Shown: in pieces, positions 1 through 38,495 of the stretch
How positions within the stretch are numbered: position 1 is the first letter of the stretch
Layout: each line of letters starts with the position of its first letter
Source of the DNA: Candidatus Berkelbacteria bacterium
Lineage (GTDB): Bacteria > Patescibacteriota > UBA1384 > UBA12157
DNA length: 38,495 nucleotides
Assembly: GCA_037127955.1 (NCBI GenBank)
Contig: JBAXXI010000004.1
Location: forward strand, 1-38,495
Direction: 5' to 3'
Notes under the pieces: generated by a model
What the model was told of the DNA's origin: nothing
The model's input: only the letters and a program-made list of their open reading frames with translations
Database searches by the model: none
Position numbers and translations under genes: made by a program

Positions 1-96
1 TTGGTTGAACTTACGACTTATTCAGGCTTGTTTAAAATACCAATTCGACTCATCACGTCTATTTTAAAGTATCAATATTTTGTTTAAATTTAAGAT

Positions 97-125
97 TTGA
101 CAAAAGCTTCTGAATCGATTTTAAT
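97..125 (+). promoter_or_regulatory. Candidate sigma70-type promoter upstream of the first CDS
   Basis: Perfect -35 TTGACA at 97-102, a 17-nt spacer, then TTTAAT at 120-125. It lies about 60 nt upstream of ATG 184, which has an AGAGGGGA Shine-Dalgarno at about 168-176. Confidence 0.35.
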
Positions 126-183
126 TATTATATAGACAAAAAATGAATTTAACGAAATACTTCTAGTAAGAGGGGATTCTTAT

Positions 184-1398
184 ATGGAAAAACGAGCCAA
201 AGCGTTTATTAAGGCTATTAGTACTGTACTCAGTTTTTTTAACCCAACTTTTCAGGTTTTATTTTGGTATTCTTTGAAAAATCTTGACAAGATTGAGCCG
301 AAAATTGATGATTCAGTTAAAACTACTAAAAAACACTTAGATAAAGCTATTGATTGGTTGTTGTATCAACAAACTCTTCAACCTGATTCTGGTATCGCCT
401 GTTGGGTTGGTTTTAAATTTGGTTTTACTCATATCGATAAATCTTACCCAGAAGTAACTGGTTATATCGTAACCACTCTGTGTGACTATTATGAAATGTT
501 TAAAGATGAAAAAATTCTAAAAGCTGCCATCAAGGCCGCTGATTTTGAATTGCCGTTACAAAACGAAGACGGATCTTTTCCAGGTAGTGTAGTTGGTCGT
601 TTAACTGGGCCGAGTGTATTTAACTCAGCTCAGATTATCAATGGTTTAGTCCGTATTTTTGAAGTAACAGGTGATCAAAAGTATTTAGATTCTGCCCGAA
701 GGGCTACCGATTGGATCGCTAGTATTCAAGACGAAGATGGTTCTTGGACAAAGTTAAATTATATGGGTATGAAACGGGTTTACGATTCTAAAGTTGATCA
801 ATCGCTTCTAGATGTTGATCGAGTTTCTAAAACCAATAAATACAAAAAAGTGGTTGAGAAAAATTACGCTTTTATTGCCACACAACAACAGGCTAATGGT
901 TGGTTTGCTAATTGTGATAATTCTAAAGATAAGAACGAAATTCCACTCACTCATACGATTGGTTACACTATCGAAGGTTTAGTTTCTTGCTATCTGATGG
1001 ATCAAAATAAGCAAGCTTTAGAAATTGCTCAAAAAACCGCTGACGTTTTGTTGGAAAAATTTGAAAAAAATCCAAAAATGTTTTCTGGCCGATTTAATAA
1101 AGATTGGCAAGATTCAAGTAAAAGTAGCTGTATGACTGGAAACGCCCAGATTTCTATGTGTTGGATCAAGCTTTACCGGATTACTGGCGAAAAACGTTAT
1201 CTAGCGGCGGCCCTTAAAATGATTGAGTTTTTGAAAAATGCGCAAATTGAGTCAAATATTAAAACTATCGATGGCGCTATTCCGAGTTCTTACCCATTCT
1301 GGGGTGAATACAATGCTTTTACCTTGAATAGTTGGGGTGTAAAATATTTTGCTGATGCTTTAATTTTGGAATATCAAGAAAAAACTAAGAAAGGATAA
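184..1398 (+). CDS. Prenyltransferase / squalene-hopene-cyclase-repeat (QW motif) alpha/alpha-toroid protein
   Basis: 404-aa ORF with repeated QW-like motifs: KAIDWLLYQQ, LQNEDGSFPG, RATDWIASIQDEDGSW, FIATQQQANGWF. Good SD. The next gene starts 2 nt after its stop. Confidence 0.6.
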   Translation: MEKRAKAFIKAISTVLSFFNPTFQVLFWYSLKNLDKIEPKIDDSVKTTKKHLDKAIDWLLYQQTLQPDSGIACWVGFKFGFTHIDKSYPEVTGYIVTTLCDYYEMFKDEKILKAAIKAADFELPLQNEDGSFPGSVVGRLTGPSVFNSAQIINGLVRIFEVTGDQKYLDSARRATDWIASIQDEDGSWTKLNYMGMKRVYDSKVDQSLLDVDRVSKTNKYKKVVEKNYAFIATQQQANGWFANCDNSKDKNEIPLTHTIGYTIEGLVSCYLMDQNKQALEIAQKTADVLLEKFEKNPKMFSGRFNKDWQDSSKSSCMTGNAQISMCWIKLYRITGEKRYLAAALKMIEFLKNAQIESNIKTIDGAIPSSYPFWGEYNAFTLNSWGVKYFADALILEYQEKTKKG

Positions 1399-1399
1399 A

Positions 1400-2716
1400 A
1401 TGCCTGTTAAAAAAACTAAAAAAGAATTTAAACCAAAAATCGCGGTTGTCGGTATTGGTTATGTTGGTTTGCCGGTGGCTTTGCTTTTCGCCAAAGCTGG
1501 TTACGATGTGATTGGTTTAGATGTTGATCAAGCTCGTGTTGCCATGATTATGTCAGGTGAAAATCCGATTAAGGGTCGTGAACCGGGCATGGATGAATTG
1601 GTTAAAACTGTAGTTAAAACTAAAAAATTCTTAGCTACAACAGATGCCACTAAACTTGGCGACAGAGATATGATTTTAGTAGCAGTTCAAACTCCAGTTG
1701 AAGAGGATCATATGCCTCGTTACGAAGCTCTTCGAGCGGCCTGCAAGAGTATTGCTCATCATATGAAGCGAGGCGCCCAAATTGTAATCGAATCAACTAT
1801 TGCTCCAACCACCATGGAAAAAATAGTTAGACCGGCGATCGAACACGAAAACGGGTTTGAGCTTAATAAAGATTATTTGTTATCAAACTGTCCAGAACGA
1901 GTGATGCCAGGTAAATTAATCTATAATTTAACTCATTATGATCGTTTAGTCGGAGCTTTTAACAAAAAAGCGGGCGAACAGGTTAAGAGTTTGTACGAAA
2001 AGGTGTTAGGAATTAAGGTTGATATCACCGATCCTTTGACCGCTGAAATCGTTAAAAGTGGCGAAAATACTTATCGAGATGTACAAATTGCTTTTGCTAA
2101 CGAAATGGCCCTGCTTTCAGAGGCCTACGGAGCCAATGTGTGGAAAGTTCGCGAGTTTTTGAATAAATGCCCGGGTCGGGCAATGCATTTGCCTGGAGCC
2201 GGTGTAGGGGGCCACTGTATTCCTAAGGATAGTTGGTTGTTAATTTATGGAGCTAAAGATTCAATTACTCCTAAATTAATTCCTCTTGCCCGTTCAATTA
2301 ATAATTTTATGCCTCAACATATGTTTGACCTGTTAAAAATGGGTGTCGAGGAGACTGGTAAAGATATCAATAAGGTTAAAGTGGCTATTTTAGGCTATGC
2401 TTACGATGCCAATTCTGACGACACTAGAAACACTCCGACCACTGATTTGATGAAGGTTTTAGACGAAAATAAGGTTAAATATACTGTACAAGACCCTTAT
2501 GTTAAGGAGTACAATACTGACTTAGGCAAAACCTTAAAAGGCGCCGACGCAATCGTCCTTATGGTTGGTCACGATGAATATATTAAAGTCGGGATTAAGG
2601 GTTTAAAAGATATGTTACAGGTCAGCGAGCCTATTGTGATTGATGGCCGCAATATCTTTGACAAACAAAAAGCCGAAAAAGAAGGTTTTGTGTACAAAGG
2701 CGTAGGGAACATTTAA
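1400..2716 (+). CDS. Nucleotide-sugar 6-dehydrogenase, WecC-like (UDP-ManNAc / UDP-HexNAc dehydrogenase family)
   Basis: N-terminal Rossmann motif KIAVVGIGYVGLPVALLFA, catalytic-Cys motif GGHCIPKD, 438 aa. UDP-glucose/GDP-mannose dehydrogenase family architecture. Confidence 0.8.
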   Translation: MPVKKTKKEFKPKIAVVGIGYVGLPVALLFAKAGYDVIGLDVDQARVAMIMSGENPIKGREPGMDELVKTVVKTKKFLATTDATKLGDRDMILVAVQTPVEEDHMPRYEALRAACKSIAHHMKRGAQIVIESTIAPTTMEKIVRPAIEHENGFELNKDYLLSNCPERVMPGKLIYNLTHYDRLVGAFNKKAGEQVKSLYEKVLGIKVDITDPLTAEIVKSGENTYRDVQIAFANEMALLSEAYGANVWKVREFLNKCPGRAMHLPGAGVGGHCIPKDSWLLIYGAKDSITPKLIPLARSINNFMPQHMFDLLKMGVEETGKDINKVKVAILGYAYDANSDDTRNTPTTDLMKVLDENKVKYTVQDPYVKEYNTDLGKTLKGADAIVLMVGHDEYIKVGIKGLKDMLQVSEPIVIDGRNIFDKQKAEKEGFVYKGVGNI

Positions 2717-2736
2717 AATTTAAATTTGTTCTATAA

Positions 2737-2775
2737 AAAACGCTGTTTTGTCTTGACAAAACAGCGTTTTTGTGA
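2737..2775 (+). terminator. Rho-independent terminator after the dehydrogenase gene
   Basis: Inverted repeat AAAACGCTGTTTTGTC (2737-2752) / GACAAAACAGCGTTTT (2755-2770), followed by extra T residues. Confidence 0.75.
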
Positions 2776-2781
2776 TATACT
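2753..2781 (+). promoter_or_regulatory. Near-consensus sigma70 promoter with extended -10, embedded in the preceding terminator
   Basis: TTGACA (2753-2758), exactly 17 nt of spacer, TATACT (2776-2781), preceded by TGa (2773-2775), which is the extended -10 TGn. Confidence 0.7.
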
Positions 2782-2850
2782 CATATGTTTCAATCATAAA
2801 ACACCCGAAAGGGATGTACCTGACAATTGAGTCAAAAAAAGGGGATAAGT

Positions 2851-3258
2851 ATGTCTGTAGACATAAACGAAGTAGCGAAAGCAATCCAGGAAAGCAAAGA
2901 AGTAATTTTCTTTGGTCGAAGTTTCATTACGGCCGAATTTGCCCAGGTGATGTCAATCGGTGAAGACGGAAAAGGGTTGACTGGGAGAATTGGTGTTACA
3001 TTTTACCTAAAGACAGCTGGCGTCAATTTTACCACTGCGGCCCAACTTTTTCCTAATAAAAAATTTGTAGATGGAAAAGTTAAGAATGAAATTGCCGAAA
3101 GTTGGGATCAGTTAGGTTCCTTTAATGCGTTAGACATGAGAACGTGGTGTAAACTTGCGAATGTTCTTGGAAAGACAGTCCACTATTATGTGGATATTTC
3201 CGGTGGTACGGGTTGCGAATACGCTAAAGTGGTGTCATTTTACCCGCAATCGGAATAA
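2851..3258 (+). CDS. Hypothetical protein (135 aa), no recognisable family
   Basis: The ORF is open from 2827 (TTG), but ATG 2851 follows the SD-like AAAGGGGA at about 2838-2845. It is bracketed by its own promoter (2753-2781) and terminator (3272-3298). No TM segment or signal peptide is evident. Confidence 0.6.
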   Translation: MSVDINEVAKAIQESKEVIFFGRSFITAEFAQVMSIGEDGKGLTGRIGVTFYLKTAGVNFTTAAQLFPNKKFVDGKVKNEIAESWDQLGSFNALDMRTWCKLANVLGKTVHYYVDISGGTGCEYAKVVSFYPQSE

Positions 3259-3271
3259 ATAATTAAAACGG

Positions 3272-3298
3272 CCCCGGAGAAATCCGGGGTTATTTTTA
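3272..3298 (+). terminator. Rho-independent terminator
   Basis: CCCCGGA (3272-3278), GAAA tetraloop, TCCGGGG (3283-3289), then TTATTTTTA. Confidence 0.8.
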
Positions 3299-3326
3299 TA
3301 TTAAAAAACATTTTTACCTTGAATAT

Positions 3327-3354
3327 TTGCATATTTTTTTAGTCGGCCTAGAAT
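3327..3354 (+). promoter_or_regulatory. Weak candidate promoter for the Cys-rich ORF
   Basis: TTGCAT (3327-3332), 16 nt of spacer, TAGAAT (3349-3354). The -35 match is poor. Confidence 0.25.
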
Positions 3355-3402
3355 GGAGGTAAATCAGTCATTGATGAACTTTAAAAAAAGGAGGTCAAGT
3401 CA

Positions 3403-3702
3403 ATGTGCGATAAAAAAAATTGTACCAATCCGCTTTATTTTCATTCTAAGAGTCCAGATGGACTCAAGTTTTATCGAGAAAATTGTGGCCAGATTTTTCT
3501 TGTGCCTAAAGATAAAATCCAACTTGAGCGGTATGATGGTTACGGGGCAAATACTGAATGTAATCAATGTATAAACTATTTAACCTGTTGTGTCCCAAGT
3601 TATGATAATGGTTTTATCTTTCGTTGTGCTTGTTGTGGCAGGTTTTATCGACTTACCCTTTTGGACTTTATTCATATAGACGGTAAACCCGTCTGTGCCT
3701 AA
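3403..3702 (+). CDS. Small cysteine-rich protein (99 aa, 11 Cys), putative zinc-ribbon-like, unknown family
   Basis: Strong SD AGGAGG (3389-3394) 8 nt before the ATG. Cys patterns: CxxxxC, CxxC, CC, CxCC and a C-terminal Cys. Its own terminator follows. Confidence 0.6.
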   Translation: MCDKKNCTNPLYFHSKSPDGLKFYRENCGQIFLVPKDKIQLERYDGYGANTECNQCINYLTCCVPSYDNGFIFRCACCGRFYRLTLLDFIHIDGKPVCA

Positions 3703-3707
3703 CTTTC

Positions 3708-3734
3708 GAGGAGGTATTTTTGTACCTCCTTTTA
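3708..3734 (+). terminator. Rho-independent terminator
   Basis: GAGGAGGTA (3708-3716) / TACCTCCTT (3723-3731) with a T-rich tail. Confidence 0.65.
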
Positions 3735-3799
3735 ATTTATATTTGATTTGACAAAACTTTGATAATTTGCGAAATTAAAGATAGAAAATAAGACTTTTA

Positions 3800-3872
3800 G
3801 ACTTATAGATCTATAGTCGTTTAGATACAGTCTAAAATTTAAGCTACTATAAGTCTGTAGATCTAAAAGACT
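3800..3872 (+). promoter_or_regulatory. Operator-like pair of inverted repeats in the leader of the 3896 gene block
   Basis: The 8-bp palindrome TAGATCTA occurs twice (3806-3813 and 3858-3865, 52 bp apart). The first is flanked by GACT...AGTC words and the second by AGTCT...AGACT. AGACT/AGTCT words occur at 3791, 3799, 3829, 3852, 3868 and 3876. The region lies between TTGACA at 3748-3753 and the SD AGGAGG at 3884-3889. Confidence 0.4.
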
Positions 3873-3895
3873 ATAAGACTATTAGGAGGTTTTGA

Positions 3896-4867
3896 ATGAA
3901 CGCAGCGGTTATTGGAATTGGAAATATGGGTAAGCATCATGCTCGAAATTATTCGGAGATTCAAGATGTGGATCTCGTCGCAGTGGCTGATCTAAATGAA
4001 GAATTAGGTCAAGAAACCGCTGAACGGTTTGGTTGTAAGTACTATAAAAATTATCAAGAAATGCTTGATAATGAAAAAATTGATGTGATTACAATTGCCG
4101 TGCCAACCAAGTATCACAAGGATGTGGCTTTGGCTTGTATTGAAAAAGGCATCAATATTTTACTTGAAAAACCAATTGCGGCCACAGTCGAAGAGGCTAA
4201 AGAGGTGGTGACGGCGGCTAAAGCTAAAAATGTTAAATTCACAGTTGGTCATATTGAGCGTTTTAATCCAGCCGTGATTAAGTTAAAAGAATTGATTGAT
4301 AAGGGTGAACTAGGCGATATTGTCTCGATTCGAAATACTCGTATCGGGCCAATGCCAACGCAAATTAAAGATGCCAACGTGGTCATCGACATTGGTGTCC
4401 ACGATATTGACTTGATTAACTGGATGTTGGGTAAGTTGCCAACCGAAATTATGGCTACTGGCGGTAATGCTTTGAATAAAATCCGTCAGGATTATGTCGA
4501 CGTTTTCTTAAAATACGGCAATGTTTCCGGGGCAGTTCAAGCTAACTGGATTACACCAGCTAAGGTTCGTCGTATGTCGGTTTGCGGAACTAAGGCTTAT
4601 GTTGAATTAAACTTTATTACTCAGGAATTAGTGCTTTATGAAACCAAATATTCACTAGAGTACGATAATTTTGGTGAATTTATCATTAAATTTGGTGAGC
4701 CAAAAGAAGGTGAATTAATCGCGGTTGACAATATTGAACCTTTAAATGCGGAAATTTGTGCTTTTATCAAAGCGATTAAGGAAGATACTAGACCAGTAAT
4801 GACCGCGGATGAAGCGATTGAGGCTTTGGATGTAGCCTGTAAAGTCGACACGATGGTTAGAGGATAA
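3896..4867 (+). CDS. Gfo/Idh/MocA-family NAD-dependent oxidoreductase; by context a WlbA/WbpB-type UDP-HexNAc(A) 3-dehydrogenase
   Basis: N-terminal Rossmann motif AAVIGIGNMGKHHARN, an EKP motif (LLEKPIA), 323 aa. Immediately upstream of WbpD-like and WbpE-like genes. Confidence 0.7.
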   Translation: MNAAVIGIGNMGKHHARNYSEIQDVDLVAVADLNEELGQETAERFGCKYYKNYQEMLDNEKIDVITIAVPTKYHKDVALACIEKGINILLEKPIAATVEEAKEVVTAAKAKNVKFTVGHIERFNPAVIKLKELIDKGELGDIVSIRNTRIGPMPTQIKDANVVIDIGVHDIDLINWMLGKLPTEIMATGGNALNKIRQDYVDVFLKYGNVSGAVQANWITPAKVRRMSVCGTKAYVELNFITQELVLYETKYSLEYDNFGEFIIKFGEPKEGELIAVDNIEPLNAEICAFIKAIKEDTRPVMTADEAIEALDVACKVDTMVRG

Positions 4868-4871
4868 AATT

Positions 4872-4954
4872 AATTCTCAATTTTCAATTCTCAATTTCCA
4901 ATTAATTATTCAATTGGGAGCTAAATGGGAACTGAAAACTGGGAACTGGAAACT
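4872..4954 (+). repeat. Two arrays of heptad repeats forming a long imperfect dyad
   Basis: AATTYYC x4 (4872-4899) and GRRAACT x4 (4927-4954, reverse complement AGTTYYC). An apical stem CCAATT (4898-4903) / AATTGG (4912-4917) lies between the arrays. Confidence 0.6.
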
Positions 4955-4964
4955 TTGAGGGATT

Positions 4965-5576
4965 ATGTCTAATAATTATTTTGCTCATGACACAGCCAAT
5001 ATCGAAAAAGATGTTGAAATCGGTAGTGGGACTAAAATTTGGGCTTATGCTCATGTTCGAACCGGAACAAAACTTGGTCAGAATTGTATTTTAGGCGAAA
5101 ACGTTTTTATCGATGAAGGTTCGGAAATCGGTGATAATTGTAAAATTCAAAATCATGCCATTATTTATCATAAAACGATTTTGGAAAACGGGGTTTTTAT
5201 TGGCCCAAATGTTTGTTTTACTAACGATAAACAACCAAGAGCGATTAACGTTGATGGTAGTTTGAAGTCGGCCGATGATTGGGTGTCTTCAACCATAAAA
5301 ATCGGTCAAGGGGCGGCGATTGGGGCACATTCCTGTATTACACCAGGTGTGACCATTGGTCAGTGGGCTATGGCTGGCTCAGGTTCAGTTATCACTAAAG
5401 ATGTACCTGATTACGGTTTAGTTTATGGTAATCCAGCTAAACTTCATGGGTTTGTTTGTGCTTGCGGTAAAAAACTAACCGATGTAGTATCTGAAACAGA
5501 TAGTATCGTCACATTAAAATGCGAATGCGGGGAAGAAGTTAAGATAGATAAAGAAACATATTCTAAAATAATTTAA
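4965..5576 (+). CDS. Left-handed beta-helix N-acetyltransferase, WbpD/WlbB-like (UDP-2-acetamido-3-amino-2,3-dideoxy-hexuronate N-acetyltransferase type)
   Basis: Hexapeptide repeats and CKIQNHAIIYHKTILENGVFIGPNVCFTND, which closely resembles the WbpD core. C-terminal CxC...CxC tail (FVCACG...LKCECG). Confidence 0.8.
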   Translation: MSNNYFAHDTANIEKDVEIGSGTKIWAYAHVRTGTKLGQNCILGENVFIDEGSEIGDNCKIQNHAIIYHKTILENGVFIGPNVCFTNDKQPRAINVDGSLKSADDWVSSTIKIGQGAAIGAHSCITPGVTIGQWAMAGSGSVITKDVPDYGLVYGNPAKLHGFVCACGKKLTDVVSETDSIVTLKCECGEEVKIDKETYSKII

Positions 5577-5601
5577 TTAATTGGTCTAGAAAGTGGTTAA
5601 G

Positions 5602-6696
5602 ATGAAAATTAATATTGCAACTCCTCAGATTGGAAAAGAGGAAATTGACGCTGTAGTAGCGGTGATGAAAACAGGGATGCTGGCTCAAGGGCCAAAAGTG
5701 GCTGAATTTGAAGAAGCTTTCGCTAAATTTATCGGGACAAAATACGCTATTGCTACCTCAAACGGCACAACTGCACTAGAAGTAGCTTTGAGAGCTTACG
5801 GTATTGGTGAAGGCGACGAAGTTATCACGACTCCATTTACTTTTATTGCTTCAGCTAATTCGATTCTTTACACTGGTGCTCGACCGGTTTTTGTTGATAT
5901 TGATCCAGAAACTTTTAATATTAATCCTGAAGCGATTGAAAAAGCTATTACCAAAAAGACCAAGGCTATTTTGCCAGTTCATCTTTATGGTAGTGCTTGC
6001 GATATGACCAAAATCATGGCGATTGCTAAAAAGCATAAATTAGCGGTAATTGAAGATGCCTGCCAGGCTCATGGCGCCCAGTGGAAAGAGAAAAAAGTTG
6101 GTTCGTTTGGAACCGGTTGTTTTTCCTTGTACCCAACTAAAAACATGACTGTTGGCGAAGGTGGTATGATTACCACTAACGACAAAGCGGTTTATGAAAA
6201 ATCACTACTTTTACGAGCACATGGCTCAAAAGTGCGTTATTATCATGATATTTTAGGTTATAACTACCGTATGTCAGATATGGAAGGGGCAATTGGGACT
6301 GAACAGCTCAAAAAATTACCTAAGTTTAATGCGGCTCGCAATAAAAATGCAGCTTATTTAAGTAAAGAATTGGGTAAATTAAAAGGTATAATTGTGCCAC
6401 TTGCGCCAAAAAACGTTAGCCATGTTTATCACCAGTACACGATTCGAGTAACTAAAGATTTTCCAATCTCAAGAGATGAAGTTTTGGCAAAATTAACTGA
6501 AGTAGGTATTGGTACCGCGGTTTTCTACCCATTACCAGTTAATCGTCAGGTCGTTTACAAAAATCTTGGTTACAAACCAAATACTCCAATTGCTGACGAA
6601 TTAACCTCTCAGGTTTTAAGTTTGCCGGTTCACCCAGGACTTTCGAAAGCTGATTTGGAATTTATCGTTAAAACATTTCAGAATATGACGAAATAA
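5602..6696 (+). CDS. DegT/DnrJ/EryC1/StrS-family PLP aminotransferase, WbpE/WlbC-like
   Basis: N-terminus MKINIATPQIGKEEIDAV, then ATSNGTTALEVAL, and FSLYPTKNMTVGEGG containing the PLP-binding Lys. The ORF is open from GTG 5593; ATG 5602 is preferred. Confidence 0.85.
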   Translation: MKINIATPQIGKEEIDAVVAVMKTGMLAQGPKVAEFEEAFAKFIGTKYAIATSNGTTALEVALRAYGIGEGDEVITTPFTFIASANSILYTGARPVFVDIDPETFNINPEAIEKAITKKTKAILPVHLYGSACDMTKIMAIAKKHKLAVIEDACQAHGAQWKEKKVGSFGTGCFSLYPTKNMTVGEGGMITTNDKAVYEKSLLLRAHGSKVRYYHDILGYNYRMSDMEGAIGTEQLKKLPKFNAARNKNAAYLSKELGKLKGIIVPLAPKNVSHVYHQYTIRVTKDFPISRDEVLAKLTEVGIGTAVFYPLPVNRQVVYKNLGYKPNTPIADELTSQVLSLPVHPGLSKADLEFIVKTFQNMTK

Positions 6697-6713
6697 AGCA
6701 TTTTTTATCTATA

Positions 6714-6760
6714 AAAGGGCAGTTTTGGTTTTACCAGGCTGTCCTTTTGTTATTTTTTTG
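6714..6760 (+). terminator. Rho-independent terminator
   Basis: AAAGGGCAG (6714-6722) / CTGTCCTTT (6739-6747), followed by TTGTTATTTTTTTG. Confidence 0.6.
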
Positions 6761-6817
6761 TTAGAATAGATATATAGCTTTTAGATTAAACCGAATAAGA
6801 GTATTTCTGGAGTGAAA

Positions 6818-8341
6818 ATGAGTAAACCTATTTCTCTGAAAAAATATTTTGTGGCTCTCAGTAAAGATAGTTTAGTTTATGGTTTGGGCAATGTTGTTTT
6901 AAAGCTTTTGGCGATTGTGACCGCCCCAATCTTAACCCGATTATTTATTCCGGCCCAATATGGTGTTTTGAGCTTAATTGCCTCGATCATCTCGTTTTTA
7001 AGTTTATTCATGATGTTTGGTATGGATACTTCAGTTTTTCTACGGGTTAATGAGTTTAAAAATGAGAAAAAAACCGTTGTTTCAAGCGGTTTTTGGTTTT
7101 TAGTAACCTGGGGTGTATTTTTGTCTGGAATTTGTATTTTATTTAGTCGTCAAATTGCGACTGCCGCTTTTCACAATCCCTCGACTGCGATTTACTTTAC
7201 ACTTGCCTTTTCTACGGCATTTTTTACTCTGTTAATTAATTATGTCAAAACTATTTATAGGTTAGAGTTCAAAGCCAAAACTTTTGCTTTGACTACGGCG
7301 ATCGGGGCAGTCATTATCACGAGTTTAAGTATTGGTTTGATTCATGTTTGGGGACTTTTCGGTTACTTTTTCGGCACATTAATTGGGACTATTATTACCT
7401 TTCTTATTACTATTTATTTGATTCGGGAAAATTTTCAGTTCAGTTGGAAATGGGCTCATGCCAAAGATATGGCTATTGTTGGGATGATGTTGGTGCCAGC
7501 TTCACTGAGTTATTTTGTTTTCGATCTTTCTGATCGGTTTTTTATTAATCATTATTGGAATTTAAACCTGTTGGGTCTTTATGCTATGGCGATCAATGTA
7601 ACTAGTGTTTTACCGTTTTTTTCCATGGCCCTGTCGCGAGCTTGGTTGCCAATGATTTTTAATCTTCATAGCGAGGAAAAGGAAGTTTTTGACGAATTTG
7701 TTCCGCGTATTTTCGTTTATTATTTAGCCTTCTTTATGATTCTGGCAGTTGGTATTTCTTTCTTTGGTCTAGAAATCTTAAAAGTTTTAACTGTTAGTAA
7801 ATATTACGCGGCGGCCAGTGCGATTGGGCCGCTTAGTTTAGCTATGGTTTTTTCTGCGACCGTTCAAATCACTTCGGTTGGGATTTATTTAACTAAAAAA
7901 ACCAAAAAAATTGCCATTTGTTCAGGTTTGGCGGCGATTATTAATACGGTTTGTAATTTCTTATTAATTCCTAAATTTGGCATTATCGGTGCTAGTTGGG
8001 CCACGGCTTTGTCTTATTTCTTTTTAACAGGAGCATATTTGTGGTATAGCCAACGATTGGTTTATATTAAGATTAATTGGACTAAAGTTTCAAAAATTAT
8101 TATTATGGGTTTATTAGTGGTAATTTTAATGCCATTAACTTGGAAGTATAGTTTTGGCCTAAATTTTATAATAAAAATTGTCGAAATGTTAGTTTTCCTT
8201 GGTTTACTGCCATTGATTGGTGTTATCGAACCAAGTGAAATTAATACAATTAAAAAACTTTTTACTGGTCAATTTAATAAAAAACATCCTTCAGACGAAG
8301 AGGAAGATGTGGAAGCAGAAAATTCGCCAGTATTAGATTAA
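6818..8341 (+). CDS. wzx: Wzx-type polysaccharide flippase (MOP superfamily)
   Basis: About 507 aa with 12 or more hydrophobic segments. The N-terminus LSKDSLVYGLGNVVLKLLAIVTAPILTRLF is typical of polysaccharide biosynthesis (Wzx/RfbX) proteins. The ORF is open from GTG 6812; ATG 6818 follows GGAG. Confidence 0.75.
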   Translation: MSKPISLKKYFVALSKDSLVYGLGNVVLKLLAIVTAPILTRLFIPAQYGVLSLIASIISFLSLFMMFGMDTSVFLRVNEFKNEKKTVVSSGFWFLVTWGVFLSGICILFSRQIATAAFHNPSTAIYFTLAFSTAFFTLLINYVKTIYRLEFKAKTFALTTAIGAVIITSLSIGLIHVWGLFGYFFGTLIGTIITFLITIYLIRENFQFSWKWAHAKDMAIVGMMLVPASLSYFVFDLSDRFFINHYWNLNLLGLYAMAINVTSVLPFFSMALSRAWLPMIFNLHSEEKEVFDEFVPRIFVYYLAFFMILAVGISFFGLEILKVLTVSKYYAAASAIGPLSLAMVFSATVQITSVGIYLTKKTKKIAICSGLAAIINTVCNFLLIPKFGIIGASWATALSYFFLTGAYLWYSQRLVYIKINWTKVSKIIIMGLLVVILMPLTWKYSFGLNFIIKIVEMLVFLGLLPLIGVIEPSEINTIKKLFTGQFNKKHPSDEEEDVEAENSPVLD

Positions 8342-8379
8342 TAGAGTCAAGTTTAAATAATATTTACAAAGGAGTCTTT

Positions 8380-9372
8380 ATGACAATCGATCAAGCGTAT
8401 GACAAATTTAAAGTTAAGTACAAAAAGGCTATGGTAACTGGTGGAGCTGGTTTTATTGGTTCGCATATTTGCGAAGCCTTAGTTACTAGGGGTTTTGATG
8501 TTATTTCTGTTGATGATTATTCGGCTGGGAAAGATATGAATCTTGAGCATTTGAAAAAATATCCAAATTTCAAAGCGGTTAAGTGCGATATTACTGATAA
8601 GGCTAAATTGGCCGAACATTTTGAAGGTGTTGATGTAGTTTTTCATGAAGCGGCCAGTAAAAAGAATATTTGCTTGAAAGATCCACGTCGAGATTTATTG
8701 GTTAATGGTGGTGGAGCTTTCAATCTTTTAGAGCTTGCCGTTGAAAATAAAGTCAAAAAATTTGTTCACGCTTCAACCGGTTCGGTTTATGGGGAAGCAG
8801 TTGAATTGCCTCAAACTGAAAAACACCCTTTAATGCCAGTTTCTTATTATGGTGTCAGTAAATTAGCTGGCGAAAGATATGCTTATACTTTTCATCATTT
8901 ATATGGTTTGAATGCGACAATTTTACGTTATTTCCATGTTTATGGTCCACGTCAAGAATTTAATGAGTTTGGTGGTGTGGTTTCGATTTTTGTCCGCAAT
9001 GTTTTAAATAATGAAAATCCAACCATTTTTGGTACAGGTGAACAAGAGCGTTCATTTACGCATGTTAATGATGTGGTTTTGGCTAATCTTGTTGTGGCTG
9101 GTAGTGATGAAACTGATGGCGAAGTTTACAACTGTGCTTCAGGTTTAAATGTGACCATTAATGAATTGTGTGATGGTGTCTTAAAATATTTCAATCGAGA
9201 AGATCTTAAACCGGTTTACAAAGATTGGTTGGTGGGCGATATTAAGAAGTTTCAAATTGACAACTCTAAAATTAGAGCTTTGGGCGTAGATTTTACGACC
9301 GATTTTAATAAGGGTTTAAATCAAAGTATTGATGAATTAAAGGTCTATATTGCAGATGCCACCAAAGAATAA
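8380..9372 (+). CDS. NAD-dependent sugar epimerase/dehydratase (extended SDR)
   Basis: GGAGFIGSH glycine motif, catalytic YGVSK, LRYFHVYGPRQ. Confidence 0.8.
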   Translation: MTIDQAYDKFKVKYKKAMVTGGAGFIGSHICEALVTRGFDVISVDDYSAGKDMNLEHLKKYPNFKAVKCDITDKAKLAEHFEGVDVVFHEAASKKNICLKDPRRDLLVNGGGAFNLLELAVENKVKKFVHASTGSVYGEAVELPQTEKHPLMPVSYYGVSKLAGERYAYTFHHLYGLNATILRYFHVYGPRQEFNEFGGVVSIFVRNVLNNENPTIFGTGEQERSFTHVNDVVLANLVVAGSDETDGEVYNCASGLNVTINELCDGVLKYFNREDLKPVYKDWLVGDIKKFQIDNSKIRALGVDFTTDFNKGLNQSIDELKVYIADATKE

Positions 9373-10450
9373 GAAAAATTTAGAAGAGGTAGGGGTTTTC
9401 GTTGGTTTTAATGGTGCTGGCGCCGCCGGAATTTATAGTTATACCCGGATTTTAAAGTCTCGGAATATAAAACTGGATTTTTACGGAATTGGTCAAACTT
9501 ATTTTAATCAACCAGTTGACATTTTATTAAAGTTTCCGAAAAATCCTGTTAAATCGTTATGGTCAAGGTTGAAATTGTTTTTCGAACTTTTGCCCAAATA
9601 TAAGATTTGGCATTTCAATTATTCACAAACCTTGTTTTTTTATCCTTTGAATCTGTTACTTTTAAAATTATTTGGTAAAAAAATAGTGGTGACTTTTCGA
9701 GGATCTGATTGCGAAACCGAACTAGATTTTACCAAAACCAACCCTATTATTTTGGCTCATCGTGATCAATGGCCATCATATTTTAAAAATTTTCATCATT
9801 TGACCTGGCAAGCTAAAATCGCTAAAAAAATCAGAACAGCTTTTTTAAGTGATTGGTCTGATACAGCAGTAATTAATGGGCCATATTTAGCCAGTTCTGT
9901 GCCAAATTACGACCTAATTATTCCTTACGCTCGAGATTTGGGTAAAATTAATCAGTTTAAGATTCAAAATAAAAAAATTAATAAAAAGTTAGTTATTTTG
10001 CATGTTCCGAGTGATCCAGAGGTCAAGGGAACTGTTTATATTGAAAAAGCTTTTAAGGAATTGGCTGATAAATATCCGGATTGTGAATTTAAAATTTTAG
10101 ACTTTATGCCATATGATCAATTGCTTGGAGAAATGGCCAAAGCTGATATTGTGGTTGATCAATTACTGGTTGGCTGGTATGGTGGCCAAGCGGTTGAGGC
10201 AATGGCTCTTGGTAGCGCAGTTATTTCTTTTGTAGAGCCGTCATATTTGGAAAATATTCCATTTGGTAAAACATTGCCAATCGCTAATACTAACGTTTTT
10301 ACTTTTAAGGAAGACCTTGAGGTTTTAATTAATTCTCCAGAGAAAATTCAAAAATTAATGAATGAAGGTCCGGCCTTTGCTGCAAAATATCATGATTCGA
10401 CAAGGATTGCCGATGCTTATCAAAAGGTATACGAAGAGGTTTTAAAGTGA
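9356..10450 (+). CDS. Putative GT-B glycosyltransferase (GT4-like C-terminal domain)
   Basis: The C-terminal GGQAVEAMALGSAVISFVEP resembles the GT4 E-x7-E region. The ORF is open from TTG 9350. It overlaps the previous gene's end, and its stop overlaps the next GTG. Confidence 0.5.
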   Translation: MPPKNKKNLEEVGVFVGFNGAGAAGIYSYTRILKSRNIKLDFYGIGQTYFNQPVDILLKFPKNPVKSLWSRLKLFFELLPKYKIWHFNYSQTLFFYPLNLLLLKLFGKKIVVTFRGSDCETELDFTKTNPIILAHRDQWPSYFKNFHHLTWQAKIAKKIRTAFLSDWSDTAVINGPYLASSVPNYDLIIPYARDLGKINQFKIQNKKINKKLVILHVPSDPEVKGTVYIEKAFKELADKYPDCEFKILDFMPYDQLLGEMAKADIVVDQLLVGWYGGQAVEAMALGSAVISFVEPSYLENIPFGKTLPIANTNVFTFKEDLEVLINSPEKIQKLMNEGPAFAAKYHDSTRIADAYQKVYEEVLK

Positions 10451-12717
10451 AGAAAGTTTTATTTATTTCATATGCTTTTCCGCCAATGGCTGGTGGGGGG
10501 ATTTTTCGTATTGTGAAATTTATAAAATATCTACCAGATTTAGGTATCTTACCTTATGTCTTGACAGTTGATAGTCATTTCCATCCATTTTCGGATGATA
10601 CCTTGATTCAAGAGATTCCGAAACAGGTTCAAATAACCAGGGTTAGTTACAATGAACCAGCTCTATGGATTAAGAATCGATATTGGCAGTCTTTTTTAAA
10701 TATGGTTTGGTACCCTTGGTTTTCGATTTCTGATAAAAGAATCACTTGGAAAGAAACAGCAATCGAAAAAGCCATTGAAATTATTAAAAAAGAACAAATC
10801 GATACCATATTTACTTCTTTTGCTTCAGCGACCGACCACTTGATTGCCTATGAGGTTAAAAAACGAACAGGAGTTAGATGGGTAGCAGATTTTCGTGATG
10901 AATGGGCTAGCTCTAATTATTATTACTTCCCGACGCCTCTACATGCGGCTAGGGTTAAGAAATTAGAGAAAATGGTGGCAATGGCCGCTGATAAAATTAC
11001 CACTGTTTCACCGCCTCTGACAAGCTATTTCGCCAAATTAACCAGCCAGCCTGATAAATGCTTAACTATCACTAACGGTTTTGATGCTGAAGATTTTGAA
11101 AATAAGGTTGAAATACCTAAGAGGGATTATTGCCAGATTCTTTATGCTGGTTCTCTTTACGGAGAAAGATCGGTTGGTGTATTTAACCAGGCTATCAGAG
11201 AACTTGATTTACCTGACCTTAAGGTGGATTTTTTTGGTGGTAAAAATTTAATTAGTCATCAGGAAGCGATTGCTAAACAAAGACAAGCTGATATTTTGCT
11301 TTTAGTTTTAAGTCCAAATGATCGTCCGGCCGTTTTTACTGGTAAGATTTTCGAATATTTAGCGGCTCGCCGGCCAATTTTGGCTTTAGCCCCAGAGACT
11401 ACGGCTGCCGCAAAACTGGTTAGGCAGTTAAAAGTTGGCGAAGTAGTGAATCCTTTGGATAAGGAAGGTATCAAGGTTTTGGTTTTAAAGTTTTATAAAG
11501 CTTGGCAAAATAAGAATTTATCAATTGCGCCAATCGATTTAAAACCATTTGAAAGACGTAGTTTAACCAAGCAATTAGCTGATATTTTTACTTCTTTTAA
11601 TCCTGTTTTACCTAAAATTTTATTTATCGATAATACAGCAAGTGTTCAAGGGGTGCAGTTGGTCAAATATCTACTATCAAACGGATATGAGGTACATTTT
11701 GTCTCATTAAATCAAGATAAGATAAAAGGGGCAATTAATTATCAAATCAAACAGAAAAAATTGGTCAATTGCTGTAAACCTTGGTATTTGTTGATGGGTT
11801 TTATTAATAAATATCAGGCATTAAACGATTTAAAAAGAATTATTAAAAAAATTAAGCCTGATGTCATTCACGGTCATGGTGTGAATTTCGGGGGAATTTT
11901 AGCGGTATTTTCTGGTTTTAAACCGACGGTGGTGACTACGCGAGGTTCAGATATTTTGTTAATTAAAAAACAACCTTGGTTTGAGCAACTTTTGATCAAG
12001 AAGACGATTCAGAAAACCCAGATTGTAACTGGAAATTCATTGGTTTTAAAAAATCAGGCTTTGAGCCTTGGTGTCAATTCTAGTCATTGGCGCGAGGTTT
12101 ATATCGGGGTTGATATAGATATTTTTAAAAAAATTGGCGTCACTGAGTTAAAAGAGAAATATTCTTCTGCGAAAGAAAAAATTATTTTCTGCCCAAGATC
12201 AATTAAACCAATCTATAATACAGATATTTTGATTAAAGCTTTAGCTAAACTTCAAACAGAAAATTGGAAATTAATTTTATTGGGTCAAAACAAAGATGAT
12301 CACTATTTTTCAACTATTCAAGATTTGATTAAGTCTTTTGGTCTAGAAGAACAGGTTATATTTTTGTCAAAAGTGACACCAGAAGAAATGGCTAAATTAT
12401 ATAATTTAGCTGATGTTGTGGTTTCCTTGGCTCAATCTGATGGAGCCGCTTCTTCCTTTCTTGAAGCCATGGCTTGTGAGTCCAAAATAGTTATTTCTAA
12501 TGTGGATTTTGTTAAGGAGTGGCAAGATGGAAAATTTTGGGTCGTACCAATTGGTGATGTTTCGGTGACAACCACGGCTCTTGATCAGGTTTTGTCAGTC
12601 AGTAAAACGGAATTTGCTTTAGATGGAGAAAAAAATCGGCAAATAATTATTGAACGGGCCGAAATGAACGCGTGTTTTAAAAAATTTGAAGATATTTATA
12701 AGGAATTAACCCAATGA
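10447..12717 (+). CDS. Two-domain glycosyltransferase (GT4-like + GT4-like fusion, 756 aa)
   Basis: N-terminal domain: KVLFISYAFPPMAGGGIFR ... GKIFEYLAARRPILAL. Second domain from about aa 385: ILFIDN..., RGSDIL..., SFLEAMACESKIVIS. GTGA overlap with the previous gene. Confidence 0.7.
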   Translation: MKKVLFISYAFPPMAGGGIFRIVKFIKYLPDLGILPYVLTVDSHFHPFSDDTLIQEIPKQVQITRVSYNEPALWIKNRYWQSFLNMVWYPWFSISDKRITWKETAIEKAIEIIKKEQIDTIFTSFASATDHLIAYEVKKRTGVRWVADFRDEWASSNYYYFPTPLHAARVKKLEKMVAMAADKITTVSPPLTSYFAKLTSQPDKCLTITNGFDAEDFENKVEIPKRDYCQILYAGSLYGERSVGVFNQAIRELDLPDLKVDFFGGKNLISHQEAIAKQRQADILLLVLSPNDRPAVFTGKIFEYLAARRPILALAPETTAAAKLVRQLKVGEVVNPLDKEGIKVLVLKFYKAWQNKNLSIAPIDLKPFERRSLTKQLADIFTSFNPVLPKILFIDNTASVQGVQLVKYLLSNGYEVHFVSLNQDKIKGAINYQIKQKKLVNCCKPWYLLMGFINKYQALNDLKRIIKKIKPDVIHGHGVNFGGILAVFSGFKPTVVTTRGSDILLIKKQPWFEQLLIKKTIQKTQIVTGNSLVLKNQALSLGVNSSHWREVYIGVDIDIFKKIGVTELKEKYSSAKEKIIFCPRSIKPIYNTDILIKALAKLQTENWKLILLGQNKDDHYFSTIQDLIKSFGLEEQVIFLSKVTPEEMAKLYNLADVVVSLAQSDGAASSFLEAMACESKIVISNVDFVKEWQDGKFWVVPIGDVSVTTTALDQVLSVSKTEFALDGEKNRQIIIERAEMNACFKKFEDIYKELTQ

Positions 12718-13826
12718 AAACGAAAATTTGTATGGTTACAACCAGTCGGCTAGATGTTGACAGCCGAATTCAAAATGAAGCCGAGGCGTTAAGTCGAGAT
12801 TTTGATGTGACTGTTTTGTGTCGTAAATATGATCAACCAGAAACCTTGAAGGATACTCCTTATAAAATTAAAAGAATTGGTTATGTCAAAATGTGGCCAT
12901 TTTTGTGTAATATTCTCTCAAGTTTTTACGCTTTAAACCGGGCTGCAAATCAGGAAAATCCAGATTTTTTTCATGCTCATGATTTAGATGGTTTACTCAT
13001 TACAGCTCAAGTCGCAAAAGATAAAAAGAAACCTTTAATTTATGATTCTCACGAGCTTTGGTCGGAAAACTTAGCTAATAAGCAATTACAAAGTGTTAAA
13101 TGGATTATTCCAGCTTTAGAAAAATCTTTAATTCGGTACAGTCAGTTTGGTATTACGGCTAGTGCTAGTTATGCTGAACAGTTGAAGAAAAAATATCATC
13201 GAGATTTTTGTGTCATTCGTAATATGCCAAAATTGGATAGCCTTGAACAAAGTAATTTGGATTTTCATAAAATGTTTCCAGGAGAAACAGTTTTGTTGCA
13301 CGTCGGCCAAACTGGAGCGGCCCGTGGCGCTGATAAATTGATCGAGATGATGACGTATTTGCCAGTGAATTTTACCTTGGTTTTTCTTGGCGGCAAACAG
13401 CTACCAGCTTTTGATGAACAAATCGAAAAATTAAACCTGAAAGATCGAGTTTGCTTTATCGATGCGATTAAGCCAATCGAACTTGTGAGTGCGATTAAAA
13501 CCGCTGATATTGGCTTGGTGGTAACCGAGAGTTTATCTTTAAGTAAATATTATTCTTTACCGAATAAATTAATGCAATACATTGCCGGAGAGATACCAGT
13601 TTTGGTCAGCGATATACCTGAACATCGTCGAATTATTGACCAAGAAAAAATCGGTGAAATTGCTAAAAATGATCCTAAAGATATGGCTAAATTGATTGAA
13701 AAAATGGTCAAACCGGAAAATTTTTCAATTTATAAAGCTAATTTAAAGGGTTTGGCTGAGAAAAGTTATAATTGGGAGACAGAAGGTCAGAAATTGATTG
13801 AATTTTATCAAAATCTTAAATTTTAA
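12714..13826 (+). CDS. GT4-family glycosyltransferase
   Basis: ICMVTTSRLDVDSRIQNEA, HAHDLDG, YDSHELW and a C-terminal PNKLMQYIAGEIPVLVSDIPE. ATGA overlap with the upstream gene. Confidence 0.7.
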   Translation: MKTKICMVTTSRLDVDSRIQNEAEALSRDFDVTVLCRKYDQPETLKDTPYKIKRIGYVKMWPFLCNILSSFYALNRAANQENPDFFHAHDLDGLLITAQVAKDKKKPLIYDSHELWSENLANKQLQSVKWIIPALEKSLIRYSQFGITASASYAEQLKKKYHRDFCVIRNMPKLDSLEQSNLDFHKMFPGETVLLHVGQTGAARGADKLIEMMTYLPVNFTLVFLGGKQLPAFDEQIEKLNLKDRVCFIDAIKPIELVSAIKTADIGLVVTESLSLSKYYSLPNKLMQYIAGEIPVLVSDIPEHRRIIDQEKIGEIAKNDPKDMAKLIEKMVKPENFSIYKANLKGLAEKSYNWETEGQKLIEFYQNLKF

Positions 13827-13917
13827 AGTGAATTAGCAACAATCTTGATTATTTTAAAATTATATGATTATTTGATAAGCTGAAAAAAGATCAATCTTGT
13901 TTAAAAAAGGGAATAAA

Positions 13918-14853
13918 ATGGCGAAATTCATTGTCACCGGTGGCGCCGGATTTATTGGTTCAAACATTGTCGATGAGTTAATAAAACTAGGTCACAAGGT
14001 AAAAGTGATCGATAATTTGTCGACCGGTTTTGAGAAAAATTTAGAACAGGTCAAGGATCAAATTGAATTTGCTCAAGGAGATATTCAAGATTTATTGTTT
14101 TTGGAGAATGAATTCGCCGGATTTGATTATTGCCTTCATTTGGCGGCTTTTGTTTCCGTGCCTGGATCAATGGCGCAACCAGAAATTGCCAGAAATATTA
14201 ATATTAACGGTACTAAAAATGTGTTAGAAGCGGCTTTAAAAAACAAATTTAAACATATTGTTTTTTCTTCGAGCTCGGCTGTTTATGGTGAAAGTCAAAC
14301 TGGTATTAATCGAGAAGACGATATTTTATCACCTAGCTCTGTTTATGGTGAAACTAAATTAATCGGCGAAAAATTGTGTCAGGAATTTGCAGAAAAAGGT
14401 TTGCGGGCGACGTCATTACGTTATTTTAACGTCTTTGGGCCTCGTCAGAATCCTTCGAGCGATTATTCAGCTGTGATTCCTAAGTTCATTTCTACAATGT
14501 TAAAAAATGAATCTCCAACAATTTTTGGAGATGGTGAGCAAAGCCGAGATTTTATTTATATTCAAAACGTAGTCGAAGCCAATATTCTAGCCGCTTTAAA
14601 CGCTCCTGGTCAAGGAGAAGCCATCAATGTCGCTTGTGGCGCCAGTACAACCTTGAATGAGTTAGCGGCCTTGATTAATGAGGAACTTGGCACTAAGATT
14701 GAATCAAAATATGAAGCTGCCAGAGTGGGAGATATCAAGTTTTCTCAGGCCGATATCACCAAATTACAAAACACGATTGGTTATACACCAAAAATAAATT
14801 TTAAAGCAGGATTAAAGGAGACAATCAAATGGTACAAGAATCAGATAATTTAA
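13918..14853 (+). CDS. UDP-HexNAc 4-epimerase, WbpP/TviC-like extended SDR
   Basis: KFIVTGGAGFIGSN, DNLSTGFEKNL, SSSAVYGE, YGETK, LRYFNVFGPRQNPSSDYSAVIPKF, GDGEQSRDFIYIQNVVEAN. The ORF is open from TTG 13897; ATG 13918 is preferred. Confidence 0.8.
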   Translation: MAKFIVTGGAGFIGSNIVDELIKLGHKVKVIDNLSTGFEKNLEQVKDQIEFAQGDIQDLLFLENEFAGFDYCLHLAAFVSVPGSMAQPEIARNININGTKNVLEAALKNKFKHIVFSSSSAVYGESQTGINREDDILSPSSVYGETKLIGEKLCQEFAEKGLRATSLRYFNVFGPRQNPSSDYSAVIPKFISTMLKNESPTIFGDGEQSRDFIYIQNVVEANILAALNAPGQGEAINVACGASTTLNELAALINEELGTKIESKYEAARVGDIKFSQADITKLQNTIGYTPKINFKAGLKETIKWYKNQII

Positions 14854-16118
14854 TAATTTCGGTTGTTGGTTTGGGTTATGTGGGTTTACCGTTAGCTTTA
14901 GAATTTGCTAAAAACGGTGTTAAAGTTATTGGTTTTGATGTTAAAGCTAAAAGAATCGAAGAACTTAAGCGTAATTTTGATGAAAGCGAAGAAATTGCTT
15001 CGGAAGACTTAGTTCAAGGGCCAATTGAATATACGACTGATCCAGCTAGTATTAATCGAGCCAATTTTGTAATTGTGGCTATTCCAACCCCAGTTGATGA
15101 AGCAAATGAACCAGATTTAACTTTATTAGAGAAGGCTAGTGCTACTATTGGCCAAAATTTAACTAAAGAGGCGGTAGTGGTTTTTGAATCAACGGTTTAT
15201 CCGGGGGTAACCGAAGATATTTGCGTACCAATCATTGAAAAAGAAAGCGGTCTAAAGTGTGGCGAGGATTGGTTTATCGGTTATTCGCCAGAACGGGTTA
15301 ATCCAGGTGATAAAGAGCATGCCATTGGTAAGATTGTAAAAATTGTTTCCGGGATGGATGAAAAAACCTTAGAAAGAGTTGCCCAGGTTTACGGTTTAGC
15401 CTGTAAAGGTGGCGTTCATAAGGCGCCATCGATCAAGGTGGCTGAAGCGGCGAAGATTTTCGAAAATATTCAACGAGATGTTAATATCGCTTTGGTCAAT
15501 GAATTATCCTTAATTTGTAATCGATTAAATATTGCGACCAAAGATGTGTTAGCGGCAACTGCTACCAAATGGAATGCATTAAAGTTCCGTCCAGGTTTGG
15601 TTGGTGGCCATTGTATCGGTGTAGATCCTTTTTATTTGGTAGCAAAAGCTGAATCATTGGGCTATCATCCTCAGGTGATTACAGCCGGGCGAAGAATTAA
15701 TGACTACATGCCTGAATTTGTGGCAGAAGAGGTGGTTAAAGGTTTAGTTGAGGCTGGTAAACCTATTTCTGGGACTAAAGTTCTAGTGATGGGTCTAACT
15801 TTCAAGGAAAATATCCGTGATATGCGTAATTCAAAAATTACAGTTACGATTAAAAAACTCCAGGAATTAGGTATTGAAATCGTGGCTTATGATCCAAATT
15901 TGACTCAGAAAGAGATTAAAACAGAATTTGGTCTAGATTCAATTTCTGAATTTGAAGGTAAATTCGGAGCAATTATCGTTGGTGTGCCTCATGATCAATT
16001 CAAAGATCTGGGCGGAAAAATTTTGAACGTGATTAATGGCAAACCAGTTATTTTCGATATAAATAGTCTTTATGTTGAATTAGCTCAAAATAAAGATGTT
16101 GTTTATAAGAGTTTATAG
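14829..16118 (+). CDS. UDP-HexNAc 6-dehydrogenase, TviB/WbpO/WbpA-like
   Basis: ISVVGLGYVGLPLALEFA, catalytic GGHCIGVDP, 429 aa. Overlaps the end of the epimerase gene by 25 nt. Confidence 0.8.
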   Translation: MVQESDNLIISVVGLGYVGLPLALEFAKNGVKVIGFDVKAKRIEELKRNFDESEEIASEDLVQGPIEYTTDPASINRANFVIVAIPTPVDEANEPDLTLLEKASATIGQNLTKEAVVVFESTVYPGVTEDICVPIIEKESGLKCGEDWFIGYSPERVNPGDKEHAIGKIVKIVSGMDEKTLERVAQVYGLACKGGVHKAPSIKVAEAAKIFENIQRDVNIALVNELSLICNRLNIATKDVLAATATKWNALKFRPGLVGGHCIGVDPFYLVAKAESLGYHPQVITAGRRINDYMPEFVAEEVVKGLVEAGKPISGTKVLVMGLTFKENIRDMRNSKITVTIKKLQELGIEIVAYDPNLTQKEIKTEFGLDSISEFEGKFGAIIVGVPHDQFKDLGGKILNVINGKPVIFDINSLYVELAQNKDVVYKSL

Positions 16119-16143
16119 GGTTATATTATTAGGATAAATTTTG

Positions 16144-16186
16144 AAAATGTCTGTCTGATTAAGAATTACAGACAGACATTTTTTAT
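16144..16186 (+). terminator. Rho-independent terminator
   Basis: 14-bp perfect stem AAAATGTCTGTCTG (16144-16157) / CAGACAGACATTTT (16169-16182), then a T run. Confidence 0.85.
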
Positions 16187-16203
16187 AGATTGATGAGAAA
16201 AAA

Positions 16204-17247
16204 ATGGCAGATAAAGTTGAAGTAAATCCAAAAATTTCCTCAGAAAAATGGATCAAATTTGTAGAAAATCATCCTGATGGCACAATTTATCATTTACCAA
16301 GTTGGCAAAAAGTTTTAATTCAAGCACTAGGTTACGAACCATATTATTTGTTCTGTTTTGGTCCAGATCGCGAGATTAAAGGATTATTGCCCTTGGTGAC
16401 GATTAAAAGTTTAGTGACCGGCAATCGATTGTTAGCTTTGCCTTTTTCTTATATCTGTAGTCCATTGGCGATCAATACTCAGGTTGAGCAAGCTTTAATT
16501 TCTAAAGCCAAGGAACTACAAAAACAAACAAAATCAAGTTATTTAGAAATCAGGATTATCGAGCCAAAAAAATATGATATGACTGAAAGTCATTATTTCT
16601 CAACTTGTCAGATAGATTTATCTTTAACTGTGGAAGAAATTTGGAAAAAATTAGATAAAGGAAGTGTACGCTGGGCTATCAATAAGGCTAAAAAAGATGG
16701 TGTCGAAGTAGTGAAAGTGAATAGCTTCGAAGATTTTAGGTCTTATCATGATTTAAACCAGGTGACCAAGAGAAATTTGGGTGTGCCAGCCCACCCGATG
16801 AAGTTTTTCGAAAATATTTATCAGGAAATGCCACAAAATGTTGATATTTATTTTGCTAAATATAAAGGAAAAATCATTGCTGGTATTTTTAACCTAGTAT
16901 TTAAGGATACGATTATTAACGCTTATGGAGCTTCGAATAAAAAATTCTTAAAATATCATCCAAATAATTTATTAGCTTGGCAGGCAATCGAGGATGGTTG
17001 TAAAAATGGTTATAAATATTTTGATTTTGGCCGAGTGGGCCAAGATAATAATGAATTATTGAATTTTAAAAAACGTTGGGGTGGTCAAGAAAAGCAGCTT
17101 TATTATTATTTTTACCCTGAAAAACCCCAATCAATCTCCATCAATCGGGGTAGTCTAAAATATAAAATTGCCAATAAACTTTGGCAAAAATTACCCATAT
17201 TCATCAGTCGACCACTGAGTAATATATTATTTAAGCATTTTGATTAA
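16204..17247 (+). CDS. FemAB-like / GNAT (Acetyltransf_6-type) acyl- or aminoacyl-transferase
   Basis: YHLPSWQKVL near the N-terminus. C-terminal NNLLAWQAIEDGCKNGYKYFDFGRV...FKKRWGG is typical of the FemAB-family fold. Confidence 0.65.
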   Translation: MADKVEVNPKISSEKWIKFVENHPDGTIYHLPSWQKVLIQALGYEPYYLFCFGPDREIKGLLPLVTIKSLVTGNRLLALPFSYICSPLAINTQVEQALISKAKELQKQTKSSYLEIRIIEPKKYDMTESHYFSTCQIDLSLTVEEIWKKLDKGSVRWAINKAKKDGVEVVKVNSFEDFRSYHDLNQVTKRNLGVPAHPMKFFENIYQEMPQNVDIYFAKYKGKIIAGIFNLVFKDTIINAYGASNKKFLKYHPNNLLAWQAIEDGCKNGYKYFDFGRVGQDNNELLNFKKRWGGQEKQLYYYFYPEKPQSISINRGSLKYKIANKLWQKLPIFISRPLSNILFKHFD

Positions 17248-17254
17248 GGTTTAT

Positions 17255-18295
17255 ATGCGAATATTGATTGATTTAAATCATCCGGCCCAGGTTCATTTTT
17301 TTAAGAATTTTATTTGGCAAATGAAAAAACAGGGTCACAAGGTTGTGGTTAGCGCTTACGATAAAGAAGTGGCTTTTAAGCTTTTGAAGTATTACAAAAT
17401 TGATTACGTTAATATGGGTAAATACAGCAAAAGTTCCTGGCGAAAACTGATTGATTTGGTTCGAAAAGACTGGAAATTGTTTTTTTTGGCCAGAAAATTT
17501 AACCCAGATATTTTGATGGGTCTTGGTTCGATTAATGCCGCACATATCGGGTGGATTTTGAATAAACCCAGTCTGATTTTTGATGACGACGAATATTCCT
17601 ACCCATTTTACAAGGCTTTTACTAACCATATTTATGGTTTTTCCGGGTTTAAAATCAAAGGGTCGAAAATTCAAAAAATTGCGGGGTTTAAGGAAATTGC
17701 TTATTTGCACTCTGATTATTTTAAGCCTGATCAGGCAGTTTTGAAGGAGTTGGACTGTGAAAAACAGGATTTCTTTATCATTCGATTAGTGGCTTGGCAA
17801 TCAGGTCATGATATCGGTAAAACAGGTTTGAGTGTTGAGTCAGTTATAAAATTAGTCGATATTTTAAAGAAAAAAGGTAAAGTTCTAATTTCTTCGGAAA
17901 AGCCGTTGCCAGTTGAATTATTGCCGTATGGTATAAAAATAGCGCCTGAGAGGCTCCATAGTGCCCTGTATTACGCCAAAATGTTGATCTGTGATTCTCA
18001 GACGATGGCCACTGAGGCGGCAGTTCTAGGCACACCTGTGGTTCGATGTAATTCTTGGGTTGGGGTGAATGATATGGGTAATTTTGTTGAGCTCGAGAAG
18101 AAATATGGTTTAATGTATTCTTTTAACAATGCTGACCTGGCGATTGATAAGGTTTGCGAGTTGTTGAAACAGCCTGATTTAAAGAAGGATTGGCAGGCCA
18201 AACAGGTTAAATTATTTACTGATAAGGTTAATGTAACAAAGAAGATGATTGAGTTAGTAGAAAAAATTGAAAAGGGTCATACCTTTACTTTCTAA
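17255..18295 (+). CDS. DUF354-family protein (GT-B / 2-epimerase-like fold, function unknown)
   Basis: The N-terminus MRILIDLNHPAQVHFFKNFIWQMKKQGHKV matches the characteristic DUF354 start. ATG 17255 follows AAGG; the ORF is open from TTG 17240. Confidence 0.7.
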   Translation: MRILIDLNHPAQVHFFKNFIWQMKKQGHKVVVSAYDKEVAFKLLKYYKIDYVNMGKYSKSSWRKLIDLVRKDWKLFFLARKFNPDILMGLGSINAAHIGWILNKPSLIFDDDEYSYPFYKAFTNHIYGFSGFKIKGSKIQKIAGFKEIAYLHSDYFKPDQAVLKELDCEKQDFFIIRLVAWQSGHDIGKTGLSVESVIKLVDILKKKGKVLISSEKPLPVELLPYGIKIAPERLHSALYYAKMLICDSQTMATEAAVLGTPVVRCNSWVGVNDMGNFVELEKKYGLMYSFNNADLAIDKVCELLKQPDLKKDWQAKQVKLFTDKVNVTKKMIELVEKIEKGHTFTF

Positions 18296-18361
18296 TTTTC
18301 TTTGTTATGATTTAAATAAGTTATACAAAAGAGATAGATATTCTTTCTCGAGGTTTTAGTT

Positions 18362-19201
18362 ATGTCGCAAATTGCTGAAAAAACTTATTACGAAATAAAG
18401 CCGCCAAAAGGTCTGGTCCATATTGATCTAAAAGAAATTTGGGCTTATCGAGAACTCTTATATATTTTTGTATGGCGTGATATCAAAGTCCGTTATAAGC
18501 AAACGGCGGTCGGGGTAATGTGGGCGATTTTTCAACCATTTTTTACCATGTTGATCTTTACAATCTTTTTTGGCCGTTTTGCTAAAATGCCTTCAGATGG
18601 AGTGCCTTACCCGATTTTTGTTTATGCTGGCCTTTTACTTTGGAATTATTTTTCCAATGCTTTAAGTAGTGCGAGTGATTCCTTGATTGTCAGTGAAGGT
18701 ATCATTAAAAAAGTTTATTTTCCAAGGTTAATTTTACCTTTATCAACTACAGTTACTCCGGTTTTTGACTTTTTCTTAGCCTTAGTTGTTCTCTTTGGTT
18801 TAATGATTTTTTACCATTTTACACCTCATTTTCTAGGTATTATTTTGATCCCTTTATTATTATTAATCTCTTTATTGAGTGCTTGGGGGCTTGGTGTATT
18901 TTTGGCATCGGTGAACGTTAAATACAGAGATGTTCGGTACATTTTGCCATTTTTTATTCAGATTATGTTGTTTTTAACACCAGTGATTTATCCGATCAGT
19001 ATCATACCAGCTAAATACCAATGGTTGATTTATTTAAACCCGATGGCTGGAGTGATTCAAACCGCTAGAACTACGCTTTTGGGTGGTGGCTCGGTTGATT
19101 GGCAAATTCTTTCTATGAGTTTTGGGATCAGTTTAATTTTGGTGATTGGTGGTATTTATTTCTTTAGAAAAACTGAGCGATTTTTCGCCGATATACTTTA
19201 A
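18362..19201 (+). CDS. wzm: ABC-2 type polysaccharide/teichoic-acid export permease (Wzm/TagG-like)
   Basis: 279 aa with about 6 TM segments. LLYIFVWRDIKVRYKQTAVGVMWAIFQPF is the ABC-2 signature region. SD GAGGT lies before the ATG. Confidence 0.85.
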   Translation: MSQIAEKTYYEIKPPKGLVHIDLKEIWAYRELLYIFVWRDIKVRYKQTAVGVMWAIFQPFFTMLIFTIFFGRFAKMPSDGVPYPIFVYAGLLLWNYFSNALSSASDSLIVSEGIIKKVYFPRLILPLSTTVTPVFDFFLALVVLFGLMIFYHFTPHFLGIILIPLLLLISLLSAWGLGVFLASVNVKYRDVRYILPFFIQIMLFLTPVIYPISIIPAKYQWLIYLNPMAGVIQTARTTLLGGGSVDWQILSMSFGISLILVIGGIYFFRKTERFFADIL

Positions 19202-19227
19202 TTAATGAATCAAATATTATAGGTTAG

Positions 19228-19246
19228 TGAATCGATCGCGGAAATT
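19228..19246 (+). repeat. Copy of the TGAATCG..CGCGGAAATT intergenic motif (wzm-wzt spacer)
   Basis: TGAATCGATCGCGGAAATT. It shares ATCGCGGAAATT with 29971-29982, 36128-36139 and 36195-36206. Confidence 0.6.
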
Positions 19247-19263
19247 TTAACTTTATTAAAATT

Positions 19264-20523
19264 ATGGCTAAGAAAAAATCAGAGACAATGATTAAAATTG
19301 AAAAGATTAGTAAGCGATATATGATTGGTCGCAATGAATCGTATTATTCTTTGCGCGATCAAATTGCCAATTTTTTTTCGTTTAAAAAAAGACCAAAATC
19401 AGAAGAATTTTGGGCGCTAAAAAATATTAATCTTGAGATTAAAAAAGGTGAAACAATCGGGATTATTGGTCGTAATGGGGCAGGCAAAAGTACTCTTTTA
19501 AAAGTTCTATCGCAAATTACGCCGCCAACCACCGGTCGAATTCAAATGCATGGCCGAGTAGCCTCATTGCTTGAGGTGGGGACTGGGTTTCATCCTGAAT
19601 TAACCGGCCGTGAGAATATTTTTCTTAACGGTGCAATTTTAGGCATGAGTCGGGCTGAAATTAAGCGTAAATTTGATGATATTGTGGCATTTGCTGAGAT
19701 TGGGAGTTTTCTTGATACACCAGTCAAAAAATACTCAAGTGGGATGTATGTTAGATTAGCTTTTGCGGTTGCGGCTCACCTTGAGCCAGAAATTTTAATC
19801 GTTGACGAGGTTTTGGCGGTTGGAGATGCTAAATTTCAGAAAAAAAGTTTAGGTAAAATGTCAGATATCGCTCATGAAGGGCGAACCGTTATTTTTGTCA
19901 GTCATAATATGGCTTCGATTAAAGCGCTTTGCTCTAGAGCGATTGTTTTAGAGCACGGTAAAAAAGTTTTTGATGGCGATACCTTAAGTGCTGTTGGTCG
20001 TTATGAAGGTCGGGATAAGGGAAAAAGATCAGTGATTGAATGGACAAAAACAACGGCGCCAAGGTTAAAATCTGCCAGATTATTAGAAGTTGGTATTTTA
20101 AGTGATAATCAAAACGTGGGTGTCGATCTTTCTAGTGAAAAACCAATTCAGGTTTATATTAAATTTGAAATGACTAGTGATGAAGATGAGATTGGTGCAA
20201 CTGTGGATTTGTTTAATGAGAACGGAGATGTTATTTTTAGTTCAATTGGTAACAATGAACCTGATTGGCATATGAAAAAAAGACCAAAAGGTGTTTATGT
20301 CAGTACTTGTGAGATTCCGGCCAATATTTTAAGAGATGGACCTTATTCTGTTTCGATTTTGCTTTGGTCTGGTTTTTATGAAGATAGTATTCGTGAAGAA
20401 GGAGTCTTAAATTTTAATATTCACGAGGAAGGCTTGATTCAGGGTGATTATCCTCGGGGTGGGGTCGGGATTATTAATCCATTGTTAAAATGGACATCAG
20501 TTAAAATAAAAGATAAAAAATAA
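19264..20523 (+). CDS. wzt: ABC exporter ATPase with C-terminal glycan-binding-type domain (Wzt/TagH-like)
   Basis: Walker A GRNGAGKST, signature YSSGMYVRLAFA, Walker B ILIVDE. An extension of about 160 aa (from about 20040) resembles Wzt C-terminal beta-sandwich domains. Alternative start at ATG 19288. Confidence 0.85.
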   Translation: MAKKKSETMIKIEKISKRYMIGRNESYYSLRDQIANFFSFKKRPKSEEFWALKNINLEIKKGETIGIIGRNGAGKSTLLKVLSQITPPTTGRIQMHGRVASLLEVGTGFHPELTGRENIFLNGAILGMSRAEIKRKFDDIVAFAEIGSFLDTPVKKYSSGMYVRLAFAVAAHLEPEILIVDEVLAVGDAKFQKKSLGKMSDIAHEGRTVIFVSHNMASIKALCSRAIVLEHGKKVFDGDTLSAVGRYEGRDKGKRSVIEWTKTTAPRLKSARLLEVGILSDNQNVGVDLSSEKPIQVYIKFEMTSDEDEIGATVDLFNENGDVIFSSIGNNEPDWHMKKRPKGVYVSTCEIPANILRDGPYSVSILLWSGFYEDSIREEGVLNFNIHEEGLIQGDYPRGGVGIINPLLKWTSVKIKDKK

Positions 20524-20541
20524 TTTCAAAAAAGGTTTTAT

Positions 20542-21273
20542 ATGGCTATACATTGGATTGATCCAGCGAAATTACTTGATACCGCTAAAAGCAAGTTTTT
20601 GCCAACCAATATTATTTTAGATATTTGTTGTGGTATTCACCCTCAAGAATACCAGAAAGCCTTGGTTCATATTTGTGCCGAGCCTTTTGACCAGTATGTC
20701 GATAAATTGCAAGAAAAAATTGCCTTGCGAGATGATCGTCAATTCGTTATTATTCGGGCTGGTTGGGAAGAAATCGTCAAATTAATGCCGCCGAAATCGG
20801 TTGATACAGTTTATTTATTAGATATTATTGAGCATTTACCAAAAGCACTCGGCCGTCGTTTACTTAAAAAAACCGAGCAAATTGCCAGAAAACAGGTTAT
20901 TACTTTTATGCCAATTGGTTTTATGCCAGAGGATTTTCCTGGTAAAGATGCTTGGGGTTTTGATGGTGGCCAGCGTCAAACTCATCGATCAGGTTGGGAG
21001 TTGAAAGATTTCGATAAGACCTGGGAAATTTATGCTTCAAAAAAGTTTCATCATGCTCAAGATTATGAGACTTCTAAAAAAATGTTTGGTGCTTTTTTTG
21101 CGGTTAAAACCATGCCTGGTGCTACCGAAGACAAGGTTCAAAATAAACTTTGGTTGGTCTGGAATACTATTGTTTTAAGCCCTGTTTTAAGCGAAATTTG
21201 TCTTTTTCCGTTAAATATGGCAATTAAATTATCAAGATTGATTCGTCAAATTAAAAAGAAATTAAAAGGATAA
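20542..21273 (+). CDS. Class I SAM-dependent methyltransferase-like protein, paralog 1
   Basis: ILDICCGIHPQ (motif I-like), VDTVYLLDIIEHLP. 243 aa with a hydrophobic C-terminal segment. Confidence 0.5.
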   Translation: MAIHWIDPAKLLDTAKSKFLPTNIILDICCGIHPQEYQKALVHICAEPFDQYVDKLQEKIALRDDRQFVIIRAGWEEIVKLMPPKSVDTVYLLDIIEHLPKALGRRLLKKTEQIARKQVITFMPIGFMPEDFPGKDAWGFDGGQRQTHRSGWELKDFDKTWEIYASKKFHHAQDYETSKKMFGAFFAVKTMPGATEDKVQNKLWLVWNTIVLSPVLSEICLFPLNMAIKLSRLIRQIKKKLKG

Positions 21274-21275
21274 AA

Positions 21276-22007
21276 ATGGCTATACATTGGACTGATCCAA
21301 AAAAATTACAAGAATTAGCTCAGAGCAAAATGGTGCCAGCCAATATTATTTTAGATATAGGCTGTGGAATTCAACCTCAGACTTATCAAAAAGCGATTGT
21401 TCATATTTGTGCTGAACCTTTCGGCCAATATGTTAAGAAGCTTCAAGAATTAGTAGCTAACCGAGTTGATCAACAGTTTGTAGTGATTAATGCGGATTGG
21501 GCCTCGGTCATCAAATTAATCCCGCCGAAATCAGTTGATTCAATTTATATTTTAGATGTGATTGAACATTTGCCTAAGGCTGAAGGTCGAAGATTGCTCA
21601 AACAAACCGAGAAATTAGCTCGTAAACAAATTATTCTTTTTACTCCGGTTGGTTTTATGCCACAGCATTGTGTTGGCAAGGATGCTTGGGGTTTAGGTGG
21701 AGTTCAAAATCAAGAGCATTTATCTGGTTGGGAACCGAAAGAGTTTGATAAAACTTGGGATATTTATGCAGCTAAAAATTTCCATTTAGCTTGGGATTAT
21801 GAGGTTTCAAAAAAGAAATATGGTGCCTTTTTTGCTATTAAAAATATCGATAAAACTGTTAACCCTGTGGCTCTAAAATTATTTGAGGTTTGGAATACGG
21901 TTGTTTTAGATCTTAACTTGAGTTATTTTTGTTTATTACCGCTTCGATTTGCCGTTAAAATATCGAGATTGATTCGTCAGGCTAAAAAGAAATTAAGACG
22001 AAAGTAA
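21276..22007 (+). CDS. Class I SAM-dependent methyltransferase-like protein, paralog 2
   Basis: Same length (243 aa) and collinear with the previous ORF: MAIHWTDP.., ILDIGCGIQPQ, VDSIYILDVIEHLP. Confidence 0.5.
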   Translation: MAIHWTDPKKLQELAQSKMVPANIILDIGCGIQPQTYQKAIVHICAEPFGQYVKKLQELVANRVDQQFVVINADWASVIKLIPPKSVDSIYILDVIEHLPKAEGRRLLKQTEKLARKQIILFTPVGFMPQHCVGKDAWGLGGVQNQEHLSGWEPKEFDKTWDIYAAKNFHLAWDYEVSKKKYGAFFAIKNIDKTVNPVALKLFEVWNTVVLDLNLSYFCLLPLRFAVKISRLIRQAKKKLRRK

Positions 22008-22016
22008 CCTAAAATC

Positions 22017-23204
22017 ATGAAAATTTTATTTGTAGCGATGGGTGAAAGCATCCATACTGAACGTTGGATTTCCCAAATTTCAGATCAAAATTGGGAGATT
22101 CATCTTGCTCCGAGTACTTATTCGAGTTCAAGACGTCGTCAGATTAAAAACGTATTTTTTCATACGGATTTTAAGGTAGTTAAAGATAAAAAATCTGGTT
22201 TAGCCAGATATACTGGTTTAAATTTGTTTGTTAACCGTATTATAACTTTGTTTAAAGTCTGTCGCGATAAAATTTGGCCTGATTACCGGGCTCAGCAACT
22301 AAATCGATTAATTAAACAAATTAAACCTGATATTATCCATTCTTTGGAGTTCCAGTCAGCCGGATATTTAGTCAGTCGGGCTAAGCAACTTTATGACAGT
22401 GGCCAGTTTCCAAAATGGATTGCAACTAACTGGGGTAATGATATTTATTTTTTTGCTCGATTTAAGGATCATCAAGCCAAAATTAAAACTTTACTAGAAA
22501 CTTGTGATTATTATTCTTGTGAATGTAATCGTGATGTTTGTTTGGCAAAAAATCATGGTTTTAAGGGTAAGGTTTTACCGGTCTATCCAAATACCGGCGG
22601 TTTTGATTTAAAAAAAGTTTGGTCGTGGCGTCAAAAAGGTTTAACCTCTCAACGAAGAATTATTTTAATCAAGGGTTACCATGGTATTTTTGGTCGGGCA
22701 CTTTTGGCTCTGAAGGCGTTAGAACAGTGTGTTGATGTTTTATCTGGTTATAAAATTGTTTTTTATTCGGTTGATAATAAATCTGTTTTGATTCCAGCGA
22801 TTAAAGATTTTACTTTGAAAACTGGTGTGCCGGTGGAAATCGTGCCTTATGGTTCATCGCATGAGAAAATTCTGAGAATGCATGGGAAAGCTAGAATTTC
22901 AATTGGTCTAAATGTCTCTGACGGAGTTAGCACAGCATTTTTAGAGGCCTTGGTGATGGGTTCTTTTCCGGTTCAATCAAATACGGCTTGTGTTGACGAA
23001 TGGATTGAAAATGGTCAGACTGGTATGATCGTACCTCCAGAAAATATTAAAAAAATCGCCCAGGCTATCAGATTAGCTTTAACCGATAATTCAATGGTGG
23101 ACGCAGGTGTTAAAAAAAACTGGCAAACAGCTAAAAAAAGGTTAGATTATCTTTTTCTGAAAAATAAAACCGTTAAGTTTTACAATGAAGTGGCCAAAAA
23201 TTGA
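22017..23204 (+). CDS. GT4-like glycosyltransferase, paralog A
   Basis: MKILFVAMGESIHTERW.., CDYYSCECNRDVCLAKN, and C-terminal STAFLEALVMGSFPVQSNTACVDEWIENGQTGMIV (E-x7-E region). Confidence 0.65.
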   Translation: MKILFVAMGESIHTERWISQISDQNWEIHLAPSTYSSSRRRQIKNVFFHTDFKVVKDKKSGLARYTGLNLFVNRIITLFKVCRDKIWPDYRAQQLNRLIKQIKPDIIHSLEFQSAGYLVSRAKQLYDSGQFPKWIATNWGNDIYFFARFKDHQAKIKTLLETCDYYSCECNRDVCLAKNHGFKGKVLPVYPNTGGFDLKKVWSWRQKGLTSQRRIILIKGYHGIFGRALLALKALEQCVDVLSGYKIVFYSVDNKSVLIPAIKDFTLKTGVPVEIVPYGSSHEKILRMHGKARISIGLNVSDGVSTAFLEALVMGSFPVQSNTACVDEWIENGQTGMIVPPENIKKIAQAIRLALTDNSMVDAGVKKNWQTAKKRLDYLFLKNKTVKFYNEVAKN

Positions 23205-24394
23205 AAATACTACTTTATACACCATATCTACCTAGCGACAAGAACTCTGGCGGTCTAATGACTAGACAGATGTGCCAGGTTCTATCGGATCGAGGTCATG
23301 AAATTTGTATTGTGGCTGCCAGCACTCGACGGGCGCAGATTTTATTATCGTCAAAATTGAAAAAACTGGTTCATAAAGAGTTTTACCGGATTAATGATAT
23401 TGTTATCCCGAATAATTGGTTATTTTCAAAGTTTTTAAATCGATTGATCAATTGGCTCCAAGAATTGTATCTAAATTTTATAATAAATCCACAAGTAATT
23501 TCCTTTGCTCGTAAAAATAGAGTCGATTGTATTTGGTCAATTTTACAGGGTAAAAGTATGATTGTTTCAACATGGAATATTGTTCGAAAGTTAAATATTC
23601 CTTTGGTCACTCAGGTTTGGGATGACCCAAACTGGGTATTAATGAATAGTGGTTTAGATTTAGTTGTACAAAAAGATTTGTTTAAAAAGTTCGATTATTT
23701 GATTGCGTCAAGTCAGGTTTGCGCCACAGCTTCTTGGCAGATGAGCAAGCAATATGAGAAAAAATATAAGGTAAAAACTATACCGATTGTGGCTCCTGGA
23801 GACAAAAAATTATCTAAAAAATTTCGAAAAATGAATGTTCGACAAATACACATTGCTTTAGCAGGGCAGCTTTATGCTCAAACGGAGTGGCAAGCTCTAG
23901 TCCAGGCATTGTCTAACCAGAATTGGTTTGTTTTAGGTAAACCAGTTAAATTGCATTTATTTGGTCATTTTTTGAAAAATGATTTTAACAAAGATTTACC
24001 AATCGAGCTTCATAGTTACAAAAGTCAAACAAAATTAATCGAATTATTGTCAGATATGGATATTTGTTATTGCCCTTATTGGTTTGACCGAAGTTTTGAG
24101 GCCGTGGCTAAAACAAGTTTTCCGAGTAAAATTACTTCTTACTTAGTGTCGGGTCGTCCGGTTTTGTTTCATGGTCCCAAATATGCTTCGCCGGCCGTGT
24201 TTATCGAAGAAAATGGTTGTGGCGTTTGTTGCTATTCACTTGAGTCTCAAGATATTATTAAAGCTATTGAAGCAATAATTCAATCTCCGGCTGAATATAA
24301 AAAATTAGTAAAAAATGGTCGACAAGCTTTCCTGAAATACTTAACCTTAAATAATTTTGAGTCAAGCGTTAAAGAGTTGTTTAGTTTTAAATAA
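23201..24394 (+). CDS. Putative GT-B glycosyltransferase
   Basis: MKILLYTPYLPSDKNSGG start, C-terminal SFPSKITSYLVSGRPVLFHGP. TTG start within a TTGA overlap with the upstream stop. Confidence 0.5.
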   Translation: MKILLYTPYLPSDKNSGGLMTRQMCQVLSDRGHEICIVAASTRRAQILLSSKLKKLVHKEFYRINDIVIPNNWLFSKFLNRLINWLQELYLNFIINPQVISFARKNRVDCIWSILQGKSMIVSTWNIVRKLNIPLVTQVWDDPNWVLMNSGLDLVVQKDLFKKFDYLIASSQVCATASWQMSKQYEKKYKVKTIPIVAPGDKKLSKKFRKMNVRQIHIALAGQLYAQTEWQALVQALSNQNWFVLGKPVKLHLFGHFLKNDFNKDLPIELHSYKSQTKLIELLSDMDICYCPYWFDRSFEAVAKTSFPSKITSYLVSGRPVLFHGPKYASPAVFIEENGCGVCCYSLESQDIIKAIEAIIQSPAEYKKLVKNGRQAFLKYLTLNNFESSVKELFSFK

Positions 24395-25807
24395 ATGAAA
24401 AAAATCTTATTTGTAGCAAGAACAGAAAGTATCCATACCAGAAGATGGCTAGCCCAATTGGCTGGTCAAAATTGGGAAATTCATATTTTTCCGAGTACTA
24501 AATTTGATTTGTCTCGTTGGGAGATTAAGAATGCGATCATTCATTATGATCGATTTCCGCAAAAATACCGAAAAAATCAAAAAATCGCTAAAGAAAAATT
24601 GAGTTTTAAAGAATTATTAAAGCGGCGGTTTGATTTATTGATTTCGATTATTGGCCAGAGAATTAATCATGATTATCAAGTTGACCGTCTAAACCGAGTG
24701 ATTGATCAAATTAAGCCTGATCTAATCCACTCGATGGAGATTCAAAATGCCGGTTACTTGGTATCTGAAGCCAAAAAGAAATATAAAGGTCAATTTCCAG
24801 TTTGGTTGGCCACTAATTGGGGCGGGGATATCATGTTTTTTAGCCAGTGGCCGGAGCATAAAAGCAAGATTCAATCTGTTATAGACCAATGTGATTATTT
24901 TTCTTGTGAATGCTCTCGAGATGTCTGTTTGGCTAAAAATATGGGGTTGACAGGGAAAGCCTGGCCGGTTTTTCCGACTACTGGCGGGTTTGATTTAGCT
25001 AAAATTAAATCTTGGCGCAAACCTCTAAAACAAAGAAAAATGATTATGGTTAAGGGCTACCAAGGTTTATTTGGGCGGGCGGTTTTGGCACTTGAGGCTT
25101 TAGTAAAATGCCAAGATTTATTAACGGATTATCAAATTGTTGTTTATTCGGCTGAACCAGGCTCCTTAACCATTGACAAGGCTCAGGTATTAAGAAATAT
25201 TGGTATGGATGTCAAAATTTTACCACTTGAAACATCTCATGACAGGATATTAAAGTATCATGGTCAGGCTAGGTTTTCGATTGGTTTGAGTGTTAGTGAT
25301 GGTATTAGTACGTCGTTTTTGGAGGCTTTGGCCATGGGTTCTTTTCCGATTCAATCAAACACTTCTTGCGCCAATGAATGGGTGGAAAGTGGTAAAACAG
25401 GGATGATTGTGCCGACAGAAGATTTGCCGGTTATAATTAAGTCGATTAAAACTGCATTGACTGATGATAAATTATTGGTTGAATCAGCTCGGAAAAATTG
25501 GCAAACAGCAAAAAAAAGACTAGATTCGAAAGATTTAACCTTAAAAACGATTTCTTTGTACCAAGATATTTTTGATGCTAACATGAAAATAATTATGCCA
25601 AAAAGTCAGAATATTAAGAAATATTTTATCGAGGCTTTCCTGATTTTATGGATTTTAGGCACTTTTTTAGTTTGGTGGTTTTTGAGTGAAATTGTCGAAT
25701 CTCCTTGGGGTAAATTTGTACCAAAAAAAATTCGTCAAACTACCTTAAAGGTTGAAAAGTGGTTTTGGCCTGATTCTTGGAAAGATTATCTTTATATTCA
25801 AAAATGA
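24395..25807 (+). CDS. GT4-like glycosyltransferase, paralog B, with an extra C-terminal TM segment
   Basis: Collinear with 22017-23204: KILFVARTESIHTRRW.., CDYFSCECSRDVCLAKN, STSFLEALAMGSFPIQSNTSCANEWVESGKTGMIV. Adds a hydrophobic tail, IEAFLILWILGTFLVWWFL. Confidence 0.65.
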   Translation: MKKILFVARTESIHTRRWLAQLAGQNWEIHIFPSTKFDLSRWEIKNAIIHYDRFPQKYRKNQKIAKEKLSFKELLKRRFDLLISIIGQRINHDYQVDRLNRVIDQIKPDLIHSMEIQNAGYLVSEAKKKYKGQFPVWLATNWGGDIMFFSQWPEHKSKIQSVIDQCDYFSCECSRDVCLAKNMGLTGKAWPVFPTTGGFDLAKIKSWRKPLKQRKMIMVKGYQGLFGRAVLALEALVKCQDLLTDYQIVVYSAEPGSLTIDKAQVLRNIGMDVKILPLETSHDRILKYHGQARFSIGLSVSDGISTSFLEALAMGSFPIQSNTSCANEWVESGKTGMIVPTEDLPVIIKSIKTALTDDKLLVESARKNWQTAKKRLDSKDLTLKTISLYQDIFDANMKIIMPKSQNIKKYFIEAFLILWILGTFLVWWFLSEIVESPWGKFVPKKIRQTTLKVEKWFWPDSWKDYLYIQK

Positions 25808-27789
25808 TTATATTAATACCTATCATTTATACTTTATTCTATGTTTTGATTAACCTTATATTAGGTTTATTTTTGGTTAAACTATTTTTCAAAGATCAGG
25901 CTAATTGGTCGAATTTAGTCAAAATCTGTACCGCATTTTTACTTGGACTGAGTGTGCTGGCGGCCGTTTGGCTTTTATTAGGTTTAGACGGTTGGTTAAA
26001 CCTAAAAATCGTTTTAGCAATTTTGATAGTGATAATTGGTTTAACTTGGTCTGTTTGGCAAGAGGCGATCAATCTGATTAAAAATATTTATTTTAGTATT
26101 ATTAATAATTTCGAGAATTTTTCGATTTTTTGGAAAATAATTAGTATTATTTTAGTTTTACTGATCATATTTTTTGGTATAAATGCCTTGATTTTACCAC
26201 CAATTGGTGATGCTTTGGCTTTTTATATGGTTTTGCCAAAAATCACAGCTTATACTGGTTTGCTTCAGCCACAATCAAATTATTGGGAATTTTCAGGTAT
26301 TGGTTTTCTGGGCGAGATGCATTTTACAGTTTTGTTGATTTTAGCTGGTCAGTTTGCGGCTAAATTTTTTGTCTGGTTCGTGGTCTTGGCCGTTGGCGGT
26401 TTGATTGTTTTAATTTCAAGATTGACTAATTTAAAGTATAAAGGCCAAATTTTAGCTTTAATTCTATTATTCACATCTTCAACTTTTACTAATTATATCT
26501 TCGATGGTAAAACAGATGTTTTTAGTGCAGCACTCGGTTTAATGACATACTACTGGCTATTAAAAATTGAATCTAAAGACCGATCAAGTATAATTTTAAC
26601 TGGTTTGTTTATGGGTTTTGCGATTGTGGCAAAAACCTCAAATGTTATCGCATTATTGCCGGGAGTATTTGTCGTTTTAGGTTGGAATTATTACAAAGAA
26701 TTGATTGGCCGAAAGAATTTTTGTTCAGATTGGATCAAAAAGACTGTTATTACTTTTGGTCTTGTTCTAATTTTTGCTTTATTGGCTTTCTCGCCTCAAA
26801 TTGTCAAAAATAAGGTTTTTTATGGTAAAAATTTTAATATCTCATCGTTTATGGGAATGAGTCATGAAGAAGTTTGGGCCGATTCAGCTTTAAAAAAGGC
26901 TCCAGCTGTTTCGATTAATGAAACCAAGTCGATTTCAACAACCATCGGTGAGCCTAATCATAGTAAAATTACCGTTCCTGTTTTAGTGAGAATGTTTGAT
27001 TTTATGCTTAAAATATATCAGAATATTGAGCACTTTTTCTTGTTATTTTTAACTAGACCTTTAGCTTTTGTCTATGGTGGTCAATATGCTCAATACGGTG
27101 ATCTATCAGTATTAATTTTAGCGTTTTTACCGATTTGGTTAATTGAACGATCAAATAATTTTATAGATAAAAAAATTCTAACACTTGCTTTAATTGGTTT
27201 AATTTTATGGGTGTTAATTCGTTCTTCCTTGATAATGCCAAGATATATCATGTCGGCAATTTTACTTTGGGTAATAATAGTTGCCGGCGGTGTCGAGAAA
27301 TTTTTTCGTCAAAAAGGTTATTTACTCTTAAAATATTTAGTTTACAGTATGATTACAATTATTATTTGTGTAACATTGGCCGGGAATTTTAACCGATTCA
27401 AGAAGTTTGTTCTAATTGTTGCTGGTAAATTGCCGTCAACTTCGGTTAATGGGGTTTACTATCAGTCCTTAGAAGCGATTAATCTGAAGGCAAATAATAA
27501 CGAAAGAGTTTTTATTGTTGGAGCATATGATTATTTCTTGAGGCCAGATTTATTGGCAAATTTTAATTCGGCAAAGGAAAGTGACGAATTATTTTTAATG
27601 ACGGTTAATAATGTTAATCCGTGGAATTATCTTTATGATCATAATTTTAAATACATTTTAATTCAAAGGACAAACCCAAATTATCGTTTGATTAAAGTTT
27701 TTGATACCGCCGAAAAGCCAGCGGATTTAAATATAGTTTTAATCTATCATGATTATACCGGCGATGTTTATTCGATTAGTAAACCTTGA
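25804..27789 (+). CDS. Large polytopic membrane protein, GT-C-like (PMT_2/ArnT-like) glycosyltransferase or polymerase candidate
   Basis: About 660 aa with more than 10 hydrophobic segments, an Asp-containing first loop (LILPPIGDALAFYM) and a soluble C-terminal region. ATG 25804 forms an ATGA overlap with the upstream stop; the ORF is open from 25777. Confidence 0.45.
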   Translation: MIILIPIIYTLFYVLINLILGLFLVKLFFKDQANWSNLVKICTAFLLGLSVLAAVWLLLGLDGWLNLKIVLAILIVIIGLTWSVWQEAINLIKNIYFSIINNFENFSIFWKIISIILVLLIIFFGINALILPPIGDALAFYMVLPKITAYTGLLQPQSNYWEFSGIGFLGEMHFTVLLILAGQFAAKFFVWFVVLAVGGLIVLISRLTNLKYKGQILALILLFTSSTFTNYIFDGKTDVFSAALGLMTYYWLLKIESKDRSSIILTGLFMGFAIVAKTSNVIALLPGVFVVLGWNYYKELIGRKNFCSDWIKKTVITFGLVLIFALLAFSPQIVKNKVFYGKNFNISSFMGMSHEEVWADSALKKAPAVSINETKSISTTIGEPNHSKITVPVLVRMFDFMLKIYQNIEHFFLLFLTRPLAFVYGGQYAQYGDLSVLILAFLPIWLIERSNNFIDKKILTLALIGLILWVLIRSSLIMPRYIMSAILLWVIIVAGGVEKFFRQKGYLLLKYLVYSMITIIICVTLAGNFNRFKKFVLIVAGKLPSTSVNGVYYQSLEAINLKANNNERVFIVGAYDYFLRPDLLANFNSAKESDELFLMTVNNVNPWNYLYDHNFKYILIQRTNPNYRLIKVFDTAEKPADLNIVLIYHDYTGDVYSISKP

Positions 27790-27793
27790 CTTT

Positions 27794-27822
27794 TTGATTT
27801 TTTTCTAATCCTTCCATATATT
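27794..27822 (+). promoter_or_regulatory. Candidate internal promoter for the 6-deoxy-L-HexNAc module
   Basis: TTGATT (27794-27799), 17 nt of spacer, TATATT (27817-27822). Confidence 0.35.
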
Positions 27823-27853
27823 AGTATTAACAGCTTAAGGCGAAAGGTGTAGA

Positions 27854-28744
27854 GTGAAAAAGACAATTTTGGTTCTAGGAGCAACAGGGGAGTTTGGCAA
27901 TGGTATATTTCAGAGTCTTTTAAAGTATAAAGATTTCGAAGTTTTTGGTACAGCCAAAAATGATGAAGCCAGTCTTTATTTTGACTCAAAAGTTGCGGCC
28001 AAAGTGTTTAATTTTGTTCAAATCGAAAATGAACCAAAGTTAATCGAGATTTTTAATCAGATAAAACCAGACGTGGTCATTAATTGTGTTGGTCTGATTA
28101 AGCAGGTGATGGGTGAATTTGACGCGCCTAAAGCAATTTTTATGAATGCGCTTTTTCCTCATAAACTAGCCAGTCTTTGCGGGTTAATGGGGGCAAGATT
28201 GATTCATTTTAGTACCGATTGTGTTTTTAGCGGTAAAAAGGGCAATTACAAGGAAATCGATGCTTCTGACGCCGAAGATGTTTACGGTAAGACCAAATAC
28301 TTGGGCGAGATAAGCAATTTGCCACACGTGATCACAATTCGAACCTCGATTATTGGCCATAGTTACGATAATCATTTACAATTGGTTGATTGGTTTTTGG
28401 CTCAAAAAGATAAGACCAAAGGCTATACCAAGGTGATTTATTCTGGACTACCAACTGTAGAAATGGGCCGAATTTTAGCCGAATATATTATTCCTAATCA
28501 TAGAGTTAAAGGTTTGTATCAGGTTTCGTCTGATCCGATTAGCAAGTATGATTTATTAAAACTCATTGCTAAAGAATACGGTAAAAAGATTGAAATTGAA
28601 CCTTATGAATCGGCGGTAAGCGACCGTTCGCTTGATTCGACCAAGTTTAGAAAAATTTCGGGTTATATGCCACCAACCTGGTCAGTTTTAGTTAAAAAAA
28701 TGCATCAATATTATAAAAAAGATAAAAAATTTATTCAGATTTAA
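27854..28744 (+). CDS. RmlD-like NAD(P)H-dependent 4-keto-6-deoxy sugar reductase (WbvR-like by context)
   Basis: GTG start after AAGGTG. ILVLGATGEFG, STDCVFSGKKGNYKE, YGKTKYLGE (YxxxK). 296 aa. Confidence 0.7.
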   Translation: MKKTILVLGATGEFGNGIFQSLLKYKDFEVFGTAKNDEASLYFDSKVAAKVFNFVQIENEPKLIEIFNQIKPDVVINCVGLIKQVMGEFDAPKAIFMNALFPHKLASLCGLMGARLIHFSTDCVFSGKKGNYKEIDASDAEDVYGKTKYLGEISNLPHVITIRTSIIGHSYDNHLQLVDWFLAQKDKTKGYTKVIYSGLPTVEMGRILAEYIIPNHRVKGLYQVSSDPISKYDLLKLIAKEYGKKIEIEPYESAVSDRSLDSTKFRKISGYMPPTWSVLVKKMHQYYKKDKKFIQI

Positions 28745-28780
28745 ATTCAGTATGAATTGTATCTGCTTGTCAGGAGAATC

Positions 28781-29851
28781 ATGTCGTTATTTGGAAGGAA
28801 AAGAATCTTAATTACTGGTGGAACTGGTTCATTAGGTAAAATTTTAGTGCGACGATTATTGAGTGGTGACGAAGGTCGTCCAGAAAAAATCATCATTTTT
28901 TCTCGAGATGAAGCTAAACAACACGACATGCGTTTAGAGTATCAGCATAAAAAAGTGGCGACTGACGAGGTGATTTATAATAATTTTCATCAGCTGGTCG
29001 AGTTTAGAATTGGTGATGTGCGTGATTATGAGTCAATTTGTTCGGCCATGAAAGATGTTGATATGGTGATCAATGCCGCGGCCTTAAAACAAGTGCCAAG
29101 TTGTGAATACTTTCCATTTGAAGCTGTAAAAACCAATATTATTGGTTCGGAAAATATTGTTAGAGTCCTTCGAGAGCATAATTATCCGATCGAAACAGTT
29201 GTAGGTATTTCGACCGATAAAGCTTGTCAGGCCGTCAGTTTGATGGGTATGACTAAAGCTGTCCAAGAAAGAATTTTCATTAGCGCCAATATTTTAGTAC
29301 CAAATACTCGGTTTATTTGTATCCGTTATGGTAATGTTTTGGCTTCTCGTGGTTCGATTATTCCACTTTTGCATCAACAGATTTTAGATGGCGGTCCAGT
29401 TACTATCACTGCTGAAGAGATGACCAGATTTTTATTGCCATTAGAGCAAGCCGTGGATGTGATTTTTGAAGCAATTCGAAATGCGAATCGTGGTGAAATT
29501 TATATTCCTAAGATTAAATCATCTTTAATTATGAATATTGCCAAGGCTTTAATTGGTAAGCGCAAGGTAGATATCAAGGTAACAGGTATCCGTCCAGGGG
29601 AGAAAATGCATGAAGTTTTAATTTCTCAAGAGGAAGCTTGGTATACGGTTGAGCGAGAAGGCTATTATGTGGTTAAGTCGTTTTTGCCTGAATTAACCGA
29701 GATTTCGAAAGAGCCGTTTGTCAGCAAAGGTAATGAGTATAGTTCAGGTGACTCACCGATGGATTTTGAAGAAACTTTAGACGTTTTAAAGAAAAATAAA
29801 TTAATGATCGAAGATAATCACAGTTTGTTTGAAGAAGAATTGTTAAGATAA
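28781..29851 (+). CDS. UDP-GlcNAc 4,6-dehydratase/5-epimerase, CapE/FnlA/WbjB/WbvB type
   Basis: ATG 28781 follows AGGAG. ILITGGTGSLG, IFSRDEAKQ, AAALKQVPSCEYFPFEAVKTNIIGSEN, STDKA, MGMTKAV (Met replaces the SDR Tyr, as in CapE), YGNVLASRGSIIP, MTRFL. Confidence 0.85.
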   Translation: MSLFGRKRILITGGTGSLGKILVRRLLSGDEGRPEKIIIFSRDEAKQHDMRLEYQHKKVATDEVIYNNFHQLVEFRIGDVRDYESICSAMKDVDMVINAAALKQVPSCEYFPFEAVKTNIIGSENIVRVLREHNYPIETVVGISTDKACQAVSLMGMTKAVQERIFISANILVPNTRFICIRYGNVLASRGSIIPLLHQQILDGGPVTITAEEMTRFLLPLEQAVDVIFEAIRNANRGEIYIPKIKSSLIMNIAKALIGKRKVDIKVTGIRPGEKMHEVLISQEEAWYTVEREGYYVVKSFLPELTEISKEPFVSKGNEYSSGDSPMDFEETLDVLKKNKLMIEDNHSLFEEELLR

Positions 29852-29911
29852 AACAGAAATTCGCCTACGGGTATAAATATCGAGATCTGAAAAAAGAAAA
29901 GGAAAATTAAT

Positions 29912-30031
29912 ATGAAGGTAATGACAATCGTGGGGACTCGTCCGGAAATTATGGATTCATCTGCGGATGAATCGCGGAAATTTCCTCTAACCATAAATTA
30001 TATTAGCACGATCAAGAAAGGTTCATTATGA
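29912..30031 (+). other. 39-codon upstream ORF: a duplicated SD plus first 13 codons of the downstream 2-epimerase, fused to a repeat element
   Basis: Encodes MKVMTIVGTRPEI MDSSADESRKFPLTINYISTIKKGSL. Its TGA (30029-30031) overlaps the epimerase ATG (30028-30030). SD-like AAGGAA lies at 29899-29904. Confidence 0.6.
29951..29982 (+). repeat. Short copy of the ATGGATT-hairpin-AATCGCGGAAATT element
   Basis: ATGGATTCATC TGCG GATGAATC GCGGAAATT. 8-bp stem 29954-29961 / 29966-29973 with a tetraloop. Confidence 0.6.
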
Positions 30032-31155
30032 AAGTAATGACTATTGTTGGTACGCGTCCGGAAATTATTAAGCTGAGTCGGGTGATGGCTGAATTAGATA
30101 AATTTACAGATCATATCATTGTTCACACTGGGCAAAATTATGATTATGAATTAAACGAAATCTTTTTCGAGCAATTAGAGGTTCGTAAACCTGATTATTT
30201 TTTGGATGCGGCCGGGAAAACCACGGCCGAAACCATTGGTAATATTATTGCTAAGGCCGATGAAGTGATGGCTAAAGAAAACCCTGATGCAGTCTTGCTT
30301 TATGGTGATACTAATAGTTGTTTGTCGGTTATTGCCGCTAAAAAACGTCATATTCCGATTTTCCATATGGAAGCTGGCAATCGTTCGTTTGATCAAAGAG
30401 TGCCTGAAGATATCAATCGAAAGATTGTTGATCATTTGAGTGATATTAATATGCCTTTATCTGAACATGCTCGCCGATATCTGATTGCCGAAGGTATAAA
30501 AGCTGAAAATGTGATCAAAACAGGTTCAAGCATGAAAGAAGTTTTAGCTTATTATGCTGATAAAATTGAATCAGTTGATCCGGTTAAAGATTTAAAACTC
30601 AAGGAAGGTAAATTTTTTATTGTGAGCGCTCACAGGGAAGAAAATATTGATAGCGAGGAAAATTTTACTAACTTAATCAAGTCATTAAAAGCTATCGCAA
30701 AACACTATAAAATGCCAGTGATTGTTTCGACTCACCCAAGGACTAAAAAGAAATTGGAAGAATATGGTATTAAAAAAATTAACGAAAATATCAGATTTTT
30801 AAAGCCAATGGGGTTTTTCGAGTATATTAAGCTTCAATTAAGTAGTTATTGTGTTGTTTCAGATAGCGGAACCATTACGGAAGAGTCATCGATTCTGAAT
30901 TTCCCAGCTATTATGATTCGGCAGGCTCACGAGCGTCCAGAAGGCATGGACGAAACCATAGTCATTATGTCTGGTTTGGAACCTAAAAAGGTCTTAGAGG
31001 CGATTCAGGTGGTTACCAAGCAGTATGTAAAAGAGCCACGGGCTTTTAAACCGGTAGCGGACTATGAAGTAGATAATGTTAGTAAAAAAGTTTTAAGAAT
31101 CATTTTAAGTTATACCGACTATATTAATCGCACCGTTTGGCGCAAGGATAAATAA
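30028..31155 (+). CDS. Non-hydrolysing UDP-HexNAc 2-epimerase, CapG/FnlC/WbjD/WbvD type (WecB family)
   Basis: MKVMTIVGTRPEIIKLS, VHTGQNYDYELNEIFF, YGDTNSCLS, HMEAGNRSFDQRVPEDINRKIVDH. Closely resembles Cap5G-type epimerases. Confidence 0.9.
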   Translation: MKVMTIVGTRPEIIKLSRVMAELDKFTDHIIVHTGQNYDYELNEIFFEQLEVRKPDYFLDAAGKTTAETIGNIIAKADEVMAKENPDAVLLYGDTNSCLSVIAAKKRHIPIFHMEAGNRSFDQRVPEDINRKIVDHLSDINMPLSEHARRYLIAEGIKAENVIKTGSSMKEVLAYYADKIESVDPVKDLKLKEGKFFIVSAHREENIDSEENFTNLIKSLKAIAKHYKMPVIVSTHPRTKKKLEEYGIKKINENIRFLKPMGFFEYIKLQLSSYCVVSDSGTITEESSILNFPAIMIRQAHERPEGMDETIVIMSGLEPKKVLEAIQVVTKQYVKEPRAFKPVADYEVDNVSKKVLRIILSYTDYINRTVWRKDK

Positions 31156-31179
31156 GATTTCTGTTAGTTAAGGTTAAAT

Positions 31180-33261
31180 ATGAAACAAAACCCTAAGGTT
31201 TCAATTATTATTCCGGTTTATAATGGCTCAAATTATTTGAAGGATGCTATTGATATTTCTTTAGCTCAAACCTATAAAAATATTGAGGTGATTGTTGTAA
31301 ACGACGGGTCAAAAGACCAAGGTGCAACCGATAAAATTGCCCGATCTTATGGAACGAAAATTCGTTATTTTAAAAAAACCAATGGCGGTGTTTCAACAGC
31401 CTTAAACCTTGGTATTAAAGAAATGAAGGGTGATTATTTCTCTTGGCTTAGTCATGACGATCTTTACACCCCCGATAAAATCGAAAAACAGATTAAAGCT
31501 ATTCAAAAATACGGTCCCAAGACCTTGATTTATTGTAATTTTGAGATATTGGATCAATTTGGTAATCATTTACAAACACATAAGATTCAACCGCCAAAAC
31601 AATCAGAATTACTACTTTCTTTAATTAAGGGCCGATTTTTGCACGGTTGTGCTCTTTTAATTCCTAAAATGGCTTTTGACGAAGTGGGCTTGTTTGATCG
31701 AAGATTACGAAACACTCAAGACTTTGAGGTTTGGTTTAAAATGATTAAAGCTGGCTATGCTTTTAAATTTATACCTGATGTTTTGGTTAAAAGTCGACAC
31801 CATAATCAACAAACTTCGATGACAACGAGTGATCGACAAATTTACGAAGAAAATTATTTTTATTCAGCGACTTTAAAGAATTTTTCGGCCAAAGAATTGT
31901 TTGGCTCGGATGAACATATTAGTTTAAAATATCTGGATTTAGCTTCATTTTTCAAATTTTCAGGGACTAATAAGGCAGCTGATACGGCTTATGAATTAAG
32001 TCGTAAATATCTAAATTCACAAGATTATATGGCTTGGCACCTGGGAAACATTTTTTATTCTTTAGCGCCAAAATCTTTTTTTAATTTTTTACGCGCTTGT
32101 GCTCGGATTGTTCGTGGTCTCAAGAGAAGATATCAAAAAGGATTTAAAAAAAAAGTAGTTAAATCTGAGCTAAAAACCGCAGATCATAGAAAAATTAAAT
32201 TGCTCTTGATTGGTAACATCACTTCTCCTCATAATCAAAAAAGATGTCATTATCTAAAAAAACTCGGTTTAGAAATATATTTTTTAACCACCAGAAAAGG
32301 CAAGATCGATGGAGTTAAAACCTATGAAATAGTTAAAAATGAACTTGAGCCAGTTTTCATGTGGTTTTTGCGTGGTATTTTTGTTACTAAGAAAGTTATA
32401 AAAATAGTTCAGCCTGATATTGTTCAAGGTCAATATCTTTTGCCTGGAGGTTTGTGGGCAGCATTTTCTGGTTTTCATCCATACATTGCTTCTGTTTGGG
32501 GATCAGATGTTTTCGATTTTGACAGTTATAATTTTTTAGTTAAAAGTTTAGTTCGAGGAACTCTAAAATCGGCTGATATAATTTTGGCTAGTTCACAAGC
32601 TTTAGTTGATCAGGCGATTAAGATTGGAGCTGATCAGAAGAAAGTCGAAATAGTTTATTTTGGAGTTGATTCTAAAATTTTTAAACCTAAAAAAATTAAG
32701 CATAGCGGTAAGATAATTTATTGTCCGCGAGCGATTGAGTCAATTTACAATACTGACGTTCTGATTAAGGCGTTTGCGCAAATCGTAGTTAAATATCCAG
32801 ATACAAAACTTGCTCTGATGGATTTCGTAAACGACCGAAGTTATTTTTATAAAATTAAACAGTATATTAAAGAGCACAAATTAAGTCGAAAAATAGTTTT
32901 TTGGCCAAAAGTAGCTAATGCGGATATGGCTAAATACTATAATCAGGCCGATGTTGTGGCAACCATTGCCGCCTATGATGGCTCGAACATCTCATTATTA
33001 GAAGCAATGGCTTGTCAGAAAAAGATTGTAGTTTCTGAAGCCCCATATCTTAAAAAATGGCAAAAAGGTCGTAATTTCTGGGTTGTACCAGCAGGAAATG
33101 TCGAAAAAACGGCCCAAGCTTTAGAAGCGGCTTTAGTTTGTTCTGATGAAAAATTTGAATCAATCGGACAATTGAACCGAGCAATGGTGATTGATCGAGA
33201 AGATAGTCCAACAGTTCATAAAAGATTCGAAGAAATATATCAAAAAATATTAAAGGGTTAA
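31180..33261 (+). CDS. Two-domain glycosyltransferase (N-terminal GT2 + C-terminal GT4-like, 693 aa)
   Basis: GT2 domain: VSIIIPVYNGSNYLKDAIDISLAQTYKNIEVIVVNDGS, WLSHDD. The C-terminal domain from about aa 337 (WGSDVF, YCPRAIESIYNTDVLIKA, SLLEAMACQKKIVVSE) is paralogous to the C-terminal half of 10447-12717. Confidence 0.75.
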   Translation: MKQNPKVSIIIPVYNGSNYLKDAIDISLAQTYKNIEVIVVNDGSKDQGATDKIARSYGTKIRYFKKTNGGVSTALNLGIKEMKGDYFSWLSHDDLYTPDKIEKQIKAIQKYGPKTLIYCNFEILDQFGNHLQTHKIQPPKQSELLLSLIKGRFLHGCALLIPKMAFDEVGLFDRRLRNTQDFEVWFKMIKAGYAFKFIPDVLVKSRHHNQQTSMTTSDRQIYEENYFYSATLKNFSAKELFGSDEHISLKYLDLASFFKFSGTNKAADTAYELSRKYLNSQDYMAWHLGNIFYSLAPKSFFNFLRACARIVRGLKRRYQKGFKKKVVKSELKTADHRKIKLLLIGNITSPHNQKRCHYLKKLGLEIYFLTTRKGKIDGVKTYEIVKNELEPVFMWFLRGIFVTKKVIKIVQPDIVQGQYLLPGGLWAAFSGFHPYIASVWGSDVFDFDSYNFLVKSLVRGTLKSADIILASSQALVDQAIKIGADQKKVEIVYFGVDSKIFKPKKIKHSGKIIYCPRAIESIYNTDVLIKAFAQIVVKYPDTKLALMDFVNDRSYFYKIKQYIKEHKLSRKIVFWPKVANADMAKYYNQADVVATIAAYDGSNISLLEAMACQKKIVVSEAPYLKKWQKGRNFWVVPAGNVEKTAQALEAALVCSDEKFESIGQLNRAMVIDREDSPTVHKRFEEIYQKILKG

Positions 33262-33267
33262 TTCGTT

Positions 33268-35148
33268 ATGTGTGGAATTGTTGGTATATATAATTTATCA
33301 GAGAAAGATAATGAAATAAAACTGGATCAAGTTGTTAAAAAAATGACTGATTCAATTGCTCATCGTGGTCCTGATGATGAAGGTTTTTATGTGGAAAATA
33401 AAGTCGCTCTTGGTCATCGACGTTTAGCTATTATTGATCTTTCTCCTTTGGGTCACCAGCCGATGTTTAGCGAAGACAGTAATTTGGTTATTGTTTTTAA
33501 TGGGGAAATATATAATTATTTAGAATTGGCCGAAGAATTAGAAGGTTTAGGTCATAGTTTTAAATCGAAATGCGATACCGAAGTGATTCTTCATGCTTAC
33601 GAGGAGTGGGGTGAGAAATCATTAAATCGATTTTTAGGCATGTGGGCTTTCGTTTTATGGGATAAAAGTAAACAAGAGATGTTTTGTAGCCTTGATCGAT
33701 GGGGAGTTAAACCTTTTTATTATGTTTTAGATAAAGAAAAATTTGTTTTTGGTTCAGAAATTAAGGCGATTTTTCAATATCCAGGGGTTAAAAGAGAGCC
33801 AAATTACGCTAATATTTTTGATTTTTTGGTTTTTAATCGAACTGACCATAATCAAGATACTTGTTTTTCTGGAGTAAAAAGATTGATGCCTGGCCATTGG
33901 CTTAAAATCAATCGAGATGGTAAAGTAATATGTAAAAAATGGTATACGATCAAATATCAGACTTATAAATTCAACCATAAAGACGATGATTTAATTGCTA
34001 ATAGTAAGCATTTGCGATTATTGCTGGAAAAAAGTGTGGAATTACGTTTAAGAAGTGACGCTCCGGTCGGTTCGTGTTTGTCTGGCGGTTTGGATTCGTC
34101 GACTATTGTGGCTTTGGTCAAAAATAAATATGTTAACACTAATTTAAAAACTTTTTCTGCGGTTTTTCCTGGTAGTTGGGCTGATGAAAGTCGATATATT
34201 AAATTAGTTAATAAAAAGTTTTCATTAAAGAATTATCAGGTTGAACCGACATCAAAAGATCTGTTAAAGGATGTTAAAAAGTTAATTTATCATCAAGAGG
34301 AGCCATTTGGTTCAAGTTCAATTTTTGCTTCATGGTCAGTGATGAAATTGGCCCATAAGCACAAAATTAAGGTTTTGCTTGATGGCCAAGGTGGTGATGA
34401 AATATTGGCAGGTTACCCATATATGGCTGGTTTTTATTTTTATGAAATCTTTAAAAATGGACATCTGATTTGTGCGATTACTGAGATGATAAAGTTTTGG
34501 AAGAAACAGAAATTTAATTTTTTGTCAGCATTTCAAATTTTTATTTTTAAGTTAAGTCCAAAGTTTTTACAAAATAAATTTTTACGTTTTTCGTCCAGCT
34601 GGATTGATCGTGATTTTTTTAATAAATATGAAAAAAAGAGTCGATTTGCGGAAAGCTTTTTTTCGGCTAATTCTCTAAACGAGTCATTAGCTAACCATTT
34701 GAAACATAAATTAGCCCATCTTTTAAGGTATGAAGATAAAAATGCTATGGCTTTTTCAATTGAAAATAGAGAAGTTTTTTTGGATCAAAATTTAGTGGAA
34801 TTTGCGCTTAAATCAGCTGGCTCGCTTAAAATTAAAAATGGCGCCACAAAAATGATTTTAAGAGAAGCGATGAAAGATATTTTGCCAGAAAAAATTTCTA
34901 ATCGTCACGATAAAATTGGCTTTGATACACCTGAAGAAATGTGGTTTAGAAAAGAGGAAATGTTAGATTTCGTTGGTAATATAATCCAGTCCGATAGTTT
35001 TAGGAAAAGAGGACTGTTTGATTTAACGAAAATAATTCGAATTTTTGAAAATTTTAAGAATAATTCAGCTAAATATCAAAGTGTATTATGGAAGTTAGTT
35101 TGTCTTGAATTATGGTTTAGAATTTTTATTGATCCAGATAAATTTTAA
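33268..35148 (+). CDS. Glutamine-hydrolysing asparagine synthase family amidotransferase (AsnB/WbpS-like)
   Basis: MCGIVGIY with the N-terminal nucleophile Cys, HRGPDDEG, and the PP-loop SGGLDSS. 626 aa. Confidence 0.85.
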   Translation: MCGIVGIYNLSEKDNEIKLDQVVKKMTDSIAHRGPDDEGFYVENKVALGHRRLAIIDLSPLGHQPMFSEDSNLVIVFNGEIYNYLELAEELEGLGHSFKSKCDTEVILHAYEEWGEKSLNRFLGMWAFVLWDKSKQEMFCSLDRWGVKPFYYVLDKEKFVFGSEIKAIFQYPGVKREPNYANIFDFLVFNRTDHNQDTCFSGVKRLMPGHWLKINRDGKVICKKWYTIKYQTYKFNHKDDDLIANSKHLRLLLEKSVELRLRSDAPVGSCLSGGLDSSTIVALVKNKYVNTNLKTFSAVFPGSWADESRYIKLVNKKFSLKNYQVEPTSKDLLKDVKKLIYHQEEPFGSSSIFASWSVMKLAHKHKIKVLLDGQGGDEILAGYPYMAGFYFYEIFKNGHLICAITEMIKFWKKQKFNFLSAFQIFIFKLSPKFLQNKFLRFSSSWIDRDFFNKYEKKSRFAESFFSANSLNESLANHLKHKLAHLLRYEDKNAMAFSIENREVFLDQNLVEFALKSAGSLKIKNGATKMILREAMKDILPEKISNRHDKIGFDTPEEMWFRKEEMLDFVGNIIQSDSFRKRGLFDLTKIIRIFENFKNNSAKYQSVLWKLVCLELWFRIFIDPDKF

Positions 35149-35162
35149 TCGGTAGAGGTGTT

Positions 35163-36119
35163 ATGCTTTTAAGAAAGAAAATTGCGGTAGTCGTTCCGGC
35201 CCATAATGAGGAGAAATTAATCGGTAAAGTTATCCAGACCATGCCGAATTTTGTCGATCTAATTATTATTGTTGATGATGCTAGTACTGATCAAACGGCG
35301 AAAAAAGTGCGCGAAGCGGCTAAGAAATTTAATAAAAAAGTTGAGCTAATTATCAATCGAAAAAATTTTGGTGTAGGTGGTGCGATTGTGATCGGATATG
35401 AATTTGCTCTAAAAAAGAAAATTGATTGTACGGCTGTCATGGCAGGGGATGCGCAAATGGATCCAACCGAGTTAAAAGATATTTGTTTGCCAGTAGTTAG
35501 GAATGAAGCAGAGTATGTTAAAGGTAACAGGTTAATTTATGGTAAGGCCTGGCAAATGATGCCAAAAATTCGTTATTTGGGAAATTCTGCCTTATCGCTT
35601 TTGACTAAAATCGCTTCTGGTTACTGGCATGTAGCCGATAGCCAAACTGGTTATGCAGCCATTTCTTATAAAGCCTTAAGCGAAATGAATGTTGGAAATC
35701 TGTACAAACAGTATGGTTTTCCTAATGATGTTTTGGTTCATTTAAACCTTATAAATGCTAGGGTGAAAGAGATTCCAATCAAACCAATATACCATACTGA
35801 TGGTAAATCTGGTATACGTATTTGGAAAGTTATCCCAACCATTTCCTGGTTATTAATTAGACGATTTTTTTGGCGATTAAAGAAAAAATATATTATTGAA
35901 GATTTTCATCCGTTAGTTTTTTTCTACTTTTTTTCTATGATTTTGACTGTTGTTGGTTTGTTTTTATTGGTCCGATTGATTAATATCATGGTTACAACTG
36001 GTCATACTCCACCAATGAATGCTTTAGCTTTGTTCTTTTGTTTGATAATGGCTCCTCAGTTCTCATTCTTTGCGATGTGGTTCGACATGGATTACAACAA
36101 AGACTTGAGAGTGAAATAG
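35163..36119 (+). CDS. Membrane-anchored GT2 glycosyltransferase, GtrB/DPM1-like (polyprenyl-phosphate sugar synthase candidate), paralog 1
   Basis: IAVVVPAHNEEKLI, IIVDDASTDQT, MAGDAQMDP. Two C-terminal TM segments. 318 aa. Confidence 0.65.
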   Translation: MLLRKKIAVVVPAHNEEKLIGKVIQTMPNFVDLIIIVDDASTDQTAKKVREAAKKFNKKVELIINRKNFGVGGAIVIGYEFALKKKIDCTAVMAGDAQMDPTELKDICLPVVRNEAEYVKGNRLIYGKAWQMMPKIRYLGNSALSLLTKIASGYWHVADSQTGYAAISYKALSEMNVGNLYKQYGFPNDVLVHLNLINARVKEIPIKPIYHTDGKSGIRIWKVIPTISWLLIRRFFWRLKKKYIIEDFHPLVFFYFFSMILTVVGLFLLVRLINIMVTTGHTPPMNALALFFCLIMAPQFSFFAMWFDMDYNKDLRVK

Positions 36120-36257
36120 TTGTTGTAATCGCGGAAATTCAGTATTCGGAATTATGGATTACAACAAAGACCTAAGAGTGAAATAGTTGTTGTAATCGCG
36201 GAAATTTTCAAAGTTTTGAAAAATATGGATTACAATAAGGATCTAAGAGTGAAATAA
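36087..36257 (+). repeat. Tandem repeat (67 bp, 71 bp and a partial third unit) of the last 10 codons of the GT2 gene plus hairpin and AATCGCGGAAATT
   Basis: Units start at 36087, 36154 and 36225, and each begins ATGGATTACAA. The first 53 bp of units 1 and 2 differ at 2 positions. 11-bp stems GATTACAACAA/TTGTTGTAATC lie at 36090-36100/36120-36130 and 36157-36167/36187-36197. Confidence 0.85.
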
Positions 36258-36353
36258 AACTTGTCTGATCGGAGCGCGGAATCACTGATAAAATTGTCAA
36301 AAAGAACTAAAACTGAGATAATAAATTAAATATAACTTATCGAGACTATTATT

Positions 36354-37307
36354 ATGATTAAAAACAAAACTATCGGCGTGGTTGTGCCGGCTCACAATGA
36401 AGAATTGTTAATTGCAGAAACTCTAAGTGGTATGCCAGATTTTGTTGATAAAATTATCGTTGTAAATGACGCTAGTACAGATAAGACCAAAGAGATTATT
36501 CTGCAGCAAAAGGATTTAAAAAACAGGATTGTTTTAGTTGATCATCTAAAAAACAAGGGTTTGGGCGCAAGTTTAGCAGATGGTTATTTAAAGGCTCTAG
36601 AGTTGAATATTGATTGTATTGCTGTGATGGCTGGCGATAATCAAATGGATCCAAATGATCTTGAAAGTATTGTGATGCCGATTGTTGATGAAAAAGTCGA
36701 TTATTCTAAAGGCAGCCGCTTGTTAGCGAAAGATGTGGCTAAAATAATGCCTAGATACCGTTTTATAGGTAATATTATTGCGACTTTCTTAACAAAATTT
36801 GCGACTGGTTATTGGCAGTTAGTCGATCCGCAGTGTGGCTATACGGCGATTTCAAATAAGGCTTTGGCTAAAATTGACATTGCTACCTTAAAAAAAGGTT
36901 ATGGCTATAACGCTGATATATTATTTAGATTGAATTTCTTTAATTTTAAGATTACAGATGTTGAGGTAAAACCGGTTTATGGGCGCGAAAAAAGTGGCAT
37001 TAAATTTTTTAGTTATACAATGGATGTTAGTTCATTTTTATTAAAATTGTTTTGGCGCCGTTTGAGTGAAAAATATTTCTTCCGTGATTTTAATCCGTTA
37101 GGTTTATTTTACCTATTTAGTTTTATCAATTTAATCTTGATTATTATCCCATTAACTATTAGATTCTTCATGCTATATTTCCAGACTCATTTGGCTCCGA
37201 GCACAACATTGATTATCTTATCTTTCTCTTTAATGATGGGATTTTTCTCGTTTGGTTTTGCTATATGGTTAGATATGGAATCGAATAAAGATTTGTTCGT
37301 GAGGTAA
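36354..37307 (+). CDS. Membrane-anchored GT2 glycosyltransferase, GtrB/DPM1-like, paralog 2
   Basis: IGVVVPAHNEELLI, IVVNDASTDKT, MAGDNQMDP, two C-terminal TM segments. The C-terminus LDMESNKDLFVR resembles FDMDYNKDLRVK of paralog 1. Confidence 0.65.
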   Translation: MIKNKTIGVVVPAHNEELLIAETLSGMPDFVDKIIVVNDASTDKTKEIILQQKDLKNRIVLVDHLKNKGLGASLADGYLKALELNIDCIAVMAGDNQMDPNDLESIVMPIVDEKVDYSKGSRLLAKDVAKIMPRYRFIGNIIATFLTKFATGYWQLVDPQCGYTAISNKALAKIDIATLKKGYGYNADILFRLNFFNFKITDVEVKPVYGREKSGIKFFSYTMDVSSFLLKLFWRRLSEKYFFRDFNPLGLFYLFSFINLILIIIPLTIRFFMLYFQTHLAPSTTLIILSFSLMMGFFSFGFAIWLDMESNKDLFVR

Positions 37308-37310
37308 TTA

Positions 37311-38351
37311 ATGAAAGATCAATCTTGGGGAATCGATTATAAATCTTTCTTTGTTTTCGACCAAAATAAATCTCAAATTAAAGATTTTTCTTTGGGTGAA
37401 AAAAAACTATTAGATAGTTTGATAGATTTTTACGCTCCAGGCAAATTGCAAAAGTATATCGAAAAGACGGCCGCATATTTTTATAGTTTTTTAAGTGAAA
37501 AAACCCGAACAATGTTTTCTTCATTTGTTAAAAAAAATACTGCTAGTAAAGTTAAAAACATTTTAAATTTGATTCCAGCCAAAGAGATAGAGGAATTTGG
37601 CCGAATTTTTGAAAATCGTGAATACAATGGCCATAAATCGACTATTTTAATAACTCATGATGTCGATTATCTTAAGGGTTACGAAAGCGTTTTAGAGATT
37701 GCCAGGATGGAAGCTAGTTTGGGACTTAAGGCTAGTTATTATTTTTTAGTGCATGCTGGTTATAAAATCTCGAGCGAGGTTTTAAAACAATTGGTTGAAT
37801 TAGGTCATGAAATAGGGGTGCATGGTTATGCTTACGACTTACGTTTAGCTTATCGTGGTCAAGCTGAAATTGCCAAACAACTCAAAAAAGCCAAACAGGA
37901 GCTCGAAACATTAACCGGTGAAAAGGTTTATGGTTTTCGTAATCATTCATTAAGAAATAGTGTCAATATGCTTCAAGCTGTTCAAGAAGCGGGCTTCATT
38001 TATGAAAGTGGGGTTTACCCTATAAAAAAGATTAATAACTTCAATACTTTTTTTTGCTGGCCATTTAAATATGCTCAAAAGGAGTTAGTAGAAATTCCGG
38101 TAACATGGCCAATGGACACAGAAGTTTTTAGAAATTTAAATCTTACAGACGAGCAAGCGTTGGATTTTTACAAGGAAAAGATTGGCTTGATTACTAAGCT
38201 CCATGGTGTGGTTTGTTTAAACCAACACCCGGAAATTATCATCGGTCATAAAGTTTTTTATCAAAATTTATTGGAATTTATTGCTAACTCTAATTCTTAT
38301 AATACGAGACCGATTGATTTAGCCAAAAATTATATAAGCAAAGAAAAATAA
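37311..38351 (+). CDS. Polysaccharide deacetylase-like (CE4-type) protein
   Basis: ILITHDVDY, GHEIGVHGY, FRNHSL. These resemble the metal and catalytic motifs of the divergent polysaccharide deacetylase fold. Confidence 0.55.
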   Translation: MKDQSWGIDYKSFFVFDQNKSQIKDFSLGEKKLLDSLIDFYAPGKLQKYIEKTAAYFYSFLSEKTRTMFSSFVKKNTASKVKNILNLIPAKEIEEFGRIFENREYNGHKSTILITHDVDYLKGYESVLEIARMEASLGLKASYYFLVHAGYKISSEVLKQLVELGHEIGVHGYAYDLRLAYRGQAEIAKQLKKAKQELETLTGEKVYGFRNHSLRNSVNMLQAVQEAGFIYESGVYPIKKINNFNTFFCWPFKYAQKELVEIPVTWPMDTEVFRNLNLTDEQALDFYKEKIGLITKLHGVVCLNQHPEIIIGHKVFYQNLLEFIANSNSYNTRPIDLAKNYISKEK

Positions 38352-38495
38352 TGAAAATTATCAAGAATAAATTGTTTCAAAAAATAATAGTCAATTTGAT
38401 TTTAGTAGCCATAATTATATGGTTTATATTTTTTGTTAAAGGACATTGGTCAGAATTTCAAATAATTAAAACAATTTCGGTTTCCGATATTATTA
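38351..38495 (+). CDS. Partial (5' end only) membrane protein, family not assignable
   Basis: ATG 38351 sits in a TAATG overlap with the previous stop. MKIIKNKLFQKIIVNLILVAIIIWFIFF is a TM helix. The ORF runs off the window. Confidence 0.45.
   Translation, partial: MKIIKNKLFQKIIVNLILVAIIIWFIFFVKGHWSEFQIIKTISVSDII

Follow-up and report, generated by a model that had tools for sequence, protein, structure and literature searches.

The repeated occurrence of one 12-mer, ATCGCGGAAATT, between the genes of a bacterial polysaccharide locus raises the question of which larger structure this sequence belongs to and how it came to stand at several gene junctions. The stretch of DNA which was analysed, called the window here, has a length of 38,495 nt and a G+C content of 35% and carries a polysaccharide locus with its genes on one strand. 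These encode sugar-nucleotide enzymes, many glycosyltransferases, Wzx-like flippases, Wzm and Wzt, an FnlA-like dehydratase and a UDP-GlcNAc 2-epimerase, and in addition the locus contains a DUF354 gene (17240–18295) and two tandem GT2 paralogues. The DNA of the window is that of ENA contig k141_1172946, forms part of a 228-kb contig of the MAG GCA_964547745.1 and stems from anoxic lake water. Among the named homologues of the GT2 protein the best ones belong to Candidatus Berkelbacteria, from which we infer that the organism is a CPR bacterium. Coverage of the source genome amounted to 56 kb, i.e. the window and its flanks, and genome-wide counts were derived from metagenome contigs.

Four exact copies of ATCGCGGAAATT are present in the window (19235–19246, 29971–29982, 36128–36139 and 36195–36206), all on the plus strand and all in spacers, although intergenic DNA makes up only 1742 of the 38,495 nt. 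Dinucleotide shuffles lead to an expectation of 0.01 copies per window, and none of 100 shuffles reached four. The initial annotation, made from the letters of the window, had called the motif non-random and strictly intergenic, which these figures bear out. It had also counted four spacers. The copies at 36128 and 36195, however, both belong to a 67-nt tandem repeat in a single spacer, which reduces the count to three spacers with one independent site each, called A (wzm-wzt), B (dehydratase-epimerase) and C (GT2-GT2) in the following. The window contains no copy with one mismatch, and matches with two mismatches are found at chance level. A degenerate form, GCGCGGAATCA, reported near 36273–36283, does exist and lies one base further on, at 36274–36284.

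Rather than standing alone, the 12-mer extends from the foot of a first hairpin (hp1) across a GCGGA linker into the 5' arm of a second hairpin (hp2), which is A/T-rich. It is the conserved core of a two-hairpin spacer element which, in a group of uncultured, ultra-small CPR bacteria, stands between surface-sugar genes amid remains of replaced ones and probably marks cassette-swap points. The module consists of a variable hp1, the linker G(C/T)(G/T)GA, an A/T-rich hp2 and a terminal ATRR, has a length of 45–70 nt, and is intergenic and located on the sense strand. In 17 of 17 modules GYKGA, a perfect hp2 stem of 5–9 bp with a loop of 3–12 nt, and ATRR were found, with at least 10 different stem sequences among them, and RNAfold predicted the succession of hp1, linker and hp2 for every unit. 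A small repeat family tied to hairpins, as had been suggested before, is supported. Also reproduced were the positions of ATGGATT (29951, 36087 and 36154) and the 8-bp and 11-bp stems described for sites B and C, the latter with its second copy (Table 1). The second hairpin, the array of GT2 tails, the purely synonymous signature of the copied gene ends and the DUF354 remnant had been missed in the initial annotation.

Table 1. Coordinates of the junction elements and associated gene fragments in the window
Feature	Position	Strand	Details
wzm	18362–19201		site A lies between wzm and wzt
wzt, likely start	19288		ATG; gene caller, 411 aa
Site A, decayed 5' fragment of DUF354-family gene	19205–19287	+	colinear with DUF354 5' ends
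12-mer copy A	19235–19246	+	ATCGCGGAAATT
Module core A	19238–19267	+	GCGGA 19238–42, hp2, ATGG 19264–67
hp2 of core A	19243–50 and 19256–63		5' arm AATTTTAA, loop CTTTA, 3' arm TTAAAATT
Site B, epimerase copy	29912–29950	+	39 nt (MKVMTIVGTRPEI), copied from 5' end of UDP-GlcNAc 2-epimerase gene
39-codon ORF	29912–30031	+	epimerase fragment read through module; stop overlaps epimerase ATG (ATGA)
Module B	29951–29999	+	ATG, hp1, GCGGA 29974–78, hp2; 12-mer 29971–82
hp1 of module B	29954–61 and 29966–73		GATTCATC, loop TGCG, GATGAATC
hp2 of module B	29979–83 and 29995–99		AATTT, 11-nt loop, AAATT
Native GT2 tail	36087–36119	+	end of GT2 gene 35163–36119; 36090–36100 is hp1 5' arm
Module C1	36120–36153	+	hp1 3' arm TTGTTGTAATC 36120–30, GCGGA 36131–35, 12-mer 36128–39
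hp2 of module C1	36136–40 and 36149–53		AATTC, loop AGTATTCG, GAATT
Unit 2	36154–36224	+	tail copy 36154–86 (2 nt different, synonymous), then module C2
Module C2			hp1 3' arm 36187–97, GCGGA 36198–202, 12-mer 36195–206
hp2 of module C2	36205–11 and 36216–22		TTTTCAA, loop AGTT, TTGAAAA
Unit 3	36225–36289	+	tail copy 36225–57 (differs by 6 nt, without exception synonymous; stop TAG changed to TAA), then decayed module with GCGCGGAATCA 36274–84

The architecture is most extended at site C, which is a tandem array of 67–71-nt units, each of which repeats the 33 nt at the 3' end of the GT2 gene (MDYNKDLRVK and stop). The GT2 protein ends with ...FAMWFDMDYNKDLRVK, a C-terminus conserved in all homologues inspected, and the repeat begins exactly at the Met codon of the MDYNKDLRVK tail. 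Within a unit the 33-nt tail with its stop is followed by 11 nt complementary to the tail, which complete hp1, and then by GCGGA, hp2 and ATGG. The loop of hp1 holds the GT2 stop codon, and the ATGG after hp2 opens the next tail copy. The ATGGATT at 36087, previously described as the 5' flank of the hairpin, represents the Met-Asp-Tyr codons of the GT2 C-terminus and not the end of an element.

At site B it is a gene start which has been copied. The 39 nt upstream of the module are the first 13 codons of the epimerase gene at 30028, from which they differ at six nucleotides, six of six being synonymous. This copy is joined to ATG, hp1, GCGGA and hp2 directly after ...CCGGAAATT and before AT, and the epimerase sequence CCGGAAATTAT mimics the 3' arm of hp2 plus AT, which provides microhomology at the join. 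The two occurrences of CGGAAATT at 29943 and 29975 are where they had been placed. They do not represent a target-site duplication bracketing the element, as the left copy is formed by the Arg-Pro-Glu-Ile codons of the copied epimerase start and the right one belongs to the motif. Derivation of the motif itself from a decayed epimerase 5' end via its TRPEI codons was also considered and rejected, as the alignments were marginal (p 0.01–0.2) and, when gene starts were ranked, those of epimerases did not come out on top.

Site A has no hp1 of the kind found at B and C. The spacer is colinear with the 5' ends of DUF354 genes at L071 3653, at L081 1243 and at 17255 of the window itself (M..KIIVDMNHPANVHFFKNFIWEMEKRGH), with a local alignment score of 59 as compared to a maximum of 52 in 2000 dinucleotide shuffles (z about 6). 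When gene starts were ranked by their match to site A (n = 779), ranks 2–4 were occupied by DUF354 genes, the self-match being left aside. In the alignment the 12-mer falls on the codons AAT CAT CCG GCT AAT GTT and hp2 on the palindromic CAC TTT TTT AAG AAC. By tblastn no protein-level trace of DUF354 was detected in site A, because the reading frame has been destroyed. No Wzt homologues above 59% identity were found, so the wzm-wzt spacer has no comparators. For site A an origin of the module sequence from a DUF354 5' end is likely on the basis of this alignment. For B and C a common DUF354 descent would follow by extension, from the 12–16-mer which they share with A; tested separately, they yielded p values of 0.1–0.9, the statistical case being confined to site A. 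B and C also resemble a stretch within a coding sequence of L070 (346), which, at a z of about 2.6, was judged to be noise.

Each copy in the window is therefore embedded in fragments of genes which were formerly located at or abutting the site, namely GT2 3' ends, an epimerase 5' end and a DUF354 5' remnant. In nine tail copies the codon differences amounted to 34 synonymous and 3 non-synonymous ones, truncated and untranslatable copies behaving alike, while a neutral simulation expects about 31 non-synonymous differences (P<5e-5). As the differences are nearly all synonymous, the copies must stem from alleles that were functional, not from drift at their present position, and several of them are nearer to the native tails of other lineages than to their own. 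Another regularity concerns the joins, each of which falls where the gene fragment shares 2–10 nt with the module ends (ATGG or ATAA in the GT2 tail). Full tail copies begin at ATGG and truncated ones at AACAAG or AAAGAT, where the native tail has ATAA, and at the GT2-tail joins 2–6 nt are common to module end and tail. A recognisable gene fragment combined with the divergence of functional alleles is what recombination scars and gene remnants consist of. Of the three roles which the initial annotation had offered for the motif, a recombination site at junctions of glycan-gene cassettes fits best, as all sites lie in replaced or duplicated gene fragments.

Five other lineages resembling Berkelbacteria likewise carry arrays of tail plus module 3' of their GT2 orthologue, with GT2 amino acid identities of 77% (L069), 81% (L070), 69% (L076), 70% (L158) and 64% (L081). 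Close relatives contain about 17 members in 151 kb, as compared to 5 pattern matches in a 423-kb set and 9 in a 651-kb set of unrelated or distant loci. Modules free of tails were found in three places: in L069c between the epimerase and a glycosyltransferase gene, as an insertion of about 32 nt compared to the orthologous spacer of the window; in L081(-13321) between the GT2 and DUF2304 genes, on the minus strand and in sense orientation; and in L077 in the 5' region of a divergent gene. In L081(-13321), which is without debris, and in L069c the module fills the spacer and ends at the start codon of the next gene. All three copies of L081 carry G(C/T)TGAATTTTTC, a lineage-specific variant within one genome. 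Nine lineages of similar GT2 identity have no module (L071, L075, L078, L079, L080, L157, L180, L181 and L182), and the sample of module-bearing lineages is small; L078, though lacking the module, has a hairpin enclosing the stop codon 3' of GT2.

Within the source genome the 17.6 kb of window flanks contain no module, and the four to five copies in 56 kb all lie within 17 kb. In the same metagenomes a near-identical C2-type unit was found on another contig, again in tandem with at least two units, and A- and B-type units were unique. In contigs of four lake metagenomes, which hide rare variants, neither copy-number or excision variants nor joints were found, and a recombination event was not seen there directly. 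The pattern ATGGATT-N(8-38)-AATCGCGGAAATT gave 60 single matches in unrelated taxa among 185,579 representative genomes, from which the source organism is absent. This is chance level, and a widespread family was rejected. A scan of IMG/VR for the module pattern yielded coincidences in coding sequences only, whereby a viral origin was dismissed, and a literature search on intergenic repeats of Berkelbacteria gave nothing relevant. Patchy distribution together with high conservation is also what horizontal spread would be expected to produce.

Conservation of the module was assessed in several ways. The 25-mer GCGGAATTTCAGTATTCGGAAATAT is 84–100% identical between lineages whose GT2 third codon positions are 40–59% identical and whose adjacent tails differ, and the window copy differs at two positions, which together make up a compensatory pair. 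In the Asp-Tyr register hp1 pairs GATTAC with GTAATC in the window and GACTAC with GTAGTC in L070 and L081. One further change from C-G to U-A and one U.G pair are present, and RNAalifold on the orthologous arrays reported double compensatory changes in 2 of 11 pairs of hp1; in other lineages hp1 is built from other parts of the GT2 tail. Aligning the copies for covariation of the stems, a check which had been recommended with the motif, gave a signal only between orthologous arrays of other lineages, whereas the compensatory change formerly deduced from the stems of B and C is uninformative, these two stems being non-homologous. The sense strand folds more stably than the antisense strand in 10 of 14 modules. 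At six of six independent loci the module is sense to the local genes, twice on the minus strand of the locus, which is weak evidence in view of the common orientation of all genes at these loci. Conservation of the module exceeds that of neutral sites, and this speaks against purely neutral debris and for a structure which would be read on the sense strand. The strong conservation, including that of a loop, hints at a specific trans-acting partner.

Taken together, the family is a real, lineage-restricted structured junction element akin to extragenic palindromes and to recombination scars, the role of which we infer. The reading we prefer, with about an even chance of being correct, is that of a conserved sense-strand structured element at which cassettes have repeatedly been joined by short-homology and unequal recombination and which has been kept for a role in the transcript. 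The probable source of its sequence would be a DUF354 gene, namely the 5' end which codes for NHPA(H/N)VHFFKN. Points against this reading are that contigs gave no direct sight of a recombination event, that a horizontally moving element would explain the patchy distribution equally well, that the link to DUF354 is statistical only at site A, and that the conservation hints at a trans-acting partner for which the reading has no place. As a short, near-identical and hairpin-prone island between diverged alleles the module may serve as a preferred breakpoint for cassette exchange. Short-homology (illegitimate) joins followed by unequal crossing-over within the resulting repeats would leave stacked scars, and this is the proposed reason for the stacks of tail copies. 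The module would then be retained for stability, processing or translational coupling of the polycistronic transcript, in which it probably also acts as a pair of RNA hairpins, hp1 enclosing the upstream stop codon and hp2 abutting the next ATG.

The transcript role might also be the main one, with an intercistronic hairpin pair as an RNA cis-regulatory element and the gene debris as an incidental addition. Here hp2 would pair an A-rich, sometimes GGA-containing stretch 5' of the next AUG, and stability, processing or re-initiation would depend on a ribosome terminating there or on a bound protein. The sense-only orientation, the compensatory and G.U changes with the more stable sense strand, the conservation far above that of neutral sites, the modules of L081(-13321) and L069c which make up the whole spacer up to the annotated start, and the hairpin of L078 are all compatible with it. 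We nevertheless consider it unlikely, because in the arrays the ATG which follows hp2 is the start of no more than a 10-codon tail copy and is lacking in truncated units, because most related lineages of the same gene order do without the module, which is hence dispensable, and because the hp2 stems are weak A-U helices. Rfam contains no matching family, with no match in the window at the gathering threshold and nothing credible at E<=1 around the three sites, and the locus was not contained in three RNA runs of a related sample. The opposite extreme, a decayed DUF354 5' end and other gene fragments copied by recombination without any function, would attribute the hairpins to the palindromic HFFKN codons (CAT TTT TTT AAA AAT) and to template-switch 'quasi-palindrome' repair. 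The DUF354 remnant of site A with hp2 aligned to the HFFKN codons, the gene fragments at all sites of the window and the already decayed module of the third unit would suit such neutral debris. It is made decidedly improbable by the near-identity of the 25-mer between lineages with diverged third codon positions and differing adjacent tails, and by hp2 stems which are perfect in all 17 modules in spite of at least 10 different sequences.

A non-autonomous mobile or recombinase-targeted element, REP/RAYT- or attC-like, is quite unlikely as well. It would be served by a hairpin-recognising enzyme encoded elsewhere in the genome, for which the GCGGA head next to the stem would be the site of recognition or cleavage and ATRR the target. 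Junctions always at ATRR, the combination of patchy distribution and conserved sequence, variants common to the copies of one genome as in L081, the insertion in L069c and the C2-type tandem on another contig would be accounted for in this way. What speaks against it, and likewise against the REP or MITE element which the initial annotation had listed as a candidate, is the low copy number in the 56 kb, with none in the flanks and with A- and B-type units unique in the metagenomes, the pattern count at chance level in the representative genomes, and the comparison of the filled site in L069c with the empty spacer of the window, where the indel shows neither terminal inverted repeats nor a target-site duplication. 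No transposase, integrase or recombinase was found among the genes of the 56 kb, and the modules have neither a GTAG head nor attC R/L boxes. It is highly improbable that the module recruits a processivity factor, an antitermination factor or some other DNA-binding regulator in the manner of ops/JUMPstart or of an operator. A long co-directional polysaccharide locus, a module on the sense (non-template) strand and two CGGAAWT half-sites about 15 nt apart would be in keeping with such a recruitment site, but the copies are found well inside the locus, at the ends of genes, instead of in a leader and the loop of 3–12 nt is incompatible with the fixed spacing of an operator. The analogy to the ops element GGCGGTAG, drawn earlier, finds no support: a single exact ops 8-mer is present, inside coding DNA and at chance level, and a NusG-like ORF was not found in the 56 kb; for the two small ORFs left unassigned there was no match to NGN/KOW or any other family.

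The junction element was compared with known systems and, by their defining features, belongs to none of the REP, MITE, attC, ops or Rfam families. It resembles REP/BIME sequences (REPIN-RAYT) as these are short extragenic imperfect palindromes with a conserved 4–5-nt head by the stem, often lie just after stop codons, form tandem clusters, have lineage-specific sequences and, in the case of REP, have reported effects on mRNA stability. It differs from them by the head, which is GYKGA in all 17 modules and not GT[AG]G, by A/T-rich stems which vary between copies of one genome, by the few copies seen in the 56 kb, by the absence of a RAYT among the genes of the 56 kb, and by units which carry copies of coding tails. 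Stacked in-frame gene 3' ends which differ only synonymously and adjoin inverted repeats are known from integration at gene ends (SCCmec ISS at the rlmH/orfX 3' end, islands in tRNA 3' ends); here, however, 34–38 nt alone separate the tail copies, there is no recombinase in the 56 kb and no integrated element, and truncated copies start variably. The illegitimate-recombination scars of O-antigen and capsule loci share the glycan locus, the swapped cassettes, 5' and 3' gene fragments, microhomology and diverged donor alleles, but not the recurrence of the same conserved structured module at the scars, in several lineages and in ordered tandem arrays. With integron attC sites the module has in common strand-specific hairpins which are conserved in structure and variable in sequence at the 3' boundary of a cassette, but it has no R''/L''-L'/R' boxes, no GTTRRRY at the stem feet, no integrase in the 56 kb and no attI, its hairpins are much shorter, and it is part of an ordinary operon. 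Intercistronic coupling hairpins such as those of MS2 coat-replicase and T4 gene 38 (SD-AUG) are similar in that hp1 encloses the stop and hp2 pairs a stretch 5' of the ATG; these are gene-specific, whereas the module is a dispersed family with a conserved linker. Like ops/JUMPstart it is a short conserved non-coding motif on the sense strand of glycan operons, unlike ops/JUMPstart it is located at internal gene junctions, has another sequence and comes with no detected RfaH/NusG paralogue.

No parts of bacterial genomes are exchanged more rapidly than surface-glycan loci, yet hardly anything is known of their diversification in CPR/Patescibacteria, which live as host-attached cells. The element and the synonymously diverged stacked gene ends in six lineages provide a readable and unusually clear record of repeated cassette exchange between lineages, with the module as a concrete candidate for a breakpoint or a cis-element. 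There is a small chance that a dedicated recombinase or transposase which binds hairpins, or else an RNA-binding regulator, recognises the module, which would hence belong to a new cassette-joining system. In that case CPR surface-glycan loci would possess a mechanism for stacking gene ends which is integron- or REP/RAYT-like in function and unrelated in sequence. If no dedicated enzyme or regulator is involved, the sites would be ordinary, instructive recombination scars around a conserved intercistronic hairpin.

Several other explanations were discarded in the course of the analysis. For an intrinsic terminator the scan flagged only an alternative stem at site B, with totals equal to those of shuffles; canonical terminators are present elsewhere in the window. 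Modules C1 and C2, which would be the 'repeats', are strongly different, and what would be the 'spacers' is a single gene tail in several copies; this does not fit a CRISPR array, and a DGR was rejected as the differences are not adenine-specific and no RT is present. Readings as sigma-54 or sigma-70 promoters fail by wrong hexamer spacing. An inverted match of 3746–3777 to unit C2 (81% over 32 nt) is within the noise of the 329 inverted pairs of the window.

Two features of the gene annotation are affected by the scars. The 39-codon ORF at site B is called a gene in the public annotation (L001 4750–4869); it has no protein family match, and the 39-aa 'gene' is most likely spurious and probably an artefact of the scar. 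At site A the DUF354 remnant extends up to the ATG chosen by the gene caller as the start of wzt, and this long wzt start is probably a scar artefact too.

A contig assembled by Logan (runs X1-X3), which matches positions 36197-36228 of the window, was found to represent a second locus carrying the intergenic module, i.e. a variable hairpin (hp1), a GCGGA linker, and an A/T-rich hairpin (hp2). Here the modules stand in tandem, the sequence being AAAATTATGG-CACTTCGTGC-GCGGAAATTTTCAAAGTTTTGAAAAATATGG-GTTTAGTCGTTTGACATCGC-GCGGAAAGAG, and the inserts are not copies of the coding end of the GT2 gene (GT2 tails). The depth of this contig equals that of the window's genome.

Three related loci lack a module array behind the GT2 gene. 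In one of them (L078, about 1573-1625) a hairpin formed by AAGATTTG with CAAATCTT still encloses the GT2 stop codon, and in the two others (L077 and L080) the stop overlaps the start of the following epimerase gene (ATGA). Because these module-free relatives show either a stop-enclosing hairpin or an ATGA overlap, the end of the GT2 gene seems to be generally coupled to whatever follows it. In the window, the next gene after the module array (36354-37307), with the tail MESNKDLFVR, is a tandem paralogue that has diverged from GT2. It has a promoter-like site of its own at 36294-36322, consisting of TTGTCA, 17 nt, and TG-GATAAT.

In the spacer before the epimerase, a 5' fragment of the epimerase is read through into the module. 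The stop of the resulting open reading frame overlaps the true epimerase ATG, again as ATGA. The public annotation of the MAG lists this reading frame among its genes, but no family match was found for it and it is probably an annotation artefact.

DUF354 sequence stands on either side of wzm: a complete gene on one side and, in the wzm-wzt spacer, a 5' remnant on the other. The longest wzt reading frame begins at 19264 with an ATG immediately 3' of hp2, and the database protein starts at 19288 and comprises 411 amino acids. As 19264-19287 aligns to the DUF354 remnant, the true start of wzt is probably 19288. No Wzt homologues above 59% identity were found and the best matches come from non-CPR phyla, which suggests that the ABC-transporter pair (18362-20523) was obtained from outside the lineage. 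Next to this pair, 20542-22007 contains two tandem 243 amino acid reading frames without family and with a DNA identity of about 73%, and the GT4-type glycosyltransferases at 22017-23204 and 24395-25807 are paralogues with stretches of 70-74% identity in common.

At the head of the locus, two small reading frames yielded no Pfam or NCBIfam match. The long sequence upstream of the operon beginning at 3896 is possibly a regulatory leader. Besides a terminator, it carries a promoter-like box (TTGACA, at about 3750) and, at 3791-3882, repeats of 8 nt, AGACTTAT and ACTATAAG, which build an extended imperfect palindrome. A 32-nt inverted match (81%) between its promoter region (3746-3777) and the second module of the array behind GT2 (36193-36224) was judged to be at noise level among the inverted repeats of the window. 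Two blocks of 7-nt tandem repeats are found in the spacer 4868-4964, between a GFO/IDH/MocA gene and a hexapeptide-transferase gene.

Positions of small reading frames, leader and tandem repeats in the window
Feature	Position	Remark
Small ORF, 143 aa	2827-3258	between own promoter-like and terminator-like sites, locus head
Small ORF, 99 aa	3403-3702	between own promoter-like and terminator-like sites, locus head
Long leader	3703-3895	upstream of operon
AATTYTC x4.6	4872-4903	7-nt tandem repeat block
TGGRAAC x4.1	4926-4954	7-nt tandem repeat block
39-codon ORF	29912-30031	epimerase 5' fragment and module

Follow-up and report, generated by a model that had tools for sequence, protein, structure and literature searches.

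A relic of an epimerase start and a repeated hairpin-box element at a gene junction in a Candidatus Berkelbacteria glycan-synthesis locus

Leader-peptide attenuators, such as those of the trp and his operons and of ermC, place a short upstream open reading frame (uORF) over RNA hairpins that precede the regulated gene, and structured intergenic repeats include REP/BIME sequences, MITEs, and the attC sites of integrons, which are 57 to 141 nt long. In O-antigen and capsule clusters, gene remnants occur at the junctions of modules, as exemplified by the tyv remnant that marks the Abe module in Yersinia pseudotuberculosis (PMC5399914). [quoted passage not shown]

Here, we describe a gene junction in a contig of 38,495 nucleotides from Candidatus Berkelbacteria (GenBank assembly GCA_037127955.1, contig JBAXXI010000004.1; the whole of this stretch is referred to as the window) that combines two of these known phenomena, remnants at polysaccharide-locus junctions and ATGA coupling, with a hairpin-box repeat that has not been described previously and that is the more original part of the finding. 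Like the tyv remnant, the relic at this junction is a truncated copy of a pathway gene beside intact genes, with discordant neighboring phylogenies of the kind left by module-swapping recombination. Unlike the tyv remnant, it is 41 nt long and retains start signals, is present in three diverged lineages with silent differences only, reads into an ATGA with the intact gene, and abuts a repeated hairpin that is not described there. As in ATGA-coupled gene pairs, the upstream ORF includes a ribosome-binding site near its end and has a stop that overlaps the next start, but this upstream cistron is 35 to 39 codons long with no conserved product, and its coupling is deduced from sequence. Like this arrangement, the engineered device is a nonfunctional short ORF, in frame or frame-shifted, with an internal ribosome-binding site close to the start of the target. 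That construct is synthetic and laboratory tested, whereas the present ORF is natural, is known from its sequence, and opens with 13 codons fossilized from the very gene that it precedes.

The resemblance to leader-peptide attenuators lies in a uORF that spans a hairpin for which an alternative pairing is possible, but regulatory codons, a U-tract terminator, and masking of the ribosome-binding site are all missing, and the ORF runs as far as the gene start. With REP/BIME sequences, MITEs, and attC sites, the element shares a short palindrome with conserved ends and variable stems, an intergenic position, a single orientation, and variable presence at orthologous sites. It is, however, much smaller than attC, lacks core sites, and has no integrase that we could find nearby; it also lacks the GTAG head of REP and differs from all of these repeats in its association with duplicated gene ends. 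We know of no transposase for the hairpin-box element.

The window is a densely packed, single-strand glycan-synthesis locus with genes for sugar-nucleotide enzymes, for many glycosyltransferases, and for an ABC-type exporter (Pfam and NCBIfam assignments). Genes at this locus usually meet in a 4-nt stop/start overlap, and junctions typically range from −4 to about 100 nt; of the overlaps that a prior sequence-only reading had listed as ATGA, those at 12714 and 25804 are such, and that at 10447 is GTGA. The junction studied here, at 176 nt, is among the three largest in the window. It follows a PseB/FnlA-like UDP-GlcNAc 4,6-dehydratase gene (28781 to 29851, plus strand), which scores 301 bits against NCBIfam PseB and 246 bits against FnlA, both under the family cut-offs, and to which the name capE, used in that reading, applies approximately. 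On its other side is a nonhydrolyzing UDP-GlcNAc 2-epimerase of the wecB family (30028 to 31155, plus strand), which reaches 234 bits against TIGR00236 (cut-off of 210) over residues 1 to 360 and thus passes as full length. The N terminus of the epimerase is common to all of its homologues, the best named of which are in metagenome-assembled genomes of Patescibacteria (Berkelbacteria) and Elusimicrobia at about 70% identity. Its ribosome-binding site, AAGAAAGG (30014 to 30021, plus strand, as read from the letters), falls within the final codons of the uORF, and a promoter scan returned no sigma-70-like site in the leader. A minus-strand ORF of 58 codons (29818 to 29994) was rejected as spurious, being unsupported and overlapping the structured element.

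Within this junction, positions 29912 to 29952 (plus strand) hold a fossil of the epimerase 5′ end, consisting of codons 1 to 13 plus AT and identical to 30028 to 30068 at 35 of 41 nucleotides. A copy of the first 13 codons with six synonymous differences had been recognized by the sequence-only reading and is confirmed here: 29912 to 29950 and 30028 to 30066 both encode MKVMTIVGTRPEI and agree at 33 of 39 nt, each of the six differences being silent and at a third position, and the match then extends for 2 more bases. A repeat finder delimits the copy as 42 nt at 86%. In 30 shuffles, the best 42-nt match within 400 nt comprised 27 to 30 matches versus the 36 observed, and in none of 30,000 simulations were six random substitutions all silent. 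Over this region, six independent contigs drawn from different samples in ENA, Logan, and JGI show 100% identity, which establishes that the relic is not an assembly artifact; this identity is uninformative on conservation.

The relic is preceded by a 60-nt spacer (29852 to 29911, plus strand) that contains the ribosome-binding site of the uORF and that is without a homologue in the other loci that carry a relic. That similarity to the real start extends upstream into the ribosome-binding-site region, as first thought, does not hold up, since local alignment of the spacer with the real leader (29976 to 30027) is at chance level and no closer than shuffles (P = 0.82); a tandem duplication of the whole leader is rejected on the same grounds. 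The ribosome-binding-site part of the spacer does resemble the real leader of a related locus, L099 (P = 0.002), and the sequence AAAC-AGAAATT that follows the dehydratase stop is possibly a decayed remnant of the element described below.

Overlapping the end of the relic is a two-tier hairpin (29945 to 29984, plus strand; −14.9 kcal/mol, z = −3.0). Its outer helix pairs GAAATT with AATTTC (29945 to 29950 with 29979 to 29984), and its inner helix pairs GATTCATC with GATGAATC (29954 to 29961 with 29966 to 29973) around a TGCG loop and is followed by GCGGAAATT (29974 to 29982). The conserved box, CGCGGAAATT, occupies 29973 to 29982 (plus strand), directly 3′ of the hairpin, and an 8-nt direct repeat, CGGAAATT, flanks the structure. 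In the consensus fold of the three lineages that carry a relic, the inner helix has 8 bp, 3 of which show compensatory double changes, and neither the loop CUGCGG nor the box varies among the three sequences. This covariation indicates structural constraint on the hairpin.

Eleven independent dehydratase-epimerase junctions were recovered through homologue searches and contig look-ups, two of which have the same layout as the window: a 13- to 14-codon copy (at 1717 in L010, whose epimerase is 94% identical at the amino acid level, and at 3840 in L098, at 86%), the hairpin, CGCGGAAATTT, a ribosome-binding site, and an ATGA. Each of their uORFs is open and 35 codons long (MKVMTIVGTRPEIMTLSAGKTRKFQVSNLLLKGLI in L010 and MKVMTIVGTRPEIIDLPAGKSRKFRVSNLLLKGFI in L098), and the ATG of the L098 uORF overlaps the dehydratase TGA, such that both ends of this uORF are ATGA overlaps. 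A one-off scar absent from all related loci, which the sequence-only reading had entertained, is thereby refuted; the comparison of syntenic junctions that it proposed shows the uORF, its frame, and the ATGA overlap to be kept in these two relatives and missing from at least five others. L099 and L100 (81%) have the hairpin and box immediately after the dehydratase stop with no relic, and L009 has a degenerate element, whose 5′ arm falls within the final codons of the dehydratase gene and whose loop contains a 5-codon ORF (MKLMN followed by a stop). Junctions are compact and empty in L014 (97%), L016 (92%), L011/L015 (88%), L017 (85%), and L007/L008. The element at this junction is thus filled in the window, L010, L098, L099, and L009 and empty in L014, L016, L011, L017, L007, and L008.

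The hairpin and box recur at other gene junctions, some of them with duplicated gene ends, an aspect of the locus that the sequence-only reading did not see. The exact box is present in 9 copies, at least 7 of them independent, in about 106 kb of loci of this lineage, always on the gene strand, and the 11-mer TCGCGGAAATT has four exact copies in the window, all on the plus strand. In 7 of the 9 copies, a perfect stem of 6 bp or more ends at the box, versus 1.7% of random positions, and a covariance model built on seven element copies recovers untrained ones at 19216 to 19249 of the window (E value of about 1e-4) and at 6049 to 6104 of L009. The former copy (plus strand), between ABC-2 permease and ABC ATPase genes as identified by Pfam, has an exact box and a degenerate stem. 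Two further copies stand in tandem at 36084 to 36209 (plus strand), as delineated by repeat family D1, the folds, and the covariance model, with their 5′ arms inside copies of the end of the glycosyltransferase gene at 35163 to 36119: the last 11 codons of this gene (MDYNKDLRVK and a stop) occur three times at 36087 to 36257 with silent differences, one of the three ending in TAA instead of TAG, and the first two are each followed by a 3′ arm and box.

Comparable arrangements are found in the relatives. In L011/L015 and L017, the element is flanked on both sides, in frame, by copies of the first 6 to 8 codons of the glycosyltransferase gene that follows the epimerase, and the original ATG is now TTG without a ribosome-binding site, so that in L011 and L017 the relic apparently supplies the working start. 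This glycosyltransferase-start element is filled in L011 and L017 and empty in the window and L010. In L014, the 3′ end of the epimerase gene is fused directly to the box. As several copies adjoin duplicated gene ends, the combination of relic, hairpin, and box is a recurring junction architecture and not an oddity specific to one gap.

The two enzyme genes of the window have different histories. Its dehydratase gene is 78% identical at the nucleotide level to those of L007/L008 and 64 to 70% identical to those of L010, L014, L011, L098, and L099, whereas its epimerase gene groups with those of L014/L010 (85% nucleotide identity), and this disagreement between clades shows that a module swap occurred. 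Epimerases of the L007/L008 clade begin MKVLTIISTRPEI (L007 type MKVLTIIS), and the relic encodes a start of the L010/L011 type. That the relic is the 5′ end of the allele that accompanied the present dehydratase was therefore rejected, L007/L008-type starts differing from it at 12 to 14 of 39 nt and in protein sequence; because the relic differs from the L007 type, the breakpoint of the swap lies upstream of it and the relic belongs to the downstream block. An origin of the relic in cassette replacement, as suggested by the sequence-only reading, is supported in this modified form, in which the relic is neither private to the window nor the start of a dehydratase-linked allele. The silent pattern places the relics nearest to the real 5′ end of L011 (4 differences for the window relic and 3 for that of L010), but 39 nt are too few for this pattern to be decisive as to the donor lineage.

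Differences among the three relics number 7, 7, and 8 of 39 nt in pairwise comparisons, and those between each relic and its own real gene number 6, 11, and 8; all are silent. By our count, about a quarter of random changes in the relic codons would be silent, which excludes neutral decay since a single origin, and silent-only differences together with a retained start codon would need either selection or refreshment by recombination. The relic thus has the truncated pathway-gene homologue beside intact genes and the discordant flanks of a polysaccharide-locus remnant, without the neutral decay of one.

Further signs of recombination come from the surroundings of the relics, the upstream contexts of which differ among the three loci (spacers of 60 and 32 nt in two and a 4-nt overlap in the third). 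Across the body of the epimerase gene, informative sites join the window with L010 and L098 with L011 (59:17:20), whereas in the first 120 nt they join L010 with L098 and the window with L011 (7:2:1; Fisher P = 0.001), and L010 shares 91% identity with L098 over the element plus leader, versus 72% with the window. Identity in sliding windows along the epimerase gene displays no sharp breakpoint, the 5′ shift being seen in the quartet-site test alone. At the epimerase ribosome-binding site, L010 and L098 have a stretch (TGAAAGGATnTATATG) that shares homology with the native junction found in L011 and L016, two loci without a relic (P ≤ 0.002). One origin followed by spread is not rigorously separable from three independent, site-specific origins that each left a 39-nt relic, and the latter is possible.

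We propose that the structured element marks the boundaries of genes or gene blocks in the glycan loci of this lineage and that an epimerase gene led by the element (the state of L099 and L009) was joined illegitimately to a locus in which the epimerase gene directly followed the dehydratase gene. The join would have occurred after codon 13 or 14, at ATTAT, and would have left 41 nt from the 5′ end of the resident gene, start signals included, stranded upstream of the element. The resulting composite of relic, element, leader, and epimerase 5′ end would then have spread between lineages by homologous recombination, with flanking homology furnished by the relic to the left and by the real gene to the right. 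Spread in this manner would explain the silent-only differences, the varied upstream contexts, and the separate phylogeny of the element-plus-5′ block, and the patchy distribution may result from easy deletion between the direct repeats formed by the relic and the real start. The element at the same junction without a relic in L099, and in degenerate form in L009, supports this origin. In the present loci, ribosomes would translate the uORF, melt the hairpin, stop on the epimerase start 7 nt past its ribosome-binding site, and reinitiate, by which the uORF would restore translational coupling from dehydratase to epimerase across an insertion of about 100 nt. We consider it very likely that the relic originated at a recombination junction; for the explanation in full, which adds translation and physical coupling to that origin, we would put the probability at roughly 0.45.

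The uORF itself (29912 to 30031, plus strand) has 39 codons (MKVMTIVGTRPEIMDSSADESRKFPLTINYISTIKKGSL), is in the ORF list, and is annotated as a gene by public gene callers. As the sequence-only reading had it, its TGA (30029 to 30031) overlaps the epimerase ATG (30028 to 30030) to form an ATGA, and its own ATG is preceded, 8 nt upstream, by AAGGA (29899 to 29903). The geometry of coupled cistrons, with an ATGA and the ribosome-binding site of the second gene within the first, recurs at 30028 to 30031 in the window, 1821 to 1824 in L010, and 3944 to 3947 in L098. Against a selected role, the epimerase has a good ribosome-binding site of its own that the conserved hairpin leaves unoccluded, and any dependence of its translation on the uORF may be partial. 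Over the uORF of the window, stops number zero in its own frame and two and five in the others (zero versus one to seven across the three relic lineages), and the 12-nt difference in length between this uORF and those of the relatives keeps the frame. The uORF is probably translated, and it probably couples ribosomes to the epimerase, judging from this geometry; a regulatory or coupling role, as suggested in the sequence-only reading, is in keeping with the arrangement in all three lineages, although the sign of selection is weak and no attenuator logic was found. Under a neutral model, the probability that the ORF stays open and in frame is about 0.03, which is only suggestive of selection maintaining it. 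A search of 5.8 billion predicted proteins for uORF-like peptides recovered the window's own peptide and that of L098 and nothing else, and the sample therefore consists of three lineages.

Much of this could also be expected if the junction arose in the same way and the open frame, the ATGA, and any translation were incidental, with no role in epimerase expression. The uORF is dispensable, given that it is missing from at least five related loci, including the closest (L014), and in L009 a stop comes early. Past codon 13 the peptide is not conserved (6 of the 8 codons that differ between L010 and L098 are changed nonsynonymously), and the residues encoded by the stem vary (DSSADES, TLSAGKT, and DLPAGKS); from the compensatory changes, selection on the stem codons acts on structure and not on the peptide. 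What is conserved along the uORF can be accounted for at the nucleotide level, by a refreshed relic, the hairpin, the box, and the ribosome-binding site, an ATGA ending is automatic for any ORF in this frame, and a neutral probability of the order just given is not extreme. Such neutrality is nevertheless possible but doubtful, in that a start codon with a ribosome-binding site (or with ATGA coupling) is kept in all three lineages, stops are confined to the other frames, and the indel preserves the reading frame. Moreover, reinitiation is expected at an ATG 7 nt past a ribosome-binding site whether or not it is selected (PMC6728339), and in the parallel case of L011 and L017 the relic start is apparently the one that is used.

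It is also conceivable that the hairpin and GCGGAAAUU act in cis as a translation-gated switch or processing site, whether an attenuator-like terminator or a site bound by an RNase or another protein, with the uORF kept to supply translation. The covarying stem and the invariant loop CTGCGG and box fit such a role, as does the position of the 5′ arm, which in nearly all copies is within an ORF or no more than 2 nt after one (namely the uORF, the end of the dehydratase gene in L009 and L099, that of the glycosyltransferase gene at 36087, and, in L011, an in-frame position). The sequence GGAAAUU of the element contains what we take to be a candidate RNase E-like site (AA/AUU), which we count on the same side. 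An alternative pairing that is mutually exclusive with the hairpin, TCTGCGG with TCGCGGA followed by AATTTCCTCT (29960 to 29978, plus strand), was matched by a terminator scan and is the minimum-energy fold in L010; its core, CUGCG with CGCGG and then AAUUUC, can form with a terminator-like score in all three epimerase copies. No U tract proper follows this pairing, however, the tail being AAUUUCC, nor does one follow the hairpin. Attenuation is not supported, since the U tract is lacking and the alternative pairing is specific to the epimerase copies and is missing in other copies of the element; the leader codons copy the enzyme N terminus with an unconserved remainder and include none of obvious regulatory meaning. 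The epimerase ribosome-binding site is not masked by the hairpin, a search of Rfam at permissive E values gave no match at the element, the copy at 19216 is without a stem, and the duplicated gene ends would be left unexplained. A cis-acting switch is for these reasons improbable.

Insertion of a mobile or site-specific element offers another account, in which the hairpin, with ends ATTATGGAT and ATCGCGGAAATT, inserts at ATTAT in gene ends and the relics are by-products of at least three insertions. The copies have the attributes of REP- or MITE-like repeats: at least seven are independent, with conserved ends, variable stems that preserve structure, and one orientation, and orthologous sites with and without the element exist for two different genes. 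Both 5′-relic junctions lie at ATTAT/GGAT, the 8-nt direct repeat brackets the epimerase hairpin, the three relic loci have three different upstream contexts, and the L014 epimerase 3′ end is fused to the box. Transposition, however, does not make target duplications of 27 to 70 nt, which is the size of the duplicated segments here; the box is constant and hence is no target duplication either; and the shared junction is explained by microhomology with the element's own ATTAT. As an integron attC site, the element would be too small, at about 38 nt, and it has no RYYYAAC/GTTRRRY cores. No transposase, recombinase, or integrase was detected among 18 ORFs of the window (those at 184 to 23204 scanned with Pfam and those at 24395 to 36119 with NCBIfam).

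The element is, in addition, narrowly distributed. Neither it nor a second start motif is present at 80 more distant epimerase loci; a protein-seeded scan of JGI metagenome contigs returned only relatives of 60 to 69% identity, none with either feature; a pattern scan of GTDB representative genomes gave 34 matches, all by chance except for one epimerase (L114), which has no hairpin; and a scan of viral contigs had no match. A mobile element of this kind is therefore quite unlikely. We likewise give little credence to the idea that hairpin-GCGGAAATT is the site recognized by an undescribed intercistronic system, based on cassette exchange or gated by translation, that mobilizes or switches glycan-gene blocks, of which the fossil ends (the epimerase 5′ end, the L011/L017 glycosyltransferase 5′ end, and the three glycosyltransferase 3′ ends at 36087 to 36257) would be footprints and in which the uORF would be kept because ribosomes must read through the element.

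If the relic did arise at a recombination junction and now couples the two genes, a recombination scar would have been put to use, bridging an inserted element and linking two enzymes of one sugar pathway, and the stranded start would also provide homology by which the insertion could be transferred between strains. Relics of this type mislead gene callers, and the epimerase start is called at Met20 in L098 and L099. The hairpin-box serves as a marker of the points at which glycan loci of this uncultivated lineage have been broken and rejoined and, as such, is useful for reconstructing the diversification of surface polysaccharides from metagenomes.

The 3' end of a gene in the window is repeated in a way that mirrors the fossil copy of the epimerase 5' end (the relic): the final 11 codons of the glycosyltransferase gene at 35163-36119 occur three times in tandem at 36087-36277 (ATGGATTAC...AAATAG, encoding MDYNKDLRVK*), with spacings of 67 and 71 nt. 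The three copies differ silently, one of them carrying the stop codon TAA instead of TAG; copies 1 and 2 each pair with a downstream TTGTTGTAATC to give an 11-bp hairpin, and the GCGGAAATT box, the conserved 3' part of the element, then follows each of these two. A further element copy lies at 19216-19249 (ATTATAGG...ATCGCGGAAATTT), between an ABC-2 permease gene (18362-19201) and an ABC ATPase gene (19264-20523); its box is exact and its stem is not convincing.

In the closest relative (L014, 1683-1702), the epimerase gene terminates ...GTT TGG CGG AAA TTT TAA; the box GCGGAAATT makes up its last codons, and another gene begins directly after the stop codon. This looks like one more junction at the box. 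Directly 3' of the dehydratase stop in the window, TAAAACAGAAATTCG (29849-29866) is similar to the 3' arm and box of the element in the relative L099 (…CAAACCGCGGAAATT) with the hairpin deleted, and it may be a first, decayed copy of the element upstream of the relic. In a distant lineage (L009), whose epimerase has 55% nucleotide identity, a degenerate element occupies the dehydratase-epimerase junction (6049-6117), with its 5' arm within the final dehydratase codons; a mini-ORF there, ATGAAACTAATGAATTAG, overlaps the dehydratase TGA and may be an epimerase-start relic that has decayed further.

Public gene calls for the epimerases of L098 and L099 begin at Met20 (356 aa), at positions 4001 and 2311, versus true starts at 3944 and 2254; the complete 375-codon ORF with its conserved N terminus is intact in both, and the Met20 starts are an annotation artefact near the element.

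As to the layout of the locus, genes at 27854-30028 run from an RmlD-like reductase to dehydratase to epimerase, an order common to all relatives examined, whereas the classical capE-capF-capG and fnlA-fnlB-fnlC sets follow the order dehydratase-reductase-epimerase, with the reductase second rather than first. The largest noncoding gap (3259-3895, 637 nt) contains an unannotated Cys-rich ORF of 99 codons (3403-3702), and Rfam matches near it were weak and subthreshold only.

Gene starts are duplicated as well. In some relatives, the first 6 to 8 codons (NPKVSI) of the GT2 glycosyltransferase gene 3' of the epimerase are doubled, in frame, around an element reading GGATCGAC-AAA-GTCGATC-GCGGAAATT (L011, 7368-7470, and likewise L015; L017, 3334-3420), and the orthologous site is empty in L010 and at 31180 of the window. 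Compared with L011 and the window, L017 has an acyltransferase gene and a toxin-antitoxin-like HEPN/nucleotidyltransferase pair inserted between epimerase and glycosyltransferase (1384-3206), just upstream of the start that bears the element. The original GT2 start in L011, L015, and L017 is now TTG and lacks a ribosome-binding site; the protein therefore probably carries an N-terminal extension of 17 to 25 residues.

Follow-up and report, generated by a model that had tools for sequence, protein, structure and literature searches.

The window analysed here is a stretch of 38,495 nt from a Candidatus Berkelbacteria bacterium (assembly GCA_037127955.1, contig JBAXXI010000004.1, forward strand). 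Two glycosyltransferase genes, GT2-1 and GT2-2, are separated in it by an array in which the last 10 codons of GT2-1 recur in tandem. The features of this region are:

35163..36119, + strand: GT2-1, an ORF for a 318-aa family-2 glycosyltransferase of the polyprenyl-phosphate type (PF00535, E=2.4e-19)
36087..36119, + strand: tail copy 1, functional, ATGGATTACAACAAAGACTTGAGAGTGAAATAG, doubling as the start of unit 1 (ATGG) and as its 5' arm
36090..36130, + strand: hairpin 1 of unit 1, in which 36090-36100 pairs with 36120-36130 (11 bp, perfect)
36131..36153, + strand: core and hairpin 2 of unit 1, 'type A', GCGGAAATTCAGTATTCGGAATT (covariance model CM R1, 42.8 bits)
36154..36186, + strand: tail copy 2, a free-standing 10-codon ORF and the start of unit 2
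36157..36197, + strand: hairpin 1 of unit 2 (11 bp, perfect)
36198..36224, + strand: core and hairpin 2 of unit 2, 'type B', GCGGAAATTTTCAAAGTTTTGAAAAAT, stem ATTTTCAA/TTGAAAA(A)T (CM R1, 37.6 bits)
36225..36257, + strand: tail copy 3, a terminal stub with neither an arm nor an intact core or hairpin 2 behind it
36276..36285, + strand: degenerate core-like GCGGAATCAC, 19 nt past copy 3, missed by CM R1
36294..36322, + strand: sigma-70-like promoter match before GT2-2 (TTGTCA-17-GATAAT, TG-extended, 10/12; a consensus match only)
36354..37307, + strand: GT2-2, a paralogue of GT2-1 (42% aa identity) with the C-terminus ...MESNKDLFVR

Anatomy of the array

The three tail copies (36087-36119, 36154-36186 and 36225-36257) each begin with ATGGATTAC and end in a stop codon, and all translate to MDYNKDLRVK. 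They differ by TTG/CTA, AAC/AAT, AAA/AAG and GAC/GAT and in the stop (TAG/TAA), so that the first-pass annotation of this DNA was right to call every difference synonymous or stop-to-stop; the ending that it gave for the second glycosyltransferase, MESNKDLFVR, is likewise correct. Back-translated as a degenerate pattern, the tail matches the window at these three sites only, with 0 matches expected from shuffles. TRF describes the array with a period of 67, 2.5 copies and a score of 238. Stop 1 and ATG 2 lie 34 nt apart, one less than the 35 nt given earlier, and stop 2 and ATG 3 lie 38 nt apart, as given.

Hairpin 1 of units 1 and 2 is a perfect 11-bp stem (GATTACAACAA/TTGTTGTAATC) with the stop codon within its 19-nt loop, followed by GCGGAAATT, in agreement with the original description of the stems and of the motif shared behind them. 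An 11-nt arm match was reached in 0 of 2000 arm shuffles. Comparison of the arm complements showed that unit 3 lacks a complementary arm. Units 1 and 2 share 51 of 53 nt, and this identity breaks off sharply past the GCGGAAATT core; the 14 or 18 nt left in each unit belong to two distinct types of A/U hairpin.

GT2-1 has weak matches to DPM synthase, ArnC, AglJ and PpgS. Its tail, ...WFDMDYNKDL, is near-invariant among homologues from many phyla. The 311-nt stretch 36050-36360 reads identically in an NCBI MAG, in two metagenome assemblies from JGI and in an assembly from ENA. The source samples are JGI Ga0194052 and Ga0194054 and SRR7053532 to SRR7053536. Because the same 311 nt occur in four independent assemblies, the array is not an assembly artefact, a concern that had accompanied its first description. 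Three Logan contigs terminate within a 32-nt exact repeat. Variation in copy number, which had been suggested as a switch for downstream expression, finds no support: the four assemblies agree exactly, though they possibly represent one population.

Recurrence in other CPR populations

A search of related genomes revealed the same architecture in at least five further CPR populations, where it likewise lies at the orthologous GT2 genes. The recurring order is a GT2 tail, an arm complementary to that tail, GCGGAAWTT, an A/U hairpin and the next tail. The arrays are:

L052/L089: 3 tail copies, period 63
L090/L100/L101: 2 tail copies
L092: 2 tail copies
L093: 4 tail copies
L094: at least 2 tail copies

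Only a single tail is present in the close relatives L001, L050, L070, L098 and L102, indicating that the arrays are sporadic and dynamic. Among the arrays compared, the terminal copy never has an arm or a core and is joined to the native downstream context. In L100 the terminal copy (copy 2, TATAACAAGGATTTAAGGGTCAAGTAG) has its own hairpin, followed by a canonical terminator. Tail-arm complements of 7-11 nt occur in unit-bearing genes only.

Synonymous-only divergence of the tail copies

Over nine copy-to-copy comparisons, covering the window and the other CPR arrays, 36 of 36 nucleotide differences are synonymous, although the silent share of single substitutions in the tail is only 14%. In the window, the probability that random substitutions would all be synonymous is 0.034 for copy 1 versus copy 2 and 0.00075 for copy 2 versus copy 3; over the nine comparisons the per-pair values range from 0.23 down to <5e-5. 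The pattern is far beyond chance.

Start codons are missing from the L052 and L100 copies and from copies 2 and 4 of L093, which have an in-frame TGA 3 codons upstream. These copies are equally synonymous-only, with 4 to 6 differences each (4/4, 5/5, 6/6). Because the start-less copies are just as purely synonymous, current translation is not the general cause of the pattern. Copies 1 and 2 of L100 have different bases at 6 of 27 nt, so that their silent sites are near saturation. These tails must have diverged while functional, since an untranslated copy decaying in place would be unrecognisable. Judging from the aligned copies, in-place neutral decay cannot yield the near-saturated silent-site divergence of some pairs. 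The earlier view that neutral decay would not be expected to give the pattern is upheld, and the pattern extends to copies that cannot be translated. Homologues of 64-81% identity all have the tail MDYNKDL[KR]VK unchanged, from which it follows that diverged paralogues or alleles would carry identical peptides.

A dispersed family of leader repeats

The hairpin/GCGGAAWTT part of the array belongs to a dispersed CPR repeat family that is apparently undescribed. A unit consists of an A-rich stretch, AT[AG]G, hairpin 1, (T)C-GCGGAAWTT, a U-rich/SD/A-rich hairpin 2 and ATG. Units occur singly or 2-3 in tandem, directly ahead of real start codons, in Berkelbacteria and related MAGs, and tandem units of ~44 nt are common. 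Hairpin 2 carries the Shine-Dalgarno sequence (SD) and ends 0-2 nt short of ATG or AT[AG]G. CM R1, a covariance model built from array cores with the window units partly among its building sequences, gave 30-41-bit matches ahead of real genes in other CPR genomes and no match in about 75 non-CPR loci. Strict pattern matches number at least 9 in one complete Berkelbacteria genome (CP011213), with several in four other CPR MAGs.

Both hairpins covary, and the units are conserved. In hairpin 2, 87.9% of cells are paired against 70.7% in shuffles, 0 of 500 shuffles being equally good, and double changes occur at 6 of 9 pairs. Hairpin 1 has at least 5 pairs in 24 of 26 units, against a mean of 5.0 in shuffles. 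An AT[AG]G start is found in 22 of 26 other units; the window units have an ATGG start and a GTAATC/GCGG end, and their hairpin 1, with its 11-bp stem and 19-nt loop, is longer than that of the family. In L129, units lie between a cobalamin riboswitch and the ATG. In ordinary units, the peptides encoded by mini-ORFs are unrelated and 5-11 aa long. The core is similar to the Haemophilus USS followed by A/T tracts.

Rfam gave no match to the window at gathering score, nothing relevant at E<=10 in 35950-36450, and nothing over typical units of L107, L119 and L129. A literature search found nothing relevant on CPR uptake sequences, Berkelbacteria intergenic repeats, or CPR SD or upstream motifs.

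In 58 kb of this genome there are three unit loci, all in the glycan cluster and all on the coding strand. Apart from the array, the features at these loci are:

19219..19263, + strand: single unit between the genes for an ABC-2 permease (wzm-like) and an ABC ATPase (wzt-like), running ATAG..., GATCGCGGAAATT, hairpin AATTTTAA/TTAAAATT and ending at ATG 19264 (CM R1, 33.5 bits)
29912..29950, + strand: epimerase stub, codons 1-13 (MKVMTIVGTRPEI) of the UDP-GlcNAc 2-epimerase gene, with its own RBS-like AAGGA
29951..29982, + strand: unit right behind the stub, with ATGG, hairpin GATTCATC/GATGAATC and then GCGGAAATT (CM R1 weak, 18.3 bits)

The real UDP-GlcNAc 2-epimerase gene starts at 30028, and 6 of 6 differences between it and the stub are synonymous. 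A GT2 head adjoins an inverted unit in L102. In both cases the gene-internal breakpoint resembles the unit junction (GGAAATT/AT and AT/AGG). No further gene-end stubs beside units were found in 13 other CPR loci. One head fragment is annotated as a gene in the public assembly.

Known classes of element considered

Several familiar classes were considered and rejected. An intrinsic (Rho-independent) terminator is not indicated: the region 35800-36500 contains 0 terminator-like sites, and the A/T-rich stems are set apart from the T run by GCGGAA. Like trp and his leader-peptide attenuators, the array has short ORFs in alternative hairpins upstream of genes. Unlike them, it lacks regulatory codon runs and a terminator, and its peptides copy a protein tail, several copies (in L052, L100 and L093) being untranslatable for want of a start codon. 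Although alternative pairings exist, the suggested leader or attenuator peptide was rejected in its classical form, no terminator or classical attenuator features having been found.

For integron attC sites, TTACAAC/GTTGTAA is a poor fit to the R''/R' core sites (RYYYAAC ... GTTRRRY) and is absent in other arm types; for an integron cassette array, there are no ORFs between the sites and no integrase in the 58 kb. A diversity-generating retroelement is at odds with mixed transitions and transversions at silent sites, no amino acid change, and no reverse transcriptase found. In a CRISPR array one would not expect both halves of the unit to be conserved yet variable, and no cas genes are present. 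A DNA uptake sequence of the USS/DUS type occurs about once per kb in both orientations, whereas the motif here, at three loci in 58 kb, is too sparse and keeps to the coding strand. A sigma-70 promoter inside the units is represented by one 9/12 match in the array (TTCAAA-18-TACAAT), and the regional count is below the shuffle mean. A tRNA-like reading of GCGGA... was dropped, as ARAGORN finds nothing.

Integration of phages and islands duplicates the 3' ends of tRNA, tmRNA or protein genes at attachment sites. As in such att-site fragments, the upstream GT2 copy completes the gene, older copies would be pushed downstream, and copies may differ through different lineages of origin. However, the GT2 copies are 34-43 nt apart (merely 34-38 nt in the window), no integrase or island is present, and the tail and the type-A module have 0 matches in viral contigs, on which count a phage or mobile origin was also rejected.

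Origin of the extra tails

The explanation preferred here, held with about even confidence, is that the extra tails remain from GT2 genes that were once complete, whether paralogues since deleted or alleles since swapped, and that the fusion took place at a unit/ATG junction. The array consists of three tandem units of a CPR-specific intergenic leader repeat, predicted to be transcribed within 5' UTRs or intercistronic RNA. The unit starts at the ATGG of a Met codon ten codons ahead of the GT2-1 stop; the 5' arm of hairpin 1 and its loop are supplied by the GT2-1 tail, and its 3' arm by the 11 nt past the stop. Copies 2 and 3 would then be stubs of formerly complete, expressed GT2 genes rather than independent genes. 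Those genes may have been tandem paralogues lost by later deletion, or else alleles displaced when glycan-gene modules were exchanged by recombination, with the 3' end of the unit, which normally stands before a start ATG, becoming fused to the ATG of a GT2 tail. The copies would differ only synonymously because each tail evolved as the near-invariant end of a working protein. Of the options raised at the outset, the one with the best support is that the tails are scars of diverged GT2 ends that used to be functional; the synonymous-only pattern, the near-saturation and the epimerase stub speak for it. The next GT2 paralogue of L001 has a unit-like element as its leader, which is the intact state expected ahead of a deletion.

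Several observations count against this explanation. Neither a pre-insertion allele nor a locus in which a unit connects two complete GT2 genes of the MDYNKDL subfamily was found. Sliding-window and third-position identity of GT2-1 to seven relatives show no break and hence no mosaic signal. GT2-1 and GT2-2 are equally near to L001 (80% and 81% aa identity) and so give no sign that the gene body was replaced. The idea that copy 3 retains an ancestral downstream region was dropped, as the alignment to the L001 intergenic region scored 43.5 against a shuffle mean of 43.0. Each arm fits its own tail variant perfectly, and for this a further process, template switching or selection, has to be assumed. 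That the precise ATG-to-ATG junction recurs in several lineages would reflect either horizontal spread or selection.

Plain tandem duplication in place, by replication slippage at the hairpins with subsequent neutral drift and perhaps a phase-variable copy number, is very unlikely as an account of the whole pattern. Copies 1 and 2 are the same in L092 and L052 and almost so in L093, and the repeat family typically forms tandem duplicates. However, all 36 differences are synonymous, silent sites are near-saturated in several pairs, neighbouring units differ in hairpin-2 type, and the four assemblies have the same copy number. In-place duplication as the sole process is therefore strongly disfavoured. 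Nevertheless, the identical and near-identical copies resemble its products, so that the preferred explanation needs two processes or more, duplication and import or deletion. Scarcely any probability attaches to selection of the decapeptide MDYNKDLRVK itself, whether translated to serve as a leader or arrest peptide or to mimic the GT2 tail. Purely synonymous divergence would be expected of such a peptide, and an ATG directly follows hairpin 2 in the window, L092, copy 3 of L093 and copy 2 of L094, at the position that real start codons occupy in the family. However, the start-less copies show the same pattern, the mini-ORFs of ordinary units encode unrelated peptides, and any SD ahead of copies 2 and 3 is weak or absent. 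The earlier proposal of selection on peptide or RNA structure thus divides: the hairpin units are real, covarying and conserved, but the peptide is no conserved independent product.

A functional RNA device is a somewhat more serious candidate, though still unlikely. The arms would toggle between the upstream tail, forming hairpin 1, and the downstream tail copy, with the core and hairpin 2 then enclosed. A ribosome reaching the end of GT2-1 would switch the fold and so affect processing, stability or re-initiation of downstream cistrons. Tail copies would be retained as alternative pairing partners or relay mini-ORFs. The minimum free energy fold of the whole array does pair arm n with tail n+1, both hairpins covary, and the units found elsewhere, whose hairpin 2 contains the SD, reach precisely to real start codons. 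In Berkelbacteria-type arrays every copy opens with ATG at the start-codon position of the family. The terminal copy of L052 overlaps the next gene via ATGA and the last copy of L092 (TAAAATG) ends 1 nt before the ATG of the next gene, suggesting coupling. However, pairing limits just 7-16 stem nucleotides, and many loop differences are still synonymous-only. In addition, the fold z-score of the array is modest (-1.6, sense strand), a terminator is absent, and close relatives manage without arrays. The last intact unit of the window serves copy 3 only, GT2-2 lying 96 nt further on with its own promoter-like site. It is quite improbable, on balance, that the unit (tail, arm, core and hairpin 2) is a tiny non-autonomous mobile or recombinogenic cassette homing into the ultra-conserved GT2 tail, supplying replacement tail codons that keep the target gene intact and pushing the older tail downstream with each insertion. 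The type-A module argues for it: the 23-mer of the window recurs identically in L095, in an unrelated context, and near-identically in L093 and L094, with sharp boundaries and differing left contexts. L100 and L052 share an identical 28-nt arm/core/hairpin 2 despite only ~55-60% DNA identity of their GT2 genes, and the switch of hairpin-2 type past the core in window units 1 and 2 indicates modular reassortment there. Units are dispersed as well as tandem within genomes, and stubs adjoin unit ends in either orientation. Against a cassette stand the want of any transposase, integrase or nuclease nearby, the absence of matches in viral contigs, and the lack of terminal inverted repeats and of a regular target-site duplication. 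Moreover, the arm fits each local tail variant, unlike a fixed mobile sequence, and gene fragments are missing from most units of the family.

Relation to known repeats and significance

We know of no mobilising enzyme for the CPR units. The BOX elements of Streptococcus pneumoniae are short, structured, non-coding intergenic repeats (Croucher et al. 2011, PMC3049150). These, as well as REP/BIME, RUP and Correia elements, are dispersed and intergenic like the CPR units, with modules in variable tandem number, and the CPR units would share with BOX-type repeats co-transcription with neighbouring genes and the ability to affect them. In contrast to BOX-type repeats, to which they have no sequence relationship and no link through an Rfam match, the CPR units stand in fixed register before start codons with the SD inside hairpin 2, and one hairpin arm here is coding sequence, so that copies of the unit drag gene tails with them. 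The PeSL 'mobile regulatory cassettes' of T4-type phages combine a strong sigma-70 promoter with a terminator stem-loop (Arbiol et al. 2010, PMC2839356; PMC4122927). PeSLs and CPR units are alike in being small, conserved cassettes with a stem-loop that lie where genes adjoin in hyper-variable regions, and both are proposed to be short homologies for shuffling gene modules. Unlike PeSLs, the CPR units have no consistent promoter or terminator and lie in a bacterial glycan locus, not in phage; synonymous gene-end stubs have not been reported for PeSLs.

It is a tentative possibility, not a likely one, that the unit is a portable translation-leader cassette of a new kind, moving within and between CPR genomes and serving as a joint for swapping surface-glycan genes. 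If so, it would recombine at conserved gene ends and carry or regenerate the end of its neighbour, and the tail arrays would be footprints of such events and possibly ribosome relay ORFs. For annotation, such 10-codon 'ORFs' and 39-aa head fragments should not count as genes.

Finally, the CPR/Patescibacteria have tiny genomes, and their cell surface is essential for epibiotic life. To our knowledge, almost nothing is known of their gene-expression signals. A conserved, covarying two-hairpin element that lies at the ribosome-binding region of many genes and is not in Rfam offers a testable candidate for a signal in translation or RNA processing that is specific to the lineage. The synonymous gene-end stubs may preserve, in readable form, how genes of glycan loci were lost or exchanged, and could help to trace the reshuffling of surface-polysaccharide gene sets in uncultured bacteria.

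Tandem copies of a gene end

GT2-1 is an ORF for a 318-aa family-2 glycosyltransferase whose 3' end is ATGGATTACAACAAAGACTTGAGAGTGAAATAG. The first-pass annotation had reported that this 33-nt gene end recurs at 36154-36186 and 36225-36257 and that the three tail copies (MDYNKDLRVK plus stop) differ only synonymously; both observations hold, with six of six nucleotide differences silent or stop-to-stop. The 11-bp stem it described is likewise confirmed, GATTACAACAA/TTGTTGTAATC being perfect in units 1 and 2, where a 19-nt loop encloses the stop codon and GCGGAAATT follows, and the spacing from the first stop to copy 2 is 34 nt rather than the 35 nt given. The arm (the 3' strand of the stem) is absent after tail copy 3. 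TRF detects a single tandem array (period 67, 2.5 copies, score 238). Units 1 and 2 share 51/53 identity as far as the core, GCGGAAWTT, beyond which their A/U-rich hairpins differ.

35163-36119: GT2-1, ending in tail copy 1 (from 36087)
Unit 1: type A hairpin, GCGGAAATTCAGTATTCGGAATT
Unit 2: type B hairpin, GCGGAAATTTTCAAAGTTTTGAAAAAT
36354-37307: GT2-2, the paralogue downstream of the array

The sequence of 36050-36360 is the same in four of four independent assemblies; the array is therefore no assembly artefact, as had been considered possible, and copy-number variation, also proposed, is not visible among these assemblies. Three k-mer (Logan) contigs terminate within a 32-nt exact repeat.

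The contig comes from a Candidatus Berkelbacteria MAG, and the window is a single long same-strand gene cluster for surface glycan. Its products include sugar dehydrogenases, epimerases, an aminotransferase, a flippase-like protein, many GT4/GT2 enzymes, an ABC-2 permease/ATPase pair, an asparagine-synthase homologue, the two GT2 paralogues and a polysaccharide deacetylase. GT2-1 has weak matches to the polyprenyl-phosphate glycosyltransferase class (DPM synthase, ArnC, AglJ, PpgS), and its C-terminal ...WFDMDYNKDL is near-invariant among homologues from many phyla. No mosaic signal was found in GT2-1, and GT2-1 and GT2-2 are equally close to a related genome (L001). Other features were observed in the window and just upstream on the same contig (L103):

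L103 1-2000, about 8-10 kb upstream of the window, opposite strand: five consecutive small genes with T4SS_pilin/TrbC Pfam matches, a tandem paralogue array
L103 about 9580-9650, shortly before the window starts: run of atagacttatagatctatagacttttagactta, similar to the palindromes at 3780-3890 and beside a degenerate type-A unit that precedes the first window gene
3404-3703: small Cys-rich ORF (99 aa), alone within a 637-nt gap, flanked by a strong terminator-like hairpin (GGCCCCGGAGAAATCCGGGG plus T run) and a second hairpin (GAGGAGGTATTTTTGTACCTCC)
3780-3890, upstream of the gene at 3896: clustered palindromic repeats of type TAGACTTATAGATCTATAGTC
4872-4954, in the 97-nt gap preceding a hexapeptide acetyltransferase gene: short tandem repeats, AATTCTCAATTTCC x2.3 and TGGGAACTGAAAAC x2.1

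The TAGACTTATAGATCTATAGTC/atagacttatagatctatagacttttagactta palindromes could be an operator-like motif common to two promoters.

Tail arrays in other genomes

Species-representative genomes and JGI metagenomes were scanned for a GT2 tail followed by a second TAYAAYAARGAY 40-70 nt on, and the search also took in contigs of the closest GT2-1 homologues. The same GT2-tail architecture was found in at least five other CPR populations. Close relatives carry a single GT2 tail (L001, at 80%, L050, L070, L098 and L102), and the arrays are therefore sporadic among relatives.

GT2 tail arrays outside the window
L052/L089 (MAG binned as Saccharibacteria): three tail copies, period 63; terminal copy of L052 in ATGA overlap with the next gene
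L090/L100/L101: two tail copies; terminal copy of L100 with its own hairpin and a canonical terminator
L092: two identical tail copies; terminal copy TAAAATG
L093: four tail copies; 81% aa identity to the window gene
L094: at least two tail copies up to the contig end; 77% identity

The non-terminal units of all arrays share one order: tail, arm, (C/T)GCGGAAWTT and an A/U hairpin abutting the next tail. In each of them the arm is complementary to its own unit's tail variant, with which it covaries (GATTAC/GTAATC vs GACTAC/GTAGTC), and its register on the tail varies by unit, covering the D-Y-N, N-K-D or K-D-L-K codons. Perfect tail-arm complements of 7-11 nt are highly unusual compared with shuffled arms and are absent after six single-copy GT2 genes. 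The terminal tail copy never carries an arm or core and is joined to native downstream context.

In L102 (3950-3960) and L052 (2280-2290), the tail ...GTAAAATGA runs into the next gene's ATG (ATGA overlap) and thus doubles as the downstream gene's coupling region. A possible decayed stub, ATGGACTAAGGAAAGAT, follows the single GT2 tail of L096/L097 (3958-4075), with GCGG next inside a hairpin, GCGGCTCAGCCCCTTGAGCCGC; the site is possibly the eroded remains of an old unit.

A dispersed leader repeat family

Two further window sites beyond the array contain ATCGCGGAAATT, at 19235 and 29971. A single unit occupies 19219-19263, within the 62 nt that separate the ABC-2 permease gene from the ABC ATPase gene, and its hairpin 2 stops exactly at the ATPase ATG (19264), with no SD visible. 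An exact 23-nt type-A module is present in another MAG (L095) in an unrelated context, 3' of a TGCTATAAT box and 5' of a zinc-ribbon gene's RBS. R1, a covariance model of the core and hairpin 2, gave no convincing match across about 75 non-CPR GT2 loci and matches additional units at CPR loci.

A last scan, with the pattern TCGCGGAAWTTTT-N4-20-AAAAWTATG, returned at least nine matches in the complete Berkelbacteria genome CP011213. Several more came from two SRP050083 MAGs and from MAGs of UBA10118, Gracilibacteria and Peribacteria, and about 20 matches dispersed elsewhere look like chance. The ATG after the CPR matches starts real genes, including a 775-aa tRNA-synthetase-like ORF and genes for ribosomal protein L36, TsaD, a translational GTPase, an epimerase and others. 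Across the 14 loci of pattern matches, R1 identifies 33 units, often two or three in tandem at about 44 nt per copy. The consensus unit, preceded by A-rich sequence, consists of AT[AG]G, hairpin 1 and (T)C-GCGGAAWTT, followed by a U-rich arm, an SD-like GGAG/AGGA and an A-rich arm that ends at the ATG. AT[AG]G is present in 22/26 units, and hairpin 1 reaches at least 5 bp in 24/26 (shuffle mean 5.0). Hairpin 2 covaries: 87.9% of cells are paired vs 70.7% in shuffles, six of nine pairs have both-side changes, none of 500 shuffles is as good, and slid registers are clearly worse.

In CP011213 (L129 1167-1466), two tandem units separate a cobalamin riboswitch aptamer (43 bits) from the ATG and stand where the expression platform would be. 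The units therefore belong to the transcribed leader. No Rfam family matches the units and literature searches on them found nothing; this GCGGAAWTT/hairpin leader repeat family of CPR is apparently undescribed. Elsewhere in CP011213 (L120 7700-7830), three tandem variant units with core TCGGAAATT have a perfect TATAAT at each unit junction (…CAAATTATAATTAAGCC…), which hints that some units may carry a -10 box.

The window array is three units of this family. Its unit-start ATGG coincides with the Met codon of ...D-M-D-Y-N-K..., and hairpin 1 is larger here, taking in the GT2 tail and stop codon.

Gene-head stubs beside units

Every window intergenic region was compared with the heads and tails of the window's genes, and stubs, gene-end fragments outside the full gene, were found at two loci only, the GT2 tails and an epimerase head. 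Six of six differences between the epimerase stub and the real head are synonymous, and the break in the epimerase codons, CCGGAAATT^AT (^ marks joints), mimics the usual unit end.

29912-29950: first 13 codons (MKVMTIVGTRPEI) of the epimerase gene that truly starts at 30028
29951-29982, directly 3': unit with ATGG, GATTCATC/GATGAATC and GCGGAAATT

A 39-codon ORF at 29912-30031 fuses the stub to the unit; the public assembly lists it as a gene of 39 aa (L104 2602-2721). A second head fragment, of a GT2 (VISKSKIAVVVPAYN; …AVVVPAYN), is located about 60 nt 5' of the true GT2 start in Berkelbacteria RBG_13_40_8 (L102 2896-2964), a region that includes scaffold gaps (runs of N). It is synonymous in its conserved part and abuts an inverted unit (R1, 27.1 bits), with the joint AGAAATT^ATAGG on the unit's strand. 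No gene-end stubs were found at 13 other CPR loci with ordinary units; stubs therefore seem restricted to glycan loci, where gene content varies between relatives.

Origin of the tail arrays

The window pattern is real and statistically extreme. In nine comparisons between copies, eight of them of tail pairs and one of a gene head, peptide and stop are preserved in 36/36 differences, and only 14% of single tail substitutions would preserve them. The per-pair probability under random substitution runs from 0.23 (a single change) down to below 5e-5. Silent sites are near saturation in some pairs, with six changes in 27 nt in L100. Over so long a drift in place, an untranslated copy would be expected to gain many non-silent changes and indels. 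The near-saturated silent divergence therefore indicates that the tails diverged as ends of expressed GT2 genes and were later juxtaposed, and opposes simple duplication followed by decay. The first-pass suggestion of a selected mini-peptide fares no better, given that copies in L052, L100 and L093 begin within the tail (…AAAAT^ATAAC…, …GAAAT^ATAAAG…), lack a start codon, carry an in-frame TGA three codons upstream, and are just as synonymous-only.

The pattern is best explained as gene-end remnants within tandem units of the CPR leader repeat family, a composite model to which we give roughly even chances. Its anatomy and statistics are observed, and from them we infer the order of events. 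The usual unit terminus is a start ATG; in arrays the unit 3' end joins an ATG (or AT) inside the GT2 tail, and in L001 a unit-like element serves as the next GT2 paralogue's leader. Copies 2 and 3 would be the residue of complete GT2 genes once 3' of GT2-1, or replaced by it. Deletion would have removed tandem paralogues from the start ATG through the tail's ATG, or module exchange between genomes would have displaced alleles; in both variants, the short junction …AAAWT^ATG(G) and the unit core would supply the homology for recombination. Modular reassortment at the core is visible: type-A modules pair with three left-arm kinds, window units 1 and 2 match as far as the core and diverge beyond it, and L100 and L052 have an identical 28-nt arm, core and hairpin 2 beside GT2 DNA only about 55-60% identical. 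In-place tandem duplication, which is typical of the family, also plays a part, as the identical adjacent copies in L092, L052 and L093 show. The exact match of each arm to its own tail variant needs template-switch copying or selection for hairpin 1. No intermediate state for the remnant model was found, and the sequence 3' of copy 3 did not significantly resemble the L001 intergenic region.

It is less probable, and on balance unlikely, that the array is a translation-sensitive RNA structure or ribosome relay, even though the arms are able to pair with either neighbouring tail, units are located at ribosome-binding sites, and in two arrays the terminal copy shows start-stop coupling with the gene that follows. 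A small mobile cassette bringing replacement tails is slightly less likely again; neither an enzyme nor terminal repeats nor viral copies came to light. Terminator, attenuator, attC, DGR, CRISPR and att-site models each lack a defining feature here.

The closest likeness in working is to BOX, REP/BIME and Correia elements, which are small, interspersed, modular, structured bacterial repeats (PMC3049150), and the possible recombination joint recalls the PeSL regulatory cassettes of T4-type phages (PMC2839356). The CPR units have no promoter/terminator pair and keep a fixed start-codon register, and they have no sequence or Rfam relationship to these systems. The CPR family belongs to none of the four. 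The main value of the finding lies in this repeat family and in the stubs' record of glycan-locus turnover, and less in the decapeptide.
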